Shown piece by piece: positions 1 to 64,000 of a DNA stretch of 64,000 nt. The DNA comes from Candidatus Binatia bacterium (GTDB taxonomy: Bacteria > Desulfobacterota > Binatia > UBA9968 > JAJDTQ01). Position 1 is the stretch's first letter. The number at the start of each line of letters is the position of its first letter. A program made the position numbers and the translations under genes. The stretch lies in assembly GCA_963666515.2 (NCBI GenBank), contig OY762897.2:1984001-2048000 (forward strand). Direction: 5' to 3'. The notes under the pieces were generated by a model that saw nothing but the letters and a program-made list of their open reading frames with translations, was not told the origin of the DNA and made no database searches.

Positions 1-936
1 GCCCGGCATGCCGACATCGTGCTGCCGGCTACCACCGCGCTGGAACGCAACGACATCGGCACGGCGCCGGCAGATCCGATGGTATTCGCCATGGCGCGGG
101 CCATCCCTCCGGTCGGCGAAGCACGGAACGACTACGACATCTTCTCGGGCCTTGCCGATCGATTGGGGTTCAAGGACGGCTTCACGGAGGGCCGGCTGGA
201 GAAGGACTGGCTATCTCACCTCTACGATACGCTTCGCCGCGATTTCATCCGCGATGGCGTGGAGTTGCCGCCCTTCGACGCATTCTGGAACGCCGGTCAT
301 ATCACCCTGCCGACCGAAGGCGAGGAGAAGGTGCTGCTGGACAGGTTCCGCGAGGACCCCGATGCGCACCGTCTGCCGACGCCGTCCGGGCGCATCGAGA
401 TCTTCTCGGAAACCATTGCCGGCTTCGGGTACGACGACTGCCCGGGCCATCCGGCGTGGATCGAGCCGGCGGAGTGGCTGGGCGGAGAGAAGGCCGCCCG
501 CTTCCCGCTCCACCTCATCTCGAATCAGCCCGCCACCAGACTTCACAGCCAATACGACCCGGGAGCCGTGAGCGCAGGCAGCAAGGTGCAGGGCCGTGAA
601 CCGCTCCTGATCCATCCCGCCACCGCCGCCGCGAGGGGGATCGAGGACGGGGCCGTCGTGCGCGTGTACAACGACCGCGGCGCCTGCCTCGCCGGCGCCC
701 GCCTCACGGACAACGTATCACCCGACGTCGTCGTGCTCGCCACCGGGGCATGGTTCGACCCCGAGGCGCCCGGTGGCCTGGAACGGCACGGCAACCCCAA
801 CGTGCTGACCCTGGACAAGGGAACCTCACGGCTCGCGCAGGGTCCGATCTCGCAGACCGCGCTGGTGGAGGTTCAGGCGTTCGAAGGAGAGCTTTCGGAA
901 GTACAGGCGTTCACCCCGCCCGAACTTGAACTCTGA
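1..936 (+). CDS. Molybdopterin oxidoreductase, DMSO/TMAO/biotin-sulfoxide reductase family (C-terminal part, 5'-truncated by window)
   Basis: ADIVLPATTALERND, LPTPSGRIEIFS, RLHSQ, VRVYNDRGACLAGA and GNPNVLTLDKGTSRLAQG motifs typical of BisC/TorA C-termini; frame is open from base 1. Confidence 0.9.
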   Translation, partial: ARHADIVLPATTALERNDIGTAPADPMVFAMARAIPPVGEARNDYDIFSGLADRLGFKDGFTEGRLEKDWLSHLYDTLRRDFIRDGVELPPFDAFWNAGHITLPTEGEEKVLLDRFREDPDAHRLPTPSGRIEIFSETIAGFGYDDCPGHPAWIEPAEWLGGEKAARFPLHLISNQPATRLHSQYDPGAVSAGSKVQGREPLLIHPATAAARGIEDGAVVRVYNDRGACLAGARLTDNVSPDVVVLATGAWFDPEAPGGLERHGNPNVLTLDKGTSRLAQGPISQTALVEVQAFEGELSEVQAFTPPELEL

Positions 937-969
937 CGCAGGCCGTACAAGGATGTCCGTCGATGCAAT

Positions 970-1064
970 GGAGAAGGAAGGTGCCCGGTGGTGCCGCTGG
1001 TCTTCAAAACCAGTCTGAGGGCCGTAAGGTTCTCGGAGGGTTCGACTCCCTCCCTTCTCCGCCA
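970..1064 (+). tRNA. selC: tRNA-Sec (anticodon TCA)
   Basis: 8-bp acceptor stem GGAGAAGG/CCTTCTCC, G discriminator, encoded CCA; 6-bp D stem with 4-nt loop; anticodon arm CTGGT-CTTCAAA-ACCAG (TCA at 1004-1006); long variable arm; 5-bp T stem GAGGG-TTCGACT-CCCTC. This is the bacterial 8/5 fold. Confidence 0.97.
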
Positions 1065-1076
1065 CCGAAGAAGCAG

Positions 1077-1955
1077 ATGAAGGCGCTGTCGAGCGCGGAC
1101 CTCGGTAGGCTCATGGAGCGCTCGAACGCCAAGGGGCTCGCCCATCTGGCGCTCCATACAGGAGTGATCGCGGCGGCAGGAGCCGTGTACGCAGCCGCCT
1201 TCGGGACCGCCTGGATGTTCCTGGCCGCCTGGGCCTACGGGACCTGTCTCGTCTTTCTCTTCGCGCCGCTCCACGAAACGGTGCACGGCACCGCGTTCCG
1301 AAGCCGTTGGCTCAACCGCGCGGTCTCGGACGCCTGCGGGTGGATTCTCGTTCTGCCTCCCCGCTACTTCCGCGCGTTCCACTTCGAGCACCACCGGCAC
1401 ACGCAGGACCCGGAGCGCGACCCGGAACTGGCGGACCCGCCGCCCGGCGGGTGGCGCGAGTATTTGTGGCGGGTGACCGGCCTGCCGTACTGGGTGAGTC
1501 AGATCCGCGTGATGGCTTCACATGCGGCGGGACACGTAGCCGAGCCGTGGATCACGAGTTCCGAACGAGCCCGGATGATCTTCGAGGCGCGGCTCTTCCT
1601 CGCAAGCTACGTAGTGGTCGGGGCGGTTTCAGCCGGAACCGGGAACACCCTGGCCGTGTGGTGCTGGATCGTTCCTGTGCTGATCGGACAGCCGATGCTG
1701 AGGCTCTACCTCATGGCCGAGCACACGGGTTGTCCGAACTCCCCCGACATGCTCGAGAACTCGCGGACCGTGCACACCACCGCGCTGGTGCGTTTCCTCG
1801 CGTGGAACATGCCGTTCCATGCGGAGCATCACGCCTGCGCCGCAGTGCCGTTTCACGCCCTTCCGCGCATCCATGCCGAGCTTGCCCCGCGCATTCTCAA
1901 CCAGTCGCCGGGTTACGGACGGGTTCACCGGGAACTCGCCCGTAGCTTTCGGTAG
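1077..1955 (+). CDS. Fatty acid desaturase/hydroxylase family membrane protein (MocD-like)
   Basis: His boxes HETVH, HFEHHRH and HAEHH, plus AEH. Start moved to ATG 1077 because the upstream part of the ORF runs through the tRNA. Confidence 0.85.
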   Translation: MKALSSADLGRLMERSNAKGLAHLALHTGVIAAAGAVYAAAFGTAWMFLAAWAYGTCLVFLFAPLHETVHGTAFRSRWLNRAVSDACGWILVLPPRYFRAFHFEHHRHTQDPERDPELADPPPGGWREYLWRVTGLPYWVSQIRVMASHAAGHVAEPWITSSERARMIFEARLFLASYVVVGAVSAGTGNTLAVWCWIVPVLIGQPMLRLYLMAEHTGCPNSPDMLENSRTVHTTALVRFLAWNMPFHAEHHACAAVPFHALPRIHAELAPRILNQSPGYGRVHRELARSFR

Positions 1956-2028
1956 CCGGAAAGGACAAGACGCCCGCGGTGAACGCTCCGTCCGATCTCA
2001 TGCGCCGGACGGAACACCAGGAGGAAAC

Positions 2029-3129
2029 ATGACAACGGACCAACCTGTGCGAATTGGCGTCATCGGCGGCGGTTTCGGCGTCCAGCACCTGCAAGGTTTC
2101 GGCGTCACGGAGAACGCCGAAGTGGTGGCGTTCTGCCAGAGGACCCGGGACAAGGCGGAGGCGCTGGCCGGGAAGTTCGGCGTGCTTCACGTCTACACGG
2201 ACTACCGCGAACTCCTGGCCCACCCCGGCCTCGACGCCGTGAGCATCGTGGCGCCTCCGCACCTCCATGCGGAGATGACCGCCACGGCGCTGGAAAGGGG
2301 TCTCCACGTGCTGTGCGAAAAACCCCTGGCCATGAACGCGGCGGAGGCGGAAGCCATGCTCAAGCAGGCGGAGGCGGCCGGGCGGGTGCACATGACCGCG
2401 TTCAACCATCGTCATATCCCGGCCTTGGCCTACATGAAGGAACTGATGGACGGCGGCTACGTGGGCGGGCGGGTGCTCCACGTGGAGAGCCGCTGGTTCG
2501 GCGAGACCCGTCTCGCCCCGGACCAGACCCATTACTGGCGCCACACGCGGGAGCTTGCCGGCTTCGGTATCCTCGGCGACATCGGCGTCCATGTGGTGGA
2601 CCGCCTCCGCTGGCTGATAGGCGAGTTCGAGAGCGTATGGGGGCACGCGGATACGTTCATTCCGGAGCGAAAGGACGACCAAGGCGTTTCCCGGCCGGTT
2701 ACAGTGGACGACAACTTCACGCTGATGGCGCGTCTTGCCGGCAGCGCCTCGGCCTGCATCCGCCTGAGCGGGGTGGCCAGAAAGAGCAACTACCAGAACC
2801 TCGAGATATACGGCGATGCCGGAATGCTGCGGTTCGCTTTCGACCGCAACGTGGAGGGATGGATCCGCGGCCAGCTATGGGGCGCCCGCAGCGACACCCG
2901 CTCGCCCGAGCCGCTGGAGATTCCGGAGCGCTACACCCGTGGACTCGACGTCTCGGACCCGCAGCGCGCTCAGGGAGAGTTCATCTTCGCCGCCCTCACA
3001 CGCGTCTTCGTCGACGCGATCCGGAACGGCGCAACGACCTCACCGAGCTTCGCCGACGGCTTGGCCGCCCAGCGCGTGCTGGATGCCGCGCTCCTCTCCA
3101 GCGAAGAAGGGCGGTGGGCCACAGTGTAG
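2029..3129 (+). CDS. Gfo/Idh/MocA family oxidoreductase
   Basis: RIGVIGGG Rossmann start, HVLCEKP and GDIGVH motifs; AGGAGG RBS before ATG 2029. Confidence 0.92.
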   Translation: MTTDQPVRIGVIGGGFGVQHLQGFGVTENAEVVAFCQRTRDKAEALAGKFGVLHVYTDYRELLAHPGLDAVSIVAPPHLHAEMTATALERGLHVLCEKPLAMNAAEAEAMLKQAEAAGRVHMTAFNHRHIPALAYMKELMDGGYVGGRVLHVESRWFGETRLAPDQTHYWRHTRELAGFGILGDIGVHVVDRLRWLIGEFESVWGHADTFIPERKDDQGVSRPVTVDDNFTLMARLAGSASACIRLSGVARKSNYQNLEIYGDAGMLRFAFDRNVEGWIRGQLWGARSDTRSPEPLEIPERYTRGLDVSDPQRAQGEFIFAALTRVFVDAIRNGATTSPSFADGLAAQRVLDAALLSSEEGRWATV

Positions 3130-3237
3130 AACCACTCCAGGAACGTCCGGTCAATGGGCCTCGTCATTTGAAGGTGCCATGAATTGAGTTGGTTGGTTAA
3201 GGTCAAGCGGTGAGGTGGGCGGCAAAGGAAAACCCTG

Positions 3238-4698
3238 ATGCGCAAGTTCAAGCCCCTCCGGAAGGCAGGGCAGAAGCATTTCAATCGCTGGCTGTTCGTC
3301 CTCGCTATACTCGCTCTCATCCTTCTGTCGGGTTTGGGGGGTTGCGACCGGCGTGACGACCAGCAGGACGAACCAAAACTCGCCTATCATCAACAACTTG
3401 AAGCTTTCTCCGCTCGATTGGGTGCGTTGGAGGACGCCGTCCAGCGGCAGGAAGGCGCCCTTCAGCGGCAATCGACTGTCCTGCAACAGATACTTGATAA
3501 CGTTTCCCCGGCCAGGATGTCTCCGGAGTGGGAAAGTCGCCTCAGTCAACTCGAAGATCAAGTAAGCCACGACAGCCGGTGGCCAAAGGATACCGGCGAG
3601 GCCGGACGCTTCCTCGAACAGGTATCCGAACTCGTCGCGAGACTACCGGCTCAGGCCGAGCCGCACTACCTCCCACGGCTCTCGCCGGTCCGATGGGCCG
3701 CGATGGCATTCGTCAACCTCAATCACCCAACGGATACCGGCCAGACGTCTGACCGGCTCGATCAACTTGTTGACGAGTTGCGCGACCTGACTGACGCCAA
3801 GCCTGCGGGAGGCGCTGACGCACTGGCTCATGCATTGGGGGAGCGCGCCACCGAACTGGCTGGCGAGGCTGCCAAGCGACGAGTCACAGCGGCTGTTGCA
3901 CAGGCGGATCGATACGTGGAAGGCAGCCCAGGAACTGCGGCAGATGTTGCCAGGCTGTACGAGCTTTTGGAATTGTACGTGGCAGGCCATGAGACGGGCA
4001 GCATCGATGTCGATGTCCCGGCCCTGCGGACGAAGCTGAAGAAGCTGTACAAGGAGATGCTGCGACGCCAAGCCGTTAAGCAGGCGGCCACCCTGCACGA
4101 CCGATGGAAGACCGCACAGAAACTGGAGCGCCATCAACCCGCAGTCTACGAAGCCTCCACCAGGATGCTGCTTCAACAGGTGGTGTCGGCCCGGACTGCG
4201 CTCATCCTGGAGGGTGTCACGGCTTCGGTCCATGAGGAATTGGAGAGGGAACTGCGTCGTGCCGCAAGGACGCTTGAAATCAAAGCGGCTGAACGGGCCG
4301 AAATACGCCAAGCCAAGGCCTTGCGGTCGTATCAGCGCTGGGCGCTTTCCGAGATAAAGAACTTTGAGTATGCGCTTCAGAGGATTTCCAACAAGGTCAC
4401 CGAAGCCAAATCATGGCTGGATTCTGTCAACCCCTTGCGGTGGGACGACCCCGACTACCGGGAACACCGGGACTACACGGAAACCGGACAGTATGAAGAA
4501 GTTCAACAAGCCATCATCCATCATCTCCTGCCCATCAAACTCGCATTGCTGGATCTGCCCGTTCACGAACACTACCAGCAGGCATTTCAAACAGGCTGGC
4601 GGAAGTTGGACGGACGCGACGATCAGACAGAGGTGGCGAAAGCCTCGGCGTTAGCCGAAAAGAAATCGTTGCGTGCATTTCTGGAGGATGGATCGTGA
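3238..4698 (+). CDS. Unknown helical/coiled-coil lipoprotein (cassette gene A1)
   Basis: Basic N-region, hydrophobic stretch and lipobox-like LGG-C; paralog of 6002-7330; stop overlaps GTG start of next gene. Confidence 0.75.
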   Translation: MRKFKPLRKAGQKHFNRWLFVLAILALILLSGLGGCDRRDDQQDEPKLAYHQQLEAFSARLGALEDAVQRQEGALQRQSTVLQQILDNVSPARMSPEWESRLSQLEDQVSHDSRWPKDTGEAGRFLEQVSELVARLPAQAEPHYLPRLSPVRWAAMAFVNLNHPTDTGQTSDRLDQLVDELRDLTDAKPAGGADALAHALGERATELAGEAAKRRVTAAVAQADRYVEGSPGTAADVARLYELLELYVAGHETGSIDVDVPALRTKLKKLYKEMLRRQAVKQAATLHDRWKTAQKLERHQPAVYEASTRMLLQQVVSARTALILEGVTASVHEELERELRRAARTLEIKAAERAEIRQAKALRSYQRWALSEIKNFEYALQRISNKVTEAKSWLDSVNPLRWDDPDYREHRDYTETGQYEEVQQAIIHHLLPIKLALLDLPVHEHYQQAFQTGWRKLDGRDDQTEVAKASALAEKKSLRAFLEDGS

Positions 4699-5918
4699 GC
4701 GACCGTCAATCTGCGGAGACTACGAGCGGGACGGTGGCTTCCAACGTCGTGCCGGCTCGTGCCGTTGCCCGGTATCCCGACATGCTTCTGACGCCGCAGG
4801 AGCAGGCTGCACGGCTTCAAGGGTTGGCTGGTCCGGAAATGGCGCAAAAGCTCTTTCCGCCTACTGCAGATTCGATCACGACAAAGCTCCTTCATGGACT
4901 CAGCCACCAGCGCGAACATAGCGGCACACTAACGTATGGCCTGAATGGTCCAACAGGGCTGCCGAGCACAGCGCAAAAATTGGCCGTTCAGCGGCGTCGA
5001 TCTGGCGCGGCTGCAGCAGGAACTCTTCGACTCGATGATAAGCTATGTGATCTGACACCGGACGATGAACGAAAACACCCAACGTCGCAAGGCTGGACGG
5101 TTCTCGACCTTGCAGCAAGACTTCAATCGGGTTGGGATACGTACCAACGGGCCACGGCTGCCTGGTCAATGTTCCGTGATCCTACCTGGACGGAAATCTT
5201 AGTATCCCATGTGCAGCAGCCAACCATTACGTTTGTCCAGCAATTCTTGCCGGGAGCCCGCAACGAACCGTTCAGCGATACACTTTCACAGGCCCTGCCG
5301 GTTGCTGGCCTTGGGGGAGTGTTGCTCTTGGGTTTGGAAACGTACCAAGAGGCTCGCAGAGCCAAGTCAATGTTCCGTGACCCTACCCTGGCAGGAAGTG
5401 CTCTGCACTATATGCAGGCGGGTATGGCGCTCAGCAGGGCAGCACAGACAGGAACTGTCGGCATAAATTCACTTGCTCAATTGAATATTATGACCTTCTC
5501 CACCTGGGAAGGGCTTGCCCGGGTTGCCGAGCAAGCATTTATACCTGTCGTAGCCGTTGGGGAGCTATTGCGCGTGGGTATCGCATACGACCAACATCGT
5601 TTGGGCCGCATCAGTCTGCGTGATTTCCGCCGTAGCAGCGCCGGACTGGGAATTTTGGTCGTGTTCGTGACCAGCGGCGCCGCGGCTGGCGCATTGGCTG
5701 GTTTCTTGCCTGGCGGGATCACTGCAGCCCCCGGCGCCATGGTTGGCGCCAAAATCGGCGGCCTTGCAGCCATACCCTTTCAATTTTTCGGGGACCGGGT
5801 AGCCGATTACTGGCACGGGTGGCGCGAGCGGAAGTTTAATGAAAAACAGCGGCGCCTCATCAACGCGGCAGTTGAAACATTCTACGGTTTTGAAGGCCGT
5901 CACGGCGTTGAACACTGA
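4695..5918 (+). CDS. Unknown membrane protein with C-terminal glycine-zipper helices (cassette gene B1, lacks nuclease domain)
   Basis: Shares LTPxEQAARLxGLAxPxxAQKLFP and the C-terminal hydrophobic GAxxG region with 7327-8712; GTGA overlap with A1. Confidence 0.7.
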   Translation: MSDRQSAETTSGTVASNVVPARAVARYPDMLLTPQEQAARLQGLAGPEMAQKLFPPTADSITTKLLHGLSHQREHSGTLTYGLNGPTGLPSTAQKLAVQRRRSGAAAAGTLRLDDKLCDLTPDDERKHPTSQGWTVLDLAARLQSGWDTYQRATAAWSMFRDPTWTEILVSHVQQPTITFVQQFLPGARNEPFSDTLSQALPVAGLGGVLLLGLETYQEARRAKSMFRDPTLAGSALHYMQAGMALSRAAQTGTVGINSLAQLNIMTFSTWEGLARVAEQAFIPVVAVGELLRVGIAYDQHRLGRISLRDFRRSSAGLGILVVFVTSGAAAGALAGFLPGGITAAPGAMVGAKIGGLAAIPFQFFGDRVADYWHGWRERKFNEKQRRLINAAVETFYGFEGRHGVEH

Positions 5919-6001
5919 CGGCCGGTGGCGTTCCACGAGAGGCCCGAGCGGGCTGATGCCGTATCCGTATCAAAGGCCTTCTACAGCCGGGAGATTCTTC
6001 C

Positions 6002-7330
6002 ATGTTCAAGATTTTTTGTATCGGGCACAATCAGCAACTGGAAGCCCTCACCACCCGATTAGGTGCACTTGAGAACGCCGTTCAGCAGCAGGAAAGCGTT
6101 CTTCAGGAGCAGTCGACCGTTCTACGACAGATACTTGACAACGTTTCCCCAGCCAGGATTCCTCCAGAGTGGGAGGGCCGCCTCAAGAAACTCCAGGATC
6201 AGATGCGCAACGTCAGCCTGTGGCCAAAGGACGCTGACGAAGCCGGGCGCTTCCTCGCACAGGCATCCGAACTCGTCGCCGATCTACCGGCTCGGGCCGA
6301 GCCGCAGTACCTGCCGCAGCTCTCGCCGGTCCGATGGGCCGCGATGGCATTCGACCGTCTCAACTACCCGGTGGATACCGTCCGGACACCTGACCAACTC
6401 GATCAACTTGTTGGCGAACTGCGCGCCTTGGCTGACGCCAAGCCGGACGGCAGCGCTGAGGCATTGGTTCAGGCGTTAGGTGAGCGCGCTGCCGAACTGG
6501 CCGGCGAGGCTACCGAGCGGCGAATCACAGAAGCTGTTGGACAGGCGGAGCGATACGTGGAAGGCAACCCAGGCGTCGCGGCAGAAATTGCCAAGCTCTA
6601 CGAGTTTCTGACGCTTTACGAGGCCGGCCATAAACGGGACGGGGCCGATGTCGATATCCCGGCGCTACGACAGAGGCTATATAAGGAAATGCTGCGACGC
6701 CAAGCCGTTGAGCAGGCAGTCATCCTGCACGACCGATGGAAGATTGCACGGAAATTGGAACACCATCAACCCGCAGTTTACGAAGCATCCACCAGGATGC
6801 TGCTGCAACAGGTGGTGTCGGCACGAGTCGCGCTCATTCTGGAAGGCGTTACCAGTCCGGTCCATGACGGGTTGGAGAGGGAACTGCGTAGCGCTGTGGC
6901 CACGATCGAAATCTACGAAACCCAACGGGCCAAAAAGCGCCAAGGCCGCGCGGTGCGCGCATATCAGCTTTGGGCGCTTTCAGCGATCAAGAAGTTCGAG
7001 GATACGGTTCAGGGGATATCCGACAAGGCCGCTGAGGCCAACTCGTGGCTGGACTCCGCCAAGCCTTGGCGGTGGGATGACCCCGACTACCGGCAAAACC
7101 GGAAGTACATCGAAGACGAGCAGTATCGAGAAGTCCGGCAAGCGATGATCAACCATCTCTTGCCCGTCAACCTCGCGTTGCTGGACCTGCCCGTTCACGA
7201 ACGCTACCAGCAAGCCTTTCAAGCGGGCTGGCAGAAGTTGGACGGGCGCGGCGATCAGACAGAAGTGGCGAAAGCCGCAGCGGTGGCGGAGAAGATATCG
7301 TTACAGGAGTATCTGGAGGATGGATCGTGA
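6002..7330 (+). CDS. Paralog of A1 lacking the lipoprotein signal (cassette gene A2)
   Basis: Colinear with A1 from QQLEA to LEDGS* (42/58 identities in the first aligned block); no hydrophobic N-terminus. Confidence 0.75.
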   Translation: MFKIFCIGHNQQLEALTTRLGALENAVQQQESVLQEQSTVLRQILDNVSPARIPPEWEGRLKKLQDQMRNVSLWPKDADEAGRFLAQASELVADLPARAEPQYLPQLSPVRWAAMAFDRLNYPVDTVRTPDQLDQLVGELRALADAKPDGSAEALVQALGERAAELAGEATERRITEAVGQAERYVEGNPGVAAEIAKLYEFLTLYEAGHKRDGADVDIPALRQRLYKEMLRRQAVEQAVILHDRWKIARKLEHHQPAVYEASTRMLLQQVVSARVALILEGVTSPVHDGLERELRSAVATIEIYETQRAKKRQGRAVRAYQLWALSAIKKFEDTVQGISDKAAEANSWLDSAKPWRWDDPDYRQNRKYIEDEQYREVRQAMINHLLPVNLALLDLPVHERYQQAFQAGWQKLDGRGDQTEVAKAAAVAEKISLQEYLEDGS

Positions 7331-8712
7331 GAATCCGTCGGATGATCGGTGTGGCTGTGTTCGCAGTGGCGGCGACGGCTCTCCATGCCGTGCCGACCCG
7401 TTCTGCCGTCTCGTCTCTGGACCTTCCCCTGACGCCGCGGGAACAGGCTGCGAGGCTTTGGGGGTTGGCCACGCCGGACACGGCGCAAAAGCTCTTTCCA
7501 TCTACGACAGGCGAGCGCTACTTCTATTTTCAACGCGACTATCGACGCGAATATGGCGACGCACGACCGTATGATCGAGCACGTCTGGCTGAGAGACTGG
7601 GGGAACAGGGTCGCGCCAGATTTGCCGCGGAGCGCGGTTGGACAAAGCTGCTCGGCTCACGGAGCCGCGGCATCCGCCAGGGACCGGACTCCGTGTATTG
7701 GGACCCCCGGTCGGGTCTCGTCCGTGTGCTTGAAGCAAAGGGAGGCAATTCCCCGCTCGGGCTCTATTACGGTTCTCCGCAGAATACGAACCACTATACA
7801 ATCCGGTCGGCCCAACGCGTCCTCGGATCGCCAATCGCCACCGAACAAGCCAAGGTGGCGTCAGCCCGCGTCGTCGTAGCCGCGCAAGAGCGTCGCCTCG
7901 CCACCGGAGTCGTAAGGACTCCTCACCTGAGGGGCAAGCCAAACGATCCCAGGATAGAGGGCCGGTGGGACCGCGTCGACGTCAGGAAGGAAGCACTCGA
8001 CGTCGAACGAGAGTTGGCCCGGGAGAATCCCCGCACTCGACAAATCTTCCGCAAAGCGCGGGCGGAGCAGTCCGCCGCGATGCTGAAATACCGAGCCGCA
8101 CAGGGCTTGGCGGTCCTCGGCTTGGCAGGCGCGGCAACATTGGGTTGGGATGCACACCGGCAGTCCGAGGTAGGCTGGCAGATGTTGAACGACCCCACCC
8201 TGGACGGGAATCTTCTGCCCTATATGCAGACAGGCGTCGCAATGGTTAGGGTCGGACAGTTAACGACCTTGGGCGTGAGTTCCTCTGCGACGTTCACACG
8301 GCTCCCAACGACGGGATGGGTCCGGGCCGCCAGCGCCGCGTTTCTGCCCGTTACGTTCGTAGTAGAGGGAATGCTGCTGACTACAGCGTATCACGAGTAC
8401 CAGTTGGGCCGCATGAGTCAACGTGGTTTCTACCATCGCGCCACGGTTGGCGCCATCGTCCCGGTGTTCAGCGCCGGCGGCGCCGTCGTCGGTGGAATAG
8501 TCGGTCTTCACGCCGGCGGAGCGGGCGCGCTACCGGGCGCCGTAGCCGGCGCGAAAATCGCCGTCATCGTAGCGATACCGTTTCAATCTGCCGCCGGCTA
8601 CTTGTCGGCGTGGTACTACCAAGACTTCGAGGCCCGTCAGCGTCGGGTCGTGAACGATGCCGTTGAAAGACACTATGGTCTTGGGGTCGGCCACCAAGCG
8701 GAGCCGCACTGA
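7327..8712 (+). CDS. Signal-peptide protein with PD-(D/E)xK nuclease-like domain and C-terminal glycine-zipper membrane region (cassette gene B2)
   Basis: MRIRRMIGVAVFAVAATALHA signal; ERLGE...GPDSVY...VLEAKGG...Q motif; C-terminal GGAVVGGIVGLHAGGAGALPGAVAGA. Confidence 0.7.
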   Translation: MRIRRMIGVAVFAVAATALHAVPTRSAVSSLDLPLTPREQAARLWGLATPDTAQKLFPSTTGERYFYFQRDYRREYGDARPYDRARLAERLGEQGRARFAAERGWTKLLGSRSRGIRQGPDSVYWDPRSGLVRVLEAKGGNSPLGLYYGSPQNTNHYTIRSAQRVLGSPIATEQAKVASARVVVAAQERRLATGVVRTPHLRGKPNDPRIEGRWDRVDVRKEALDVERELARENPRTRQIFRKARAEQSAAMLKYRAAQGLAVLGLAGAATLGWDAHRQSEVGWQMLNDPTLDGNLLPYMQTGVAMVRVGQLTTLGVSSSATFTRLPTTGWVRAASAAFLPVTFVVEGMLLTTAYHEYQLGRMSQRGFYHRATVGAIVPVFSAGGAVVGGIVGLHAGGAGALPGAVAGAKIAVIVAIPFQSAAGYLSAWYYQDFEARQRRVVNDAVERHYGLGVGHQAEPH

Positions 8713-8869
8713 TGCCCGAAGCGGGGTACGTCGCAACAGATTCCGGCCGCAACCGTGCGCCTGACCGGCGCAAGCGCCGATCAGGGAATGGGAGCAAACA
8801 AAGATGCACCCGGAACCTTTGGAGGGAGAACTATTGTGGATGTGCGTCAGGTTGGTGTCCAGGACTGGA

Positions 8870-9106
8870 TCATGCCGACTCGTCGGGTTGGTTCGGTGCT
8901 GCGGCCAAGCGCTCCTTGAGAGCGCGGAACCGCGGTTCGTCAATCCCCGTTGCCGACGTGATCACATCCCAGCTCACGCCGATTCTCAGAAAGCCTTCCA
9001 CCGCCTCTACCTTGCCGCGCTGCAAGCCTTCTTCCTTGCCCTCGGCTTTGCCTTCTGCCCGGCCTTTGGCCCAGCCTTCCTCCAGAAGTTCCTGAGCGTA
9101 TGACAT
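8870..9106 (-). CDS. Probable internally translated small Rpn C-terminal protein (RpnS-like antitoxin, 78 aa)
   Basis: Minus strand AAGGAGGAGG-AATC-ATG in frame at 9106 (MSYAQELLEEG...). Confidence 0.65.
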   Translation of the reverse strand: MSYAQELLEEGWAKGRAEGKAEGKEEGLQRGKVEAVEGFLRIGVSWDVITSATGIDEPRFRALKERLAAAPNQPDESA

Positions 9107-9871
9107 GATTCCTCCTCCTTGGCCGCCTTGATGGCGCCGTAGCGCTTCATCGAAGGCATCCGCTGCCGCTTTGTCCGGCATCGAGAACAGATAGACAGCG
9201 ATCATCCGAATATAGTCCACCGTGCCAACGGAAACCAGCGACGCCGCCAGTTTGGCAGCGATCTCCAGCGCCGCGCCTGCGTGCCGGCCAAAGGCCGCCA
9301 TCATCAGCAACTGCACAATGCGGCCCATGGGCGCACCTTCGACATCGCCGGGGTCCAGTCCCGTCTGGTCCAGCAGCAAGTGCTCGAACCGGGGCACCCA
9401 GGGCCAATCCCGAACCGCCGCGGGGAACAGATTCGCAAACTCCGTCGAGTGCTGCCAGCCGCGGGCTCCCTGGTAGAACACCAGCGGGACGACCGGTCGC
9501 AACTCCGTACGCCGGGGATCATCGCGCAGGTCTGCATCCCAGATGCGGCAGCAGTACTTCAACAGCCGGAACCGCATCCACGCATCCGGTGTCGATTGAT
9601 GCTCGAACAGCAGGTAAAGCCACAACCGGTCCTTCCCCTTCCCGTGGCCCTCCGTCTCCTTCCCGTAGCCGGCCTCGAAAAGCAGGTCGGACTCGCTCTG
9701 GCGCAGGTCATCGTCCACGAAGGTTCCCTCCACCAGCCTCAGACTGTTCCAATCGACGTTCTCGCGCAACTCCTGCGGCACCGCCGTCTGGAGCAGGCTG
9801 GCGGCTTCTGCGGCGTCGGAGAAGACCGCGCGAAACAGCCGGTCATGGGGGTGTTCGATTTCATCTGCCAT
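8870..9871 (-). CDS. Rpn family recombination-promoting nuclease/putative transposase (YhgA-like)
   Basis: HPHDRLFR, SDLLF, YLLFEHQSTPD, PVVPLVFYQG and C-terminal EGKAEGKEEG repeats. Confidence 0.93.
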   Translation of the reverse strand: MADEIEHPHDRLFRAVFSDAAEAASLLQTAVPQELRENVDWNSLRLVEGTFVDDDLRQSESDLLFEAGYGKETEGHGKGKDRLWLYLLFEHQSTPDAWMRFRLLKYCCRIWDADLRDDPRRTELRPVVPLVFYQGARGWQHSTEFANLFPAAVRDWPWVPRFEHLLLDQTGLDPGDVEGAPMGRIVQLLMMAAFGRHAGAALEIAAKLAASLVSVGTVDYIRMIAVYLFSMPDKAAADAFDEALRRHQGGQGGGIMSYAQELLEEGWAKGRAEGKAEGKEEGLQRGKVEAVEGFLRIGVSWDVITSATGIDEPRFRALKERLAAAPNQPDESA

Positions 9872-10090
9872 GAATGACCCTCCCGGACATGGACTCCATG
9901 CTTGCCAGTCCTGTCTGTCCTATAGAGAGTCATCGGCACTTCGCGCCGGAACTTGAACCCCGTTCCTGGAAATTTGTCGGATTTGGGCATTCGCCCTTCG
10001 AGTTCGTTCCGCTTCGCGAAACCGAAGGGGCGTAGATAGAGAAACTTGCGAGATGCGGGTCAAAAGCAGCCGCGCAGGGCACTCAGGCTG

Positions 10091-10603
10091 CTACAGCGGC
10101 GGAATGAAGGCGCCGAAGATGACGCCGGCGAAGAGGTCCACGGCCAGGGTTTCCTCGAAGATGAAGTAGAAGAAGCCCAACGCCAGGGCGGTGATGAAGA
10201 CCGTTCCGGGCCAGCCGATGCGGCCCTGGTAGCGCGTGAAGAGGACCGCGAACAGCAGGGTCGATATGTAGAAGCCGGAGATGAAGACCAGCACTCCGAA
10301 CACGCTGAACCAGACGAACATCCGGACGATGAGCCCCAACTCCCCGGGCTTGGGCCCTTCCTCGACGGGGGCCTCGTCCTCGGTACCCGCGGCCGAGCTC
10401 AGGACGTCTTCCAAGCTTACCTCGAAGGCGCTCATGATGGCGGGGTAGCGCTCGCCGGCCAGGCACAGCGCCGCCAGCACCACCGTCGGGAACGCCAGCA
10501 CCAGCGGGACGAAGCCCGCCATGCCGCCGTACGAGAACGACCACCCGAAGAACAGCAGCGAGGCGGCCACCAGGATGATGCCGAGAAGCACGGACCCCTT
10601 CAT
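10091..10603 (-). CDS. tctB: Tripartite tricarboxylate transporter TctB family small membrane subunit
   Basis: Small multi-TM protein; ATGA overlap with tctA stop. Confidence 0.8.
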   Translation of the reverse strand: MKGSVLLGIILVAASLLFFGWSFSYGGMAGFVPLVLAFPTVVLAALCLAGERYPAIMSAFEVSLEDVLSSAAGTEDEAPVEEGPKPGELGLIVRMFVWFSVFGVLVFISGFYISTLLFAVLFTRYQGRIGWPGTVFITALALGFFYFIFEETLAVDLFAGVIFGAFIPPL

Positions 10604-12093
10604 GACGACGCCCTCGCTTTCCGGCTCGAGATCCACGGCAGGCACAGCATGAGGATGCTCAGCAGCATCAGCACGATGGTGACGGGCCGGGTGAAGAAGA
10701 TGGCGTAGCTGCCCGCTGAGATCTGCAGCGACTGCACGAAGGAAAGCTCGGCGCGGACTCCCAGCAGAAAACCGATGACCAGCGTGACCAGCGAGAAGCC
10801 GAAGCGGTTGAAGGCGAAGCCCAGGATGCCGGCGGCGATGGCGATGCCGATGTCCCAGACGTTCTCACGGGCGGCGTAGGCGCCGCCGACGGACAGCAGG
10901 AAGGCGGCCGGCACCACGAATCCCACGCGCAGGGTGGTGACCCGGGCCAGGATGTCGGCGCCGAAGGCGGCCATGAGGCTCGCCAGGAAGTTGGATATCA
11001 CGAAGCCGAAGATCAGCACGAACACGATGTCCATGTGCTCGCGCACGAAGAAGAAGCCGGGCTGCAACCCGTGCAGGATGAAGGCGCCCAGGAGCACGGC
11101 CATGCCGGCGCTGCCGGGGATGCCGAAGATGATGGTGGGCAGCAGCGCGCCGCCGTCCTTGGCGTCGTTGGATGCCTCGGAGGCGATGATGCCCTCCGCG
11201 GTGCCGGTGCCGAACTTCTCCGGGTTCTTCGAGAACTGCACGGTCATGGAGTAGGAGAGGAAGTTGGCCAGCACGCCGCCGATGCCGGGGATGATGCCGG
11301 CGAAGATGCCGATGGCCGAACTGCGCACCAGCGTCGTCTTGTGGTGGAAGACTTCCAGGAACCCCCTGAAGGCGCCGAACAGGCCCACCTTGAGGCGCTC
11401 GCCGCCCTCGGCGATGGTCTCGCCGCGCAGCACGTGGTTGACCAGCTCGGCGATGGCGAACAGCCCGATGAAGAACGGCACCAGCGGGATGCCGTCCCAC
11501 AGGTAGTTGTCGCTGCCGAAGTTGAAGCGCAGCACGCCGTGTACCGGGCTGAAGCCGATGAGGGAGAGCAGCACGCCGATGCCGGCGGAAACGAGTCCCT
11601 TGAGCATGTTGCCGCGGGCGGCGTAGGCCACCGTCAGGAGGCCGAACACCACCAGCATGAAGAACTCGGGCGGGCCGAAGGACAGCACGATGATCTTCAC
11701 GAACGGGATCAGGATCATCAGGAAGCACATGCCCACCACGGCGCCCAGGAAGGACGAAGCCGCGGCCAGCCCCACCGCCCGGCCCGCCTCGCCCCGGCGG
11801 GCCATGGGATGCCCGTCGAAGCAGGTGGCGGCGTTGGGCGCCTCGCCCGGAATGTTGAGCAGGATCGCGGGAACCGAGCCGCCCTCGGTGGCCGCCCCCA
11901 TCATGCCCGCCATGAGGAACATGGCGGTTTCGGCGTCCCACCCGAAGGTGAAGGTCATGCCGATGGTCAGGCCGGCCAGAAACAGCCCGGGGAGCGCCCC
12001 CAGGATGAGGCCGGAGACGGCGCCCACGGCCAGCACCAGGAGGTTCATGGGCTCGCTGAGCATGCCCATGGCCTGGAGAAAGGGTTCCCACAT
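10600..12093 (-). CDS. tctA: Tripartite tricarboxylate transporter permease TctA
   Basis: GGSVPAILLNIPG, DGHPMARRGEAGRA, GIIPGIG and EASNDA motifs. Confidence 0.93.
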   Translation of the reverse strand: MWEPFLQAMGMLSEPMNLLVLAVGAVSGLILGALPGLFLAGLTIGMTFTFGWDAETAMFLMAGMMGAATEGGSVPAILLNIPGEAPNAATCFDGHPMARRGEAGRAVGLAAASSFLGAVVGMCFLMILIPFVKIIVLSFGPPEFFMLVVFGLLTVAYAARGNMLKGLVSAGIGVLLSLIGFSPVHGVLRFNFGSDNYLWDGIPLVPFFIGLFAIAELVNHVLRGETIAEGGERLKVGLFGAFRGFLEVFHHKTTLVRSSAIGIFAGIIPGIGGVLANFLSYSMTVQFSKNPEKFGTGTAEGIIASEASNDAKDGGALLPTIIFGIPGSAGMAVLLGAFILHGLQPGFFFVREHMDIVFVLIFGFVISNFLASLMAAFGADILARVTTLRVGFVVPAAFLLSVGGAYAARENVWDIGIAIAAGILGFAFNRFGFSLVTLVIGFLLGVRAELSFVQSLQISAGSYAIFFTRPVTIVLMLLSILMLCLPWISSRKARASS

Positions 12094-12130
12094 GGATTCG
12101 GTCCTCGAACGCGGCCCTTGAAACCGGTCC

Positions 12131-13114
12131 TTACTTGGCCTTGGCGGCTTTCCGCATCTCGTCGAGATTCGCCTTGAACAGGTTCTCGTAGTACTTCAGG
12201 TCCTCGCTGACCGTGGATGCCGGACCCTCCACCAACTGGATGGACGACGAGTTCTTCCAGTCCACGTAGTCCTTGTCCCTCATGGCCTTGAGCAGCAGGT
12301 CCTCGAGAGTCTTGGCAATGTCCGCGGGGATTCCCGGCGGGCCGCCGAAGGCGCGCAGGTCGCTGAAGTAGATGTCATAGCCCATTTCGAAGGAGGTCTT
12401 CACGTCGGGGGCGTTGACGGCGCGCTTCCTGTCCAGTTGGGCGACCGGACGCAGGTCCGTGCCGAGATAGGAGGTCACCGACGGATGGTCGATGGGCTGG
12501 GCCCAGATGTCGAAGTCGCCGCGCAGGAGCGCCGGCAGCGACTCGCCGGTGCCACGATAGCCGGCCACCACGTGAAAGTCGATGCCGAATGCCTTGGCGG
12601 CCAGGAACGAGCCCAGCCACCGTCCCACGCCGATGCCCTCGACGCCCCAGGTGATCCGCTTGGCCTTCTGCAGGTCCTCGATGGTCTTGTAGGGGCCCTT
12701 GGCCGATACGTGAAGGCCGAAGGGGTCCGCGCCCACCCGGGCGAGCCAAGTGTACTTGCTGGTCTCGAAGCCGACCGGCGTTTCCGACAGCATCTGGTCC
12801 CCGAGCATCCCGGAAGCCTGGAAGTGGGCGATGGTGTAGCCGTCGGGCTTGGCGCGGTACATGAACACCGAGGCGCGGCGCCCGGCGGCGCCGGTGACGT
12901 TCTTGACGATGACGTTTACGCCCTTGGGCAGGAACTTCTTCATGCTCCGGGCGGTGGCGCGGGCGATGGCGTCGTAGCCGCCGCCGGGAGAGAACGGCAC
13001 GATGATGTTGATGTTGCGGTCGGGAAAGGCGGCCTGGGCTTGGGACAGCGGCAGGCTCGCGGCGAGGCCGAGCACGGCCGCGCCCAGCAGGATTTTCGTC
13101 ATCGGATTGCGCAT
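12131..13114 (-). CDS. tctC: TTT substrate-binding protein TctC (Bug family)
   Basis: Signal peptide, FPDRNINIIVPFSPGGGYD, KPDGYT; GGGAGG RBS. Confidence 0.92.
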   Translation of the reverse strand: MRNPMTKILLGAAVLGLAASLPLSQAQAAFPDRNINIIVPFSPGGGYDAIARATARSMKKFLPKGVNVIVKNVTGAAGRRASVFMYRAKPDGYTIAHFQASGMLGDQMLSETPVGFETSKYTWLARVGADPFGLHVSAKGPYKTIEDLQKAKRITWGVEGIGVGRWLGSFLAAKAFGIDFHVVAGYRGTGESLPALLRGDFDIWAQPIDHPSVTSYLGTDLRPVAQLDRKRAVNAPDVKTSFEMGYDIYFSDLRAFGGPPGIPADIAKTLEDLLLKAMRDKDYVDWKNSSSIQLVEGPASTVSEDLKYYENLFKANLDEMRKAAKAK

Positions 13115-13360
13115 GGTGGTCCTCCCATGTTTTCGTCGAAACGGGTTTGAGGTCGGCGTCGGTCGCTGCAACGGGCTAAAGTAACGTCGCCGATGGCCGA
13201 TATGAGAAAGTAGGCGATTAAACAGAACCTTTTATGGGTGTCCCCCGGACTTGTCAAGGGTCGCAGGCAAATTGTCCGTCGAAAGTGGCCGGAAACAAAC
13301 GGGTTCGAGGGGCCTGGGACCTGGGAAGCGGGAGCCGGGCGAGATCCCTCGGAGTTTGGA

Positions 13361-13389
13361 TTGACTCGGCACGGCGCAAGCGATAAGGT
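13361..13389 (+). promoter_or_regulatory. Sigma70-type promoter of ssb
   Basis: TTGACT-17 nt-TAAGGT, 38 nt upstream of the ssb ATG. Confidence 0.55.
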
Positions 13390-13427
13390 CCACGCAAACG
13401 TGGTCGAAACCCATTCATGAGGTCGTC

Positions 13428-13853
13428 ATGTCAGTGAACATTGCAATCGTCGCAGGGAACCTTGGCAAGGATCCGGAAGTCCGTTTCACACAGAGCGGCC
13501 GCGCGGTAGCCAACTTCTCCATAGCCACCAACGAGTCCTGGGTCGGACAGGACGGCAACCGCCAGGAACGCACCGAGTGGCACAACATCGTGGTGTGGGG
13601 CAAGCAGGCCGAGACGTGCGGCCAGTACCTCGCCAAGGGACGGCAGGTGCTGGTCCACGGCAGGATCCAGACCCGCACCTACGAGGACAAGACCGGCAAC
13701 ACGCGCTACATTACCGAGATCGTCGCCCAACGAGTCCAGTTCCTGGGCGGCGCGGGCGGCGCCCGCGCATCGCAGGAGCCGCAGGACCAGGGCTTCGGCG
13801 ACCCCTCCCCGTCGTTCCAGTCACCGCCCATCGACGACGACATTCCCTTCTAA
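13428..13853 (+). CDS. ssb: Single-stranded DNA-binding protein
   Basis: GNLGKDPEVR, TEWHNIVVWG and C-terminal DDDIPF. Confidence 0.98.
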   Translation: MSVNIAIVAGNLGKDPEVRFTQSGRAVANFSIATNESWVGQDGNRQERTEWHNIVVWGKQAETCGQYLAKGRQVLVHGRIQTRTYEDKTGNTRYITEIVAQRVQFLGGAGGARASQEPQDQGFGDPSPSFQSPPIDDDIPF

Positions 13854-13867
13854 GGTCACGCCGACCC

Positions 13868-13892
13868 GTTGCCATTTCAAAGCTATGGCAAC
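13868..13892. terminator. Inverted repeat downstream of ssb (terminator- or operator-like)
   Basis: GTTGCCAT-N9-ATGGCAAC; no clear U-tract. Confidence 0.35.
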
Positions 13893-14045
13893 CGTGAAAA
13901 CGAACGTTCCTGAATATGCATTGTCGCGGCCCGCAACGGTCGAGGGACGGCCTTTATTCACCATTGGAACAAACAATCGGACACATTTTGATGTGTGGAC
14001 GAATAATGCGCATTTGCACGTTTTTTGCCCTATTGAAAAGCTGCA

Positions 14046-14903
14046 ATGCGCGAAAAGAAGACCCGGCTGCTTTCGAGCCGTTCAAAGAGCCAGATCAGGG
14101 ACTTCGTCGAGGATGAGAAATCCCTCGGGCGGGCGACCAAAAGCCAGATCGCGGCGGCCATCGGCATTCGCCCCAGCCATTTCTCCAACCTGCTGAACGG
14201 CCGCAACGAGTGGAAGCTCAACCAACTGGAGAAGCTGGCGGATTTTCTGGGCGTGTCGATCGCGCGACTGTTCGAGGAACGGGGCGCGGACGCCGCCGGC
14301 AGTGCCTCAGGAGAGAGCGGACCGACTCTGTCGAACGACAGGGTCATCCGCGCGGTGAAGACCGAGAGCCGGCACCTGCGCCGTGGACTGCGCTCGGACC
14401 TGGATGCGCTGCTGCGCGAGCGCCTCAACGACATGCGGGCGGCCGAACCCGACGACTCCGCGCCTGACAGGACGCCGGCTACCTACCTGGACACGCCCGT
14501 CAACCTCACCAGCGCGCTTCCCATCGAGATCCGCGACCTCGACGCCCGCTACGATGGAGCGCCGGCCGAGCCGACGACCGAAACCCTCTGGTTCGGACGC
14601 GATTGGTTGCGCCGCCAGGGGCTCGATTCCACCCAGTGCCTGATCATCCGGGTACAGGGCAAGTCCATGGAGAAGACGCTGCCGGACGGTTGTTCCGTGC
14701 TGGTGAACCGGGGCCAGCGGCAACGGCGGGCAGGTTGCCTCTACGCGTTGCGCACGGATGACGGGCTGGTGGTCAGGCGCGCCGGCAGGGACAGCGGCGG
14801 CGGTTGGCTGCTGGAGAGCGATCACCCCGGCCGGAAGCCGGTCGCATGGCCCGACGACGCCGAGGTCATCGGCCAGGTCCGGTGGATGGCGCGGACGTTC
14901 TGA
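14046..14903 (+). CDS. XRE HTH + peptidase S24 domain repressor (CI/LexA-like)
   Basis: HTH KSQIAAAIGIRPSHFSNLLNG; S24 motifs IRVQGKSME and VIGQVRW. Confidence 0.88.
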   Translation: MREKKTRLLSSRSKSQIRDFVEDEKSLGRATKSQIAAAIGIRPSHFSNLLNGRNEWKLNQLEKLADFLGVSIARLFEERGADAAGSASGESGPTLSNDRVIRAVKTESRHLRRGLRSDLDALLRERLNDMRAAEPDDSAPDRTPATYLDTPVNLTSALPIEIRDLDARYDGAPAEPTTETLWFGRDWLRRQGLDSTQCLIIRVQGKSMEKTLPDGCSVLVNRGQRQRRAGCLYALRTDDGLVVRRAGRDSGGGWLLESDHPGRKPVAWPDDAEVIGQVRWMARTF

Positions 14904-14924
14904 CCGCCGCCCGGAGAGCCTTTC

Positions 14925-15797
14925 CTATCCCCACCGGACGTTCACCAGGATCGCCCCGCCCACGGTCAGCACCGCGCCGGCCGGCACCCGCCAGGTGATC
15001 CCCTCGGCCCGCCGCAGCACCACCAGAGAGAGCAGCACCACGAACAGCGGCGAGGTCTGGATCACCGGCAGCATCCGGTAGACCTCGCCGAGTTGAAGGG
15101 CGCTGGCGTAAAGGAACTTGCCGAAGCCTTCGATGGCGCCGGCGACGATGAAGAATTGCCAGCTCGCCCGGACGTTCTCCCGGATCCGGTCCCTCCGCAC
15201 CGCCAGGGTATACGCCGCGACCACCACCAGGGCCGAGAAGATCGCCACCGCCGTCCCCGCCACCGTGTCCGGGAACGCCTGGATGCCGGTGCGCCAGCAC
15301 AGCGCGGCGACCGCGCCCGCCACCGCGGCGCCCAAAGGCCAGAGCATGTCCACCCGGCGCCAGCGGCCCTCCCTTGCCCCGGACGAGATCACCCCGATGC
15401 CGCCCACCACCAGCAGGATGCCGGCGAGGTTGTACCAAGCGGGCTCCTCGCCCAGGAACGCCATGGCCAGAAAGGCCGCGAAAATGGCCGAGCTTCCCTT
15501 GATGGGGGCGGCACGGGAGACGCCGATTTTCGATATCCCGATGAAGAACAGCACGAAGAAGAGGCCGGGGTTGCAGGCTCCTCCCGCGGCCATCCACAGG
15601 TAGTGAGCGCCGAAGGCCGGGAACTCGGCGCCGGTGGCGGGAATGATCACCAGGAACATCACCACCGAGGCGGTGAGCGCCATCATCGCACCCACCACCG
15701 GGTCGGCCCGGTGCAGGCCGAAGCGCGCGGTGACGTCGGCGAAGGCGTAGGCGAGGGAAGCGCCGAGGGCGAACAGCAGTGCCGCGTCGATGAGCAT
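14925..15797 (-). CDS. DMT/EamA family transporter
   Basis: Two EamA repeats (GVSRAAPI...FLGE; LGEVYRMLPV). Confidence 0.85.
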   Translation of the reverse strand: MLIDAALLFALGASLAYAFADVTARFGLHRADPVVGAMMALTASVVMFLVIIPATGAEFPAFGAHYLWMAAGGACNPGLFFVLFFIGISKIGVSRAAPIKGSSAIFAAFLAMAFLGEEPAWYNLAGILLVVGGIGVISSGAREGRWRRVDMLWPLGAAVAGAVAALCWRTGIQAFPDTVAGTAVAIFSALVVVAAYTLAVRRDRIRENVRASWQFFIVAGAIEGFGKFLYASALQLGEVYRMLPVIQTSPLFVVLLSLVVLRRAEGITWRVPAGAVLTVGGAILVNVRWG

Positions 15798-15877
15798 GGG
15801 CGTCCGCCATCCGTACCAGATTACCGCCGGGGAGTGAAAGACGGCCCGCTGTACCGCCTTGTCGTGAAGACGCGACC

Positions 15878-15927
15878 TTGACCCTTGCGCACGCCAGTTG
15901 TAATAAAAAGACGCAGGAGCCTGCGTC
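15878..15927 (+). promoter_or_regulatory. Putative sigma70 promoter with adjacent perfect palindrome (operator candidate)
   Basis: TTGACC-17 nt-TAATAA (15878-15906), then GACGCAGG-AG-CCTGCGTC (15910-15927). Confidence 0.45.
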
Positions 15928-15942
15928 GCAGGAAAACACGTT

Positions 15943-15971
15943 GTAGGGGCGGGTTTCAAACCCGCCTGCAC
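15943..15971 (+). repeat. GTAG-tagged REP-like palindrome
   Basis: GTAG-GGGCGGGTTT-C-AAACCCGCC-TGCAC. Confidence 0.75.
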
Positions 15972-16032
15972 CGCTGTCGGTCGGTTCAGCGCCGTCAGGC
16001 TCATATTCCGGGCCGAAAAGGAGAGCGAAGAC

Positions 16033-16944
16033 ATGGCTGATCTGGTCAAGATAAACGTGGAAAGCGCCGAGGCCGTCCTGGGCCTTCACTGGTTCGTGGC
16101 AAAGGAAGAAGGCCTTTTTGAGGAAGAGGGCATGGAGGTCGAGATCTTCCTGCCCGGCGTGCGCGCAACCAAGTTCGCGGACGACGACCCGCGCCGCACC
16201 GACCACACCCTGGTGAAGTCCACCAACTACCAGTTCCTGTACGAGCAGAAGAAGGTGGACATCATGCGGGCCTGTTCATGGGGACAGGTGCGGCGGGCCT
16301 ACGACAGCGAGCGCGGCGCCCCCATCTGGACCAAGCGCCCGGCGGTGGTGTGCCAGGGCATCTACGTCCTGCCCGACTCGCCGGTGAATGCGCCCATGCA
16401 GCTCGCCAACAAGAGCGTCGGCGTCCAGTACCACCAGGGCTCCCACTACCACACGCTGTCCCTGCTGGAGGGCTTCGTCGCCCGCGAAGAGATGAACGTG
16501 GTGCACGCCGGCACCGTGCACGAACGGTTCATGGCGCTGGAGAACGGCGAGGTGGACGCAGCCACGCTCATGGAACCGTGGATCTCGCTGGCCCAGAAGC
16601 GCGGCTACAAGATGATCACCGAGGGCCACTACCTCGGCGTCGAGAACGGACCCGCCGACATGGACCCCGATCTGCTCAAGCGCATGCTGCGGGCCATCAA
16701 GAAATCCGTCACCTACATCAACAAGAACCCCAGGAAGTACATCAAGCACATGCTGGCCGAGATCCCGGAGCATTACGCCAACGAGCTTACCGAGGACGAC
16801 TTCTACCTGCCGCGGCTGCGCTACGTGGACCCGGAGCCCTACACCGAGGAGGAGTTCGAGCGCCAGTACAAGTGGATGCTCACCTGGAACCTGATCCCGG
16901 AGGACGCGGACTACACCGAGCTGGTGTGCAACGTGACCGTGTAG
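16033..16944 (+). CDS. ABC-type substrate-binding protein, NMT1/SsuA-like (orphan)
   Basis: VAKEEGLFEEEGMEVE and ALENGEVDAATLMEPW; no signal peptide or permease adjacent. Confidence 0.75.
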   Translation: MADLVKINVESAEAVLGLHWFVAKEEGLFEEEGMEVEIFLPGVRATKFADDDPRRTDHTLVKSTNYQFLYEQKKVDIMRACSWGQVRRAYDSERGAPIWTKRPAVVCQGIYVLPDSPVNAPMQLANKSVGVQYHQGSHYHTLSLLEGFVAREEMNVVHAGTVHERFMALENGEVDAATLMEPWISLAQKRGYKMITEGHYLGVENGPADMDPDLLKRMLRAIKKSVTYINKNPRKYIKHMLAEIPEHYANELTEDDFYLPRLRYVDPEPYTEEEFERQYKWMLTWNLIPEDADYTELVCNVTV

Positions 16945-16984
16945 GCGTACCGCTACAGGCGAGACGATGACGAAGGCCCGCGCT

Positions 16985-19387
16985 TCACTTCGAGGCGCGG
17001 GCCTTTTCCATTTGCTCCCACACCCGCTCGGGCGTGAGCGGCAGGTGGTCGAAGGTACAGCCCAGGGGCTCCAGGGCGTTCTCCACCGCGTTGCAGATGG
17101 CGGCCGGCGCGGGGATGGCGCCGCCTTCCCCCACCCCCTTCATCCCCAACGGCGTGTACGGCGACGGCGTCACCAGGTGGTCCATCGCCACGTCGGGGAT
17201 CTCCACCGCGGTGGGCTTGAGATAGTCCACGAAGGTGGTGGACTTGAGGTTCCCCTCCGCGTCGTAGTCGAACTCCTCGAACAGCGCCGCGCCGATGCCG
17301 TGGGCGGTGGCTCCCTGCACCAGCCCTTCCACGATGGACGGGTTGAGCACGGTGCCGCAGTCGTGCACCACGCCGTACTTGAGAATGGTCACGCCGCCGG
17401 TGTCCGGGTCCACCTCGACGATGACCCCGTGGGCGGCGTTGCTGGCGAAGAGCTGGTTCCGCACCCGGCGGTTCTCGTCGGGCACGTTGGCGATGTCGGG
17501 CTTGTAGTAGAAGCGGCCCTCCAGGCCGGGCTCCATGTCGGGCGGCAGCGACAGCAGGTCGCGGTAGGCCACGAAGGCCAGCTCGCCCAGGGTCTTGCGG
17601 TGCTCGTGGCGGTCGCGGGCGTGCACGCCGCCGTCGGCCAGCTCCAGGTTCTCCACCGGCTCCTCCAGCAGGTGGGCCGCCAGTTCCAGCAGCTTGTCGC
17701 GCACCTTGCGCGCCGCGCCCAGGATCGCGCCCACGTCGGTGCCGGCGAACTTGTTGGAGTAGTTGCCGGTGGCGTAGAGCCAGGGCGTCACCGCGGAGTC
17801 GAAGAACGGCGACACCCGGACGCCGTCCATGGCGACGCCCAACTCGTCGGCGACGATCTGTGCCGCCGCGGTCTCGTGCCCCTGCCCGCTGCCCACGTCC
17901 CCAAGCAGCACCAGGATGCTGCCGTCGTGCTCCACCCGCACCATGGCCGCCTCGGCCGCGCCCGAGGCGCTGCGCCGGCCCGACGAGAGGATGTAGGCCG
18001 AGGCGTTGGAGGTGCTGGGCTCCAGCCCGATGGCGATGCCGATGCCGAGGTAACGCCCTTGGGCGCGGGCCTCCCGCTGCTCCCGGAGGAAGTCCTCGTA
18101 GTCGATGAGCGGTAGCAGCTTGTCCAGGGTGCCGTTGAAGTCGCCGCTGTCGATGAGCGCGCCGCTGGGGCCGGTGTAGGGCATGGCGTCTGGCAGGACC
18201 AGGTTCCTGCGCCGGAGATCGATGGCGTCCATGCCCAACTCGCGCGCCAGGTAGTCCATCATCCGTTCCATGGCCAGGCACATGAACGGCTTGCCGATGC
18301 CCCGGTTGGCCCCCGACGGGCACTTGTTGGTCATCACCGAGTTGACCTCGTAGCGCACCACCGGGATGCGATAGCAGTTGGTCAGGTTGCCGAGCTTGAG
18401 GATCGAGTGGACCGTGGGATTGAGGACGTTGGCGCCCTCGTCGGCGATGTCCCGCACCTTCATGCCGAGGATGCGGCCTTCCTCGTCCAGCGCCGCCTCC
18501 AGGTCCATGACCCCGTTGCAGGCGTGGATCAGCGCCATGAGGTTCTCGCGGCGGTCTTCCAGGTAGTGCACCGGCCTGCCGCCGCTCAGCTTGGACAGCA
18601 GCGCGGCGATGATCAGGTAGTGGGCCTTGCGCTTGTTGCCGAAGCCGCCGCCCACGTCCGGCGTGACGAAACGGATCTGCGAGTGGGTGAGGCCCAGGCT
18701 GTGGGCGACGATGGGCATGGCCTGGCCGGGCCGCTGGTCGTTGGACCAGATGGTGAGCTGTTCCCGGTGGTCGTCGTAGACCGCGGTGCAGCCGAAGGTT
18801 TCCAGCGCGGTGGACGAGTACCGCTGGATGTAGAAGCGTTTCTTGAGCACCCGCGCGGCGCGGCCGAAGGCCTCGTCCACGTCGCCGTAGTCGAAGCGGT
18901 CCTGCCACATGACGTTGGTGCCCATGGACTCGAACAGCAGCGACGCGTCCGGCTCCATGGCCGCCTCCGGGTCCACCGCCGCAGGCAGCGGCTCGTACTC
19001 CACACGGATCTTCTCCAGCGCGTCTTCCGCCAAGTAGCGGCTTTCGGCCAGAATGGCCGCCACCGGCTCGCCCACGTGGGTCACCTTGCCGTAGGCCAGG
19101 CAATAGGCATCGAGCGCCACGGGGATGGGGATGAGGGAGCGGAGCGGCTCGCTCATGCGGCTCGCGTCCTCGCCGGTGAGGCCGCACACCACGCCGGGCA
19201 TCTCCAGCGCCTCGCTCAAGTCCACCTTCAGGATGCGCGCGTGGGCGTGCACGCTCCGCAGCAGCGCCACGTGGAGCGTGTCCGGGAACTTCATGTCGTC
19301 GATGTAGGTGCCCCGGCCGGTGGAGAACCGCAGGTCCTCCCGGAGCGGCACCGCCCGGCCCTTCCATTGCGTGGAGGAAGCTTCCAT
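16985..19387 (-). CDS. Xanthine dehydrogenase/CoxL family molybdopterin-binding subunit
   Basis: GRGTYIDD, VGGGFG, GQGHET and KGVGEGG motifs; active-site loop GANRGIG. Confidence 0.93.
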   Translation of the reverse strand: MEASSTQWKGRAVPLREDLRFSTGRGTYIDDMKFPDTLHVALLRSVHAHARILKVDLSEALEMPGVVCGLTGEDASRMSEPLRSLIPIPVALDAYCLAYGKVTHVGEPVAAILAESRYLAEDALEKIRVEYEPLPAAVDPEAAMEPDASLLFESMGTNVMWQDRFDYGDVDEAFGRAARVLKKRFYIQRYSSTALETFGCTAVYDDHREQLTIWSNDQRPGQAMPIVAHSLGLTHSQIRFVTPDVGGGFGNKRKAHYLIIAALLSKLSGGRPVHYLEDRRENLMALIHACNGVMDLEAALDEEGRILGMKVRDIADEGANVLNPTVHSILKLGNLTNCYRIPVVRYEVNSVMTNKCPSGANRGIGKPFMCLAMERMMDYLARELGMDAIDLRRRNLVLPDAMPYTGPSGALIDSGDFNGTLDKLLPLIDYEDFLREQREARAQGRYLGIGIAIGLEPSTSNASAYILSSGRRSASGAAEAAMVRVEHDGSILVLLGDVGSGQGHETAAAQIVADELGVAMDGVRVSPFFDSAVTPWLYATGNYSNKFAGTDVGAILGAARKVRDKLLELAAHLLEEPVENLELADGGVHARDRHEHRKTLGELAFVAYRDLLSLPPDMEPGLEGRFYYKPDIANVPDENRRVRNQLFASNAAHGVIVEVDPDTGGVTILKYGVVHDCGTVLNPSIVEGLVQGATAHGIGAALFEEFDYDAEGNLKSTTFVDYLKPTAVEIPDVAMDHLVTPSPYTPLGMKGVGEGGAIPAPAAICNAVENALEPLGCTFDHLPLTPERVWEQMEKARASK

Positions 19388-19396
19388 GGGGAACGG

Positions 19397-20008
19397 TCAG
19401 CCTTTCGCGGGCGCCCGGTCGTCGCCGCTCGCCGGCGGCGAAGTCCCGCGCGCCCCGGCGTGCGAATCAACCGGGCCGGACATGAGCGGCGCCGCGGCGC
19501 GCACCGCCCGGATGATGCCGGCGTAGCCGGTGCACATGCACAGGTTGCCGGACAAGGCCTCGCGCACCTGCGCCTCGGTGGGGTCTGGACAGTGCTTCAG
19601 CAGGTCCACGGCCGCCAGCAGCATACCCGGCGTGCAGAAGCCGCACTGGAGCGCATGGTGGTCCACGAACGCCTGCTGCAACGGACTCAGTTCCTGCTCG
19701 CTGCCGAGGCCCTCGACGGTGACGATCTCGTGACCGTCGGCCTGCACCGCGAACAGAATGCACGAACGAATCACCTCGCCGTCCATCAGCACCGAGCACG
19801 CGCCGCACACGCCGTGCTCGCAGCCCACGTGGACGCCGGTAGAGCCCGCGTCCTCGCGCAGGAAGTCCGCGAGGGTCTTGCGCACATCCACCGCGGCCTC
19901 GCAGCGCGTTCCGTTGACCGTCACGGAGACGGTGCGCCTGTCAGGCGTTGCGTCCGTCGGGCGTTGCGCCGATTGGCTCGTCGATTCGTTCGTCAATTCC
20001 GGCTCCAT
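19397..20008 (-). CDS. [2Fe-2S] small subunit (CoxS family)
   Basis: GCEHGVCGAC, QCGFCTPG and NLCMCTGY. Confidence 0.93.
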   Translation of the reverse strand: MEPELTNESTSQSAQRPTDATPDRRTVSVTVNGTRCEAAVDVRKTLADFLREDAGSTGVHVGCEHGVCGACSVLMDGEVIRSCILFAVQADGHEIVTVEGLGSEQELSPLQQAFVDHHALQCGFCTPGMLLAAVDLLKHCPDPTEAQVREALSGNLCMCTGYAGIIRAVRAAAPLMSGPVDSHAGARGTSPPASGDDRAPAKG

Positions 20009-20880
20009 CGCTCCAGCGCCTGCGCCACCGCCCGCTTCACCAGAACCGCGGCAAGACGCTGCTGGTAGGCCGTGGCGTCCGCGTGGGACGGCAGCGCCGC
20101 CACTGCGGACTCGGCCGTCCCGCCCGCCTCTTCCACCAACTCGGCTTGCGCCGAACTGTCCGTTCGGGAGACGACCGACTCCGCCACGATCCGCTCCACC
20201 GCGTCGAGACGAGAAGGCGTCCACGCCGGACCCGCCGCCACCACCCGCGCCCCGGTCACGGTTCCGTCGCCTTCCAGCACCGCCGCGGCCTCCGCCAGGG
20301 CGAAATCGCCGTGACGCCGGCTGAACTCAACGAAGCTCGCGGCCAGCGGCACCGGCGCCGCAGGAACCCGCACCTCCACCAGAATCTCGCCGGGCGACAG
20401 CGCAGTCTCGTACGGGGCCATGAAGAACTCACCGGCCGCGATGACTCGCTCGCCCCCCGGGCCGGCCGCCACCAACTCGGCTTCGAGGGCCGTCATCACG
20501 CAAGGCAACTCCGCCACCGGGTCGGCGTGGGCCAAGCTGCCGCCGATGGTGCCGCGGTTTCGGATGGCGGGATGTCCCACCTGCGCCAATGCCTCGACGA
20601 GGAGCGGACAACGCTCCACCAGGAGCGCCGAAAACTCCGCCTCCCGCTGGCGGGTCATGGCGCCAATGCAAAGACGGCCGCCTTCGTCGCGGATGTAGGA
20701 CAAACCCTCCACCTGATTGATGTCCACCAGCACATCAGGATATGCGAGCCGCAGGTTCAGCAGCGGCACTAAGCTTTGGCCGCCAGCGAGCACCCGCGCC
20801 TCTCCCGGTGCATCCCGCAGTAGGTCCAACGCTTCGGCCAGGGACCGTGGCGTATGGTAACGGAACGGTGGTGGTTTCAT
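19993..20880 (-). CDS. FAD-binding medium subunit (CoxM family)
   Basis: LAGGQSL, IRNRGTIGGSLAHADP and RRHGDFA. Confidence 0.93.
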   Translation of the reverse strand: MKPPPFRYHTPRSLAEALDLLRDAPGEARVLAGGQSLVPLLNLRLAYPDVLVDINQVEGLSYIRDEGGRLCIGAMTRQREAEFSALLVERCPLLVEALAQVGHPAIRNRGTIGGSLAHADPVAELPCVMTALEAELVAAGPGGERVIAAGEFFMAPYETALSPGEILVEVRVPAAPVPLAASFVEFSRRHGDFALAEAAAVLEGDGTVTGARVVAAGPAWTPSRLDAVERIVAESVVSRTDSSAQAELVEEAGGTAESAVAALPSHADATAYQQRLAAVLVKRAVAQALERWSRN

Positions 20881-20979
20881 AGCGGGAAATTCGTGTCCTG
20901 GAGCGGAAATGCAGAAGGAATCGCCTGTACCGTAGCGGTTCGCCACGACGCCCGTCAAGCGATCTGCCAGCGCACCACC

Positions 20980-21543
20980 TCACTCTTTCATGGAAGCCCA
21001 CAGTCTCTCGACACCCTTGACAAACACTTGAAAGCTGTGTGAGCGATTCTCCCGTGACAGGCAGTTGGCCATGCGACGGGCACCCTGCCTCTTCTGGAAT
21101 TCTGGAACTAGCCGGGCGAGGGCTTTGGACGGCTGAACGACACCATCAGGGTCTTGATATCGCCTTTTGTTCAGTTCGCGTAGCGCGCCTTGTCGGGCTT
21201 CGGGATATGCTCTCCCGAGTGCTCCCACATCGCCCAGGTACCACGCCTCGAGTTCGCGGCACACAATACGGACAAGCACATCGGTTCGTCCAGCTTCTTC
21301 ACACAACCGCACGAGAGCATTCTTCACTTGGCGACAGTCCGCACTATTCCGATCCCGCATCACGACGAAACGGACATCCGGTTCTCGCCACGCACGGATC
21401 TTTTTGGGGACGCTAAGAGTCAAGTCCTGCTTCCCGTCATGAGGCACACATTGGAATTGCAATCCAGGAATGAGTCGTGGCAGAAGCCCTTCAAGCAAAT
21501 CCGCCATCGAGGGTTCTTCAACAAGAAAAACTATCTTCATCAT
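20980..21543 (-). CDS. DUF4276 family (TOPRIM-like) protein
   Basis: VFLVEEPS, GKQDL, RIVCRELEAWYLGD and SHSF; coupled to the upstream ATPase by overlap. Confidence 0.75.
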   Translation of the reverse strand: MMKIVFLVEEPSMADLLEGLLPRLIPGLQFQCVPHDGKQDLTLSVPKKIRAWREPDVRFVVMRDRNSADCRQVKNALVRLCEEAGRTDVLVRIVCRELEAWYLGDVGALGRAYPEARQGALRELNKRRYQDPDGVVQPSKALARLVPEFQKRQGARRMANCLSRENRSHSFQVFVKGVERLWASMKE

Positions 21544-22718
21544 CCCGGATCGGCGCCCTCGAACAACCGCTGTTTCCAGAGGCTCCCTGGGCGGTCTCCT
21601 TCAGTCACCAAACTACGCAATAGCTCGTCGTCGCTCGCGCGTCTGACGGTACAAAACCCTCCGGACTTTTTCAGCCAATAAATCTCGCTGATTTCAGCAC
21701 CGCTCAGAAAGTCAGGCGAGTGAGTCGATACGAACACTTGACCGCCCCTTAGCGCATAGGCCCTAAATTCCTCAATGAGCTCGTCAAGCAATGACGGGTA
21801 CAACTGATTTTCGGGTTCTTCTACGGCGAGAAGCGAGTGTGGCTTTGGATCGTGGAGCAACACCAGGTAAGTGAACATCTTGATCGTGCCATCGGAGACA
21901 TAGCGGGCCACGAACGGGTCCTGAAAGCTTCCGTCTTGGAACCGAAGCACCAGACGCCCGTCCTCGGTAGGCTTGGCTTCCACATTTGTAACGCCGGGAA
22001 CGCGATGGCGCATGGCGTCAAGCATGCGGTTGAACTGTTCCGGGTGGTTCTCGAAAAGAAATTGTGCAACCTGTGCGACATTGTCTCCACGTGGCGAGAG
22101 GTGTTCAGCGTAACCAGCGTCGGCACTGGGCCGGGCATCGGCGATGTGAAAGTTGGAAATGTGCCAGCTCTCGATCAGACTGCGGAATTCGGAGACAACC
22201 CGGAACTCGCGGAACTGCCCCAAGCCCTTGATCGCCAGGATGCTTGGGTCGTCCAGTTCATATTCCTCTCGCTTTTCGACCGCACCCTCCTCGCCGTACA
22301 CGGACTCGTTCGTTATCGCCTCACCTTTGCCACGCGAGAAATTCACGAAATTCCAAGGCCGGCCAGCACCCCGGCCGCGTCTGTACCGCAATACTTCCCG
22401 ATCCACGACCACGCGGCCTTCTTCACTGGACACCTCCAGTATGTACGTCGCTAAACGTCCACCGCTCTCCCTGAACTTTACCGTAATCCCGACCGGTCCC
22501 TTTTCTCCCCGGCTGACCAACTCCTTGAACCCGCCACGACGGGCCACGGCAGACGTAGCGTTGCTCGCCAATGCTTCCTTCAAGAACGAAAACACGTCGA
22601 ATAGCGTGGACTTCCCCGTCCCGTTGGCTCCAATAATGACACTCATAGGAGGCAGCCTGGTGAGCTTCACGTCTCGGAAGACACGGTAGTTTTTGATTTC
22701 GATCTGTTCAATCTGCAT
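21540..22718 (-). CDS. ABC/SMC-like AAA ATPase (AAA_21/AAA_15 type)
   Basis: Walker A GANGTGKS, signature VSDG, Walker B LAVEEPEN, H-loop STHS. Confidence 0.9.
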   Translation of the reverse strand: MQIEQIEIKNYRVFRDVKLTRLPPMSVIIGANGTGKSTLFDVFSFLKEALASNATSAVARRGGFKELVSRGEKGPVGITVKFRESGGRLATYILEVSSEEGRVVVDREVLRYRRGRGAGRPWNFVNFSRGKGEAITNESVYGEEGAVEKREEYELDDPSILAIKGLGQFREFRVVSEFRSLIESWHISNFHIADARPSADAGYAEHLSPRGDNVAQVAQFLFENHPEQFNRMLDAMRHRVPGVTNVEAKPTEDGRLVLRFQDGSFQDPFVARYVSDGTIKMFTYLVLLHDPKPHSLLAVEEPENQLYPSLLDELIEEFRAYALRGGQVFVSTHSPDFLSGAEISEIYWLKKSGGFCTVRRASDDELLRSLVTEGDRPGSLWKQRLFEGADPG

Positions 22719-22956
22719 GAGTCACGCCTTCCTGAACACTCGCGCTCCTGCGAGGAGGGGGGATGCCGGAGAACTGTCCCCTCTGACGTTGAAAATAGCT
22801 AGAAAGGGCGTCGCCGGTCAATCAGCAACCTTGTATCTGAGAGACGGAGGGTCGGTTGTGTCGTCGGGTCGTGGGGGGTGGGGCGATGGAAACGAAAGGC
22901 CAACCGTTGCCGCTCATTTGCCTATCCTGGCCGTATCCGTTACAGGGGGAGGCTTC

Positions 22957-23820
22957 ATGCGCCCCGAAATCGTTCCGTTTCTCTCCGCCATGGGCTGGGC
23001 CGTGGACTCGATCCTGGTGCGCAAGGGCGCGCGCACGTCGAGCGTTCTCAGCGCCGCCTTCCTTAGCTACGTGGTGACCACCATCCTGATGTGGTCCTAC
23101 GTGGCGATCAACTTCCCGCTGTCCATCGTCCGCTCCCCCGCGGCTTTCTATTTCATGGCCAGCGGCACGCTCCAGCCGCTGCTGGCCCGGATCTTCCTCT
23201 ACATCGGCATCGACCGCTTGGGGGTCGCCCGTGCCATGCCGCTGCGCGGCACCGGACCGATCTTCTCCGTGGCCATCGCCGTGTTCTTCCTCCAGGAACG
23301 CCCGGTGATCCCGGTCTACCTCGGGGCTCTGTTCATCGTCGCCGGAGGATGGCTGGTGCTCTACCGCAAGGGCGCGGCCGGCTCCGACTGGCGACTCCTG
23401 GACGCGATCTATCCCCTTCTGGCGGCATTGCTGGCGGGGGTCTCGCAGAATTTCCGCAAGGCCGGCCTGCTCATCCTGCCCAACCCGTTCGTGGCCGGCG
23501 CGGTGACCACCGGGACCTCCCTCACCATCTTCGTGCTCTACCTCTGGATCAAGCGGCAGTTCTCGGTGGTGATCCCGAGCCGGGAGAGCCTGCCCTACTT
23601 CGGGCCTACGGCCTTCGTCTCGGCGATCTCGCAACTCCTGGTCTTCACCTCGCTGAATTTGGGCGACGTGTCGGTGATGATACCGTTGCTCAACACCACC
23701 CCGCTCTTCTCGCTTCTCTTCAGCGCCATCTTCCTGAGGGACCTGGAGAAGGTCACGGTACACATCGTCCTGGGCGCGCTGTCCCTGCTGGGCGGGGCTT
23801 TGCTCATCACCGCCCGATAG
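22957..23820 (+). CDS. DMT/EamA family transporter
   Basis: Two EamA repeats; GGGGAGG RBS before ATG 22957. Confidence 0.85.
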   Translation: MRPEIVPFLSAMGWAVDSILVRKGARTSSVLSAAFLSYVVTTILMWSYVAINFPLSIVRSPAAFYFMASGTLQPLLARIFLYIGIDRLGVARAMPLRGTGPIFSVAIAVFFLQERPVIPVYLGALFIVAGGWLVLYRKGAAGSDWRLLDAIYPLLAALLAGVSQNFRKAGLLILPNPFVAGAVTTGTSLTIFVLYLWIKRQFSVVIPSRESLPYFGPTAFVSAISQLLVFTSLNLGDVSVMIPLLNTTPLFSLLFSAIFLRDLEKVTVHIVLGALSLLGGALLITAR

Positions 23821-23871
23821 GAAGGTGTCCGGCCGCGCGTTCAAGGCGACCGGCCCGTCAGGACATGCGGG

Positions 23872-24840
23872 TCAGTCCACCCGGTTCCGCCGCTCGTCGC
23901 GCCGGAACGCCTGGATGTTCTCGAACACCTCGTCCATCAGCCGCTGGCGCGCCTCCCGCGCGGCCCAGGCGCAGTGAGGAGTGATCAGGAGGTTGTCCAG
24001 CCGGGCCGCCGCCTCCATCATCGGATGGCCCTCGTCCGGGGGCTCCTGGGAGATGACGTCCAGGGCTGCGCCGGCAATCCAGCCCTGCTCCAGCGCCTCG
24101 ATCAGCGCCGCTTCCTCCACCAGGCCGCCGCGCGCGGTGTTCACCAGGTAGGCCGTGGGCTTCATCAACGACAGGGTGTGCGGGTTGATGAACCTTTCGG
24201 TCAGAGGCGTCAGCGGGCAGTGCAGGCTCACGAAGTCGGCCTGCCGCAGCAATTCCTCCACCGGCATCCTCCCCGGCTGCGGCCGGTCTTCGCCCACGCG
24301 GCCGGCCACGATCACCTTGACGCCGAAGACCCGCGCCATCTCCGCCACCTTGCGGCCGATGTCGCCGTAACCGACGATGCCGAGCACCCGCCCCTGCAGC
24401 TCGAAGCTCGGGTAGTCGTGGCGCGTGAAGATGGTGCTCTCCTGCCAGTGGCCCATGCGCGTCCCTTGGGCGTAGCGGGCAGCCTGGGTGGCCAGCTCCA
24501 GGATAAGCGCCAGGGTGTACTGCGCCACCGCGGCGGTGGCGTAGCCCGGCACGTTGCACACGGCGATGCCGCGTTCCCTGGCGCAGGCGATGTCGACGTT
24601 GTCCGTGCCCGTGGCCCCGACCGCGATGAGCTGGAGCTTCCCGGCGGAGGGATGCTCCAGCCGCGGCCGGTCCAGCACGAACTTGTTGATCACCACGGAC
24701 TGGCAGCCCTCGACCCGCGCGGGCAGCTCGTCCGCGTCCGTCAGCTCGTGCACCTCGCATCCGCCGGCTTCCTCGAACCTGTCGAGTGAGATGACCCCGA
24801 ACGTCGCCGCGTCCAGAAACGCCGTGCGGAACTCGCTCAC
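23872..24840 (-). CDS. D-2-hydroxyacid dehydrogenase (glycerate dehydrogenase-like)
   Basis: GIVGYGDIG, SLHCPLT, NTARGG and ITPHCAW. Confidence 0.9.
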   Translation of the reverse strand: MSEFRTAFLDAATFGVISLDRFEEAGGCEVHELTDADELPARVEGCQSVVINKFVLDRPRLEHPSAGKLQLIAVGATGTDNVDIACARERGIAVCNVPGYATAAVAQYTLALILELATQAARYAQGTRMGHWQESTIFTRHDYPSFELQGRVLGIVGYGDIGRKVAEMARVFGVKVIVAGRVGEDRPQPGRMPVEELLRQADFVSLHCPLTPLTERFINPHTLSLMKPTAYLVNTARGGLVEEAALIEALEQGWIAGAALDVISQEPPDEGHPMMEAAARLDNLLITPHCAWAAREARQRLMDEVFENIQAFRRDERRNRVD

Positions 24841-24842
24841 GG

Positions 24843-25355
24843 CTACTCCTTCCCTCCGGGGCCGGTCTCGTCCTGGTAGTACGGCACCTCGGTGCCCTTC
24901 TTGTAGATGCCCCGGAACGGCTTTTGTTCCGACGCCCCCGGACCGGCGTACACGCCGACCTTGCCGGAGTCCGGGTAGTGGACGATGTCGGGGTACTGCA
25001 TGGTGCTCACGCACAGGTAGCGCAGGTCCGCCTCGGACGTGTTGATGAGCTGATGGGTCATGTCCACGCCGCCCGGGCAGGCGATGAACATCCCACCGCG
25101 CACCGCCACCTCCTCGTCCCCGAACCGCAGCGTCCCCTCACCCTCCAGGATGTAGATCAGCTCCTCGTTGAGGGTGTGGACGTGAATCGGGAACGCGGTC
25201 TTGCCCGGCGGAACCCTGAACATCCCGTAACCGAGCTTCTGCGCGCCCACGGCGAGGCCGACGCGCTGCCGGGTGCCGCCGAAGGACGTTCCCTCCGGAG
25301 CCGGAATGGACTCCTCCGGGACGTCGGAAATATGGACGATATGCTTGTGGCTCAT
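24843..25355 (-). CDS. Cupin domain protein
   Basis: PIHVHTLNEELIYILEG, HQLIN and YPDSGK. Confidence 0.88.
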   Translation of the reverse strand: MSHKHIVHISDVPEESIPAPEGTSFGGTRQRVGLAVGAQKLGYGMFRVPPGKTAFPIHVHTLNEELIYILEGEGTLRFGDEEVAVRGGMFIACPGGVDMTHQLINTSEADLRYLCVSTMQYPDIVHYPDSGKVGVYAGPGASEQKPFRGIYKKGTEVPYYQDETGPGGKE

Positions 25356-25458
25356 CGGTGCTCCTCCCTGACGTTGATTCTCAAACGATTTGCGGCTGCG
25401 GGTCAGGCGCCATATCGGGCCGGTTTCGTTCGAGGCGCGGCGTTGCTACGTTCCCGCC

Positions 25459-26079
25459 ATGAGCCTGCTGCTGGCGTACGCGATGGGCTTCTCGGTGGCC
25501 TCCATGCCGGGACCCATCCTGGCGCTCATCACCACCGAGACGCTCCGCAGGGGCGCGTGGCCGGGCGCGCAGACGGCGCTGGCGCCCATGTGCGTGGACG
25601 CCTGCGTCATGCTGCCGCTGGTGATGGTGCTCCAGTCCTCCATCCCGTCGGGCGCCGGCGCCCTGGTCATCGGGCTTGCCGGCGGCGCGTTCCTGTTCTG
25701 GCTCGGGCTCCAGTCCTTCCGCGCCGGATCGGCGCCCGTGGCGCCGGGCGGCCGGTGCGGCTCACGACGGCTTCCGCCCTTCCTCAAGAGTGTGCTGACC
25801 CAGCTCATGAACCCCTATGCCTACATCTTCTGGGGAACCGTGGGCTTCGCGTTCGTGCGCGAAGGGTTCGAGGCCCGCGGCCTGCAAGGGGCCGTGTCGT
25901 TCCCCGCGGGTTTCTGGCTCGGCGCCGGCACCATGAACTTCCTGGTGGTGTATCTCGTGAGCCGCGGCCGGCGCTACCTGCCAGCCCGCGCGGAGCCCTG
26001 GGTGCATGTGTTCTCGGGCGTCCTTTTGATCGCGGCGGGCGGCTTCCTCGTCTGGGCGGTATACAGGGATCACTTGTGA
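25459..26079 (+). CDS. LysE family translocator
   Basis: PGP motif in TM1 and NPYAYIFW. Confidence 0.82.
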   Translation: MSLLLAYAMGFSVASMPGPILALITTETLRRGAWPGAQTALAPMCVDACVMLPLVMVLQSSIPSGAGALVIGLAGGAFLFWLGLQSFRAGSAPVAPGGRCGSRRLPPFLKSVLTQLMNPYAYIFWGTVGFAFVREGFEARGLQGAVSFPAGFWLGAGTMNFLVVYLVSRGRRYLPARAEPWVHVFSGVLLIAAGGFLVWAVYRDHL

Positions 26080-26870
26080 GACTTGGCCTGCTCCCACAGC
26101 GCATCCATCTCCTCGAAGGACGCCTCGTCCACGGTCTTGCCGCGGGCCGCAAGCTCCTGCTCGATGTGGGCGAAGCGCTTGTGAAAGCGCGCGATGGCGC
26201 CTTCCAGCGCCTCTTCCGCCTGCACCTTCAGGAACCGGCTCAGGTTGACCACCGAGAACAGGAGATCTCCGAGTTCCGCCTCCATTCGATCCGCTTCGCC
26301 CGTACCCGCCGCCTCCCTCAACTCATCCAGCTCCTCCTCGACCTTGCCCCACACGGGCTCCACGTCCGGCCAGTCGAAACCCACGCCCGCGGCCTTGTCG
26401 CCGATGCGCTGGGCGCGCGCCAGCGCAGGCATGGCCCGGGGCACCGAGGTAAAGATGGAATGCCCCTGCGCGCCGCCGGAAGGCTTCTCCAATGCCTTGA
26501 TCTTCTCCCAGTTCCGCAGCACCGCTCCCGAGTCCGTGGCCTGCTCATCGCCGAAGACGTGGGGATGGCGCCGCACGAGCTTGTCCCGCAGGCCGGTCAT
26601 CACATCCTCGATGGCGAAGCGCCGGTCCTCACCGGCCATCTGGGCATGGAACAGCACCTGCAGCAGCACGTCGCCCAGTTCCTCCCGCATGGCCCCGTCG
26701 TCGCCCTCGTCGATGGCCTCCAGCAGCTCGTAGGTCTCCTCCAGCGCATAGCGCTTGAGGGAGGCATGGGTCTGCTCCCGGTCCCACGGACAGCCGCCCT
26801 CGCCGCGCAGGCGCGCCATGACGCCCACCAGCTCCTCGAACAACTCTCCCGTGCTCTTGCCGTCGCTCAC
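26070..26870 (-). CDS. mazG: Nucleoside triphosphate pyrophosphohydrolase MazG
   Basis: GCPWDREQT, EETYE, EELGD, RRHPHVF; two MazG domains. Confidence 0.95.
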   Translation of the reverse strand: MSDGKSTGELFEELVGVMARLRGEGGCPWDREQTHASLKRYALEETYELLEAIDEGDDGAMREELGDVLLQVLFHAQMAGEDRRFAIEDVMTGLRDKLVRRHPHVFGDEQATDSGAVLRNWEKIKALEKPSGGAQGHSIFTSVPRAMPALARAQRIGDKAAGVGFDWPDVEPVWGKVEEELDELREAAGTGEADRMEAELGDLLFSVVNLSRFLKVQAEEALEGAIARFHKRFAHIEQELAARGKTVDEASFEEMDALWEQAKSHK

Positions 26871-26879
26871 GGGGGCCGT

Positions 26880-27269
26880 CTAGTCCTGTCGGGGCGCGCC
26901 GACCCATCCGGTGTCGGACACGTCGATCTCCTGCTCGTCGGGACCGGTGACCTTGACCTCGAAGTAGGACTGGGGATGGGACGGATCCGTGGGGTTGATC
27001 CGCGCCATGTCCGTGAGCTGTCCGCCGCCCAGCTCGGTCACCCGCTCCACCGCCTTTTCCAGATCGTCCACCTGGAAGCCGAAGTGCTCCACGCCCGCGG
27101 GCGACGTGGGCGTCCTCAGGTTGAGGATCGCCATGTTGATGTGGCCGTCCGAGAGGTAGACGCCGCTGCGCCCCTTGCCTACCTCCTGGAGGTCGAACGC
27201 CTCCTTGTAGAACGCCGCCGTCTTGGCCACGTCCCGGGTCCTTATTGCAATGTGCTTGAGTCGCGCCAT
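26880..27269 (-). CDS. VOC/glyoxalase family protein
   Basis: LKHIAI...FYKEAF and HFGFQVDD. Confidence 0.85.
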   Translation of the reverse strand: MARLKHIAIRTRDVAKTAAFYKEAFDLQEVGKGRSGVYLSDGHINMAILNLRTPTSPAGVEHFGFQVDDLEKAVERVTELGGGQLTDMARINPTDPSHPQSYFEVKVTGPDEQEIDVSDTGWVGAPRQD

Positions 27270-27395
27270 GTCACCCTCCCATAAGCAGGATTGTTGCATC
27301 ACACTCTATAGCAAAACCGGCCAAGTTTCATTCATTCCCATCCCCGCTGGCGTTGTCGCTCACAAATGGGACGACGAACAGCTAGACTTCACCTC

Positions 27396-28628
27396 ATGAG
27401 CTTCGGCCGCGCCGGCTTGTCCATCTCCGTGTTCTGGTTCACCTTCTTCGGGGCGCTGGGCATCTTCTTCCCCTACTACAGCCTTTACCTCAAGGAGAAC
27501 GCCGGCCTGAGCGGGACCCAGCTCGGCATGATCCTCTCGGTCATGCCGCTGGTGGGCATTGTCGCCCAGCCCTTCTGGGGGCAGGTGGCGGACCGGACCG
27601 GCGCCCGAAGCCGCGTCGTCGCGTTCCTCTCCATGGTGGCCGCCGCGGGCTTCGTGCTGCTGGGGCTGGCCCCGGGGTTCGTCCTCATTCTCCTGGCCGC
27701 CATATTCCTGGCCTTCTTCTCCACCCCGATCATTCCCCTTTCGGTGTCGGTGGCACTGGCGGCGTTCCGGCACTCCGGGCCCCATGCTTACGGCTTCGCC
27801 CGTTCCTGGGGCACCGTGGGCTTCCTGGGCTCGGTGCTGATCTTCCCGGTAGCGCTGGACGGCGTGCAGCAATGGCGGGGGCTCAGCCCGGCGCCGGGCG
27901 GCCCCTCGGAACCGGGCCTGGGGGTCATGTTCCTGGGCACCGCCGCCGTCGTGCTGCTGGCATCGGCCCTCGCCCTCGCCCTCCCCAGGGAAGGCATCGT
28001 GTCGCTCAGGGCGGCGCGGGGCGAGTGGCGCACGCTGCTGCGCAGCGGCCCCATGCGCCGATTGCTCTTCTTTTCCTTCAGCGCCTACCTCTTCGTCACC
28101 GGCCCCATGGGGCTCCTGCCGGTGTACGTGCGCGCTCAGGGCGGCACCCTGGAAACGGTGCAGACCATGTGGATCCTGATGCTCATCGTCGAGATCCCGC
28201 TGATCCTGTGCACCGGCATGGGACTCAAGCGCATCGGCGCCCGGGGGCTGCTGGCCGCGGGAGTGCTGGCCGGCGGCGTGCGCTGGACGGTGTGCGGGCT
28301 CACCGCCAACCCCTACTGGATCTATCCCGTGCAGATGCTTCACGGAGTGATGGTGACCGGACTGATGATGGGAGGACCGCTCTACGTGGACCGGGTGGCG
28401 CCGGGGCGGCTGCGGTCCACCGCCCAAGGGCTGGTGGCCATGGTGGGGCTCGGACTCGGCGGCATCGCCTCCAACACCGCGGCAGGTTGGATTCTGGATC
28501 ACGCCGGCGCCAACGCGCCCTACCTCATTGGCGGTGCCGGCGCGCTGGTGGTGGGCTTGGCGATTCGCTGGGTCCTGCCTGCGGTAGAGCACGAGGGCGA
28601 AGCGCGGGAGGGTGCCGGCGGCGACTAG
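27396..28628 (+). CDS. MFS transporter (HcaT/NupG-like)
   Basis: QPFWGQVADRTG and RSWGTVGF; about 12 TM segments. Confidence 0.85.
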   Translation: MSFGRAGLSISVFWFTFFGALGIFFPYYSLYLKENAGLSGTQLGMILSVMPLVGIVAQPFWGQVADRTGARSRVVAFLSMVAAAGFVLLGLAPGFVLILLAAIFLAFFSTPIIPLSVSVALAAFRHSGPHAYGFARSWGTVGFLGSVLIFPVALDGVQQWRGLSPAPGGPSEPGLGVMFLGTAAVVLLASALALALPREGIVSLRAARGEWRTLLRSGPMRRLLFFSFSAYLFVTGPMGLLPVYVRAQGGTLETVQTMWILMLIVEIPLILCTGMGLKRIGARGLLAAGVLAGGVRWTVCGLTANPYWIYPVQMLHGVMVTGLMMGGPLYVDRVAPGRLRSTAQGLVAMVGLGLGGIASNTAAGWILDHAGANAPYLIGGAGALVVGLAIRWVLPAVEHEGEAREGAGGD

Positions 28629-28631
28629 CGG

Positions 28632-28655
28632 AGGGCGACCGCCGATCGCCCCTAC
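28632..28655 (-). repeat. GTAG-tagged REP-like palindrome between convergent genes
   Basis: Minus strand GTAGGGGCGATCGGCGGTCGCCCT. Confidence 0.7.
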
Positions 28656-28714
28656 CGGTGGATACGCCGGAGGGATGACGATTCGATACGGACCGTCCCT
28701 CCGAGGGGCGACCG

Positions 28715-29680
28715 TCAGTTCAGCTTCACCAGCTTCTGAAGACTGCGCATCTCCCGTGGCGGGTCCAGCCGCCGTCCCATGATGGTCCAGGATACCTCGG
28801 CCACGTAGAGGTTCCGGTTGGAGTCCAGGCAGATCCCGTGGGGCGCGATGAACTGGCCCGGCCCCTCGCCCATCACGGGATCCCCGAAGCGCCCCAGTTC
28901 GATGCCGTCGGCGTCGCGGATGACGATGCGGTGGCCGATATTGGGATAAGCGCCGTTCTGAGAGGTGCCGGGGCCGAGCTCGCCGATGTAGCAGACGGGC
29001 TTGGCGCCGTTGTCCAGGGTCTCCATGTAGAGCGCGCACGGGCGGTGCAGGTTGTCGCACCACTGGGTCTCGAAGCGGCCCTTACCGTCGAACACCTGGA
29101 TACGGTGGTTCTCCCGGTCGGCCACGTAGACCCAGCCATCGGCGTCAGTGCAAATGTTGTGCACCAAGTTGAACTGGCCCGGATCGGTGCCGGGCTCGCC
29201 CCAGGAGAACAGCAGCTTGCCGTCGGGCGAATACTTGTGCACCCGCGAGTTGCCGTAGCCGTCCGACACGTAGATGTCGCCCTGCGGCGAGAAAGCCACG
29301 TGGGTGCAGCGGTTGAAGGGATCCCCTTTCTGAAACTCTGCCGCCTTGCCCGGAACCCCGAGGGTCATCAGCACCTTGCCGTCCAGCGTGCACTTGCGCA
29401 CCGTGTGGTCGCCGTCATCGGTCAGGAAAATGATGCCGTCTTCCTGGCCCATGGTCACCCCGTGCGCCCGCGTGAACACCCCCTCGCCCCAGGTCCGCAG
29501 GAACCGCCCGTCCTTGTCGAACACGATCATCGGGTGCTCGCCGCGGGTGAAGCAGTAGACGTTGTCGTCCTTGTCCACGCCCACCCCGGCCACCTCCTTG
29601 AAGGTCATGCCGTCCGGCAGTTGCGCCCAGCCATCCTGAACCTCGTAGCGGAACGAGCCGCGCCCCAGTATCGTGCCCAT
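28715..29680 (-). CDS. NHL-repeat protein (peptidyl-alpha-hydroxyglycine lyase-like)
   Basis: IYVSDGYGNSRVHK, VYVADRENHRIQVF and PHGICLD repeats. Confidence 0.88.
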   Translation of the reverse strand: MGTILGRGSFRYEVQDGWAQLPDGMTFKEVAGVGVDKDDNVYCFTRGEHPMIVFDKDGRFLRTWGEGVFTRAHGVTMGQEDGIIFLTDDGDHTVRKCTLDGKVLMTLGVPGKAAEFQKGDPFNRCTHVAFSPQGDIYVSDGYGNSRVHKYSPDGKLLFSWGEPGTDPGQFNLVHNICTDADGWVYVADRENHRIQVFDGKGRFETQWCDNLHRPCALYMETLDNGAKPVCYIGELGPGTSQNGAYPNIGHRIVIRDADGIELGRFGDPVMGEGPGQFIAPHGICLDSNRNLYVAEVSWTIMGRRLDPPREMRSLQKLVKLN

Positions 29681-29778
29681 GTAACCTCCCTGTTTATTCG
29701 GCGTATTCGGAGATACAGAGATACACGTTCCGGCGTCTCTTCTCCTACAGGCCCACGAGTCCCCGGTGCCCCTCTACC

Positions 29779-30126
29779 CTATCGTGCCGCCGGCGCGTCC
29801 AGCATGCGCCGCAGGGCATCGGTAACCACCGCGTTTAGGCTCATGCCCTTCCGGTACGCGTAGAGCATGGCGCGGCGGTGAAGTTCCCGTCCCGGACGGA
29901 CATTGAAGCTGCCCTTGAGCGGCATATCGGGCTTGCGCCCCTGTTCCTCGCAGAGTCTGACGTAGTCATCAACGGCTTCGCAAAACGCTCGCTTGAGGCT
30001 CTTGGCGTTCCGGCCCTCATAGGTCACAAGATCACGGATGAACTCCAGGCGACCGTGAAAGGTTTCGTCCTCCTCACTGTAGAGGATCGAACCCAGGTAT
30101 CCCCGGTACTCCAGCATGTTGTTCAT
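29779..30126 (-). CDS. hicB: HicB family antitoxin
   Basis: MLEYRGYLGS...AFCEAVDDY...KGSFNVR...SLN. Confidence 0.9.
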   Translation of the reverse strand: MNNMLEYRGYLGSILYSEEDETFHGRLEFIRDLVTYEGRNAKSLKRAFCEAVDDYVRLCEEQGRKPDMPLKGSFNVRPGRELHRRAMLYAYRKGMSLNAVVTDALRRMLDAPAAR

Positions 30127-30209
30127 ATGAGCTCCTCGTCCTCCAACACTCGGAGGACTTCGTCAACGACATACAGCTTCACGATGTTGCCGGGGTGTGG
30201 CCGATGCCA
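30123..30209 (-). pseudogene. hicA: HicA toxin C-terminal remnant
   Basis: Minus frame WHRPHPGNIVKLYVVDEVLRVLEDEELI* with ATGA overlap to hicB; no start codon or N-terminal half. Confidence 0.75.
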
Positions 30210-30272
30210 AGCTGCTTGTGGGGGTTTTCTCGATGAGTTGGAACCAGCGGCGAAACACTCCCTTGCAGGGAA

Positions 30273-30744
<472 letters not shown>

Positions 30745-30899
30745 AGGAGGGGCGGATCAAGGCCACTCGGCAAGCGTAGGTCCTTTCACCTCAAACGGCA
30801 ACCAACTTCGGTCCCCACACGGATACCTCTGACCCCTGCCCGCCAACGCCACCGATGACCCGGCTTGAACAATCACCCGCCCCTGTCTAAGATCGCCCG

Positions 30900-32630
30900 A
30901 TGGCTGTTCGGCTGGAAACGGACGTGCTGGTGATCGGCGGCGGCATCGCCGGGGCTTTCGCGGCCTACCGGGCGCGGGAGGCGGGGGTGCGGGTGCTGCT
31001 GGTGGACCGTTCGTATTTCGGCCGCAGCGGCTGCAGCGCGCTGGCTTCCGGAGTCTACCCCGCCTACATGCCGGGCGACGACAAGGACGCGTGGATGCGG
31101 GCTTTCGGCGGACCGCTGGTGAACCAGCCCTTGGTGGCCCGGTCGCTCCCGGTCATGCACGAGCACGTGCTGCTCATGGACCGCTGGGGCGTCAACTGGG
31201 TCAAGGAGGGCCGCAAGATCGTCCGCATGGGCGCTCCCGGGCGTTCCTTCGCCAACGGCGTGTGGATGGCCGAGGGCGGGCCGCAGATGATGATGGCGGT
31301 GCGCTCGGGAGTCGTCGGAAGCGGCGTCGAGGTGCTGAACCGGGTAGCCCTGACCGAACTGCTGACCTCGGACGGACAGTTGCCCACCGGGGGGCGTGTG
31401 GTCGGCGCCGCAGGCTTCCACACTCGCACCGGGGAGATCCACGAGATCACGGCCAAGGCCACCGTGGTTTGCACCGGCCCCTACAAGTTCCCCTACCCCT
31501 GGCCCGGAAGCACGCTGGGCTACATGCCCGTCGACCTGTCCGGCGACGGCATCGCCATGATGATGCGCGCCGGCGCGGAGCTGTCGCGGCTGGAGTTGGG
31601 AGGCATCAACCTGAACCCCGACAACGCGCTGTCCGCGCCCGGCCTGGAGTCGCTCATGCCGTCGGGGGCCAAGTGGGTGGACAAGGACGGCCGGCGTTTC
31701 CTGGAGGACTACGACCCCAAGCGGATGGAGATGACCCAGCGGGCGCTGCTCTACTTCGCCATCGCGCACCAGAAGGAAAAGGGGAACGTACCTTCCATGG
31801 ACCTGCGGGAGGTTCCGCCGGAGCGGATGCAGCTCATCCGGCGGGTAATCCCCATCGTCGTCAACAACCAGGAAGCCATGGTGGGCGACCTCACCGAGAC
31901 GCCGGTGCCCTACACCTACCAGGTAGCCGGCACCAGCGGCATCTTCGGCGCCGGCGCGCGGGTCACCGAACGGGGCGAGACCACCGTGCCCGGGCTCTAC
32001 GCCGCCGGCACCTGCACCGACATGACCTATCTGCCGGGCGGCAACCTGCCCTTCTGCTCCGTCACCGGCGACTGGACCGGCCGGGCCGTCGGAGCGGCCG
32101 TGGGATCGGCAGAGCCGCCGCAACCCCCAGCGGAACAGGTCGAGCGCGTCACCGCGGCGATCCTCGAGCCGCTCCAGCGCCGGAAAGGCGTCGAGTTCGG
32201 GCCGGTCCACCGCCGGCTCGGCGAACTCCTGATGGAGAAGGTCGGTCTCGTGCTCCACGCCGACCGCCTCGACGCGGCCCTCAGCGAACTCCGCGACATC
32301 CGCGAGCACGAAGTGCCCCGGCTCACGGCGCGGAACCCCCACGAGCTGGCCAAGGTATGGGGCCTCACTCAGTACGTGCAGGTGCTTGAGGCGACGTTGC
32401 GCGCCTACCGCTACCGGACCGAAAGCCGGGTCGCGTTCATCCGGGAAGACTATCCCGTCATCGACAACGTGAACTGGGTCAAGATGGTGGTGGCGAAGCA
32501 GGAGAACGGCGCGCTCACGCTCTGGGACGAACCGATACCCGAGTCCTGGCACGACCCTCATCCGGTGCGGCCGACGCAGAACCTGCATCTCGTGTTCCGC
32601 AACCAGGAGGCCGACCGTGCCGCTCGTTGA
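30900..32630 (+). CDS. FAD-binding flavoprotein, SdhA/AprA-like
   Basis: DVLVIGGGIAG, ETTVPGLYAAG and RTESR...REDYP. Confidence 0.85.
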   Translation: MAVRLETDVLVIGGGIAGAFAAYRAREAGVRVLLVDRSYFGRSGCSALASGVYPAYMPGDDKDAWMRAFGGPLVNQPLVARSLPVMHEHVLLMDRWGVNWVKEGRKIVRMGAPGRSFANGVWMAEGGPQMMMAVRSGVVGSGVEVLNRVALTELLTSDGQLPTGGRVVGAAGFHTRTGEIHEITAKATVVCTGPYKFPYPWPGSTLGYMPVDLSGDGIAMMMRAGAELSRLELGGINLNPDNALSAPGLESLMPSGAKWVDKDGRRFLEDYDPKRMEMTQRALLYFAIAHQKEKGNVPSMDLREVPPERMQLIRRVIPIVVNNQEAMVGDLTETPVPYTYQVAGTSGIFGAGARVTERGETTVPGLYAAGTCTDMTYLPGGNLPFCSVTGDWTGRAVGAAVGSAEPPQPPAEQVERVTAAILEPLQRRKGVEFGPVHRRLGELLMEKVGLVLHADRLDAALSELRDIREHEVPRLTARNPHELAKVWGLTQYVQVLEATLRAYRYRTESRVAFIREDYPVIDNVNWVKMVVAKQENGALTLWDEPIPESWHDPHPVRPTQNLHLVFRNQEADRAAR

Positions 32631-32835
32631 GGTGAACGGGAAGGCGTGCACCGGCTGCGGCGTGTGCGTCGAGACGTGCCCCACCGACGTGCTGCGCCTG
32701 GACGCGCACCAGAAGGCCTTCATGGCTTTCCCCGATGACTGCCAAGGATGCTTCGTGTGCCAGTGGGATTGCGCCTACGGGGCCGTCCGCGTGCACGTCA
32801 ACGACCCGGCCGCGTCTACGCCAGACTCCCCCTGA
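32617..32835 (+). CDS. 2x[4Fe-4S] ferredoxin (AprB-like)
   Basis: CTGCGVCVETCP and CQGCFVCQWDC; AGGAGG RBS. Confidence 0.9.
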   Translation: MPLVEVNGKACTGCGVCVETCPTDVLRLDAHQKAFMAFPDDCQGCFVCQWDCAYGAVRVHVNDPAASTPDSP

Positions 32836-34414
32836 GCGCCCGCTTGTCCACCTTGTCGCCCGACGCGACCTTCGGGAAAACGTCCATCAGCACCAAGCGG
32901 TCGGGTCGCTTGAAAGGGGCCAGCCCCTGGTCCCGCAGGAACTCCGTCACTTCCTCCAAAGTCAGCGAGGCCCCGCCCTCGGGAACGACGCAGGCGGCGA
33001 TGCGCTCGCCCATCTCCGGGTCGGCATAGCCCACCACCGCGGCCTCCCGCACCTTGGGATGGCGCACCAGCAGGTTCTCCAGGTCCGGCGGGAAGATGTT
33101 CTGGCCGCCGCGAATGATCAGATCCTGATCCCTGCCCATGAGATAGATGTTGCCGTGCTCGTCCATCCGGCCCCATTCCTCCAGGTCCAGAAAGCCGTCG
33201 GTGCGCCGGCGCCGATTGAGGTCCGGGTTGTCCAGGAAACGCGCGTCCGAAGGCAGCCCCCGGACCCACAGGCGGCCGGTCTTGCCCCGGGGCGCCTCGT
33301 TGCCGTCCCCGTCCATGATGCGTATCTCGTTGCCCTCCAGCGGCCTTCCCACGGCGCCGATGCGGACTTCGGGCGGGTCGTCCCAGGAGGTGGCGCACAA
33401 ACCGCCGCAATCCACGCTGCCGTAGCCCTGCATGATGCGGCAGCCGAGCCGCGCTTCCGCTGCGTGACCCAGGTCGTGGGGCAGTGACGAGCCGTGGCTC
33501 ACGATGATGCGTAGCGAGCCGAGGTCATGGTCATCGAGGTCATCGAGGGCCAGCAACCGGGAGATCATGGTGGGGACCATGGGAAGGACATTCACCCGCT
33601 CCCGGGCCACGGTCTCGCAGGTGAGCCGCGGCTCGAAGCGGTCCACGAGCACCACCCGCGCGCCCGCCTGGCAGACGCCGTTGTAGACCAGCCCGTCCGC
33701 CACCCCGGAGATGATGGCGGTAACCGCGCAAAGGGTGTCGTCGGCCCCGACCCGGAAGCGCTGGAGGTGCATCCAGGCGGTAAGGAGCCGCGTGTAGAGG
33801 GGCACCGCCGCGCACTTGGGAACGCCGGTGGAGCCGCTGGTGGTGGCGAGCTGGCAGATGTCCTCGACGCCGTAACGGGTGGCAGACAGGCGCTGGCGGC
33901 GTTCCTCGGAAACGGAGGCTGAGAAGACTTCCTCCAGGGGAAGGCAGCCCGCCGGGACCTCGTCCCATGCCGCCAGCACATGACGCAGTTCGGGCACCCG
34001 GACCTGCTCCAGCAGCTCCAGGTGGCGGAACCCGCGACAGGCGGCCGGCATGATCACGGCCTCGGGACGGGTGAAGCGGACGATGGGTTCAAGCTCGGCC
34101 CGACGCAGGCTCGGAGCCACGGTCACGAGCCGAAGCCCCGCCTTCTCGCACGCCAGCCGCGCCAGGAAGAGTTCCGCGGAGTTGGGCATCTGGATGAGCA
34201 CACGGCCGTCGCGCTCCAGGCCCAGGTCCAGCAGCCCCAAGGCGAGGGCGTCCGAAAGCTCGCCCATCTGCGCCCAGGTGAGACGCCGCCGGCCGTCCAC
34301 CAGCGCCTCCTTCCCCCCGACCCGGCGCGCGTTGTCGTCGCAGAAATCCGCCGCCGTCTTGAGCGGCATGTAGCGCGCGACCGCGTCCCGCAGGGTTGTG
34401 CTTTGGTCCGGCAT
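32816..34414 (-). CDS. AMP-binding acyl-CoA synthetase
   Basis: TTSGSTGVPK, QGYG, IIRGGQNI and SGDKVDK. Confidence 0.9.
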   Translation of the reverse strand: MPDQSTTLRDAVARYMPLKTAADFCDDNARRVGGKEALVDGRRRLTWAQMGELSDALALGLLDLGLERDGRVLIQMPNSAELFLARLACEKAGLRLVTVAPSLRRAELEPIVRFTRPEAVIMPAACRGFRHLELLEQVRVPELRHVLAAWDEVPAGCLPLEEVFSASVSEERRQRLSATRYGVEDICQLATTSGSTGVPKCAAVPLYTRLLTAWMHLQRFRVGADDTLCAVTAIISGVADGLVYNGVCQAGARVVLVDRFEPRLTCETVARERVNVLPMVPTMISRLLALDDLDDHDLGSLRIIVSHGSSLPHDLGHAAEARLGCRIMQGYGSVDCGGLCATSWDDPPEVRIGAVGRPLEGNEIRIMDGDGNEAPRGKTGRLWVRGLPSDARFLDNPDLNRRRRTDGFLDLEEWGRMDEHGNIYLMGRDQDLIIRGGQNIFPPDLENLLVRHPKVREAAVVGYADPEMGERIAACVVPEGGASLTLEEVTEFLRDQGLAPFKRPDRLVLMDVFPKVASGDKVDKRALRGSLA

Positions 34415-34578
34415 TGATTGCGCTCCAGCCGTGCGGCCCATCGCCGCCGGCGACCTCGCACGGTCTTTCTACTCCACCCCCCTGCGGCACATCAAACAGG
34501 CGCCAATCCGCTACACTGGATTCCCGCTTCCCAAGCTGTGCCAAAACTCCGTCCTGCGTGCGGAAAGGCGACAACACT

Positions 34579-34750
34579 CGAATCGTCATTCCGGCGAAAG
34601 CCGGAATCCAGGGGTGGGGTGGGACCGACGGCAGTGATTCCCCGCCCCCACCCACCTGGATTCCGGCTTTCGCCGGAATGACGATTCGGGCGTGGCACCA
34701 TGTCCGTAACCACGGAGAGTTTGACACAGCCGCTTCCGCGGGAATGACGG
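34579..34750. repeat. CGTC-tagged palindromic element: inverted pair plus partial third unit
   Basis: CGAATCGTCATTCCGGCGAAAGCCGGAATCCAGG...CCTGGATTCCGGCTTTCGCCGGAATGACGATTCG (34579-34688); partial CGCGGGAATGACG near 34737-34749. Confidence 0.85.
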
Positions 34751-34830
34751 TTCTTGCGAATGACGGTTGCTGCGTTTCATAGTAGGTTCTTGCGAACTCT
34801 CGGCAGCGAGCAACGGAGGGAGCGGACAGC

Positions 34831-35919
34831 ATGGTGATGATCATCAACGAAGATGAAGGCAAGGAACTGCTCACCATGGGTGAGTGCATCGACCTCATGG
34901 AGGACGTGTTCCGCGAGATCGGGCGGGGCAACGGGGTCAACCGGCCCCGGCTGCGCTACTCCTGCCCGACGCCCGACCCTAAGGCCAAGTACTTCGCCAA
35001 CATCCACGCCGGGGCGCTGCCCAAGTACGGGGTGGCGGCGTTGCGGCTGAACTCGCGGCTCGCGGAGGAGAAGGACGACGAGACCCGGCGCGTGGAGTTC
35101 CAGCACCCCACCAGGCGCTACTGGGGCCATTTCCTGGTTTACAGCCTGGAGACAGCGGAACTGCTGGGCATCATCGTCGACGGCACCATCTCGCCCTTGC
35201 GCGTAGGCGCCACCAGCGGCGCCGCGGTGCGCCTGCTGGCCCGACCGGACTCGCGGGTAGCGGGCCTCTTCGGCACGGGCCACCAAGCGGAGCTGCACGC
35301 CCGGGCGCTGGTGGACGCGCTGCCGCTGCAACGCATGAAGGTGTACAGCCCTTCACGCGCGCACCGGGAGGAGTTCTGCGCGCGATTCGGCGACGAGCTG
35401 GGGATCCCGGTGACCGCCGCGGCGGAACCGGGGGACGTGGTGAAGGGCTCGGACGTGATCTGCTGCGCCACCAACTCGTCGGGGCCGGTGTTCGACGGAA
35501 AGGACCTGGAGCCGGGCCAGACGGTGGTGTCTATCGTCAACAGCGACGTGGTGTTCGAACGCCACGAGGTGGACCGGGAGACGTTCCGGCGCAGCGACCT
35601 GATCGTGGTCAACGACCGCGAGAGCGTTCACGCCAACCGCCAGAAGGAACTGCTGGACCCCATCGACGCGGGCGAAACCTCCTGGGACCGGGTGGCGGAA
35701 CTGGGCGAAGTGGTGAACGGGACCGCACCCGGCCGCCGGGATCCGTCGGACATCATCTACTACAAGAACAACTCCGGCATGGCGATCCAGTTCGCCGCCA
35801 TGGGCAAGGCCGTGCTGGACAAGGCCCGCGAGACGGGCACCGGCAGGGAGCTTCCGGGCGAGTGGTTCTCCGCGGACCTGGAGCCCTGGTTCGCCAGGGG
35901 CTACTCGCCGGCGTCGTAG
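34831..35919 (+). CDS. Ornithine cyclodeaminase/mu-crystallin family protein
   Basis: LRVGATSG, GLFGTGHQA, DVICCATNS and SGMAIQ. Confidence 0.9.
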   Translation: MVMIINEDEGKELLTMGECIDLMEDVFREIGRGNGVNRPRLRYSCPTPDPKAKYFANIHAGALPKYGVAALRLNSRLAEEKDDETRRVEFQHPTRRYWGHFLVYSLETAELLGIIVDGTISPLRVGATSGAAVRLLARPDSRVAGLFGTGHQAELHARALVDALPLQRMKVYSPSRAHREEFCARFGDELGIPVTAAAEPGDVVKGSDVICCATNSSGPVFDGKDLEPGQTVVSIVNSDVVFERHEVDRETFRRSDLIVVNDRESVHANRQKELLDPIDAGETSWDRVAELGEVVNGTAPGRRDPSDIIYYKNNSGMAIQFAAMGKAVLDKARETGTGRELPGEWFSADLEPWFARGYSPAS

Positions 35920-35933
35920 GGGACACCCGCGCA

Positions 35934-37022
35934 ATGACCGAGACCGAGCGTGCCGGACTGGCCCAACGGATCAAGGCGTGGGGCCGGGAGCTGGGCTTCC
36001 AGCAGGTGGGTATCGCAGGCGTGGACTTGGCCGAGGACGAGGCGCTGCTGGAGCGCTGGCTGGCTGAGGGGCGCCACGGCGAGATGGCCTACATGGAGCG
36101 GCACGGTTCCCGGCGCGCGCGCCCGGCCGAGATTGTGCCGGGGACCGTCCGGGTGATCTCGGCCCGCATGGACTACCTCCCGGAGCCGGGAGCGGACCCG
36201 TGGCGAGTGCTCGACGATCCGCACCTTGGCTACGTATCCCGCTACGCCCTGGGCCGGGACTACCACAAGTTGTTGCGCAAGCGGCTTCAGGCGCTGGCGG
36301 ACCAGATCGCCGCCTCCGCCGGCCCCTTCGGCTACCGGGTGTTCACCGACAGCGCGCCGGTGCTGGAGAAGCCGCTGGCGCGCAACGCCGGGCTGGGCTG
36401 GATCGGCAAGCACACCAACCTCATCAACACCGGCGCCGGTTCGTGGTTCTTCCTGGGCGAGATCTATACCGACCTCACACTGCCGGTGGACACCGCCGCG
36501 GAAGACCGCTGCGGCGCCTGCCGCGCCTGCATCGACGTCTGCCCCACCGGGGCCATCACCGGCCCCTACCGGCTGGATGCGCGCCGGTGCATCTCCTACC
36601 TCACCATCGAGCTGCGCGGGTCCATCCCGGTGGAGCTTCGGCCGCTCATGGGCAACCGCATCTACGGCTGCGACGACTGCCAGCTCGTCTGCCCCTGGAA
36701 CCGCTATGCCCGCCCGACGCGCGAGTCCGGCTTCCTGCCCCGCCACGGCCTGGACGCCCCGGCGCTGCTGGAGCTGTTCCGCTGGAGCGAGGAGGACTTC
36801 CTGCGCATGATGAGCGGAAGCGCCATCCGCCGCATCGGCCATGCCTGCTGGCTGCGGAACGTCGCCGTGGCGCTGGGCAACGCACCCTACGATCCTCTCA
36901 TCGTCCGGGGTTTGCGGCAGCGGAGCGACGACCCCTCACCGCTGGTGCGGGAGCACGTGGCGTGGGCGCTGGAGCAGCAGGACCGCAAGCGGACGGATTC
37001 CCGGAACGCGCCGCCATCGTGA
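35934..37022 (+). CDS. queG: Epoxyqueuosine reductase
   Basis: SRYALGRDYHK, DSAPVLEK, CGACRACIDVCPT and GCDDCQLVCPWN. Confidence 0.96.
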   Translation: MTETERAGLAQRIKAWGRELGFQQVGIAGVDLAEDEALLERWLAEGRHGEMAYMERHGSRRARPAEIVPGTVRVISARMDYLPEPGADPWRVLDDPHLGYVSRYALGRDYHKLLRKRLQALADQIAASAGPFGYRVFTDSAPVLEKPLARNAGLGWIGKHTNLINTGAGSWFFLGEIYTDLTLPVDTAAEDRCGACRACIDVCPTGAITGPYRLDARRCISYLTIELRGSIPVELRPLMGNRIYGCDDCQLVCPWNRYARPTRESGFLPRHGLDAPALLELFRWSEEDFLRMMSGSAIRRIGHACWLRNVAVALGNAPYDPLIVRGLRQRSDDPSPLVREHVAWALEQQDRKRTDSRNAPPS

Positions 37023-37072
37023 ACGCGCGGCGGCGACCTGTGAGGACGGTTTCGAGCCCGCCGCGCCGATCC

Positions 37073-37888
37073 CTATCGACTCATCGGCTCCATGAGGCTG
37101 GGCACCTGGAAGACCTGTCCGTCGTCGAGCCTCAACGCGGTCAGCGAACCGCCCCACACGCAGCCGCTGTCCAGGCACACCGTGCCGTTCTCGCGGTGGA
37201 ATCCCAGGGTCGCCCAGTGCCCGTAGAGAACCGTCTCTCCGGCGTCCTGGCGGCGCAACGTGAACCACGGGCTGTAGCCGGCGGGCGCGTCCGCCGGCAC
37301 TCCCGAGAACGACAGCGCCATGCGGCCGTCGGCCGTGCAGCACCGGAGCCGCGTGAACACGCCCAGGATACAGCTCCAGCGGTCCGGCCCGTTCAGATCT
37401 TCGGACCACGCCTCTACCGAGCGGCCCATCTGGATCTGCAGAAACTCCCGGTAGTCGGCGGCGCGCAACCGCGATTCGACCTCCCCCGCCAACCGGACGG
37501 CCTCCGCGGTGGACCACCGGGGCAACAGGCCGGCGTGGGAGAGGACATAGCCGTCCTCGCAATGGATCAGCGGAAGACGGCGCAGCCAGTCGACCAGTTC
37601 ATCGCGGTCAGCGGCGGCCAGAATCTCGGCCAGGGTGTCCAGGCGCTTGGTGGGGGAAACGCCTTCAGCGCGGCAGATCAGGTGAAGGTCGTGGTTGCCG
37701 AGGACCGTGACTCCGGCCGAGCCGAGCCCCTTGACGAAGCGGAGCACGGAAAGCGAGTCGGGGCCGCGGTTCACGAGGTCGCCGGCGAACCAGAGCCGGT
37801 CCGCGGCCGGATCGAAGCCGGCCATGTCCAGCAACCGCCGCAGAGCGTCGTAGCAGCCCTGCACGTCGCCGATGGCGTACGTGGCCAT
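37073..37888 (-). CDS. apaH: Symmetrical bis(5'-nucleosyl)-tetraphosphatase
   Basis: GDVQGC, GDLVNRGPDS, LGNHD and LDSGCVWGG. Confidence 0.95.
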   Translation of the reverse strand: MATYAIGDVQGCYDALRRLLDMAGFDPAADRLWFAGDLVNRGPDSLSVLRFVKGLGSAGVTVLGNHDLHLICRAEGVSPTKRLDTLAEILAAADRDELVDWLRRLPLIHCEDGYVLSHAGLLPRWSTAEAVRLAGEVESRLRAADYREFLQIQMGRSVEAWSEDLNGPDRWSCILGVFTRLRCCTADGRMALSFSGVPADAPAGYSPWFTLRRQDAGETVLYGHWATLGFHRENGTVCLDSGCVWGGSLTALRLDDGQVFQVPSLMEPMSR

Positions 37889-37895
37889 GAGCCCG

Positions 37896-38291
37896 CTAGC
37901 CGGACCCGCCGAGGCTCAACGGTCCGCTGCCCCGGCACGCGATGTACAGGAACACGAAACAGAAGATCACGGCCAGCTCCCCGCCGTTCTCGATGGGCCA
38001 GAAACCCCCACCGGCGTGCGCCATGAAGTAGGCTGCGGCCATCTGGCCGCTGCAGACGAACGCCGCGAGGCGCGCCAGGAGCCCGGCCGCCACCAGCAGA
38101 CCACCGCCCAACTCGACCGCGCCCGCGATCCCCATGAGCGAGAGCATCTCCACCGACCCGCCGCTGCCATCGGCGCCGCCGAACAGACCGAACAGCTTCT
38201 GCGCGCCGTGCTGCGCGAACGCGAGTCCGACGACGATTCGCATGAGCGCGTAGGCGTAACGCGAGGCCCCGCGAGAAAAACCTTCCGACAT
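37896..38291 (-). CDS. DoxX family membrane protein
   Basis: HGAQKLFG, MAAAYFMAH and NGGELA. Confidence 0.9.
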   Translation of the reverse strand: MSEGFSRGASRYAYALMRIVVGLAFAQHGAQKLFGLFGGADGSGGSVEMLSLMGIAGAVELGGGLLVAAGLLARLAAFVCSGQMAAAYFMAHAGGGFWPIENGGELAVIFCFVFLYIACRGSGPLSLGGSG

Positions 38292-38321
38292 TGCGTTTCC
38301 CTCCCTCGTTCCGTCGTTGCA

Positions 38322-38927
38322 TCAGCGGCCCGGATGAACGACGGCGCGATGTCTGAAGCACGGCACCAAGTGGTCGTTCACCATCCCCACCGCTTGCATG
38401 AAAGCATAGCAGATGGTCGGCCCGACGAAACGGAACCCGCGGCGCGCGAGGTCGCGGCTCATGGCTTCCGACTCCGGCGTGCGCGCCGGGACATCCTCTT
38501 GGGCGCGCCAGCCGTTGACCCGCGGACACCCGTCCACGAACTGCCAGATGTAGCGGTCGAACGTTCCGTGCTCCCCCCGGACCCGAACGAACGCCTGGGC
38601 GTTGGTGACGGCCGCGGCGATCTTGAGCCGATTACGGACGAGGCCGGCGTCCTCCAGCAACTCGCGCCGCTTCCGTTCGTCGTAGCGGGCCACGACGTCG
38701 GGGTCGAAGCCGCTGAAGGCGCGGCGGTAGCCATTGCGCTTCCTGAGGATGGTTTCCCAGCTCAGTCCCGCCTGCGCGCCCTCGAGGATCAGGAACTCGA
38801 AGAGTACCCGGTCGTCGTGGCACGGAACGCCCCACTCGGTGTCGTGATAGGCCGTGGACAGCTCCGTCGTGGCCCAACCGCAGCGCACGAGCAAGTCTTC
38901 CGGCAAATTTCCGGACACGGTAGTCAC
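38322..38927 (-). CDS. tag: DNA-3-methyladenine glycosylase I
   Basis: RCGW, YHDTEWG, LEGAQAGLSW and NDHLVPC. Confidence 0.95.
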   Translation of the reverse strand: MTTVSGNLPEDLLVRCGWATTELSTAYHDTEWGVPCHDDRVLFEFLILEGAQAGLSWETILRKRNGYRRAFSGFDPDVVARYDERKRRELLEDAGLVRNRLKIAAAVTNAQAFVRVRGEHGTFDRYIWQFVDGCPRVNGWRAQEDVPARTPESEAMSRDLARRGFRFVGPTICYAFMQAVGMVNDHLVPCFRHRAVVHPGR

Positions 38928-38967
38928 TCGGAACCGTCCGACCCCGGAGCCGGCAACCCTGGTCTCC

Positions 38968-39363
38968 CTACGAGTGCGATTCGAGATAGGTGATCATGGA
39001 GATCACCGCACCTTGAGGATCCTTGATGACGCAGAAACGCCCCACCTCCGGGATATCCGTCAACGGCACGACCACATCGCCCCCAAGCTCCCGCGCCCTC
39101 GCGGCCGCCGCATCCACGTCGTCCACGGTCACGTAGGTTCCCCATGAGGGGGGCATTCCCTGGGCTTGGGGCGGCACCGCCATGATGCCGCCGACCTCCG
39201 TTCCGTCCACCTTCACGAGATTGTATTGCACGCCCTCGTGGAACGCGTCGGTGACCGGCTCGATGTTCCATCCGAAAAGCTCCGAATAAAAATTCTTGGC
39301 GGCCTCGACGTCGGTGGTCAGAAGCTCGCACCAACTGAAAGCACCCTGCCGGAAAGCATCCAT
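38968..39363 (-). CDS. VOC/glyoxalase family protein
   Basis: WCELLTTDVEAAKNFYSELFGW and DPQGA. Confidence 0.9.
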   Translation of the reverse strand: MDAFRQGAFSWCELLTTDVEAAKNFYSELFGWNIEPVTDAFHEGVQYNLVKVDGTEVGGIMAVPPQAQGMPPSWGTYVTVDDVDAAAARARELGGDVVVPLTDIPEVGRFCVIKDPQGAVISMITYLESHS

Positions 39364-39510
39364 TCAATTCCCCTCCCTGTTGGAATGCCTGGAAATCTAA
39401 GGCGCGCTCTGGCCCGCTGTCAAACCTTCCGGGGTTGGCAACCTCCCCTTGAAGCGGCTATTTCTTGGAATGACCTTCTTTCGGGTCGCAAACCTGCCGG
39501 AGGTGTTCCC

Positions 39511-40239
39511 ATGCTGAAACTCTACCACTGGTGGAGCTCCACCTGCTCGCGCCGCGTCAGGATCGCCTTGGCGGCGAAGCAGCTCTCCTGGGAGAGCGTC
39601 TACGTCAACCTGTCGAAGTTCGAGAACCTGGAACCCTGGTACGTCGAGCTGAACCCCAACGGCGTGGTGCCCACGCTGATCCACGACGAACGGATCATCA
39701 TCGAGTCCAACTTCATCCTGGAGTACCTGGACGACGTCTGGCCGGAAGTGCCGCTACGGCCGGACGACCCTTACGAGCGGGCGCGCATGCGCATCTGGAT
39801 GGACCGCTTCGAGCACGAGTTGCACCGCAACGTCAACATCATCTCGTTCATCAAACAGGGCCGCATCAAGCGCTACGAGCACCTGTCCGAGGAGGAGCGC
39901 GAGGCCGCGGTCATGCAGCAGCCCACCGAGCCGAAACGGGCGCTCCTGCGGGACCGGCTCAGGAACGGCATCTCCGAGGAGCAGATGGCCTATGCGGAGG
40001 CACGGCTGGCCGAGATCCTGGACGAGGTGGAGGAGACCCTGCAGGACCGTCCCTGGCTCAACGGCGACCGCATGTCCCTGGCGGACTGCTCCATCGCCCC
40101 CTTCATCGAGCGCTTCGAGTCGAACAAGCTGGAACGGCTGGTGGACTGGGACGCGCGGCCGGCCGTGGGCGCATGGTGGGCGCGGATGCAGGCCACGGAG
40201 GCCTTCCGCACGGCCTACTCCTTCAAGGCGCCTCCGTAG
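39511..40239 (+). CDS. Glutathione S-transferase family protein
   Basis: STCSRRVR, NPNGVVPTL, ESNFILEYLD and SLAD. Confidence 0.92.
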   Translation: MLKLYHWWSSTCSRRVRIALAAKQLSWESVYVNLSKFENLEPWYVELNPNGVVPTLIHDERIIIESNFILEYLDDVWPEVPLRPDDPYERARMRIWMDRFEHELHRNVNIISFIKQGRIKRYEHLSEEEREAAVMQQPTEPKRALLRDRLRNGISEEQMAYAEARLAEILDEVEETLQDRPWLNGDRMSLADCSIAPFIERFESNKLERLVDWDARPAVGAWWARMQATEAFRTAYSFKAPP

Positions 40240-40270
40240 GGGCGACCCGCCGGTCGCCCGGGGGTCCTAC
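40236..40270. repeat. GTAG-tagged REP-like palindrome overlapping both convergent stop codons
   Basis: GTAGG-GGCGACC-CGCC-GGTCGCC-CGGGGGT-CCTAC. Confidence 0.7.
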
Positions 40271-42366
40271 TCGTATCGCAACGCTTCGATGGGGTTAAGG
40301 CGCGCGGCGCGGTTGGCGGGCTGGAAGCCGAAGAACACGCCGATGGCGGCGGCGAAGGCGAAGGCCAACAGAATCGCGCCGGGCGAGATGACGATCTGCC
40401 AGCCGCCCATGTAGGAGAGCCCCAAAGAGGCGGCGGCGCCGGCGAGGATGCCGACGGCGCCCCCCAGGAGGCTCAGGACCATGGCCTCGGTGAGGAACTG
40501 GCGGCGGATGTCGCGCCGCCTGGCCCCGATGGCCAGCCGCACGCCGATCTCCCGGGTGCGCTCGGTCACCGACACCAGCATGATGTTCATGATGCCGATG
40601 CCGCCGACGATGAGCGCCACCCCGGCGATGCCGGCGAGGAGGTAGCCCAGGGTGCTGGCGGCCTCGTTGGCCGCCTCCAGGATGTCGGTGCGGTTGCGGA
40701 CCCGGAAGTCGTCCAGCTTGGTGCCGGTGATCTTGTGGCGCACCCTCAACAGGGCGGTGATGCCGTCCTGTACGTCGGACGTGGCCTGCCTGCTCTCGGC
40801 GCTGACCTCGATGCCGCGCACGTAACGAATCCCCAGGAGCTTCCGCTGCGCCGTTCTCAGCGGGACGATGACGATGTCGTCGAGGTCGCCGGCCCACGAG
40901 GACGTCCCCCGCTCCTTGAGCACGCCCACCACCTCGAAGGGGATGTGCTTGACCCTGATGGTCTGTCCTATCGGATAGTCGTCGCCGAACAGCTCCTTGC
41001 CCACGGTCCGGCCGATCAGGGCCACCTTCCGGTTCAGCAGCATGTCGTCGTCGGTGAAGTTGGACCCCGACTCGACGCCCCAGTTCATGATCTGGAGGTA
41101 GTCGGGGGTGGTGCCGGTGAAGGGCGGATGCCAGTTCTTGTTGCCGTAGACCACCTGGGCGGAGCCCCGGACATGAGGCGCCACCCGGACCACGCCCGGC
41201 ACCTCCGCGAGGATGGCGTTGGCGTCCGCCTGCGTGAGCGTCGTGATCCGTGCGCCCCGCACGCGGCGGCCGCCTCGGGTCACCGTTCCGGCATAGACTG
41301 ACACGCGGTTGCTGCCGAGACGCTCCATCTGCTTGGCGACCCTGGCCTTGGCGCCTTCTCCGATGGCCACCATGGCGATGACCGCGCCGACGCCGATGAT
41401 GACTCCCAGCATGGTCAGCGCCGACCGGAGCTTGTTCACCCGGATGGCCCGTAGCGCGATGCGGACGTTGGCGCGGACGCCCGCTCCCAGACGCCTCCTG
41501 CGATAGCGGGGGCCGCCGCCGTTGTCCTCCCCGCCGCCGCCCTGACCCGCGCCGTTGCCGTCATGGGCCCCGCCGCCGTCGCCGGCGCCCGCGGCGTCGC
41601 CGTCTCCGGCGTCCTCGCTCTCGGGCGCGGCATGGACCTCGGCGGGTTGCCCCGGCGCAGCCGACCCCACTCGGCTGCTTGCCTCCTCGCGTTCCACCAA
41701 GCCGTCCTTGAAATGGATGACGCGCTGCCCGTGCGAAGCCACCTCGGGATCGTGGGTCACGAAGACGATGGTGATGCCCTTCTCCCGGTTGAGGGTCTTG
41801 AACAACTCGATGATCTCGGCGCCGGTCTGGGTATCGAGGTTGCCTGTGGGCTCGTCCGCCAGGATGATCCGGGGGTCGTTGAGCAGCGCCCGGGCGATGG
41901 CCACCCGCTGCTGCTGGCCGCCGGACAACTGGGTGGGGCGGTGCGTCACCCGATCTCCCAGACCCACCAGCTCCAGCATCTCCCGCGCCTTGCGGCGTCC
42001 CTCGGCGCTCGGCACTCCGTTGTAGAGGGACGGCAGCTCGGCGTTCTCCAGGGACGTGGTGCGGGCCAGGAGGTTGTAGTTCTGGAAGACGAAACCGATC
42101 TCGTGGTTGCGGAGCGCGGCCATGTCGTCGGACGACAGGCTGCCCACGTCGTTGCCGTTGAGGCTGTACTCGCCGGAGGTGGGCCGGTCGAGGCAGCCCA
42201 GCAGGTTCATGAGCGTCGACTTGCCGGAGCCGGAAGGCCCCATGAGCGCGACGATCTCGCCGGCGAAGATGCGAAGGGAGACGCCCTTCAGCGCCTCCAC
42301 CTTCTGCTCGCCGAGATCGTAGACCTTGGTGAGGTCCTCGACTTCGATGACGGCCTGCCGTTCCAC
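40267..42366 (-). CDS. macB: MacB-type ABC ATPase/permease fusion
   Basis: GPSGSGKS, LSGGQQQR, GGIGIMNIMLVSVTERTREIG and LNPIEALRYE. Confidence 0.92.
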   Translation of the reverse strand: MERQAVIEVEDLTKVYDLGEQKVEALKGVSLRIFAGEIVALMGPSGSGKSTLMNLLGCLDRPTSGEYSLNGNDVGSLSSDDMAALRNHEIGFVFQNYNLLARTTSLENAELPSLYNGVPSAEGRRKAREMLELVGLGDRVTHRPTQLSGGQQQRVAIARALLNDPRIILADEPTGNLDTQTGAEIIELFKTLNREKGITIVFVTHDPEVASHGQRVIHFKDGLVEREEASSRVGSAAPGQPAEVHAAPESEDAGDGDAAGAGDGGGAHDGNGAGQGGGGEDNGGGPRYRRRRLGAGVRANVRIALRAIRVNKLRSALTMLGVIIGVGAVIAMVAIGEGAKARVAKQMERLGSNRVSVYAGTVTRGGRRVRGARITTLTQADANAILAEVPGVVRVAPHVRGSAQVVYGNKNWHPPFTGTTPDYLQIMNWGVESGSNFTDDDMLLNRKVALIGRTVGKELFGDDYPIGQTIRVKHIPFEVVGVLKERGTSSWAGDLDDIVIVPLRTAQRKLLGIRYVRGIEVSAESRQATSDVQDGITALLRVRHKITGTKLDDFRVRNRTDILEAANEAASTLGYLLAGIAGVALIVGGIGIMNIMLVSVTERTREIGVRLAIGARRRDIRRQFLTEAMVLSLLGGAVGILAGAAASLGLSYMGGWQIVISPGAILLAFAFAAAIGVFFGFQPANRAARLNPIEALRYE

Positions 42367-42369
42367 CGC

Positions 42370-43800
42370 TCAGAGGCCTCCGAGGATCCGCGAGCGTACG
42401 CGGGCGGTGGTGTTGGTGGCGCGTTTCATGGCCTCGGAGCGGATGCCCACGATGACCTGGTCACCCGCTTCGAGACCGGAGACGATCTCCATGTTCTTGG
42501 CGTCGGTAGCGCCGAAACGGATGCGCGCCCGGGCGGGCTTGTCGTCGCGGTAGACCCAGACGGCGCCCCTGCCCTCCAGCAGCCACCGGCGCCTCTGCTC
42601 GGGGGTGGGCCGGCCGCGACGGCGCCCGCCGCCGCGTCTGGGCATGTCGGGGTAGAGCTGGCGGATATCGCGACCGCTGACCCTCAGAGCGGCGCCGGGA
42701 ACGATGAGCACGTCCTGCCGCCTGGCCAGAATGATGGTGACGTTGGCGGTCATGCCCGGCTTCAGGGCCAGGTCGTCGTTGCGCACCCGGATCTCGGTGT
42801 CGTAGGTGACGACGTTGTCCTTGATCAGCGGCGACGGGAAGATGCGCACCACCTTGCCCTTGAAGGTCCGGCCGGGGTACGAGTCCACCTGGAACTCCAC
42901 CTCCTGATCCACCTCCACCTTGCCGATGTCCGCTTCGTCGACGAAGGCGGAAACCTTCATCTCCTCAAGCTCGGCGATCTTCACCAGCGGCGGCGACGAC
43001 AGGCTGGCGGCCACCGTCTGACCGGCTTCCACGGTCTTCTGGATCACCACGCCGGAGATGGGCGCCCGGATGACGCTGCGGTTGAGCCGCACCCGCGCCA
43101 TCTCCAGCTCGGCCTGCGCCTGCTGCACGTCCGCGCGGAAGCCGGCGATGGCCGCCTGCTTGACCTTCACCTCGTCCACCCGCGCGGACTCCTCCTTGAA
43201 ACGGGCCCCGGCCCGCTCGTACTCCGCCTTGATGGACTCGTACTGGTCGCGCGAGATGAGGTTCCGGCCCACGAGGTCCTTGTTGCGCCGGTGCTTCTCC
43301 TCCAGGTTCTCCAACGCCGCCCGGGTGCCCTCGATGCTGGCCGCCACCCGGGACTTCAGCATCTCCACCCCGGCCAGTTCCTTGGCGAGATTGGCCTTGG
43401 CCTTGGCCACCTTGGCCTCGGCCTGCAGCACCTGCGCCCGGAACAGGTCCTGGTCGAGCCGCGCGACGAGGTCGCCCTTCTCGACTCTCAACGGCACGTC
43501 CACCGGAAGGTCCTTGATGGTGCCCGACACCTGGGTGGACACGGTCACCGACGAAACCGGGTTCACCGTACCGGTGGTGGTGATGCGGGAGAAGATATCG
43601 CCGGTCTCGACCTTGGCGAGCCGGAAGGGAAACACTTCCTTCTCTTCCGCTGGAAGGAACCTGCCCGTCAGCGAAGAAAGCTGCCCGCGTACCGATCCGA
43701 CGCTGCTCTCCACCAGCGCCGGATCATACCAGAACAGCCCCGCGCCCCCCGCTCCCAACAGGACCAGGACCAGGGCAAGTGTCCACAAGAAACGCTTCAT
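42370..43800 (-). CDS. macA: Efflux periplasmic adaptor (MacA-like)
   Basis: VSTQVSGTI, IRAPISGVV, VDEADIG and LKPGMTA. Confidence 0.88.
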   Translation of the reverse strand: MKRFLWTLALVLVLLGAGGAGLFWYDPALVESSVGSVRGQLSSLTGRFLPAEEKEVFPFRLAKVETGDIFSRITTTGTVNPVSSVTVSTQVSGTIKDLPVDVPLRVEKGDLVARLDQDLFRAQVLQAEAKVAKAKANLAKELAGVEMLKSRVAASIEGTRAALENLEEKHRRNKDLVGRNLISRDQYESIKAEYERAGARFKEESARVDEVKVKQAAIAGFRADVQQAQAELEMARVRLNRSVIRAPISGVVIQKTVEAGQTVAASLSSPPLVKIAELEEMKVSAFVDEADIGKVEVDQEVEFQVDSYPGRTFKGKVVRIFPSPLIKDNVVTYDTEIRVRNDDLALKPGMTANVTIILARRQDVLIVPGAALRVSGRDIRQLYPDMPRRGGGRRRGRPTPEQRRRWLLEGRGAVWVYRDDKPARARIRFGATDAKNMEIVSGLEAGDQVIVGIRSEAMKRATNTTARVRSRILGGL

Positions 43801-43977
43801 CCGTGTCGCTCCGGTTTCGCCACGATGCTCAAACCCTTCTCATTAGACTGCGGAGGGTTTCACTGAGCGCTATTCCGCATCTCCGTTGGTACATTGTACC
43901 GCCCATGACGGGCAAAAGGGAACCGTAGAAGGAGAGCCCTACGACCCGGGATCAGGGTCCATTGAGTTGACGGAAGT

Positions 43978-44410
43978 CTACACGGCGAGGTCGAGAGGAA
44001 GATCCGCGATATCCTTCAGGCGTTTCCCCTCGACCATGATTTGAAGCATCTCCTGAGCGTCTGTAAGGTCAAGTTCATCGAGGGTTTCCCGGAGCTCGGG
44101 TAAAGCAAAGGAATAGACACAATCAATGTCACCTGTCCCGAGGGCGAGAGAGGCCAACCGGCTTGGCAGAGGCTCGGAGGAAATCGACGCATAGTTCCTC
44201 GAACCGATTACCGGCCTGCTGACCGGCCAACCGTGCGCCTCGTGCCCCGCTTCCAATCCGTTTCGCGATACCGCTTGCGATGCGCACGCTGTTCTTGTGG
44301 TTGCGATCCGCATTACTGGCAATGCCGGAAGCATCGATCCGCAGAACCGAATTGAGCAGCGCGGCATGGAACGCCTTGCGCGACTCCGAGAAGAGAGCCG
44401 TGTCACTCAT
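43978..44410 (-). pseudogene. NgoMIV-family type II restriction endonuclease with internal deletion and frameshift
   Basis: N-terminal part SNAD...GQQAGNRFEELC in one frame; C-terminal part EPLPSRLASLALGTGDIDCVY...GKRLKDIADLPLDLAV in another; junction about 44171-44180; central PD...SCK/RSDR core absent. Confidence 0.88.
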
Positions 44411-44437
44411 CGCGTGGTCATGGCCCATACGGGGCGG

Positions 44438-45790
44438 TTACGGCTTGAGAAGGCCGAGGACATATTCTTCGTGCATGCGTTGCTCGATCATCGAGCCGGA
44501 CTGCCTTCCGAAGCGGGCCGGCATCATGCGCCTGTCGCGGTCCAGCCGGCGGGGCACGACCCCCACGACGTCGAATCCGACTTGAGCCGCGATGGCCGCC
44601 AGACAGGTGTGCGTCTCAACGTCGATGCCGCGCATCATCGATGATCCCACCACGAGAATGGCGGCAGCCTGGCGATGAAGCACGCGGTTCATCTCCGTGA
44701 ACACGGCCGTCATTTCCGTGAAATACTTGCGTAGAATCCTGCTCTTGCTTCCGTCGAGCTGCGCCAGTTGGGTAATGATGCGCTCCGGCTTCTCGGGGAG
44801 GGAAGCGAGCTGCGCGCCCTTGAGACGTTCCGAGCCGATATACGTGGAGCGCAACTCGGACAACTCCCCCACGGACCTGCCGAGCCACACCAGGGAGAAC
44901 TTGTGGGCGCGCATATAGTCGATGGCGTTGGCATAGGGCGGTGAGGTCACGATGAGGTCGACAACCCCATCGGCAAACGGCATCGCCGTGGCATTGGCAT
45001 ACAGGGGTGTTGACCCGGAACCGCAGGGCAATTCAGCCATGCTGGTGAGATTCTTTTGCAGGCGCAACGAGAACTGCTCGATGGCTTTCCTTGGGACCTT
45101 GTCACGATCGAGGTGAGGGCGGCTGTGGGCGAGGTCGCGAGCCCGGGTAACGCCTCCGGACTTGGTAATGATGGTCGCGGAAAACACGAGCTCGAAGAAA
45201 CGACGCACCGACGGGTCGGCCACGGACTCGATGGCCAACACCAGGGCCATGAGTTCATGCTGCGTCCTGGGGAGGAACCAGTAGTCCACAAACGCTCTGG
45301 TGCGCGTATCGAACCGCTGCGCGAGATGTCGTCCGACGGCTTCCTTCTTCGCCAGCGAGAGGGCCTGCGCAACCACCTCCTGGGCGACGTTCCGAAGACT
45401 TGCAAGCTGTAGCGGCACGGTCTTGGCCTGACACAGCCGCAATGCCAGCGGGTCGATGTCAAGCCCGATCCCCCTGCGCCCTGCGAGCATCGCTTCGACC
45501 AGCGTAGTGCCCGACCCCATCATGGGATCCAGGACGATGTCTCCCGGGGAACTCAGCCCGCGAATGAAAACTCGCGGAAGCTGCGGGGGGAACTTCGCAG
45601 CGAAGGCATGAAGTTGATGTGAGGCATAGTTGCCGTTTTCGCCACGAAAATTCAGGTCGCCCTGCAACAGCGCCGCGAGTTGCGGACGCTGGCCGCGCCC
45701 TTCCTGATGCGACGCAGGGTCAGGAAGGGAGGGGGAGGGACCGGAGTCCTCAAAGAATGACAGTTGGTCTTCTGGAATCCGTGGGGACAT
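44438..45790 (-). CDS. Amino-DNA methyltransferase, alpha order, probable m4C
   Basis: HAFAAKFPP, motif I DPMMGSGT before motif IV TSPPY. Confidence 0.9.
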   Translation of the reverse strand: MSPRIPEDQLSFFEDSGPSPSLPDPASHQEGRGQRPQLAALLQGDLNFRGENGNYASHQLHAFAAKFPPQLPRVFIRGLSSPGDIVLDPMMGSGTTLVEAMLAGRRGIGLDIDPLALRLCQAKTVPLQLASLRNVAQEVVAQALSLAKKEAVGRHLAQRFDTRTRAFVDYWFLPRTQHELMALVLAIESVADPSVRRFFELVFSATIITKSGGVTRARDLAHSRPHLDRDKVPRKAIEQFSLRLQKNLTSMAELPCGSGSTPLYANATAMPFADGVVDLIVTSPPYANAIDYMRAHKFSLVWLGRSVGELSELRSTYIGSERLKGAQLASLPEKPERIITQLAQLDGSKSRILRKYFTEMTAVFTEMNRVLHRQAAAILVVGSSMMRGIDVETHTCLAAIAAQVGFDVVGVVPRRLDRDRRMMPARFGRQSGSMIEQRMHEEYVLGLLKP

Positions 45791-46028
45791 GGTATCCGTG
45801 TGGAGACACGATGCTCTTGAAACAACGTCCGACACCCTGGAGGCCTGCCCCACTGAAGCGGGGGCGGTAAAGAGGCCTTAAACAATTCATCGGCAGGTTC
45901 GGGCCGTTCTTTAGTCTCAGCGGACCCGAATATCAGTGTAGAAGGGTACACCAACGGGGCTGGTCGGGCAAGCAGGAGTCCCGTCCACCCGGCAACCTGG
46001 TCGATGAACTCGCGCGGAGGCGACGCCC

Positions 46029-46907
46029 ATGTTCAGCACACGCTACGACTACAGTCCGATCATCCACCGGCCGCGTCTGGAGTGGCCGGGCGGGGCGCGG
46101 GTGGCGCTCTGGCTGGGTCCCAACATCGAGTGCTTTCACATCGACAAGTCGCTGCCGCGGGTCCCCGAGCCGGTGCCGGACGTGCAGTCCTACACGCTCA
46201 GGGACTACGGGTCGCGGGTGGGGGTGTTCCGCATGATGGAGGTGTTCGACCGCTACGGCATGCGCGCGAGCGTACTGCTGAACGCCGAAGTCTGCTCGCA
46301 GCACCCGGCCATCATCGAGGAGGGCAACAAGCGCTCCTGGGAGTGGCTGGGCCACGGCATGAACAACAACACGCGGATGAACTCCTACGGCGCCAAGAAG
46401 CAGCGCAAGGTCATCCGCAAGGTCCGCGACATCATCACCCACGCCACCGGCAAGGCGCCCAAGGGCTGGCTGGGTCCGGGACTCTCGGAGACCTACGACA
46501 CGCCGGACTTTCTGGCCGCGGAAGGGTTCGAGTACGTGTGCGACTGGGGCTGCGATGATCAGCCGGTGCCCATGCGCGTCGAGGCCGGGCGCATGATCAC
46601 GGTGCCGTACCAGCAGGGCATCAACGACATCTCCATGTTCGTCCACGCCAACCACACGCCCGCGGACTACTACCGGATCGTCTGCGACCAGTTCGACACC
46701 CTCTACCGCGAGGGCGAGAACGGCGGACGGGTCATGTGCATCCCGCTGCACCCGTACGTGACGGCCATGCCTTTTCGCATCGGCGCCCTGGACCGGGCGC
46801 TGGACTACATCTGCTCCCACGAAGGCGTCTGGAAGACCACCGCGGGCGAGATCGCGGACTGGTACTACCAGCACTACTACGAGGCGCCGGGCAAGCTGGA
46901 CGGCTGA
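46029..46907 (+). CDS. Polysaccharide deacetylase family (PuuE-like)
   Basis: YSPIIHRPRLEWPGG, DYGSRVG, GWLGP and PLHP. Confidence 0.88.
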   Translation: MFSTRYDYSPIIHRPRLEWPGGARVALWLGPNIECFHIDKSLPRVPEPVPDVQSYTLRDYGSRVGVFRMMEVFDRYGMRASVLLNAEVCSQHPAIIEEGNKRSWEWLGHGMNNNTRMNSYGAKKQRKVIRKVRDIITHATGKAPKGWLGPGLSETYDTPDFLAAEGFEYVCDWGCDDQPVPMRVEAGRMITVPYQQGINDISMFVHANHTPADYYRIVCDQFDTLYREGENGGRVMCIPLHPYVTAMPFRIGALDRALDYICSHEGVWKTTAGEIADWYYQHYYEAPGKLDG

Positions 46908-46917
46908 GGATACGGGA

Positions 46918-47730
46918 ATGACGAAGGAGTGGTCGACCCTGGTGCTGGAACGGCCCGCGGCGGGCGTGGTGCGGCTCAGCTTCAACCGGCCCGAGAAGCG
47001 CAACGCCCTCAACCGGGTGCTGACCGGCGAGATCCTCGACGCCCTCGAAACGGTGCGGGCGGACCCTGAGGTCCGGGTCGTCATCACCCGGGGCAACGGC
47101 CCGTGCTACTGCGCCGGCGCCGACCTCCACGACCTGCGCACGCTTCACAAGGAACCGCCGCGAGACTGGGACCGTTCCCATCCGAACCTCATGTTCTACG
47201 AGAGCTTCCGAAACTACCCCAAGGTCACCATCGCCCAAGTGCACGGCCACTGCCTGGGCGGCGGCATGGCGCTCATGACCGCCCACGACATCGCCCTGGC
47301 CGCGGACACCGCCAAGATCGGCATGCCCGAGATCCTGCGCGGAAGCTTCGGGCAGATGGCGCTCAGTTCCCTGTATCACACCGGCATCACGGCCAAGAAG
47401 GCCGCCCTGATGCACTTCAGCGGCCGGAACTTCTCGGGGACCGAGGCGGACCGCTTCGGGCTGGTGTCGGCGTCGGTGCCCGAGGCCGAACTGGAGGAGG
47501 TGACCCTCAAGCTCGCCGGGGAGATCGGCACGCGCCATCCCGCGGCCCTGGCCTGCGCCAAGATCGCGGTGCAGGTGGGCAAGGACCTCCCGCTGTCCCA
47601 AGCCCTGCGCACGGACCAACTCGTGGCCGCGCGCCAGCAGTTGATGATGGATTCGTTCTCGGACGTGGAGGACTATCTGCGCTCCCAGAGCGGCGGCACC
47701 AACACCGGCTACCGGCGCGACGATAGCTAG
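46918..47730 (+). CDS. Enoyl-CoA hydratase/isomerase family
   Basis: FNRPEKRNAL, CAGADL, GHCLGGG and GMPE. Confidence 0.9.
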   Translation: MTKEWSTLVLERPAAGVVRLSFNRPEKRNALNRVLTGEILDALETVRADPEVRVVITRGNGPCYCAGADLHDLRTLHKEPPRDWDRSHPNLMFYESFRNYPKVTIAQVHGHCLGGGMALMTAHDIALAADTAKIGMPEILRGSFGQMALSSLYHTGITAKKAALMHFSGRNFSGTEADRFGLVSASVPEAELEEVTLKLAGEIGTRHPAALACAKIAVQVGKDLPLSQALRTDQLVAARQQLMMDSFSDVEDYLRSQSGGTNTGYRRDDS

Positions 47731-48899
47731 ACGGCGTCCTTCGACTTCGCTTGGCTACGCCCCGCAGCGTCGCCCTCCGCTGTCAGGGAAGCGCCGGCCC
47801 TCAGCACCTCCGCGGCCTGCCGTACCATCGCCTGCACGATCTCGGCCGCGGGCCGCACGTCCTTCTCGCCCAGCAGTCCGGCGATCTGTCCGCCCGGCAC
47901 GCTCATGACGTCCACCCGGCTTCCCTGCTCCGCGGCCACCCGGAACTGGTCGTTGAGCACGCCCTGGAACGGCATCTCCAGCGGCTGCAGGCCCGATTCC
48001 TCCCACTTGCGGATCACCGGGCTGCGGTAGTGGCGGCTGGGCTTGCCGCTGGGATAGCGGTCGAGAACGAAGTCCTCGGTGCGGCCCCCGATGAGCTGGC
48101 TCTTGTAGTCGGCGTGTATCTCGCTCTCGGCGCTGGCCAGGAAGACCGTGCCGCACCACACGCCCACCGCGCCGAGGCTCAGCGCCGCCGCCAGGCCCCG
48201 GCCGTCGGCAATGCCTCCGGCCACCACCACGGGGGTGGGCTTCACCGCGTCCACCACCTGGGGTATCAGCGGGAAATTGGCGATTCTCCCCGTATGGCCG
48301 CCAGCCTCGTAGCCCTGGGCGATGACCACGTCCACGCCGTTGGCGGCGTGCCCCACCGCCTGCTTCACGTTGCCGCAGAGCGCCAGCACCTTCATGCCGC
48401 GCTCGTGAGCCAGCGGCACAACCTGGGCAGTGTCGCCGAGCCCCACCGCCAGCACCCGGACGCCCTCCTCCAGGATCACGTCCAGTTGCCGTTGCACCAT
48501 GTCCGGCGTCTTGACCTTGGACCACGGGTCGGGGCCCTGGGTCTCCAGCCCGAACTCCTCGATGGCCTCTCGCACGAACTCCACGTGATCGGGGTGGGTC
48601 CGCTCCAGGAACTCCCGGACGTTGCCGACGTCCGCGTAGGGCGTCTGCGCCAGCCGCGGCAGGGTGATGTCCACGCCGAAGGGCCGGTCGGTCAGCTCGC
48701 GGGTGGCGCGGATGCGCTCCCGGATGAACTCCGGCTGGAGCGGGCTGCCGCCGATGACGCCCAGGCCGCCGGCGTCGGACACCGCTGCCACCAGCTTCGG
48801 CGGGGTCGTGGAGCCGCGGCTGTCCCAGCCCATACCCGCCTGGATGATCGGGTGCTCGATGCCGAGCACGTCGCACAGAGAAGTCTTGAGTTTCGCCAT
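47727..48899 (-). CDS. Nitronate monooxygenase/FabK-like flavoprotein
   Basis: PIIQAGMG, QGYEAGGHTG and AGGIADGRG. Confidence 0.88.
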   Translation of the reverse strand: MAKLKTSLCDVLGIEHPIIQAGMGWDSRGSTTPPKLVAAVSDAGGLGVIGGSPLQPEFIRERIRATRELTDRPFGVDITLPRLAQTPYADVGNVREFLERTHPDHVEFVREAIEEFGLETQGPDPWSKVKTPDMVQRQLDVILEEGVRVLAVGLGDTAQVVPLAHERGMKVLALCGNVKQAVGHAANGVDVVIAQGYEAGGHTGRIANFPLIPQVVDAVKPTPVVVAGGIADGRGLAAALSLGAVGVWCGTVFLASAESEIHADYKSQLIGGRTEDFVLDRYPSGKPSRHYRSPVIRKWEESGLQPLEMPFQGVLNDQFRVAAEQGSRVDVMSVPGGQIAGLLGEKDVRPAAEIVQAMVRQAAEVLRAGASLTAEGDAAGRSQAKSKDAV

Positions 48900-49086
48900 T
48901 GCCGCGCTCCGGTCCGTGTATCCGCGTCCCTGGTCATCTAACGCGAACCGGCAGGCATTGCCAATGGCCACCGCGTTCCGGCGTCGTGGACAGCCGGAAC
49001 CAACCGTGTTAGGAGCCTGTGCCAACGGGCTTGAACCGATTTTGAATCGATTGCCCGGCAACACGGTCAACTCACGAGGACACGCC

Positions 49087-49962
49087 ATGGAGAACCGCCG
49101 CTACGACTATCAGCCCATCACCGGCCGTCCCAGGCTCCGCTGGCCCGACGATGCCAGAATCGCGGTCTGGGTGAGCCCCAACATCGAGTACTTCCACATC
49201 GACGAGCCCATTCCCAACTTCGGCATGTCCCGGATACCGGACGTGCGCGGCTACTCGCAACGCGACTACGGCGCGCGGGTCGGCGTCTTCAGGATGATGG
49301 AGGTGCTCGACAAGCACGGCGTCCGGGCCAGCGCCCAGTTGAACTCCGAGTGCTGCATCCACCACCGGGAAATCATCGACGAGGGGGTCAAGCGGGACTG
49401 GGAGTGGTTGGGACACGGCATCACCAACAACCGGCCCTTGACCTCGTATGTCGCCGCGGAGGAGCGCTCCATCATACGCCAGGTGCGAAACGAGATCGCC
49501 GAGGCGACCGGACAGGCGCCGCGGGGCTGGCTCGGACCGGCCCTGGCCGAGACCTTCGACACCCCGGACCACCTGGCGGCGGTGGGCTTCGACTACCTTT
49601 GCGACTGGGGCTTCGACGACCAGCCCGTCCCCATGCGCGTCCAGAGCGGCCGCATGATCGTCGTGCCCTACGAGCAGGGCCTGAACGACATCAACTTTTT
49701 CCTGCGCTCCAACTACACCCCCGGCGAGTACCTGCGGCAGGTCTGCGACCAGTTCGACGTGCTATACCGGGACGGCGAACAAAGCGGCACCGTCCTGTGC
49801 CTCCCCCTGCACCCGTTCATCATAGGAGTCCCCCTCCGCATCAAGTACCTCGACCTCGCCCTGGAATACATCCGCTCCCACGACGGCGTCTGGCTTACCA
49901 CCGGCGGGGAGATTGCGGAGTGGTACTATGAGCACTACTACGAGGATCCGGGGAAGCCGTAG
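49087..49962 (+). CDS. Polysaccharide deacetylase family (PuuE-like), paralog of 46029-46907
   Basis: Same motifs; colinear with the first copy. Confidence 0.88.
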   Translation: MENRRYDYQPITGRPRLRWPDDARIAVWVSPNIEYFHIDEPIPNFGMSRIPDVRGYSQRDYGARVGVFRMMEVLDKHGVRASAQLNSECCIHHREIIDEGVKRDWEWLGHGITNNRPLTSYVAAEERSIIRQVRNEIAEATGQAPRGWLGPALAETFDTPDHLAAVGFDYLCDWGFDDQPVPMRVQSGRMIVVPYEQGLNDINFFLRSNYTPGEYLRQVCDQFDVLYRDGEQSGTVLCLPLHPFIIGVPLRIKYLDLALEYIRSHDGVWLTTGGEIAEWYYEHYYEDPGKP

Positions 49963-49968
49963 AGCTCC

Positions 49969-50931
49969 ATGACGCAATCGTTCGAGATCATCCCGCGGGC
50001 GCCCTACTCCTTTGACTTCACCGCCGCGCGTTTCATGCGGTTTCCGAGTGAGAACGTCGACCTGGTGGAGCGTGGCCGGTACCGGCGCCTGCTCACCGCC
50101 GGCCGCCAGGCCGCCCTGGCCACGGTCACGGACGCCGGCACCGTGGCGCGGCCGAGACTCGCCGTGACCTTGCGCAGCCTGTCAAGGACCCCTCTCCAGT
50201 CGGCCGCGTTCGAGGCCCAACTGCGGCACATCCTGTGCACCGACCTCGATCTCAAACCGTTCTACCGCCTGGCGCGCGGGGACACGATGCTGGCGCCGAT
50301 GGTGAGCCGGTTTCGCGGGCTGCGCGTCGTCGCCAGCCCCACGCTGTTCGAGGCGCTGGTCACCGCGGTCCTCTCCCAGCAGGTCAACCTCACCTTCGCC
50401 TATTCCATCAAGCAGGCGCTGGTCGAGAGCTTCGGGCGCAAGTGGCGCCTGCGGGGGCGCACCTACTACGCGTTTCCCGAGCCGCGCCGGTTCGCCGCCC
50501 AAAGCCTCGGAGCCATGCGCGGCTTCCGGCTGAGCAACGCCAAGGCGGGCACGCTGATCCGCATCGGCGATGCGTTCGCCTCCGACTCCGCACTGGACGG
50601 GTTGGCGGCAATGCCCGACGAAGAGGTCGTCGAGCGCCTGACCGCGATCAAGGGAATCGGCCGCTGGTCCGCGGAGATCGCGCTGATGCGCGGCCTGGCC
50701 CGTCCGGATACCTTCCCGGCCGGCGACCTGGGGGTGGTCAAGTACGTGGCGCAGGGCCTGCTGGGAAAGACCGGCAAGGCCACCGAGGCCGAAATGCGCG
50801 CCTTCGCCGAACGCTGGCGGCCCTACCGGGGGCTGGCGCTGACGTACTGTTACGCGGAGTTGGCGACTCGGCGCGGCACGACCACGCCGGGCGTGGGCCG
50901 GAACCGTCCCGACGCCACGACGCCGGAGTGA
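49969..50931 (+). CDS. alkA: DNA-3-methyladenine glycosylase II (AlkA-like)
   Basis: HhH motif IKGIGRWSA, FPAGDLG and WRPYRG. Confidence 0.88.
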   Translation: MTQSFEIIPRAPYSFDFTAARFMRFPSENVDLVERGRYRRLLTAGRQAALATVTDAGTVARPRLAVTLRSLSRTPLQSAAFEAQLRHILCTDLDLKPFYRLARGDTMLAPMVSRFRGLRVVASPTLFEALVTAVLSQQVNLTFAYSIKQALVESFGRKWRLRGRTYYAFPEPRRFAAQSLGAMRGFRLSNAKAGTLIRIGDAFASDSALDGLAAMPDEEVVERLTAIKGIGRWSAEIALMRGLARPDTFPAGDLGVVKYVAQGLLGKTGKATEAEMRAFAERWRPYRGLALTYCYAELATRRGTTTPGVGRNRPDATTPE

Positions 50932-50940
50932 AGGCGACCC

Positions 50941-52071
50941 ATGCCGAGCACGCCTCATGACGCCGGCGGCGCCGGCCGCACGCTCTCCATCGTCGTGCCG
51001 ACGTTTCGCGAGGCGGCCAACATCACGCCGTTGGCCGAACGCATCGACGCGGCCCTGTCCGGCGCCGGCATCGAATGGGAGCTGTTGCTGGTGGACGACG
51101 ACTCCGACGACGGCAGCGAGGCCGTGGCCGCGGAACTGGCGCGGCGCCTGCCGGTGCGCATGGTGGTCCGCCGCGACGCGCCCCGCGATCTGTCGCTGGC
51201 CGTCATCGAGGGCATCCGGCAGTGCCGCTTCGACCGGCTGGTGGTGATGGACGCAGACCTGTCGCATCCGCCCGACCGCATCGCCGACCTGCTGGCCGCG
51301 CTGGACGCCGATTGCGACATGGTGATCGGCAGCCGCTACTCCCCCGGCGGCGTCGTGGACCCCTCGTGGAGCCTCTACCGCGTGCTGAACTCACGGCTGG
51401 CCACCTGGCTGGCGCGTCCTCTGGTCAAGTGCGCCGACCCGATGTCGGGTTTCTTCGCCACCCGCCGCAGCGCGCTGCCGGACCTCCGCACCCTGCGGCC
51501 CATGGGGTACAAGATCGCGCTGGAACTCCTGGTGCGGGGACGACTGCGGGCGCGCGAGGTGCCCATCGACTTCCGCGACCGGAGCGCCGGCGCCAGCAAG
51601 ATGAACTGGCGCCAGCAGCTCAGGTTCCTGCGCCACCTCTCCCGGCTTTACAACCACAAGTTCGGCAGCCTGGCGCGCGTTCCCTTCTTCAGCGCGGTGG
51701 GCGCCAGCGGCCTTGTGGTCGATCTCACCTGCTATCTCGGCCTTCAGTGGGCCGGCGTCGAGCACCGGCTCGCACGCTTCCTGTCCTTCTGGCCGGCGGT
51801 CGGCTGGAACTGGGCGCTCAACCGCGGCCTGACCTTCAGCGAGCGGGCGCGGCAGCCGCACCTGGGTCAGTTGGCCCGCTTCATGGCAAGCAGCCTCATC
51901 GGGCTTGCGGTGAACGTCGGCAGCTATGCGCTGTTGACCAGCTACGTGGATATCTTCGACCGTCACCGCCTGCTGGCGTTTTTCTGCGGCGTCGGCCTCG
52001 GCAGCATCGTCAACTTCCTGGTTGCCGACCTCTACGTCTACGGCCGGCGTCCGGGACCCGGACACGGGTAG
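50941..52071 (+). CDS. GT2 polyprenol-phosphate mannose synthase (DPM1/Ppm1-like) fused to GtrA domain
   Basis: SIVVPTF, VDDDSDDG, MDADLSHPP, GSRY, DPMSGFF and GYKIALE; C-terminal 4-TM GtrA-like region. Confidence 0.9.
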   Translation: MPSTPHDAGGAGRTLSIVVPTFREAANITPLAERIDAALSGAGIEWELLLVDDDSDDGSEAVAAELARRLPVRMVVRRDAPRDLSLAVIEGIRQCRFDRLVVMDADLSHPPDRIADLLAALDADCDMVIGSRYSPGGVVDPSWSLYRVLNSRLATWLARPLVKCADPMSGFFATRRSALPDLRTLRPMGYKIALELLVRGRLRAREVPIDFRDRSAGASKMNWRQQLRFLRHLSRLYNHKFGSLARVPFFSAVGASGLVVDLTCYLGLQWAGVEHRLARFLSFWPAVGWNWALNRGLTFSERARQPHLGQLARFMASSLIGLAVNVGSYALLTSYVDIFDRHRLLAFFCGVGLGSIVNFLVADLYVYGRRPGPGHG

Positions 52072-52078
52072 CGGGCTG

Positions 52079-53788
52079 GTGGCCACGAGATCCCAGCAGG
52101 CGCGCTCGCGGCGAGAACGAAGGCAAACGCCGGCGCGGTCCTGGCCGGAGCGTCTTCACGCCGCGCCGGAAGTCCTGTTGCACCCGCAAACGCCCGGCGC
52201 GCCGCCCTGGAAATACCTGCCCTGGGTCCTCACCCTCGCTTTCGCGGCGCGGGCGGCCGTGGCCCTCTCCGGCGACTTCGTCCTGCATCCCGACGAGATC
52301 ATGCAGTACCTGGAACCGGCGCACCGCCTGGTGTTCGGCAACGGCGTCGTCTACTGGGAGTTCTTCTACGGCGCGCGCTCGTGGCTCGTACCCGGCGTCG
52401 TCGCCGGGACGTTGATGCTTTTCGACCTGGCCGGGCTCGGTGAGCCGTCCTGGTACGTCGGCGGGGTGGAGCTCGTGTTCTGCGCGCTCTCCCTGGCGAT
52501 TCCGGCCGGGATGTACTTCTTCGCGCGGCGGCACTTCAGTGAAGCCGCGGCGCGGGCGGCGCTCCTGGCCGGCGCGTTCTGGTACGAACTGTTGGGTTTC
52601 GCGCACAAGCCCATGACCGAGTTCGTCGCCACCGCGATACTGATGGCCTTGCTGGCGCTCTGCGTCCAGCCGGCGGCGAACCGGACCCGGACGGCGTGGC
52701 TGGCGGCTCTCCTGGCCGTGCTGGCGGCCGCGGTCCGGTTGCAGTACGCGCCGCTGGCGCTCGTGCTTTTGGGCATCTTCTTTCTCCGCACCGAAAGGAA
52801 GTGGCTGGTTGCGCTTGCCGCGGCGGTGTTCCTGCTGGCAGTCGGTCTCTTTGACATGCTGACGTGGAACCTGGCGGCGGACTCGTTCGGCGCGTCACCC
52901 TGGAACCCCGGACCGTTTCATTCCTACCAGACCAACATCCGCGTCAACCTGGCCCTCGGCGAGACCCTGGCGGCCGGGCATCCCGCATGGCAGTACCCTG
53001 TGTGGCTGCTGCACGCCGGCGGCGGACTGACCCTGCTGTGCGCGGCCATGGCCCTGCGCGAGCCGCGACGCTACGGGCTGCTGCTTTCGCTCATTGCCCT
53101 CGTCCTGCTCCTCCATGCGGCGCAGGCCCACAAGGAGTACCGCTTCATCTTCGTCGTCGTCCCGCTTTGGCTTCTGATCGGCGCGGACCTTGCGGCCCGG
53201 CTCGCGGCCGTGGCGGAGCGGACATGGTTGAGGCGCGGTGCGGCCGCGGCCGTGTTTGCGGCAGTTTCATCGGCCGGGATTCTGGAAGCGTTGCCGTATC
53301 AGAAGTGGCTGTACCAGGGAGTCTGGATACGACCGCCCGACAAAATCGGCTTCATCGGCGGCCGGGATCCCGCTTTTCCCGCCTACCGATACCTTGCCCG
53401 GACCCCCGGCGTCGCCGCGGTCGCACACGTCCATCGCCAGTACCACGGCACGCCCGGATACTACCATCTGCACCGCAAGATACCGTTCTATGACCGCGAT
53501 ACCCTGGGCCTCGTGGGAAAAAACCTGCCGGAGTTTTCGGCTTCCGTCAGCCACGTGGTGTCCGAGCGCCCGGATCTTGTCCTTCCCGGCTACTCGGTGG
53601 AAAAGGCCTTCGGCAACATCCGCATCTGGCGCCGGGAAAACAACGATGCGCCGGTCCGCCGGTGGCGGAGCCATACTCCGATCATCGACTCCCATCACAC
53701 GCGTGTTCTGCGCCGGCTGAGCCCCGATGCCCCCGCGGTACCGCCTGATTCCGGCATCCGGTTCGCAGGCATGGCGGTCTCACCATGA
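52079..53788 (+). CDS. GT-C mannosyltransferase, PIG-B/Alg9 (GT22)-like
   Basis: HPDEIMQYLEPAHRLVFGNGVVYWEF...RSW and HKEYRFI motifs; start uncertain (52022 or 52079). Confidence 0.85.
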   Translation: MATRSQQARSRRERRQTPARSWPERLHAAPEVLLHPQTPGAPPWKYLPWVLTLAFAARAAVALSGDFVLHPDEIMQYLEPAHRLVFGNGVVYWEFFYGARSWLVPGVVAGTLMLFDLAGLGEPSWYVGGVELVFCALSLAIPAGMYFFARRHFSEAAARAALLAGAFWYELLGFAHKPMTEFVATAILMALLALCVQPAANRTRTAWLAALLAVLAAAVRLQYAPLALVLLGIFFLRTERKWLVALAAAVFLLAVGLFDMLTWNLAADSFGASPWNPGPFHSYQTNIRVNLALGETLAAGHPAWQYPVWLLHAGGGLTLLCAAMALREPRRYGLLLSLIALVLLLHAAQAHKEYRFIFVVVPLWLLIGADLAARLAAVAERTWLRRGAAAAVFAAVSSAGILEALPYQKWLYQGVWIRPPDKIGFIGGRDPAFPAYRYLARTPGVAAVAHVHRQYHGTPGYYHLHRKIPFYDRDTLGLVGKNLPEFSASVSHVVSERPDLVLPGYSVEKAFGNIRIWRRENNDAPVRRWRSHTPIIDSHHTRVLRRLSPDAPAVPPDSGIRFAGMAVSP

Positions 53789-55026
53789 AGAGAAAACCGA
53801 AACAGACGAAGAAGACGAGGAAGGTCGAGGCAAGCGCCTCGGAACCACGCCACCGAACCGCGGTCATGCCGGCCGGGGAACCGCTGTTCAAGGGCTTTCC
53901 GAACCCGGAGGCGTCGGCGATTTTCCTGATCGCCAAGGCGGTGGTGGCGGCGGCGCTCCTCCTCGCGTTCTACGTTTTCGACGGGCTGCACGCCGTCAAC
54001 CTCTGGAACCGCTGGCATTCCGGGACCGACGTGCTCAACGCCCTCTACCTGCCTTTCGCCAACTGGGACGGCCAGCACTACGCGCTGCTCGCCGACCGGG
54101 GCTACCCGGGACATCCGCACAGCCATGCGTTCTTCCCTCTGTATCCTCTGGCGGTCAGGGCCGTGCAACTCGTTCTCGGTGACGTCTACGTGTCCGGCCT
54201 CGTGCTGAACCTGCTGCTGTCGTTCCTCTTCTGCCACGTTTTCCACCGGTACGCCGTTCACTTCCTGCCGGCGCGGTCCGCATCCGGAGCGCTCGCTCTC
54301 CTGTTGTGCTATCCGACCGCGTTCTATTTGACCGTATTGTACTCGGAGGCGTTGTTCCTGCTGTTGCTGTTCGCGTTCCTCTACTTCCATGACCTGCGCA
54401 AGAGCTACCTCAGCGCGCTCTTCGCCCTGCTGCTGCCGCTGGCGCGCGGGCAGGCGGTTTTCGTATTGGCGGCCGTGTTGATCATCGTCGCCGTCGAACG
54501 CTTCAAGGGCAAGCCCATCGACTACCGGTATGAAGCTTGCAACCTGGCTGCGTTTGCCGCCGGCGGAGTGTTGTACCTCGTGTTTTTCCACGCGGTGGTG
54601 GGCGACGCGTTCTCGGGAATCCGGGCGCAGGGCAGCTTCGTATTCGGCAATTCGCTCGCCAACATACTCAACCCCGGGCATTTTCTGGCGTACCTGTTCT
54701 CCGGGACCCAGGGCGTATTCGGCTATACCCATTCGCTGGTGGACAAGATCTTCGTAGTCGCGTCGCTGCTGTCCATCGCCATCGTGGCCGGGACGAGAAA
54801 CCTCCGGTGGCTGGTGCTGTACGTCATGCTGCTCTACCCGGTGGCTGCGATGGGCGCGGGCGGTTCCTTCTCACGCTTCTCGCTGGTGGCGGCGCCCATC
54901 CTCGTCCTCGCAGTCTGGACGCTCTACGGCGCGCACCCGCGGATCCTCTATGGCGCCGGCGCCGTCCTGCTGGCCGTGCAGATCTTCTTTGCCGGCCGCT
55001 TCGCGCTCAATCTGTGGGTTGCTTGA
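53785..55026 (+). CDS. GT-C mannosyltransferase, PIG-V-like
   Basis: NWDGQHYALLADRGY, AFFPLYP and YSEALF motifs; ATGA overlap with upstream gene. Confidence 0.82.
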   Translation: MKRKPKQTKKTRKVEASASEPRHRTAVMPAGEPLFKGFPNPEASAIFLIAKAVVAAALLLAFYVFDGLHAVNLWNRWHSGTDVLNALYLPFANWDGQHYALLADRGYPGHPHSHAFFPLYPLAVRAVQLVLGDVYVSGLVLNLLLSFLFCHVFHRYAVHFLPARSASGALALLLCYPTAFYLTVLYSEALFLLLLFAFLYFHDLRKSYLSALFALLLPLARGQAVFVLAAVLIIVAVERFKGKPIDYRYEACNLAAFAAGGVLYLVFFHAVVGDAFSGIRAQGSFVFGNSLANILNPGHFLAYLFSGTQGVFGYTHSLVDKIFVVASLLSIAIVAGTRNLRWLVLYVMLLYPVAAMGAGGSFSRFSLVAAPILVLAVWTLYGAHPRILYGAGAVLLAVQIFFAGRFALNLWVA

Positions 55027-56506
55027 TTCCGCCTCGCCGGACGGGAGCGGGGACGTCCTCTTCCGGAGAGTCCGCGTCCGCGCGGCCGTAGGCATCCTCG
55101 TAGCGGACGATGTCGTCCTCATCCAGGTAACCGCCGTACTGCACCTCCACCAGTTCCAGCGGCGCCGTGCCCGGATTCGCCAGCCGGTGTTTCGTTCCCT
55201 GGGGAATGTAAGTGGATTGATTCTCCGCCAACACCAGGGTCTCGTCCCCCCGGGTCACCCGCGCGGTCCCGCGGACCACCACCCAGTGCTCGCAGCGATG
55301 TTCATGCGATTGCAGGGAGAGGGCGTGGCCGGGGTTCACGAAGATGTGCTTCACCTTGAAGCCGTCGCCGATGAGCACGTCATGGTACGTGCCCCACGGA
55401 CGATGGACCTGCCGGTGCACCCGATGCTCATCCCGGCCCGACGACCTGAGCCGCGCCACCACCTTGCGCATGTCGCGAGACGCGTCCCTGCGCGCCACAA
55501 GCAACGCATCGGCGGTGTCCACGATGACGAGATCGGACACGCCCACCGCGGCCACGACCCGATATCCGGCACGGACGTAGGTGTCGCGGACTCCCTCCAG
55601 GATGGCGTCGCCCACGGCCACGTTGCCGGCGCCGTCTCTCTCGCCAAGTTCGGCCAACGCCGCCCAGGAGCCGACGTCCGACCAGTCCGTTGCCAGCGGG
55701 ACCATCACCGCGGCGGAAGTGCGCTCCATGACGGCATGGTCCACCGAGATGGCGGGCGAGCTGGAGAAGGAGGCCGCGTCCAGTCGCAGGAAGCCGGTCT
55801 CCCGCACGGCGTTCCGGTGGGCCTGCGCTACCGCGTCGCGCACCGCCGGCTCGTGGACGCCCAGTTCCCGCAGGTAGCGGCCGGCCGAAAAGACGAACAT
55901 GCCGCTGTTCCAGTAGTACCCGCCCTCTTCAACGCAGGCGGCGGCCTCCGCGGCGTCCGGCTTCTCGATGAACCGCTCGACCCTGCGCCCGTCCTCGCTC
56001 ACGCGGGTGAGGCCCGCGGCCTTGATGTATCCGTACCCGGTCTCGGCGTAGGCCGGAACGACGCCGAAGGTCACGAGATGCCCGGAGGCTGCCTCCCGGA
56101 CCGCGGCCCGGACCGCGCCGGCGAACCGGCCCTCGTCCCGGATGACGTGATCGGCGGGAAGAACCAGCAGGATGGGGTCCGCGCCGTCGTCGAGGGCCAG
56201 GGCCTGAAGCGCCGCCGCGGCGATGGCCGGCGCGGTGTTTCGCCCGACCGGCTCCAGCAGCACGGCCGAAGGGGTCACGTCGATGCCCTTGAGCTGTTCG
56301 GCCACCATGAACCGGTGCGCCTCGTTGCACACCACGATGGGCGCCTGCAACTCGTCCAGCGGCGCGAGGCGCCGGACGGTGGCCTGGAGGAGCGTGCGCT
56401 CCTCCGCCAGCGGAATGAACTGCTTGGGATGGAGTTCACGGGAAAGGGGCCAGAGCCGGGTTCCGGCGCCGCCCGAGAGAATCACGGGGAACAGGACCTG
56501 TTTCAT
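55007..56506 (-). CDS. manC: Mannose-1-phosphate guanylyltransferase/mannose-6-phosphate isomerase
   Basis: GGAGTRLWPLSR, PKQF, EPVGRNTAPA, WSDVGSW, RPWG and LSLQSH. Confidence 0.95.
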   Translation of the reverse strand: MKQVLFPVILSGGAGTRLWPLSRELHPKQFIPLAEERTLLQATVRRLAPLDELQAPIVVCNEAHRFMVAEQLKGIDVTPSAVLLEPVGRNTAPAIAAAALQALALDDGADPILLVLPADHVIRDEGRFAGAVRAAVREAASGHLVTFGVVPAYAETGYGYIKAAGLTRVSEDGRRVERFIEKPDAAEAAACVEEGGYYWNSGMFVFSAGRYLRELGVHEPAVRDAVAQAHRNAVRETGFLRLDAASFSSSPAISVDHAVMERTSAAVMVPLATDWSDVGSWAALAELGERDGAGNVAVGDAILEGVRDTYVRAGYRVVAAVGVSDLVIVDTADALLVARRDASRDMRKVVARLRSSGRDEHRVHRQVHRPWGTYHDVLIGDGFKVKHIFVNPGHALSLQSHEHRCEHWVVVRGTARVTRGDETLVLAENQSTYIPQGTKHRLANPGTAPLELVEVQYGGYLDEDDIVRYEDAYGRADADSPEEDVPAPVRRGGIKQPTD

Positions 56507-57171
56507 CCCGACCAACCCGATTCGTTGCCGGGGCGCCAGGGCCGCCCGTTCCCCCGGAGGACGCGCCGGTTCCACCACGCGATCAGAGGGGAGATGAGGA
56601 GGGTGGGGAGTATCCACGCCAGCCAGACCGGCCGGGTGTCGACGTTGACCACCACGACCGCGGTGACGGTGGCGATGGTTCCCGCCAGCATGTTGGTGAG
56701 ATGGCGCGCGATGCGTTGCCGGCCGGACCGGGCCGGCGACCGGTGATACCGCAGGTCAACGGCGCCCAGGGCCGCGGCGATGAACCCGAACACGCCCAGG
56801 GTCACCCACTGCGGGTCGCCCCGCAGGAACAGCACGATGCCGTAGGCCCACATGCCCAGCCCGGTGAGCCCCATGAGCGCGGCCGCGGTCCGGTCCACGG
56901 GCCGGGGCCGCCCGCTCGCGTTGCGGGCAAAGCGCCAGCCGGCGAAGACGAGGTAGAAGCTGAACGCCGCCACCAGCAAGAGCACCACGTCGGAACCGAG
57001 CAGGGCCAACGGCGCCGCGCTCGCGCACACCAGCGCCATGGCCGCGGCATAGACCCGCCCCGCCCGAACGTGGCGCGCTTCGCCCTTTGCGGTGAGAAGC
57101 GCGACGGCCGCGGCGGCCAACGCCACCGAGCCGGCGGCTATGTGTAAAACGAGGAGGATGGTGCCGGCCAT
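56503..57171 (-). CDS. Predicted membrane protein (DUF2306-like)
   Basis: HIAAG, KGEARHVRAGRVY and HLTNM; ATGA overlap with manC. Confidence 0.75.
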   Translation of the reverse strand: MAGTILLVLHIAAGSVALAAAAVALLTAKGEARHVRAGRVYAAAMALVCASAAPLALLGSDVVLLLVAAFSFYLVFAGWRFARNASGRPRPVDRTAAALMGLTGLGMWAYGIVLFLRGDPQWVTLGVFGFIAAALGAVDLRYHRSPARSGRQRIARHLTNMLAGTIATVTAVVVVNVDTRPVWLAWILPTLLISPLIAWWNRRVLRGNGRPWRPGNESGWSG

Positions 57172-57294
57172 GTCGGACGGATGTTAGCACGAACATCGAT
57201 CCGTCGAGAAACCACCGGGCAGGCAAGCGTTTTGAGCGCAAGCTCATGTTGACCCGGACGTGCCGAGTCGGTATGCATAGACGCCGGGAGCACG

Positions 57295-57747
57295 ATGGGT
57301 ACGGTCCACGAAATCTACATCGCGTCGGAAGGCAGCGCCCACATGCGGAAGGTGGAGGAGGCCGAGGCCCTCGCCAGCATGGGGCTCAAGGGCGACCGCT
57401 ACTGCGAGCGGACCGGCTACTACAGCGGCTGGGACGAGTGCCAGGTGACCCTCATCGAGGCCGAGGAACTGGAGGCCATCGCCGCCGCCTCCGGCCTGCA
57501 GGTGCTCAACGGCGAGCACCGGCGCAACATCGTCACCCGCGGCGTCCGCCTGGGCGATCTCGTGGGACATGCCTTTCGCGCCGGCGACGCGGTCCTCGCC
57601 TTCGACCGGCCGCGCCCGCCGTGCGCCTACATCCAGTCCATTACCGAGCCTGGCATGACCCGGGCACTCGCCGGCAAGAGCGGCATCTGCGCACTGGTCG
57701 TGCAGGGCGGCTTCATCCGGCCCGGCGACGAGATCGCCGTGCTCTGA
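57295..57747 (+). CDS. MOSC domain protein
   Basis: GLKGDRY, QVTLI, RRNIVTRG and PC. Confidence 0.88.
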   Translation: MGTVHEIYIASEGSAHMRKVEEAEALASMGLKGDRYCERTGYYSGWDECQVTLIEAEELEAIAAASGLQVLNGEHRRNIVTRGVRLGDLVGHAFRAGDAVLAFDRPRPPCAYIQSITEPGMTRALAGKSGICALVVQGGFIRPGDEIAVL

Positions 57748-57755
57748 TCACGGCC

Positions 57756-59057
57756 GTGCAAGACACCCGACCCCCGCGGGCCCCGGCCGCATCACCTTCC
57801 ACCGCTCCCTTCTTCTACGGCTGGATCATCCTGCTGGGAGGCTTCCTCATCCTGGTGGTGGACGGCGGCGTGCGCTTCTCCTTCGGCGTCCTGGTGAAGC
57901 CGCTGGCGGCCGAGTTCGGCTGGGACCGGGGCGCCATCACCTTCGCCTACACCCTGAACATGCTGGTGTTCGGCTTCGCGCAGATGATGGCAGGGCGCCT
58001 GCTGGACCGCTACGGGCCGCAGCGGCTCTTCTCGATCTCCGCGCTGGCGGCTTCCGCCGGCCTGTTCCTGACCTCCCGAACCAGCTCGATCCCGGAGCTT
58101 TACTTCTACTACGGCGTCGTCACCGCGATCGGGGTATCGGGCGTCACCATCGGCGTGGTCTCGTCCACCGTCTCCCGGTGGTTCAGGAGCCTGCGCGGTC
58201 TCATCGGCGGCATCGCGGTTTCCGGCACCGCCTTCGGGCACTTCGCGGTCATCCCGGCGCTGGCGTACTCGCTCGAACGCTTCGGCTGGCGCGGCTCCTG
58301 GGCGGGCCTGGGCGTCCTGGTCTCCGCGGTGGTGATCCCCATAGCGCTGGCGTTGATGAAGAAGGAACCCGCGGAGATGGGGCTGTCGCCCTACGAGATC
58401 GGCGGCAAGACCGCGCCGGCACGGCGAAGCTCCCCCGCCCCGGACTATTCGCCGAGGGAGGCCTTCCTCTCCCGGAGCTTCATCTTCGTCGCGGTCTCCT
58501 ATTGTCTCTGCGGCTTCCAGGACTTCTTCTTCGTCACCCAGTTCGTCCCGTTCGCCACCGATGCCGGTCTCACCAGCCAGCACGCCGCGAACATCCAGGG
58601 CCTGTCCGGACTGTTCGCCCTGGTGGGCGTTCTCGCCTTCCCGGCGCTGACGGAGAAAGCGGGCCACGGCCTTCCCCTGTCCTTCATGTTCGTCCTGCGC
58701 ATCGTCTGCTTCGGGTTGCTGGTGTTCTCGTCCGCGGAACCGGCCATCGTCACGGCGTGCCTGCTCATGGGGTTCACGCTGATGGCCACCGCGCCTCTGG
58801 CCGCGGCCATGGCCGGCGACTACTTCGGCGTCAGGAACATCGGCCTGATCACCGGCGCGATCCTGTGGGTACACCACACCGGCGGCGCGCTGGGCGCTCT
58901 CCTCGGAGGCGTGGTCCACGACGCCACGGGGTCCTATGCGGACATGTTCCTGGCCTGTCTCGTGATGGCGTTCATGGGCGCGGCGGCGTGCCTGGGAATC
59001 CGCCCGCCCGGAGGTCCGCTGGTGCCGCGACGCCGTCACAAAGGGTTCATCCCTTGA
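57756..59057 (+). CDS. MFS transporter
   Basis: FFYGW, GRLLDRYG, WF and FGWR motifs; about 12 TM segments. Confidence 0.88.
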   Translation: MQDTRPPRAPAASPSTAPFFYGWIILLGGFLILVVDGGVRFSFGVLVKPLAAEFGWDRGAITFAYTLNMLVFGFAQMMAGRLLDRYGPQRLFSISALAASAGLFLTSRTSSIPELYFYYGVVTAIGVSGVTIGVVSSTVSRWFRSLRGLIGGIAVSGTAFGHFAVIPALAYSLERFGWRGSWAGLGVLVSAVVIPIALALMKKEPAEMGLSPYEIGGKTAPARRSSPAPDYSPREAFLSRSFIFVAVSYCLCGFQDFFFVTQFVPFATDAGLTSQHAANIQGLSGLFALVGVLAFPALTEKAGHGLPLSFMFVLRIVCFGLLVFSSAEPAIVTACLLMGFTLMATAPLAAAMAGDYFGVRNIGLITGAILWVHHTGGALGALLGGVVHDATGSYADMFLACLVMAFMGAAACLGIRPPGGPLVPRRRHKGFIP

Positions 59058-59084
59058 GCAGACCGGGCATCGGTCTCCCCTTTC

Positions 59085-60110
59085 TCACTCATCCTCGACG
59101 GCCAACTCCTCCTGGTACTTTCGCCACCGGCCGCGGAACTGGTGATAGGTCAGCCCGAGCGCCTTTGCCGCCTGGCGCTGGTTGTACCTCGCGTCCGCAA
59201 GGCTCTCGCGGATCATTCGCACTTCCAGCTCTCTCACCGCCTCCTCGAGGGATCTGTCCGGCCCGCCGGGAGCACCGGCCGGGGATGACGGGGACGGGGC
59301 CGGCGCCTGAGCCTCGCCCCCGTCGCTCCCACTCGCACTGAAAGGCGGGACGAAAGGGTCGAAGACGAGATCGTCGACGGTGGACGTGTCGGATCGATAC
59401 ACCGCGCGCTCGATCACGTTCCTGAGCTCGCGGACGTTGCCCGGCCAAGCGTAGCTTTCCATCTGGGCCACCGCGCGGCGGCTGAACCGCGGGAGAGATT
59501 CCCAACCCAACTCGTGCGCCATGCGCGCGGCAAAGTGATCGGCCAGCAACAGGATGTCGTCACCGCGAGCCCGCAAGGGTGGAACGAAGAGGACGTCGAA
59601 CGACAGCCTGTCGAGCAGGTCGCGCTTGAAACGGCCCTGACCGGCCAGCGAGGGCAGGTCTGCATTGGTCGCCCCGATGATTCTCGTGTCCACTTGAACG
59701 GGTTGCGAAGATCCCACCCTTTCAAAACTGCCGTACTCCACCACCCGAAGGATCTTCTCCTGGACCTCCGTGGGGATTTGAGCGATTTCATCCAGGAAGA
59801 GTGTCCCGTCCGTTGCCGCCTCGAACCGTCCGGTGCGCCGTTGATGGGCGCCGGTGAAAGCGCCTTCCTCGTGGCCGAACAGTTCCGACTCCAGCAGAGT
59901 CGGCGCCAACGCGGCGCAGTTCAGGGCAACCAATGGCCCCTGCCAACGCGGTGACAGATAGTGGAGCTTGGCCGCGGCGAGTTCCTTGCCGGTGCCGCGT
60001 TCACCGATCAACAGGATCGGACGATCGACCTTGGCGGCGCGGGACAGCATTTCCTGGAATTCCAGGAAGGCGTTGGACTGTCCCAGCGGCTCCGTGTAGG
60101 ATTCAGGCAT
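59085..60110 (-). CDS. pspF: Sigma54 activator PspF
   Basis: GERGTGKE, GAFTGA, WPGNVREL and HTH LTYHQFRG; divergent from pspA. Confidence 0.95.
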   Translation of the reverse strand: MPESYTEPLGQSNAFLEFQEMLSRAAKVDRPILLIGERGTGKELAAAKLHYLSPRWQGPLVALNCAALAPTLLESELFGHEEGAFTGAHQRRTGRFEAATDGTLFLDEIAQIPTEVQEKILRVVEYGSFERVGSSQPVQVDTRIIGATNADLPSLAGQGRFKRDLLDRLSFDVLFVPPLRARGDDILLLADHFAARMAHELGWESLPRFSRRAVAQMESYAWPGNVRELRNVIERAVYRSDTSTVDDLVFDPFVPPFSASGSDGGEAQAPAPSPSSPAGAPGGPDRSLEEAVRELEVRMIRESLADARYNQRQAAKALGLTYHQFRGRWRKYQEELAVEDE

Positions 60111-60124
60111 GGAGTCTCCTGTAT

Positions 60125-60160
60125 TGGTGAAAAATACCATATAATTGTTATTTCCACCAA
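60125..60160. promoter_or_regulatory. Candidate PspF enhancer (imperfect inverted repeat)
   Basis: TTGGTGAAAAATA...TATTTCCACCAA, about 90-120 bp upstream of the -24 box. Confidence 0.5.
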
Positions 60161-60215
60161 TAATCAGTATTTACTACCACAGAAGAAAAGAGAGCCAGGG
60201 GCACAAACTCAACAA

Positions 60216-60228
60216 AAACAAGTACTTG
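60216..60228 (+). promoter_or_regulatory. IHF-like site
   Basis: AAACAAGTACTTG, one mismatch to WATCAANNNNTTR, between enhancer and promoter. Confidence 0.45.
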
Positions 60229-60244
60229 GAAACAACAGCAGCGG

Positions 60245-60261
60245 TTGGCACTCTTTGTGCT
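60245..60261 (+). promoter_or_regulatory. Sigma54 (-24/-12) promoter of pspA
   Basis: TTGGCACTCTTTGTGCT: GG-N10-GC. Confidence 0.85.
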
Positions 60262-60319
60262 TTCTCCAGTACACAGCGGCACGGACACGTTCTCCGCGAA
60301 TTCCGAGGGAGGAAGTCAA

Positions 60320-60988
60320 ATGGGAATCTTTACACGCTTGAGCGACATCATCAGCTCGAACATCAACTCGATGCTGGACAAGGCCGAGGATCCGGAAAAG
60401 CTCATCCGGCTGATGATACAGGAGATGGAAGATACGCTGGTCGAGATCAAGGTGGCTTGCGCCCAGGCGATGGCGGCGCGCAAGAAGGTCGAGCGCGAGC
60501 ACGATGAAGCGCGGCGGCGCCACGACCAGTGGGCGGACAAGGCCAGGCTCGCCGTGGACAAGGGACGCGAAGACCTGGCGCGCGAAGCGCTGGTGGAAAA
60601 GCGGCGCTATCGGGAGCGCTCGGAGACCCTGGACAGCGAGGCGGTCCAGTGCACCGCCATCATTGAACAATACCAGTCGGACATGGCCCAGTTGGAAGAC
60701 AAGCTGGCGAAAGCGAAGGAAACCCAGCGCATCCTGGTGCAGCGCCACATTCAGGCGCGCAAGCGGAAGCGCGCCCAGACCGGGATCCGCAAGATGGGCA
60801 GCGCGGACACGATGCTGCGTTTCGAGCAGTTCGAGAACCGTATCGAGCGGATGGAGGCCGAGGCCGACCTGGTCAACTTCGCGCGCAAGCCGGATCTCGA
60901 TGAAGAGTTCGCCCGCCTGGGACAGGACGACGAGATCGAAGCCGAACTGCGGGCGCTCAAGGATGCCGCTCGGCGGTCCGATGTCTGA
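60320..60988 (+). CDS. pspA: Phage shock protein A
   Basis: MGIFTRLSDIISSNINSMLDKAEDPEKLIRLMIQEMEDTLVE. Confidence 0.97.
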   Translation: MGIFTRLSDIISSNINSMLDKAEDPEKLIRLMIQEMEDTLVEIKVACAQAMAARKKVEREHDEARRRHDQWADKARLAVDKGREDLAREALVEKRRYRERSETLDSEAVQCTAIIEQYQSDMAQLEDKLAKAKETQRILVQRHIQARKRKRAQTGIRKMGSADTMLRFEQFENRIERMEAEADLVNFARKPDLDEEFARLGQDDEIEAELRALKDAARRSDV

Positions 60989-61033
60989 GACGCGGCAGCG
61001 GTGTGTGCGGCTGAAACGCATGAGTGAGCGGGG

Positions 61034-61267
61034 ATGGCACCGGAAAGCATCATGGGAATAGTGTTGGGCGTGCTCGGGATCCTCTTGATCCTGGGCGCGG
61101 CCTTGATCGTCATGGTGGTATGGGCGATCAAGTCGCTCCGCGGCAACGGAGCCGGCGGCGATGAGGCCCAATTGATGCAAGAGCTCTACCAGGGGCTGAG
61201 CCGGCTCGAAGACCGCGTGGAATCCCTGGAGACCATTCTACTCGACAGAAAGGACAGAAACCCATGA
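61034..61267 (+). CDS. pspB: Phage shock protein B-like
   Basis: One TM segment + RLEDRVESLETILLD. Confidence 0.85.
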   Translation: MAPESIMGIVLGVLGILLILGAALIVMVVWAIKSLRGNGAGGDEAQLMQELYQGLSRLEDRVESLETILLDRKDRNP

Positions 61268-61656
61268 TTCGAGGCTATTCGAGGACTGCCCGCATCTATC
61301 GCTCACGTCGCGGCGTCATCCTGGGCGTGTGCCGCGGTCTCGCGGAACATCTGGACGTGCGGGTGTTGTGGGTCCGCGTGATCGCCGTCGTCCTGTTGAT
61401 CAGCACCGGATTCTGGCCGGTTGCCGGTCTCTATCTGCTGGCCGCCCTGGTCCTGAAGCCGGAGCCCGTGCTGCCCTTGCAGACGGAAGGAGAACAGGAC
61501 TTCTACAACAGCTACGCGCACTCGCGCACCATTGCGCTGAATCGCCTGCGCCGCACCTTCGGTCAGCTCGACCGCCGCATACGCCGCATGGAGAACATGG
61601 TCACCGACCGCGAGTACGACTGGGAACGAAGGCTGCGGACCGGAGAAAGGGAGTAG
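61264..61656 (+). CDS. pspC: Phage shock protein C
   Basis: YRSRRGVILGVCRGLAEH and RIRRMENMVT. Confidence 0.92.
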   Translation: MIRGYSRTARIYRSRRGVILGVCRGLAEHLDVRVLWVRVIAVVLLISTGFWPVAGLYLLAALVLKPEPVLPLQTEGEQDFYNSYAHSRTIALNRLRRTFGQLDRRIRRMENMVTDREYDWERRLRTGERE

Positions 61657-61661
61657 TGGAC

Positions 61662-62348
61662 ATGATCGACGCATACTCGTGGCGCACCAGCAACGGGCGC
61701 AAGCTGCACATCGTGCTGGAGGAGCTGGATCTCGAATACCGCCTCCACCCCATCGACATTCGCAAGGGCGATCAATTCGAGCCGGAGTTCCTGAAGATCA
61801 GCCCCAACAACAAGATCCCGGCCATCGTCGACCAGGATGGCCCGGGCGGGAAGCCCTACCCGGTGTTCGAGTCGGGCGCCATCCTCATGTACCTGGCGGA
61901 GAAGACCGGCAAGCTCATGCCCCAGGAGGTGGAGCGCCGCTACGTGGTGATCCAGTGGCTCATGTTCCAGATGGGCGGCATCGGCCCCATGCTGGGACAG
62001 GCCAACCACTTCCGCGGCCAGGCGCCCGACAACGAGTACGGCGTGCGCCGCTACACCAACGAGGCCGGACGCCTCTACGGCGTCATGGACGGGCGATTGG
62101 CGGACCACGAGTACCTCGCCGGCGAATTCTCCATCGCCGACATCGCCTGCTATCCCTGGCTCCAGGGCCACGAGAAGCAGGGTCAGAACCTGGACGACTT
62201 CCCCCACGTCAAGCGCTGGTTCGAAGCCGTCACCGCCCGCCCCGGCGTCCAGCGCGGCCTCCAGGTCATGACCGACGTCCCAGTCACTCCCATGGATGAC
62301 AACGCGCGGGAGATCATGTACGGGGCGAGGCAGTACGAGAGGCGCTGA
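61662..62348 (+). CDS. GST-family disulfide oxidoreductase (YfcG-like)
   Basis: TSNGRK, SPNNKIPAIVD, FESGAI and WLMFQMGGIGPMLGQ. Confidence 0.92.
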   Translation: MIDAYSWRTSNGRKLHIVLEELDLEYRLHPIDIRKGDQFEPEFLKISPNNKIPAIVDQDGPGGKPYPVFESGAILMYLAEKTGKLMPQEVERRYVVIQWLMFQMGGIGPMLGQANHFRGQAPDNEYGVRRYTNEAGRLYGVMDGRLADHEYLAGEFSIADIACYPWLQGHEKQGQNLDDFPHVKRWFEAVTARPGVQRGLQVMTDVPVTPMDDNAREIMYGARQYERR

Positions 62349-62427
62349 CGGGTATCGTGGTGCCGGCGTTGGGATGTAGGGCCGAAACCAGTGCAGAGAC
62401 GATTTTCGTGATATAATCGACTGACCT

Positions 62428-63135
62428 ATGCAGATCCAATTGCGGAAAGCAGAAAGGCAGAACCTTTCCATAACCTTTGAGTTGTCCCCCTTCATCACGG
62501 CGTGGGACTCCGCGGAGACAACGTTCATGGCCGCAGTTGTCCGCGAACTCGGCGACCTGCTCTCAGTTCGCCCGCGCGACTTCCACTCCAACGATTCTGC
62601 AGAGCTTGGGGAGTCCCGGTGCACGTACCGGATATTCGGCGGAGCGAGCACCGTTGTCCTCAGCCCAGAGACTCTGCAATTGAACTTTGGCAGTTTGGCC
62701 GAGGCCGATTATCCTACGGTCTACGAAATCGTCCATCGATCCATAAACATTCTGTCACGTGACCTCGGCTGCTATGCAAAGGATCATGTAACCATCAACG
62801 CGAGCGAGCACGTCCCAGCGGTAAACCACGGGGCTGTGGACAGCTATCTGGCTCAATTCGCTTGGAAGGAGCCGGCCGACATAGCGGCAGCCGACATCGA
62901 GATAGAATATAGTCCGGGCGCAAAAATCACACTGTCAGATAGACTGGGACGCTGGTCTTTACATCGCACCGTCGAAAAGTCGGTATTTCTAACCAACGGT
63001 GTCTTCGTTACTACGATGATACTGCTCCGCTCGAATCAGTTGACCCCGATTGAGGACCAACGCCAATTGTGGGTCCGAATCGACAGCTTGGGGGATCAAG
63101 CCATGGGACTGACGTATCTCGGGGAGGATCCGTAA
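62428..63135 (+). CDS. Hypothetical protein (possibly TIGR04255-like fold)
   Basis: Lower-GC 235-aa ORF; TAATG overlap with next gene; family assignment tentative. Confidence 0.55.
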   Translation: MQIQLRKAERQNLSITFELSPFITAWDSAETTFMAAVVRELGDLLSVRPRDFHSNDSAELGESRCTYRIFGGASTVVLSPETLQLNFGSLAEADYPTVYEIVHRSINILSRDLGCYAKDHVTINASEHVPAVNHGAVDSYLAQFAWKEPADIAAADIEIEYSPGAKITLSDRLGRWSLHRTVEKSVFLTNGVFVTTMILLRSNQLTPIEDQRQLWVRIDSLGDQAMGLTYLGEDP

Positions 63136-63716
63136 TGGCACCACAGAATAGCAGCCTCGCGTACGATGTCTCTACGTTCGAAAGTGAGCGGGCAGAAAGA
63201 GAATACTCGAGCAGCAACCCAGGAATATCCCTACTAGGGATGCAGTCAGCGGCCTTACTCCATACTGCGTCACACCCCCCGCTTCGGTTGAGGTCTCATG
63301 CCCTGAACGGCAGGCCGGCCGATCCATGGCGACCGTTTCAGGAAACCGGGGGATTTGCAGAGCGTAGAGAGTGGTTCGACGCGGCTGTGGCTGAATTGAC
63401 CGATGTGGACAGAGAGGTAGCTGAAGAGGGACTGCCCGATATCTCTTCGGGCACAAAGGACCTCACCAGAAGAATCCTTGTCGCGTTGGCCCATCAGTCA
63501 ATCCCTCCAACTGTATATCCTACGGAAGACGGAGAAATTGCCCTGTACTTCAAGTCGCCGGTCGCGAAGTCATCAGTGTTGGTATTGGTGGGCAACGACG
63601 GACAAGGCGCCTGTTTCGCATACGTTAACGGGAAGAACCGTCGTGCTCGTTACGAGGATGCGTTGGACCTCCCCGAGTTCGCCAGGGAGCAGTTGCGGCA
63701 AATGGTAGGCGCTTGA
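63135..63716 (+). CDS. Hypothetical protein (candidate antitoxin)
   Basis: GGAGG RBS; low-complexity N-terminus; C-terminal PTVYPTEDGEIALYF domain. Confidence 0.55.
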   Translation: MAPQNSSLAYDVSTFESERAEREYSSSNPGISLLGMQSAALLHTASHPPLRLRSHALNGRPADPWRPFQETGGFAERREWFDAAVAELTDVDREVAEEGLPDISSGTKDLTRRILVALAHQSIPPTVYPTEDGEIALYFKSPVAKSSVLVLVGNDGQGACFAYVNGKNRRARYEDALDLPEFAREQLRQMVGA

Positions 63717-64000
63717 ACATACCGCTTCCCGACCTCCACGAGTCCGAAACGCTTGGACGGAGTGTCTTCTCCCGCGGACAAGCGAAGCGCGCTAGCAACG
63801 GCAAGGTCTTGCCTCACATTTTTCTCGAGAGCTTCGAAGCCGACTCGGTCTCAGTCGATCGGATAGATCACGCCCAACCGGCCGTCATGGCAGCAATTTC
63901 GGAGAAAATCGGACAAAATAGAAGGCCACCCAAGGACTTTTATGGTTGGGCAACCATCGAGGCAAGAGACGCAGCCGCCAACGGACGATCAGTGCAGGCT
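63713..64000 (+). CDS. Partial hypothetical protein with ART-like R...S motif (3'-truncated by window)
   Basis: TTG start overlapping the previous TGA; open to window end: ESETLGRSVFS...IFLE...SVSVDR...FYGWA; absent from the ORF track. Confidence 0.6.
   Translation, partial: MNIPLPDLHESETLGRSVFSRGQAKRASNGKVLPHIFLESFEADSVSVDRIDHAQPAVMAAISEKIGQNRRPPKDFYGWATIEARDAAANGRSVQA

Follow-up and report, generated by a model that had tools for sequence, protein, structure and literature searches.

Locus architecture

Four open reading frames at positions 3238–8712 of the window (the whole 64,000-nucleotide stretch analysed) form an A1-B1-A2-B2 tandem duplication (Table 1). Consistent with a sequence-only reading of this DNA, which had reported two A-B pairs with an identical junction, the 18-mer CTGGAGGATGGATCGTGA occurs at both A-B boundaries and nowhere else in the window (exactly 2 occurrences versus 0 expected from 100 shuffles). 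Within it the TGA stop codon of A overlaps the GTG start codon of B, with GGAGGA just 5′. The copies are recognisable as direct repeats at the DNA level (72–80% identity, spacing 2632–2641 nt), and the region is best explained as an old tandem duplication of a translationally coupled two-gene module. Two further features of that reading, a GC content below that of the flanks and an adjoining Rpn gene, were also recovered: GC over 3001–9000 is 0.54–0.63 versus 0.64–0.68 in the flanks, with GC3 values of 0.57–0.69 for A1, B1, A2 and B2 and 0.80–0.95 for flanking genes, and the Rpn gene matches Transposase_31/YhgA-like (Table 1).

The module lies on an accessory islet of ~7 kb with low GC3. In comparisons with same-genus genomes that lack the module, DNA homology ends at ~3092–3099 and restarts at 10090–10092, and in three genomes (G415, G406, G403) the Gfo gene sits next to tctB across a gap of 120–560 bp, leaving the site empty. 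The Rpn gene also stands 3′ of B, in 88–90% identical copies, in loci L008 and L010; L011 has a remnant of it, L006 lacks it, and it was not encountered in the A/B loci from other phyla. The Rpn gene is thus a member of the islet in this genus, outside the A/B module.

Table 1. Coordinates of features at the A/B locus (window positions).
Feature	Position	Strand	Description
Accessory islet A1-B1-A2-B2-Rpn	about 3100-10090		between Gfo/Idh/MocA oxidoreductase gene and tctB
A1	3238-4698	+	486 aa; lipoprotein, predicted all-helical body (ORF list; AF2)
A1 signal peptide and lipobox	3238-3345	+	LSGLGG-C36, then Asp37; hydrophobic stretch 12-39
A1/B1 junction	4681-4698	+	18-mer CTGGAGGATGGATCGTGA
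B1	4695-5918	+	407 aa; derived B copy
A2	6002-7330	+	442 aa; A copy
A2/B2 junction	7313-7330	+	18-mer CTGGAGGATGGATCGTGA, identical to A1/B1 junction
B2	7327-8712	+	461 aa; full-length B: signal peptide, PD-(D/E)xK-like domain, helical glycine-zipper region
B2 Sec-type signal peptide	7327-7389	+	residues 1-21, ending ...ALHA, then VPTRS (cleavage site placed by eye); hydrophobic stretch 3-25
B2 predicted alpha/beta domain, PD-(D/E)xK-type motif	7567-7971	+	residues 81-215; AF2, conservation
B2 E89	7591-7593	+	motif residue; codon checked
B2 G119-P120-D121	7681-7689	+	motif residues; codons checked
B2 E136-A-K138	7732-7740	+	motif residues; codons checked
B2 Q152	7780-7782	+	motif residue; codon checked
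B2 C-terminal helical region	8032-8676	+	residues 236-450; AF2 and hydrophobicity
Rpn/YhgA-like gene (Transposase_31)	8870-9871	-	Pfam 7.6e-41

Predicted products of genes A and B

B2 is a predicted exported PD-(D/E)xK-like membrane protein, for which we infer export, topology and nuclease activity from structural models and conservation. In the AF2 model (mean pLDDT 75, mostly 77–96 across the predicted nuclease-like domain) the elements H81–102, E106–109, E122–126, E131–139, H155–167, H173–187, E191–198 and E209–215 follow the helix-strand order of the PD-(D/E)xK core found in Mrr_cat and RecB/YqaJ-type nucleases, with E89 in the first helix, D121 of the (G)PD motif where the second strand begins, and E136-x-K138 in the third. 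Among 58 diverse B homologues (20–63% identity), G119, E136, K138 and Q152 are invariant, E89 and D121 are conserved in at least 90%, E-x-K-G-G is present in 56 and an N-terminal hydrophobic signal-like segment in 47. The centre of B had been proposed to be a swappable domain; that of B2 is instead one family-wide domain, represented in 290 clusters, with its catalytic-type residues invariant or nearly so.

Weak structural matches to the domain are enriched for the same fold, PD-(D/E)xK-type nucleases making up 14–16 of the best 50 Foldseek rows against BFVD (RecB-like, YqaJ, Exo VIII and Cas4-like; E 0.19–1.5, not significant) and 3 of the best 50 against PDB (AdnA/B, lambda exonuclease and LHK-Exo; not significant), with best E-values of 0.19–0.49. 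An Atlas feature search returned a single named set among 30 matches, ‘restriction endonuclease’ (score 0.92, 175 shared features), 40% of whose members carry Mrr_cat. B differs from established PD-(D/E)xK nucleases in that its domain could not be linked significantly to a known nuclease family by sequence, profile or structure: Pfam gave no match for 11 B-domain sequences, a PDB hmmsearch nothing under E 0.7, and hhalign against a 30-sequence Mrr_cat alignment a probability of 0.9%. It also differs in the placement of the domain between a Sec-type signal peptide and glycine-zipper helices, a layout not found in family libraries or a literature search. The hydrophobic glycine-zipper C-terminus noted earlier is present in B2 (residues 331–356, 370–399 and 396–429) and kept in B1; matches to DUF6861 (16–23 bits versus a cut-off of 28) and Gly-zipper models are sub-threshold and confined to the zipper. 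No model covering A or B was found in Pfam, NCBIfam, PADLOC or PHROGs, in agreement with the earlier impression that no named family or system matches either gene.

A1 is hydrophobic across residues 12–39 (maximum KD 2.41), and its sole cysteine, Cys36, is followed by Asp at the +2 position; L-x-G-C-D is kept in most of the 43 aligned A homologues. In enterobacteria, Asp at +2 of a lipoprotein specifies inner-membrane retention, and A1 would be retained there if this rule applies. The AF2 model of A1 is confident (mean pLDDT 85) and comprises 15 helices, with no specific fold match found for the helical body, and every one of the ~70 A homologue clusters is unnamed or ‘hypothetical’. A1 and A2 share 69% identity over 439 aligned residues, close to the roughly 70% estimated by eye. 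Because the alignment begins only at A1 residue 48, the first 47 residues, which contain the signal and lipobox, are missing from A2. A2 keeps one cysteine, at residue 6, its open frame reaches just 15 codons 5′ of its ATG, and its orthologue in L006 likewise has no signal. The description of A as a lipoprotein therefore applies to A1, which has the lipobox and Cys36, and fails for A2, which has no lipoprotein signal.

B1 and B2 align at both ends and differ in the middle, as had been read from the letters, sharing an N-terminal block (97 aa at 38% identity, with the motif LTPxEQAARLxGLAxPxxAQKLFP) and a C-terminal stretch of ~209 aa (38% identity, E 2e-27, ending QRRxxNxAVExxYG). B1 has neither the hydrophobic signal peptide nor the nuclease-like domain, contains the GW(D/E)xYQ...MFRDPT helix twice through an internal duplication, and still ends in the glycine zipper. 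With only 4 B1-type clusters found, B1 is a rare derived form in which the nuclease-like domain was lost and the helix duplicated instead. A1 and B2 form the canonical pair, and the derived inner copies B1 and A2 may be modulators, both still under purifying selection.

Linkage, distribution and evolutionary rates

The coupling of A and B posited from the sequence is upheld by comparative data. In all 12 genome loci A precedes B, abutting or overlapping it in 8, and across 60 relatives the intact pair is jointly present or absent: the 8 genomes with the B domain also encode full-length A, 51 have neither gene, and one (G409) has a 48-residue A fragment alone. The B domain was detected in 8 of 27 same-genus genomes; the order's other genera (33 genomes) and a further 400 genomes sampled from the phylum gave none. 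It also occurs in records titled Entotheonella and Phycisphaera, and records whose titles name different phyla keep the same A-B order and coupling. Independent occurrence of A and B homologues, raised earlier as an argument against a dedicated pair, holds for distant B relatives (A in none of 41 distant-B metagenome loci); the B subfamily of this locus was never found without A. A predicted A/B complex points weakly in the same direction, scoring 0.53 against 0.00 for the best of 3 controls, with one of three runs at 0.00 (contact agreement at least 0%, partner pLDDT at least 50). Calibration placed 116 of 157 solved complexes at or above the mark, against 2 of 215 mismatched pairs; among these, just 18 of the 157 solved complexes and both of the mismatches scored no more than 0.60.

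Two genomes at a dS of 0.31–0.37 from each other both have all four genes intact. Relative to L006 their dN/dS is 0.37–0.57 (B1 0.57, A2 0.37), versus 0.12–0.30 in the flanks at similar dS; relative to L008 the values are 0.35–0.42 for the module and 0.07–0.23 in the flanks. All four genes have dN/dS <1, and the rates do not show positive selection. Degraded copies occur elsewhere (L009 fragmented, a B fragment in L012, the A fragment in G409). One explanation is that these are decaying selfish or functionless genes, mobile-element leftovers with frames open by chance, as the low GC3, the patchy distribution, the degenerate inner copies and these degraded loci might suggest. We give it hardly any credence, given the intact, constrained genes in two genomes, the invariant B motif residues among the 58 homologues and the A-B arrangement kept across phyla. 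In its mobility and rapid evolution the locus resembles a conflict locus.

Gene neighbourhoods and candidate roles

YcjX/YcjF-type genes, encoding a DUF463 P-loop GTPase (E 8.8e-28 to 1.3e-34) and a DUF697 membrane protein, occur at 5 of 12 A/B loci, between A and B in L007, L009, L010 and L011 and 3′ of B in L012. A divergent sigma-54 activator lies ~430–495 bp 5′ of distant B at three distinct loci (L029/L039, L033 and L037). One report places ycjXF with psp envelope-stress operons (PMC9239133). Together with the predicted envelope location of both proteins, these associations could indicate a Psp-like membrane-maintenance module in which A and B act with YcjX/YcjF-type proteins and the B domain binds or processes a target rather than serving as a weapon. 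We regard this as unlikely: the window's genome (98% completeness) has no DUF463 or DUF697 match, hhalign related neither A nor B to YcjF (probabilities of 3% and 0.4%), the module is accessory (19 of the 27 same-genus genomes searched gave no match), its foreign-like GC3 and raised dN/dS are unusual for a housekeeping stress system, and the strictly conserved catalytic-type residues of B speak for an enzyme.

An interbacterial toxin-immunity (bacteriocin-like) pair is rather unlikely as well, although several features are consistent with it. B would be released or surface-presented, its zipper inserting into a competitor's membrane and its nuclease domain killing, while A would be a periplasmic immunity lipoprotein guarding kin, and B1 and A2 orphan or decayed modules as at toxin loci. 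The Sec-type signal and zipper of B, the tight linkage and fast evolution of both genes, the tandem, partly degenerate copies and the weak complex score fit such a pair, as do the sub-threshold DUF6861 matches, DUF6861-type glycine-zipper membrane domains being described in a preprint as fused to several toxin domains (bioRxiv 10.1101/2022.08.23.504947). B resembles those polymorphic-toxin-like proteins in joining a zipper membrane segment to an enzyme-type domain; unlike them, it has a C-terminal zipper, an N-terminal enzyme domain that is invariant in kind, an upstream partner gene and scores below the Pfam cut-off. The label polymorphic-toxin-like, applied to this locus earlier, is not supported, since B has no toxin tip that varies, no conserved immunity or other gene was found 3′ of B, and the 38 + 86 neighbour ORFs scanned near A/B or distant B contain no secretion-system or lysis genes. 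Further, A precedes B, most B-family members would lack this immunity given the absence of A from the 41 distant loci, and a 440-residue lipoprotein is, in our judgement, large for an immunity protein.

Envelope enzymes with dedicated, tightly linked and co-transcribed partners are known from periplasmic effector-immunity lipoprotein pairs and from NucA/Nin-type pairs, such as the membrane nuclease NucA of Bacillus subtilis with its inhibitor Nin. The predicted envelope enzyme B and its linked partner A on the same transcript resemble both; they differ in having no sequence or fold relation to them and in the large size (about 440 mature residues) and first operon position of A. By analogy, a predicted exported, membrane-tethered nuclease-like domain with a co-translated partner might serve DNA uptake or scavenging of extracellular DNA, A acting as inhibitor or anchor. 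This is very unlikely given the patchy, island-like distribution, the fast-evolving genes and neighbours that are defence and mobile-element genes, with no competence or uptake genes seen among those scanned.

We posit that A and B are an undescribed gene pair that most likely serves as a weapon or defence module of the cell envelope. More specifically, and with confidence just short of even, we propose a conflict-system module whose nuclease effector is located in the envelope. Carried on a 7-kb horizontally mobile islet, the module would export B via its Sec-type signal peptide; the putative restriction-endonuclease-fold (PD-(D/E)xK) domain, with its complete set of catalytic-type residues, would be tethered in an envelope membrane by the glycine-zipper helices, and B would act as a nuclease-type effector in anti-phage or anti-foreign-DNA defence or a related function. 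A, a predicted all-helical lipoprotein found solely with this B subfamily, may be its cognate periplasmic partner, which would hold, gate or neutralise envelope-held B. Against this proposal, an exported nuclease has no obvious periplasmic DNA substrate, neighbours of defence type, for example the MkoA-like helicases, are cytoplasmic, A and B match no PADLOC model, and the YcjX/YcjF and sigma-54 associations also fit a stress-response role.

The neighbour evidence is associative, and a good part of it is drawn from distant B relatives without A, around which defence-type genes are frequent. A/B loci themselves adjoin two tyrosine integrases (L012), a phage capsid gene and AAA_25 (L015), and a SocA antitoxin, two DDE transposases and a Type ISP R-M enzyme (L017). 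In Mokosh defence, whose proteins are cytoplasmic, the helicase MkoA is paired with a nuclease. Similarly, distant B lies 16–173 bp upstream of a helicase matching PADLOC MkoA in two distinct metagenome loci (L029, 5.9e-98; L037, 4.1e-94); unlike in Mokosh, a helicase of this kind is absent from the window, and B is predicted to be exported and is not a PLD nuclease. Other neighbours of distant B include NB-ARC/TPR, Cas2, integrase and PLD genes.

A duplicated gene pair on a variable islet

Open reading frames, direct repeats, base composition and Pfam matches bear out the proposal, made in the sequence-only reading, of a tandem A1-B1-A2-B2 cassette with identical junctions and low GC content that adjoins an Rpn gene. 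Both junctions carry the 18-mer CTGGAGGATGGATCGTGA, present in exactly two copies and in none of 100 shuffles, within which the TGA stop of A overlaps the GTG start of B behind GGAGGA, an arrangement that on sequence grounds has the usual layout for translational coupling. A1 and A2 share 69% identity over 439 residues, while B1 and B2 have in common an N-terminal block and their last ~209 residues (38% identity). Direct repeats of 72–80% identity lie 2632–2641 nt apart, making the duplication visible in the DNA itself. GC content is 0.54–0.63 in the cassette versus 0.64–0.68 alongside, and GC3 is 0.57–0.69 in its genes versus 0.80–0.95 in flanking genes. A promoter and terminator scan of positions 2900–10200 gave counts at or below shuffle expectation, with no plus-strand terminator between the four genes save one weak site within B1.

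Positions of the cassette genes, their junctions and neighbouring features in the window
Feature	Position	Strand	Description
Fatty-acid-desaturase-like ORF	963-1955		between molybdopterin oxidoreductase fragment and Gfo
A1	3238-4698	+	486 aa ORF
18-mer, A1/B1 junction	4681-4698		
B1	4695-5918	+	407 aa ORF
A2	6002-7330	+	442 aa ORF
18-mer, A2/B2 junction	7313-7330		
B2	7327-8712	+	461 aa ORF
Rpn/YhgA-like	8870-9871	-	Transposase_31 match 7.6e-41; next gene after B2

The outer genes, A1 and B2, appear to be the canonical forms and the inner genes, B1 and A2, derived copies. B1 has no stretch comparable to the hydrophobic residues 3–25 of B2 and is without most of the B2 centre, in place of which the helix GW(D/E)xYQ...MFRDPT occurs once more; the alignment of A2 begins at residue 48 of A1. 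A simple account would be a tandem duplication with its left breakpoint inside A, past the signal peptide.

The cassette behaves as an accessory islet that occupies one fixed site. Its flanks (a molybdopterin oxidoreductase fragment, Gfo/Idh/MocA, tctB, tctA and tctC) are syntenic with those of four other genome loci, L006, L008, L010 and L011, to which the window is 93–97% identical in TctA, 46–74% in A and 62–69% in B. Site stretches from five module-less genomes of the same genus contain no A, B, Rpn or YcjXF genes; in G415, G406 and G403 the Gfo gene abuts tctB across a gap of 120–560 bp, and in the other two Gfo lies outside the stretch compared. DNA homology with the empty sites stops at ~3092–3099 and restarts at 10090–10092. 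Filled sites contain A-B-Rpn (L008), A1-B1-A2-B2 (L006), A1-B1-A2-B2-Rpn (the window) or A-YcjX-YcjF-B-Rpn (L010; L011 has an Rpn remnant), so that filled and empty sites within one genus offer a clean natural experiment on gain, loss and duplication of the module. Among 60 relatives searched, the B domain was found in eight, all of the same genus, with full-length A in the same eight; outside the genus it was not detected in 33 genomes of the same order or in 400 sampled from the phylum. Records under the titles Candidatus Entotheonella, Phycisphaera, Phycisphaeraceae and others nevertheless contain the A-B pair, and this patchy occurrence fits horizontal spread. One sequencing run labelled as a sponge metagenome contains 0.20 of the words, a share from which we infer nothing about habitat.

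Several smaller features of the site were also observed. L006 has an MFS-type gene in place of the desaturase-like ORF, which is matched over its first ~30 codons alone in five other same-genus genomes, indicating that the left flank is variable too. The Rpn gene, 88–90% identical across L008 and L010 (dN/dS 0.18–0.21), shows much stronger conservation than the A/B genes preceding it, and its absence from L006 is a clean ~1.3-kb indel. Genome G409, of the same genus and without the B domain, retains a 48-residue A fragment (G409:C71:2245-2388, E 7.6e-18) that is probably a relic of a lost module.

Nei-Gojobori estimates of dN/dS are elevated in the cassette. Between the window and L006 they are 0.38 for A1, 0.57 for B1, 0.37 for A2 and 0.49 for B2 (dS 0.31–0.37), compared with 0.12–0.30 for four flanking genes (dS 0.31–0.65); between the window and L008 they are 0.35–0.37 for A and 0.42 for B, compared with 0.21 for Rpn, 0.07 for TctA, 0.12 for Gfo and 0.23 for TctC. 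The paralogues A1 and A2 differ at a dS of 0.55, and these comparisons indicate that the duplication predates the split between the window's genome and L006. Purifying selection acts on all four genes, inner copies included, but is much weaker than on their neighbours, and the values agree with relaxed constraint or with constraint mixed with diversifying selection. We consider it very improbable that the genes are functionless remnants.

A conserved nuclease-like domain in protein B

No family in Pfam, NCBIfam, PADLOC or PHROGs matches B at a meaningful score, its sole library matches being sub-threshold ones to DUF6861 and glycine-zipper models on the C-terminal zipper. A 41-protein alignment has P120-D121 invariant and Q-G-P-D, E-A-K-G-G and Q152 nearly so. 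Searching 1.84 billion representatives with a profile of the central domain returned 290 proteins at E ≤ 0.001 (221 at E ≤ 1e-10), nearly all of 350–500 aa with the domain at ~50–240. Among 58 diverse members (20–63% identity to B2), G119, E136, K138 and Q152 never vary, E89 and D121 show conservation of at least 90%, E-x-K-G-G is kept in 56 and a signal-like N-terminal hydrophobic segment occurs in 47. The central domain had been thought swappable from its divergence between B1 and B2; the recurrence of one domain across 290 clusters speaks against this, and B1 is a deletion/duplication derivative rather than a domain swap. A further profile match, to 20 stretches of P0234 (E 9.6e-27), a 2896-aa protein with HYR_4C repeats, probably reflects its repeats or composition and not kinship.

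The AlphaFold2 model of B2 (mean pLDDT 75; 77–96 across most of the domain) places a helix at 81–102, strands at 106–109, 122–126 and 131–139, helices at 155–167 and 173–187, and strands at 191–198 and 209–215, an order that in the model fits the alpha-beta-beta-beta-alpha-beta core of PD-(D/E)xK nucleases. An acidic residue stands on the first helix, an Asp opens the second strand and E-x-K lies on the third, so that residues 81–215 carry the motif as E89, D121 and E136-x-K138. The domain shares the motif of PD-(D/E)xK nucleases; neither by sequence nor by profile is it significantly similar to any of their member families. Foldseek with B2 returned nothing significant (PDB E ≥ 0.49, BFVD E ≥ 0.19), yet its matches lean towards this fold: PD-(D/E)xK-type nucleases make up 14–16 of the best 50 BFVD rows, at non-significant E values of 0.19–1.5, and three of the best 50 PDB rows, also not significant. 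The VIA-align lists were taken up by the helical C-terminus, and one Atlas lead pointed to Mrr-type restriction endonucleases. No nuclease family was matched in Pfam by 11 B-domain sequences at E ≤ 10, the best hit of a PDB profile search was an unrelated protein (E 0.73), and hhalign gave a probability of 0.9% against Mrr_cat, though E-x-K pairs with Q-x-K. A PD-(D/E)xK fold for B2 81–215 is, on the model, likely but not proven, and B is a putative nuclease of the metal-dependent type.

B2 begins with a predicted Sec-type signal, and distant B proteins also appear to start with such signal peptides. Past the domain, six helices are predicted at 236–450, with hydrophobic glycine-rich segments at 331–356, 370–399 and 396–429. 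The established positive-inside rule, applied to B2 by eye, would put the charged stretches that follow residues 356 and 429 on the cytoplasmic side and the nuclease-like domain, with the residues up to ~330, on the periplasmic side. No relative was detected in viral contigs with patterns from the B and A alignments, by tblastn of B2 against plasmid and phage collections, or among PHROGs for the A and B proteins of the window. The glycine-rich tails of distant B proteins match glycine-rich segments of PHROGs tape-measure and tail-lysin families (E 3e-11 to 1e-2), which we take as compositional.

Protein A and its association with B

The N-terminus of A1 is hydrophobic and closes with an LSGLGG-C36-D lipobox that contains the sole cysteine of the protein. 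L-x-G-C-D is retained in most of 43 aligned A homologues, the most distant of which have a hydrophobic anchor only. The description of A as a lipoprotein, called from the sequence itself, therefore holds for A1, with its predicted signal peptide and lipobox Cys36, but not for A2, which has no hydrophobic segment ahead of Cys6; the A2 frame is open for just 15 codons upstream of its ATG and would thus be without a signal, and the L006 orthologue likewise has none. Asp directly after the lipidated cysteine causes inner-membrane retention under the enterobacterial Lol rule, and Asp37 of A1 would imply the same if that rule holds in this lineage. The AlphaFold2 model of A1 is confident (mean pLDDT 85) and consists wholly of helices, 15 in number, of which a long one near the N-terminus spans 46–87. 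Fold searches gave generic helical matches, an Atlas search with residues 45–486 gave no usable match, and the ~70 clusters that match A among 5.8 billion proteins have no informative names. The pore-forming HeLo family was considered for A and rejected, as it matched 6 of the 43 members below threshold (best 17.4 bits against a cut-off of 23.2).

In each of the 12 genome loci recovered with the B alignment A is the upstream gene, abutting or overlapping B in eight, and L006 shares the A1-B1-A2-B2 layout of the window. Conversely, hmmsearch of 41 metagenome loci with distant B relatives, where the B profile matches 36 ORFs, detected no A homologue. Co-occurrence of A and B was thus confirmed close to home and fails for distant B, indicating that A is specific to one B subfamily, namely that in which additional helices separate the domain from the zipper. 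In another B subfamily (L047 and L053/L054), an unrelated exported helical protein of 324–364 aa overlaps the B start in an A-like manner. Complex prediction for A1 (45–486) with B2 (30–461) lends weak support to contact between them: the score was 0.53 (runs of 0.59, 0.00 and 0.53 that share at least 0% of their contacts, with a pLDDT of at least 50 for the partner) against 0.00 for the best of three controls. Of 157 solved complexes 116 attain the mark for this score, as do 2 of 215 mismatched pairs; at scores up to 0.60 it is attained by 18 of the 157 and both of the passing mismatches.

A YcjX-like (DUF463) and YcjF-like (DUF697) gene pair is present in five of the 12 loci, between A and B in L007, L009, L010 and L011, and after them in L012 (A-B-YcjX-YcjF, followed by a B fragment of residues 1–138). 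Such repeated embedding provides a concrete handle on the role of two widespread proteins. According to the accessible text of PMC9239133, ycjXF is found beside psp operons; a YcjX crystal structure is cited in PMC11237479, and the papers listed for DUF463 and DUF697 do not appear to concern a module of the A/B type. Both the embedding and the psp association would suit a YcjXF/Psp-linked role in envelope stress, whose main weakness is that the window's genome, 98.35% complete, has no DUF463 or DUF697 match, and which we hold to be distinctly unlikely. Kinship of A or B with YcjF was dropped at hhalign probabilities of 0.4% and 3%.

Individual loci with the pair show further variation. In L010 the YcjX-like gene has an in-frame TAA (5343–5345) where L007 and L011 have Gln (CAA), which probably reflects a pseudogene or a misassembly of that one record. 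L009 (a 37-kb contig) and L007 (a chromosome) bear the same isolate label and each contain an A-YcjX-YcjF-B cassette; the YcjX/YcjF matches of L009 are split over several frames, as would be expected of a second copy in decay. The L012 module (3798–12655) occupies a different genomic site, where two tyrosine integrases precede A-B-YcjX-YcjF and the fragment of a second B, and its YcjX/YcjF genes have a GC3 of 0.68–0.72, low like that of A and B.

Genomic neighbourhoods and candidate roles

Neighbours within a few kb were compared with Pfam at E ≤ 1e-5, comprising 38 ORFs around A/B and 86 around distant B genes from 29 non-identical loci. The A/B genes adjoin two tyrosine integrases in L012, phage capsid and AAA_25/DUF669 genes in L015, and a SocA antitoxin, two DDE transposases and a Type ISP restriction-modification enzyme in L017, and the genes following B vary by locus (Rpn, ferritin, transposase or YcjX). 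A divergent sigma-54 activator lies 430–495 bp upstream of distant B at three distinct loci (L029/L039, L033 and L037), and a large SF1 helicase 16–173 bp downstream at two (L029/L039 and L037), those of L029 and L037 matching PADLOC MkoA at 5.9e-98 and 4.1e-94. In L053 the 1498-aa protein after B has a weak LmuB match (7.6e-6), and the surroundings of distant B at other loci include an NB-ARC/TPR protein, Cas2, VWA proteins, integrases or a PLD domain. The B family thus occurs repeatedly among defence and mobile genes, which is association and not proof. PADLOC 2.0 returned no family for A1, B1, A2 or B2 at E ≤ 1, nor for A and B of L010 and three distant B proteins at E ≤ 0.001.

We posit, tentatively and as a real possibility, that A and B form an envelope effector pair with a conflict role, directed against phages, foreign DNA or competitors. 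After export, B would be moored by its glycine-zipper helices so that the nuclease-like domain lies in the periplasm, and A, fixed next to it, would bind and control it. The chief difficulty of this reading is the lack of an evident substrate for an exported nuclease. A bolder form, "periplasmic restriction", would make B a new periplasm-facing restriction-endonuclease-fold family that destroys incoming nucleic acid or answers envelope breach, with A as gate or inhibitor, the YcjX GTPase and YcjF as cytoplasmic coupling in some genomes, and the signal-less B1 and A2 as cytoplasmic-side regulators; this we find doubtful, on a par with the envelope-stress role. An exported nuclease beside a dedicated partner might also serve DNA uptake or scavenging, with A as inhibitor, an improbable reading for a family that recurs among defence and mobile genes.

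An interbacterial toxin-immunity pair, to which the glycine zipper lends some appeal, is unlikely. DUF6861 (PF21724) is described in the accessible text of bioRxiv 10.1101/2022.08.23.504947 as a membrane domain with a glycine zipper to which toxin domains are attached. B proteins score 17.7 (B1), 16.2 (B2), 17.0 (L010) and 22.9 bits (P0156, from the B-family searches) against it, all below the Pfam gathering cut-off of 28 bits and all within profile positions ~31–81 of 194, that is, the zipper. Polymorphic toxins have variable toxin domains on a constant trafficking scaffold, an immunity gene right downstream and a link to a secretion system of their own, whereas B has one conserved central domain and its partner A lies upstream; no secretion-system family was found among the 38 and 86 neighbour ORFs. 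The earlier comparison with polymorphic toxins is accordingly abandoned.

For the envelope effector pair, we rate the A and B protein families as undescribed and the cellular location as unusual, and the general type, an effector of nuclease fold that shares a mobile islet with its own partner, as known. In literature searched mostly outside subscription journals, no exported restriction-endonuclease-fold protein with a glycine zipper is described. If B is an active extracytoplasmic nuclease, it would represent an envelope use of this fold that we found described nowhere, and would add a defence-island or toxin component and a partner family missed by current libraries: for ~290 B clusters (50% identity) and ~70 A clusters, Pfam, NCBIfam, PADLOC and PHROGs offer no model.

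Two arrangements recur around distant B. In L047 (2087–9533) and L053 (298–7421), B is followed by a protein of 1500–1700 aa that matches no Pfam family. In L029 (3782–11292) and L037 (3636–10816), B is flanked by the divergent sigma-54 activator and the downstream MkoA-like helicase, an arrangement that may represent a separate undescribed defence-type operon.

What the first reader, a model, noticed from the sequence alone, without database searches (positions are those of the whole stretch)
50941..56506. GPI-anchor-like mannosylation cassette: DPM1-GtrA + PIG-B-like + PIG-V-like + ManC
Seen: an operon of polyprenol-P-mannose synthase fused to a GtrA flippase-like domain, a GT-C with PDE..Q.LE.AH..VFG.G...WE and HKE.RF motifs, and a GT-C with WD..HY...A..GY/AFFPLYP/YSE motifs, convergent with manC. 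Established: these motifs match eukaryotic PIG-B/Alg9 (alpha-1,2) and PIG-V (alpha-1,6) mannosyltransferases, which act consecutively in GPI synthesis using Dol-P-Man. Inference: a self-contained path (GDP-Man to lipid-P-Man, flip, two mannosylations) building a GPI-core-like or lipomannan-like surface glycan in a diderm bacterium, possibly for host mimicry or phage-receptor masking. The acceptor is unknown.
Basis: partly seen in the sequence, partly recalled or inferred. Interest (0 to 1): 0.7.

Follow-up and report, generated by a model that had tools for sequence, protein, structure and literature searches.

The report
Lipid-mannose glycosylation locus with swappable transferases
A sponge-associated bacterium has the genes to load mannose onto a membrane lipid carrier, followed by two membrane enzymes related to the eukaryotic ALG9/PIG-B and PIG-V mannose-adding enzymes; related species carry other enzymes or none at this spot, and the molecule that receives the sugar is unknown.

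Summary
Window 50941-56506 encodes four proteins:
- a GT2 + GtrA-type protein, a full-length homologue of the archaeal Dol-P-Man synthase (PDB 5mlz, E 3.8e-52);
- a GT22/Alg9-like GT-C (PF03901, 99.6 bits);
- a divergent PIG-V-like GT-C. It has no Pfam hit itself, but hhalign to PF04188 carriers gives probability 100%, and the AF2 model (pLDDT 90.5) matches only GT-C structures;
- a convergent ManC.

The "self-contained GPI-like cassette" reading is only partly supported. The synthase and ManC are conserved genus genes that flank a variable slot:
- the slot is empty in 4 of 9 congeners examined;
- it holds TMTC-like PMT_2+TPR genes, with or without GT22, in the other 5;
- the PIG-V-like gene was found in 0 of 27 congeners.

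The genome (98% complete) has LpxC. No inositol-1-phosphate synthase, GT87, PIG-M or Wzy_C was found. It has four more GT-Cs elsewhere and only one GtrA-type synthase.

Best reading: a periplasmic, polyprenyl-phosphate-mannose-dependent "three-component"-type mannosylation system with exchangeable GT-C modules. The acceptor is unknown, possibly O-mannosylated envelope proteins.

This scan noted related GT22/TMTC mannosylation islands before on other sponge-symbiont DNA (e1-1256838, e1-1205963). The PIG-V-like partner and the slot structure are new here. No bacterial member of these families was found characterised in the literature searched.

The parts
50941..52071 (+). Polyprenyl-phosphate mannose synthase of the archaeal 'type III DPMS' build: a GT2 catalytic domain followed by a C-terminal four-helix GtrA/DPMS membrane domain.
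   Evidence: Pfam PF00535 and PF04138. Full-length match to P. furiosus Dol-P-Man synthase 5mlz (E 3.8e-52, residues 14-360 against 24-365), including VVMDADLSHPP against VVMDADLQHPP. ArnC scores only E 1.9e-14. It is the only GtrA_DPMS_TM domain in the genome. Orthologues at 75-89% identity occur in 14 of 18 congeners.
52178..53788 (+). GT22 (ALG9/ALG12/PIG-B-like) GT-C glycosyltransferase, 536 aa, with a C-terminal non-membrane domain of about 150 aa.
   Evidence: PF03901 at 99.6 bits against a cut-off of 23.8. D39, E40, K319, R322 and F323 are invariant in 23 of 23 relatives; H318 and E320 are nearly so (90% or more). Both motifs align to human ALG9. The start at 52178 follows the database protein P0122.
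53785..55026 (+). Divergent PIG-V/Gpi18-like (Mannosyl_trans2 superfamily) GT-C glycosyltransferase, 413 aa, translationally coupled to the GT22 gene by an ATGA overlap.
   Evidence: hhalign against PF04188 carriers gives probability 100%, E 1.7e-39. AF2 pLDDT is 90.5. Foldseek matches with E<=0.001 are all GT-C enzymes. W94, D95, F116, P118 and E188 are invariant in 36 of 36. The ESM Atlas top clusters are named PIG-V.
55007..56506 (-). ManC, a bifunctional mannose-6-phosphate isomerase / mannose-1-phosphate guanylyltransferase that supplies GDP-mannose.
   Evidence: TIGR01479 at E 1.5e-192, 640 bits against a cut-off of 373. It borders the slot in all 9 congener loci examined.
56503..57171 (-). 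222-aa multi-pass membrane protein (weakly DUF2306-like), ATGA-coupled upstream of ManC. Its association with the system is possible but unproven.
   Evidence: Weak PF10067 hit at E 0.0027. ESM Atlas clusters are partly DUF2306. It is present next to ManC in 8 of 9 congener loci.

Best explanation
This is a periplasmic mannosylation system of the 'three-component' type, fed by polyprenyl-phosphate-mannose, with an exchangeable transferase module.

Proposed steps:
1. ManC makes GDP-mannose.
2. The GT2 enzyme, an archaeal-type Dol-P-Man synthase homologue, transfers mannose to a polyprenyl phosphate on the cytoplasmic face.
3. The lipid-linked mannose reaches the periplasmic face, perhaps helped by the enzyme's own GtrA-like membrane domain.
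4. GT-C enzymes transfer the mannose to an envelope acceptor.

The synthase and ManC are conserved genes of the genus and flank a slot that holds different GT-C genes in different species. In this genome the slot holds two translationally coupled GT-Cs, one GT22 (ALG9/PIG-B-like) and one PIG-V-like. They probably add two mannoses, or mannose in two linkages, to the same acceptor.

The same single synthase probably also serves the TMTC-like and TMEM260-like GT-Cs elsewhere in the genome. The acceptor is not known. My preferred guess (about 35%) is the extension of O-mannose on envelope proteins started by the TMTC/TMEM260-like enzymes. It is not a GPI pathway.

Shown: gene content, family assignments, fold, synteny and variability. 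Inferred: mannose as the sugar, the flipping step, periplasmic action, sequential action and the acceptor.
For: Donor branch:
- The ManC equivalog hit.
- The synthase matches PfDPMS (5mlz) over its full length at E 3.8e-52, against 1.9e-14 for ArnC and 1.1e-5 for the sll0501 GT2 glycosyltransferase.
- ManC abuts the slot in 9 of 9 congener loci.
- PGM/PMM genes are present.

Transferases:
- The PF03901 hit, with both motifs aligned to ALG9.
- The PIG-V-like protein has a confident GT-C model whose top matches are all GT-Cs and full-length profile homology to PF04188 proteins.
- Invariant acidic residues follow TM1 in both proteins. That is where the catalytic base of GT-C(A) enzymes lies (passages of PMC13503287).

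Slot structure:
- The backbone NMO - CE4 - AlkA - synthase - [slot] - ManC - membrane protein - MFS is conserved.
- The slot is empty in G004, G005, G012 and G015.
- In G003, G007, G013, G001 and G016 it holds 13 ORFs with TPR and/or PMT_2 domains (12 with TPR, 7 with a detectable PMT_2 GT-C domain), plus GT22 in three of these genomes.

Pairing:
- The ATGA overlap between GT22 and the PIG-V-like gene.
- Relatives of both genes lie on contigs of identical length, 5,719 and 783,499 nt.
- A 5,675-nt contig from a run labelled sponge metagenome, from another study, spans 50248-55922 with 151 differences. A 2,001-nt contig of a third study bridges the GT22/PIG-V junction.

One donor, many GT-Cs:
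- There is one GtrA_DPMS_TM domain in the genome.
- There are three PMT_2 genes, two of them with TPR, and one TMEM260-like gene.

Recurrence:
- The closest relative in the GTDB genomes (L001, 35% identity) sits in the order GT2-GtrA, methyltransferase-GT2, PIG-V-like, methyltransferase, PMT_2+TPR.
- In congener G002, GT22 lies between a GT2-GtrA gene and a TMEM260-like GT-C.

The three-component concept is taken from passages of PMC11127046.
Against: - No experiment exists. Sugar specificity of GT2 polyprenyl-phosphate glycosyltransferases cannot be read securely from sequence, and the NCBIfam hits are all far below their cut-offs.
- ManC is convergent, so it is not in the same transcript.
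- The genus-wide adjacency to ManC is a single evolutionary event among kin. In addition, 0 of 80 distant PIG-V-like loci have ManC or GT22 within 9 kb, and only 13 of 80 have a GT2.
- In G009 and G018 a GT22 gene stands alone among unrelated metabolic genes, so GT22 does not need neighbours in the slot.
- The protein-acceptor idea is weak. Eukaryotic GT22 and PIG-V enzymes act on lipid-linked glycans, not proteins. No candidate substrate gene lies in the window.
- The GT22 structural model was poor (pLDDT 56), so its fold was not tested structurally.
- No RNA data were available.
Confidence: 0.65

Rival explanations
1. LPS modification: the GT-Cs mannosylate O-antigen, core or lipid A in the periplasm, as the GtrABC or ArnT seroconversion and modification systems do. 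The variable slot would then be a serotype locus.
For: The genome has LpxC. The slot varies between species much as serotype-converting loci do. The architecture matches the three-component systems described for O-antigen modification (passages of PMC11127046).
Against: No Wzy_C (O-antigen ligase/polymerase) domain was found in the 98%-complete genome, while the control rang in 9 of 14 genomes. No LPS or O-antigen genes lie in the 64-kb window. The GT-C families are GT22 and PIG-V-like, not Gtr* or ArnT. In congeners the slot partners are TPR-bearing TMTC-like proteins, whose eukaryotic relatives act on proteins (PMC7801869 passages).
Confidence: 0.15
2. One reading: a GPI-core-like or phosphatidylinositol-anchored lipomannan-like glycolipid is built by consecutive PIG-V-like and PIG-B-like steps.
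For: The two GT-Cs belong to the same families as GPI-MT-II (PIG-V) and GPI-MT-III (PIG-B). They are adjacent and translationally coupled, next to a Dol-P-Man-synthase homologue.
Against: No inositol-1-phosphate synthase was found (control positive in 6 of 14). No GT87 (PimE/Mpt type) was found. No PIG-M was found (control silent, so weak). The PIG-V-like gene is absent from 27 of 27 congeners, so no conserved pathway depends on it. GT22 membership does not single out PIG-B, since ALG9 and ALG12 are in the same family. A lipomannan on a non-inositol glycolipid anchor, as recalled for Corynebacterium, is not excluded by these tests.
Confidence: 0.07
3. The two GT-Cs are a horizontally acquired remnant with no current role, or they use a different lipid-linked sugar made elsewhere. 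Their position beside the synthase would then be incidental.
For: The PIG-V-like gene occurs only in this species within the genus. In congeners some GT22 copies are frameshifted (G013), fragmentary (G008) or lie next to transposases (G018:C41, G012). An earlier scan note describes a decaying mobile island of this kind (e1-1256838).
Against: Both genes here are intact, with coding-type GC3 of 0.84-0.85. Their catalytic-loop residues are invariant. They are ATGA-coupled. The arrangement is kept at about 95-97% nucleotide identity in contigs of two other studies. The genome holds only one DPMS-type synthase.
Confidence: 0.08

Closest known systems
GtrA/GtrB/Gtr* three-component periplasmic glycosylation of O-antigens (Shigella, Salmonella) and related systems (passages of PMC11127046 and PMC13390465 seen; PMC8035078 seen as a search listing only)
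   Same: A GT2 polyprenyl-phosphate-hexose synthase, a GtrA-family membrane module and GT-C transferase(s) encoded together. The GT-C part is exchangeable.
   Different: The synthase and the GtrA-like module are one polypeptide of the archaeal DPMS type. The sugar is probably mannose rather than glucose. The GT-Cs belong to GT22 and the PIG-V family. No O-antigen machinery was found. The acceptor is unknown.
Pyrococcus furiosus dolichyl-phosphate mannose synthase (PDB 5mlz/5mm0/5mm1)
   Same: Full-length alignment at E 3.8e-52, covering the catalytic DAD motif and the C-terminal four-helix membrane domain.
   Different: This is a bacterial host, so the lipid is presumably undecaprenyl phosphate rather than dolichyl phosphate. 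Activity is untested.
Eukaryotic ER-luminal mannosyltransferases: GT22 (ALG9, ALG12, PIG-B, PIG-Z) and PIG-V/Gpi18 (GT76)
   Same: A Pfam GT22 hit above threshold with both signature motifs. Profile homology and shared motifs with PIG-V-family proteins, including an oomycete one. GT-C fold. A Dol-P-Man-synthase-type donor enzyme next door.
   Different: The PIG-V-like protein fails the Pfam threshold itself. The ALG9 match at PDB level is weak (E 0.16). No inositol synthesis or PIG-M was found. The setting is bacterial and periplasmic. The acceptor cannot be GlcN-PI or Dol-PP-GlcNAc2Man(n) as in eukaryotes.
Actinobacterial Ppm1 plus GT-C mannosyltransferases (PimE, MptA/B/C, Pmt) for PIM/LM/LAM and protein O-mannosylation (recalled, not read here)
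   Same: A polyprenyl-P-Man donor made by a GT2 and several periplasm-facing GT-Cs sharing it. One product class is O-mannosylated proteins extended by a second GT-C.
   Different: Those GT-Cs are GT87 and GT39, and no GT87 was found here. The host here is probably diderm with lipid A (LpxC). No inositol-1-phosphate synthase was found.
Bacterial TMTC-like/GT22 'mannosylation islands' of sponge symbionts noted earlier in this scan (e1-1256838, e1-1205963); prokaryotic TMTC-like proteins are noted in print (PMC7801869)
   Same: The same enzyme families (GT2 synthase, GT22, PMT_2+TPR, TMEM260-like), the same habitat signal, and patchy, partly mobile distribution.
   Different: Here the locus is a fixed chromosomal slot between conserved genes. 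It carries a PIG-V-like GT-C coupled to GT22, which those notes do not mention.

Membership tests
Pfam Glyco_transf_22 / CAZy GT22 (ALG9, ALG12, PIG-B, PIG-Z) | Scores above the curated family threshold | tested here: met
   PF03901 at 99.6 bits against a cut-off of 23.8, E 3.1e-28, profile positions 1-343 of 414. The same holds in the whole-genome scan.
Pfam Glyco_transf_22 / CAZy GT22 (ALG9, ALG12, PIG-B, PIG-Z) | Acidic catalytic base in the first helix of the first luminal loop (D82 in HsALG9, E35 in GgALG12; PMC13503287 passages) | tested here: inconclusive
   D39 and E40 of the HPDE motif are invariant in 23 of 23 relatives and lie just after TM1. The HMMER alignment to ALG9 covers this stretch, but its register is uncertain by about two residues. 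The AF2 model was too poor to check (pLDDT 56).
Pfam Glyco_transf_22 / CAZy GT22 (ALG9, ALG12, PIG-B, PIG-Z) | Second signature HKE-x-RF before a late transmembrane helix | tested here: met
   HKEYRF aligns to HKEERF of human ALG9. K319, Y321, R322 and F323 are invariant; H318 and E320 are nearly so.
Pfam Glyco_transf_22 / CAZy GT22 (ALG9, ALG12, PIG-B, PIG-Z) | Transfers mannose from a polyisoprenyl-phosphate-mannose donor | not testable with these tools
   Only context speaks for it: a DPMS homologue and ManC adjacent.
Pfam Mannosyl_trans2 / PIG-V, Gpi18 (CAZy GT76) | Scores above the curated family threshold | tested here: not met
   No Pfam hit for the window protein, even at E<=10. 18 of 36 aligned relatives do hit PF04188.
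Pfam Mannosyl_trans2 / PIG-V, Gpi18 (CAZy GT76) | Homology to family members over the whole length, with shared motifs | tested here: met
   hhalign of the close family against 30 PF04188 carriers gives probability 100%, E 1.7e-39 over 357 columns. BLASTP to an oomycete PF04188 protein gives 34% identity over 172 aa, E 4e-15, sharing the FANWDG, HAFFPLYPL and LYSE motifs.
Pfam Mannosyl_trans2 / PIG-V, Gpi18 (CAZy GT76) | GT-C fold with a conserved Asp in the first extracytoplasmic loop | tested here: met
   AF2 pLDDT 90.5. All 12 Foldseek matches at E<=0.001 are GT-Cs (STT3, Pmt4, AftB, PglB). D95 is invariant in 36 of 36 and lies at the start of the first loop helix after TM1.
Pfam Mannosyl_trans2 / PIG-V, Gpi18 (CAZy GT76) | Acts within a GPI pathway (inositol lipid acceptor, PIG-M step before it) | tested here: not met
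   No Inos-1-P synthase in the genome (control positive). No PIG-M family hit (control silent).
Type III (archaeal-type) dolichyl/polyprenyl-phosphate mannose synthase | GT2 catalytic domain with a DAD motif joined to a C-terminal four-helix GtrA/DPMS membrane domain | tested here: met
   PF00535 and PF04138. A continuous alignment to 5mlz_A, residues 14-360 against 24-365.
Type III (archaeal-type) dolichyl/polyprenyl-phosphate mannose synthase | Specificity for GDP-mannose | not testable with these tools
   The best solved relative is a Dol-P-Man synthase, ahead of the next solved enzyme by about 38 orders of magnitude in E-value. ManC is adjacent. No NCBIfam equivalog threshold was reached.
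Three-component periplasmic glycosylation system (Gtr type) | Lipid-sugar synthase, GtrA-family module and GT-C encoded together | tested here: met
   The GtrA part is fused to the synthase.
Three-component periplasmic glycosylation system (Gtr type) | Known acceptor glycan (O-antigen, teichoic acid and the like) with its locus | tested here: not met
   No such genes in the window. No Wzy_C domain in the genome.

The most novel reading that the evidence does not exclude
The coupled GT22 and PIG-V-like pair, fed by an archaeal-type Dol-P-Man synthase, is a bacterial counterpart of the eukaryotic ER-luminal mannosyltransferase module (the enzymes that add the second and third GPI mannoses and the outer N-glycan mannoses). 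It would build a short alpha-linked oligomannose on a protein or a non-inositol lipid at the surface of a sponge symbiont. That would give the cell a eukaryote-like high-mannose epitope that affects recognition by the host. Such bacterial lineages would also be candidates for the source, or a sister group, of enzyme families that a 2016 analysis (PMC4973528) treated as apparently unique to eukaryotes.
Probability: 0.12. Interest if true: 0.8.

Novelty: new variant of a known kind. Interest (0 to 1): 0.5.

Why it matters
If the reading holds, bacteria use close relatives of the eukaryotic ER-luminal mannosyltransferase families (GT22 and PIG-V) in an ordinary periplasmic lipid-linked glycosylation scheme. 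They would also exchange these enzymes as modules behind one conserved donor synthase. This would matter in three ways.

- It gives a tractable bacterial model for enzyme families that are hard to study in the ER.
- It bears on where the eukaryotic luminal GT-Cs came from. A 2016 analysis found only very distant prokaryotic relatives (PMC4973528, passages).
- It points to mannose-based surface decoration, varying between species, in abundant sponge symbionts, where surface glycans are likely to matter for host recognition.

The practical gap is the acceptor. No bacterial GT22 or PIG-V-like enzyme with a tested function turned up in the library searches.

Tried and rejected
- AF2 model of the GT22 protein: pLDDT 56, pTM 0.46. 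It was not used for fold search.
- PDB sequence searches: the single GT22 sequence gave 0 hits at E<=1. The PIG-V-like profile gave 0 hits. No PIG-V structure appeared among the fold matches, so the family could not be tested structurally.
- Promoter and terminator scan of 49500-57600: 0 promoter-like sites and 8 weak terminator-like sites against 4.4 expected, all inside genes. Uninformative.
- Composition: GC3 is 0.84-0.85 for the two GT-Cs against 0.79-0.91 for their neighbours. There is no clear foreign-DNA signal, so horizontal origin is argued from distribution only.
- PIG-M family search in the genome: no hit, but the control rang nowhere. This is not evidence.
The GTDB and JGI scans found nothing closer than 35% and 38% identity.
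- Expression: no RNA holder listed.
- First attempt at search for related loci with the wide alignment failed for lack of a conserved stretch. It was repeated with the closer alignment.
- Scan-notes look-ups with the words PIG-V/GT22/Alg9/GtrA/DPM1 and with the PIG-V-like sequence: nothing.
- ORF 60209-61180(-) and ORF 45933-47096(-), first listed as unknown genes, were rejected as antisense shadows of PspA (60245-60988, +) and a CE4 deacetylase (46029-46907, +).

Full report
**What is in the sequence**

The region lies in a high-GC genome: 65.8% GC, 4.67 Mb, two contigs, 98% complete.

On the plus strand, an AlkA-type DNA glycosylase gene (49969-50931) is followed after 9 nt by a 376-aa gene (50941-52071). 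That gene carries a GT2 domain and a GtrA/DPMS transmembrane domain.

After a 106-nt gap comes a 536-aa gene (52178-53788). Its start is a TTG, as in the database protein P0122. It matches Pfam Glyco_transf_22 at 99.6 bits against a cut-off of 23.8.

Its stop overlaps, as ATGA, the start of a 413-aa gene (53785-55026). This gene has no Pfam hit at all.

On the minus strand, ManC (55007-56506; TIGR01479, E 1.5e-192) converges on that gene with a 20-nt overlap. ManC is itself ATGA-coupled to an upstream gene for a 222-aa membrane protein (56503-57171).

- the third protein is not recognised by the PIG-V Pfam model;
- ManC belongs to another transcript.

**The donor enzyme**

Against all PDB sequences, the GT2-GtrA protein matches the Pyrococcus furiosus dolichyl-phosphate mannose synthase (5mlz) at E 3.8e-52. 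The alignment is one continuous stretch, residues 14-360 against 24-365. It runs through the catalytic VVMDADLxHPP segment and on into the C-terminal membrane helices.

The next solved relatives are far weaker: the ArnC enzymes at E 1.9e-14 and the Synechocystis sll0501 GT2 glycosyltransferase at E 1.1e-5.

So what looked like a synthase fused to a flippase is the known single-chain archaeal DPMS build. It is the only GtrA_DPMS_TM domain in the genome. It is also the only hit to itself in the genome at E<=0.001. Mannose specificity remains an inference, because no NCBIfam equivalog threshold was reached.

**The two GT-C proteins**

*GT22-like protein.* It has more than a thousand relatives among the scored candidates, and the best 120 all carry PF03901.

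In an alignment of 23 relatives the HPDE and HKEYRF motifs are conserved: D39, E40, K319, R322 and F323 are invariant, and H318 and E320 nearly so. A profile of that alignment finds, in the whole PDB, only human ALG9 as a relevant match. The match is weak (E 0.16), but it falls on exactly these two motifs.

Passages of the 2026 ALG3/9/12 structure paper (PMC13503287) give three relevant facts:
- the catalytic base lies in the first helix of the first luminal loop;
- ALG9 and ALG12 have a C-terminal luminal domain;
- one family makes both alpha-1,2 and alpha-1,6 links.

The linkage therefore cannot be read from the family name. My AF2 model of this protein was poor (pLDDT 56) and was not used.

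*PIG-V-like protein.* It has 20 cluster relatives at 62-92% identity, all from metagenome assemblies. Below those lies a tail of proteins that carry PF04188.

The evidence for membership in the PIG-V superfamily:
- 18 of 36 aligned relatives hit PF04188.
- It aligns to an oomycete PF04188 protein at 34% identity over 172 aa, through the FANWDG, HAFFPLYPL and LYSE motifs.
- hhalign between its close family and 30 PF04188 carriers gives probability 100%, E 1.7e-39, over 357 columns.
- The ESM Atlas nearest clusters are named PIG-V.
- The AF2 model is confident (pLDDT 90.5). All 12 Foldseek matches at E<=0.001 are GT-C enzymes, and the weaker GT-C matches include ALG12, ALG9, PimE and GPI-MT-I at TM-scores of about 0.45-0.5.
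- D95 is invariant in 36 of 36. It lies at the start of the first loop helix after TM1, and the basic N-terminus points to a cytoplasmic start.

It is a divergent member of the PIG-V/Gpi18 superfamily. That superfamily is large in prokaryotes: 13,887 representatives at E<=0.001 and 332 at E<=1e-30 among 1.84 billion.

**The locus is a slot, not a cassette**

Among 18 congeners sampled:
- the synthase has orthologues at 75-89% identity in 14;
- GT22 matches occur in 8, at only 50-65% identity and partly at other loci;
- the PIG-V-like gene is in none.

The whole genus sample gives 0 of 27 for the PIG-V-like gene. The 12 same-order genomes give 0 of 12.

I fetched the synthase locus from nine congeners. 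All nine share the same backbone: NMO, CE4 deacetylase, AlkA, synthase, [slot], ManC, membrane protein, MFS.

| Slot state | Genomes | Content |
|---|---|---|
| Empty (synthase and ManC 0-120 nt apart) | G004, G005, G012, G015 | none |
| Occupied (2.5-7.4 kb) | G003, G007, G013, G001, G016 | 13 large ORFs with TPR and/or PMT_2 domains; GT22 next to ManC in G001, G016 and, frameshifted, G013 |

Of the 13 large ORFs, 12 have TPR arrays and 7 have a detectable PMT_2 GT-C domain. These TPR-bearing GT-Cs are the bacterial TMTC-like proteins already noted in print (passages of PMC7801869).

Elsewhere in the genus:
- GT22 stands alone among metabolic genes in G009 and G018.
- It sits beside a TPR GT-C and transposases in G012 and G018:C41.
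- It lies between another GT2-GtrA gene and a TMEM260-like GT-C in G002.

**The GT22 and PIG-V-like pair elsewhere**

Across the GTDB species genomes, the nearest other relative of the PIG-V-like protein is 35% identical. It lies in a Desulfobacteraceae MAG, again in a cluster: GT2-GtrA, methyltransferase-GT2, PIG-V-like, methyltransferase, PMT_2+TPR.

Of the 80 loci kept from that scan, 13 have a GT2 within the flanks and none has GT22 or ManC. The JGI metagenome scan gave nothing closer than 38%.

Two lines of evidence still tie the pair together:
- Relatives of both genes sit on contigs of identical length, 5,719 and 783,499 nt.
- Public-run contigs bridge the junctions: a 4,144-nt contig with one difference (X1); a 5,675-nt contig spanning 50248-55922 with 151 differences in a run labelled sponge metagenome from another study (X5); and a 2,001-nt contig across the GT22/PIG-V junction in a third study (X6).

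The arrangement is thus stable in a natural population and linked to sponges. No RNA run was listed.

**What the rest of the genome says about the acceptor**

| Feature searched in the genome | Result |
|---|---|
| LpxC | present |
| PGM/PMM genes | two present |
| Inositol-1-phosphate synthase | none (control positive in 6 of 14) |
| GT87 | none |
| PIG-M | no hit (control silent) |
| Wzy_C domain | none (control positive in 9 of 14) |
| PMT_2+TPR genes | two |
| PMT_2 GT-C in an epimerase-UbiA operon | one |
| TMEM260-like GT-C | one |

These results speak against a GPI- or PIM-like inositol glycolipid and give no support for O-antigen modification. One DPMS-type synthase has to serve them all, except probably the UbiA-linked one. 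That also explains why the synthase and ManC are kept in congeners whose slot is empty.

The company that GT22 keeps across the genus consists of relatives of eukaryotic protein O-mannosyltransferases. My preferred, but weakly held, acceptor is therefore envelope proteins, with GT22 and the PIG-V-like enzyme extending or diversifying an O-mannose glycan. A lipid or polysaccharide acceptor is not excluded.

**Comparison with what is known, and novelty**

Mechanistically this is the three-component scheme of periplasmic glycosylation (passages of PMC11127046), with a fused archaeal-type synthase and unusual GT-C families.

A 2016 evolutionary study treated Alg3/9/12 as apparently unique to eukaryotes, with only distant prokaryotic relatives (passages of PMC4973528). 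Here a bacterial protein passes the GT22 Pfam threshold by a wide margin. The family passes its cut-off in 12 of 151 genomes of the phylum sample and in 0 of 14 model genomes.

My library searches found no paper on the function of a bacterial GT22 or PIG-V-like enzyme.

The scan itself has noted GT22/TMTC islands in other sponge-symbiont genomes before (e1-1256838 and e1-1205963). Those notes agree with this reading but are not independent evidence.

New here are the coupled PIG-V-like partner and the demonstration of a fixed, species-variable GT-C slot between conserved donor genes. I rate it a new variant of a known kind, with interest 0.5.

Noticed in passing
G000:C1:4052605-4056309 (L190:3605-7309): An operon of an NAD-dependent epimerase, a UbiA-family prenyltransferase and a PMT_2 GT-C (590 aa). 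It resembles the PRPP-dependent pentofuranose three-component systems described in PMC11127046, so it may be a second, mannose-independent lipid-linked glycosylation route in the same genome.
   Followed up: partly
L103 (G002:C1:612000-630000): In a congener, a different GT2-GtrA gene (34% identical to the window's synthase), a GT22 gene and a TMEM260-like GT-C sit together. They are flanked by giant ORFs, one of at least 1,764 aa with six Calx-beta and fn3 domains. This is a possible glycoprotein substrate next to its glycosylation genes.
   Followed up: partly
L096 (G013:C1:5150000-5169000), about 7136-13776: In one congener the slot holds a PMT_2-only ORF (461 aa) overlapping a TPR-only ORF (490 aa), and a GT22 read in two frames (residues 19-382 and 383-536). 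These are split or frameshifted forms of slot genes.
   Followed up: partly
L187 (G018:C41:1-12487) and L104 (G012:C1:1250000-1264000): Extra GT22 copies next to large TPR (PMT_2) proteins lie beside IS66, IS4-type or DDE_3 transposase genes. This suggests that these GT-C modules move.
   Followed up: partly
window 56503-57171 (-): A 222-aa multi-pass membrane protein, weakly DUF2306-like, is translationally coupled to ManC and kept there in 8 of 9 congener loci. Its function is unknown, and it may or may not belong to the glycosylation system.
   Followed up: partly
window 59085-60988: A sigma-54 activator without a receiver domain (59085-60140, minus strand) lies divergent from a PspA/IM30 gene (60245-60988, plus strand), a PspF-PspA-like pair. 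The 323-aa ORF on the minus strand (60209-61180) is probably a shadow of pspA.
   Followed up: partly
window 46029-46907 (+) and 48664-49962 (+): Two CE4 polysaccharide-deacetylase (PuuE-like) paralogues lie upstream of the locus. The 387-aa ORF at 45933-47096 (minus strand) is the antisense shadow of the first. Several congeners also carry tandem copies.
   Followed up: partly
window 44438-45853 (-) and 4311-9871: An N6/N4 DNA methylase gene sits in a lower-GC stretch (0.61 against about 0.69 around it). Separately, a 4.5-kb stretch without high-GC3 ORFs lies next to a YhgA-like transposase gene (8870-9871). These may be mobile or foreign DNA.
   Followed up: no
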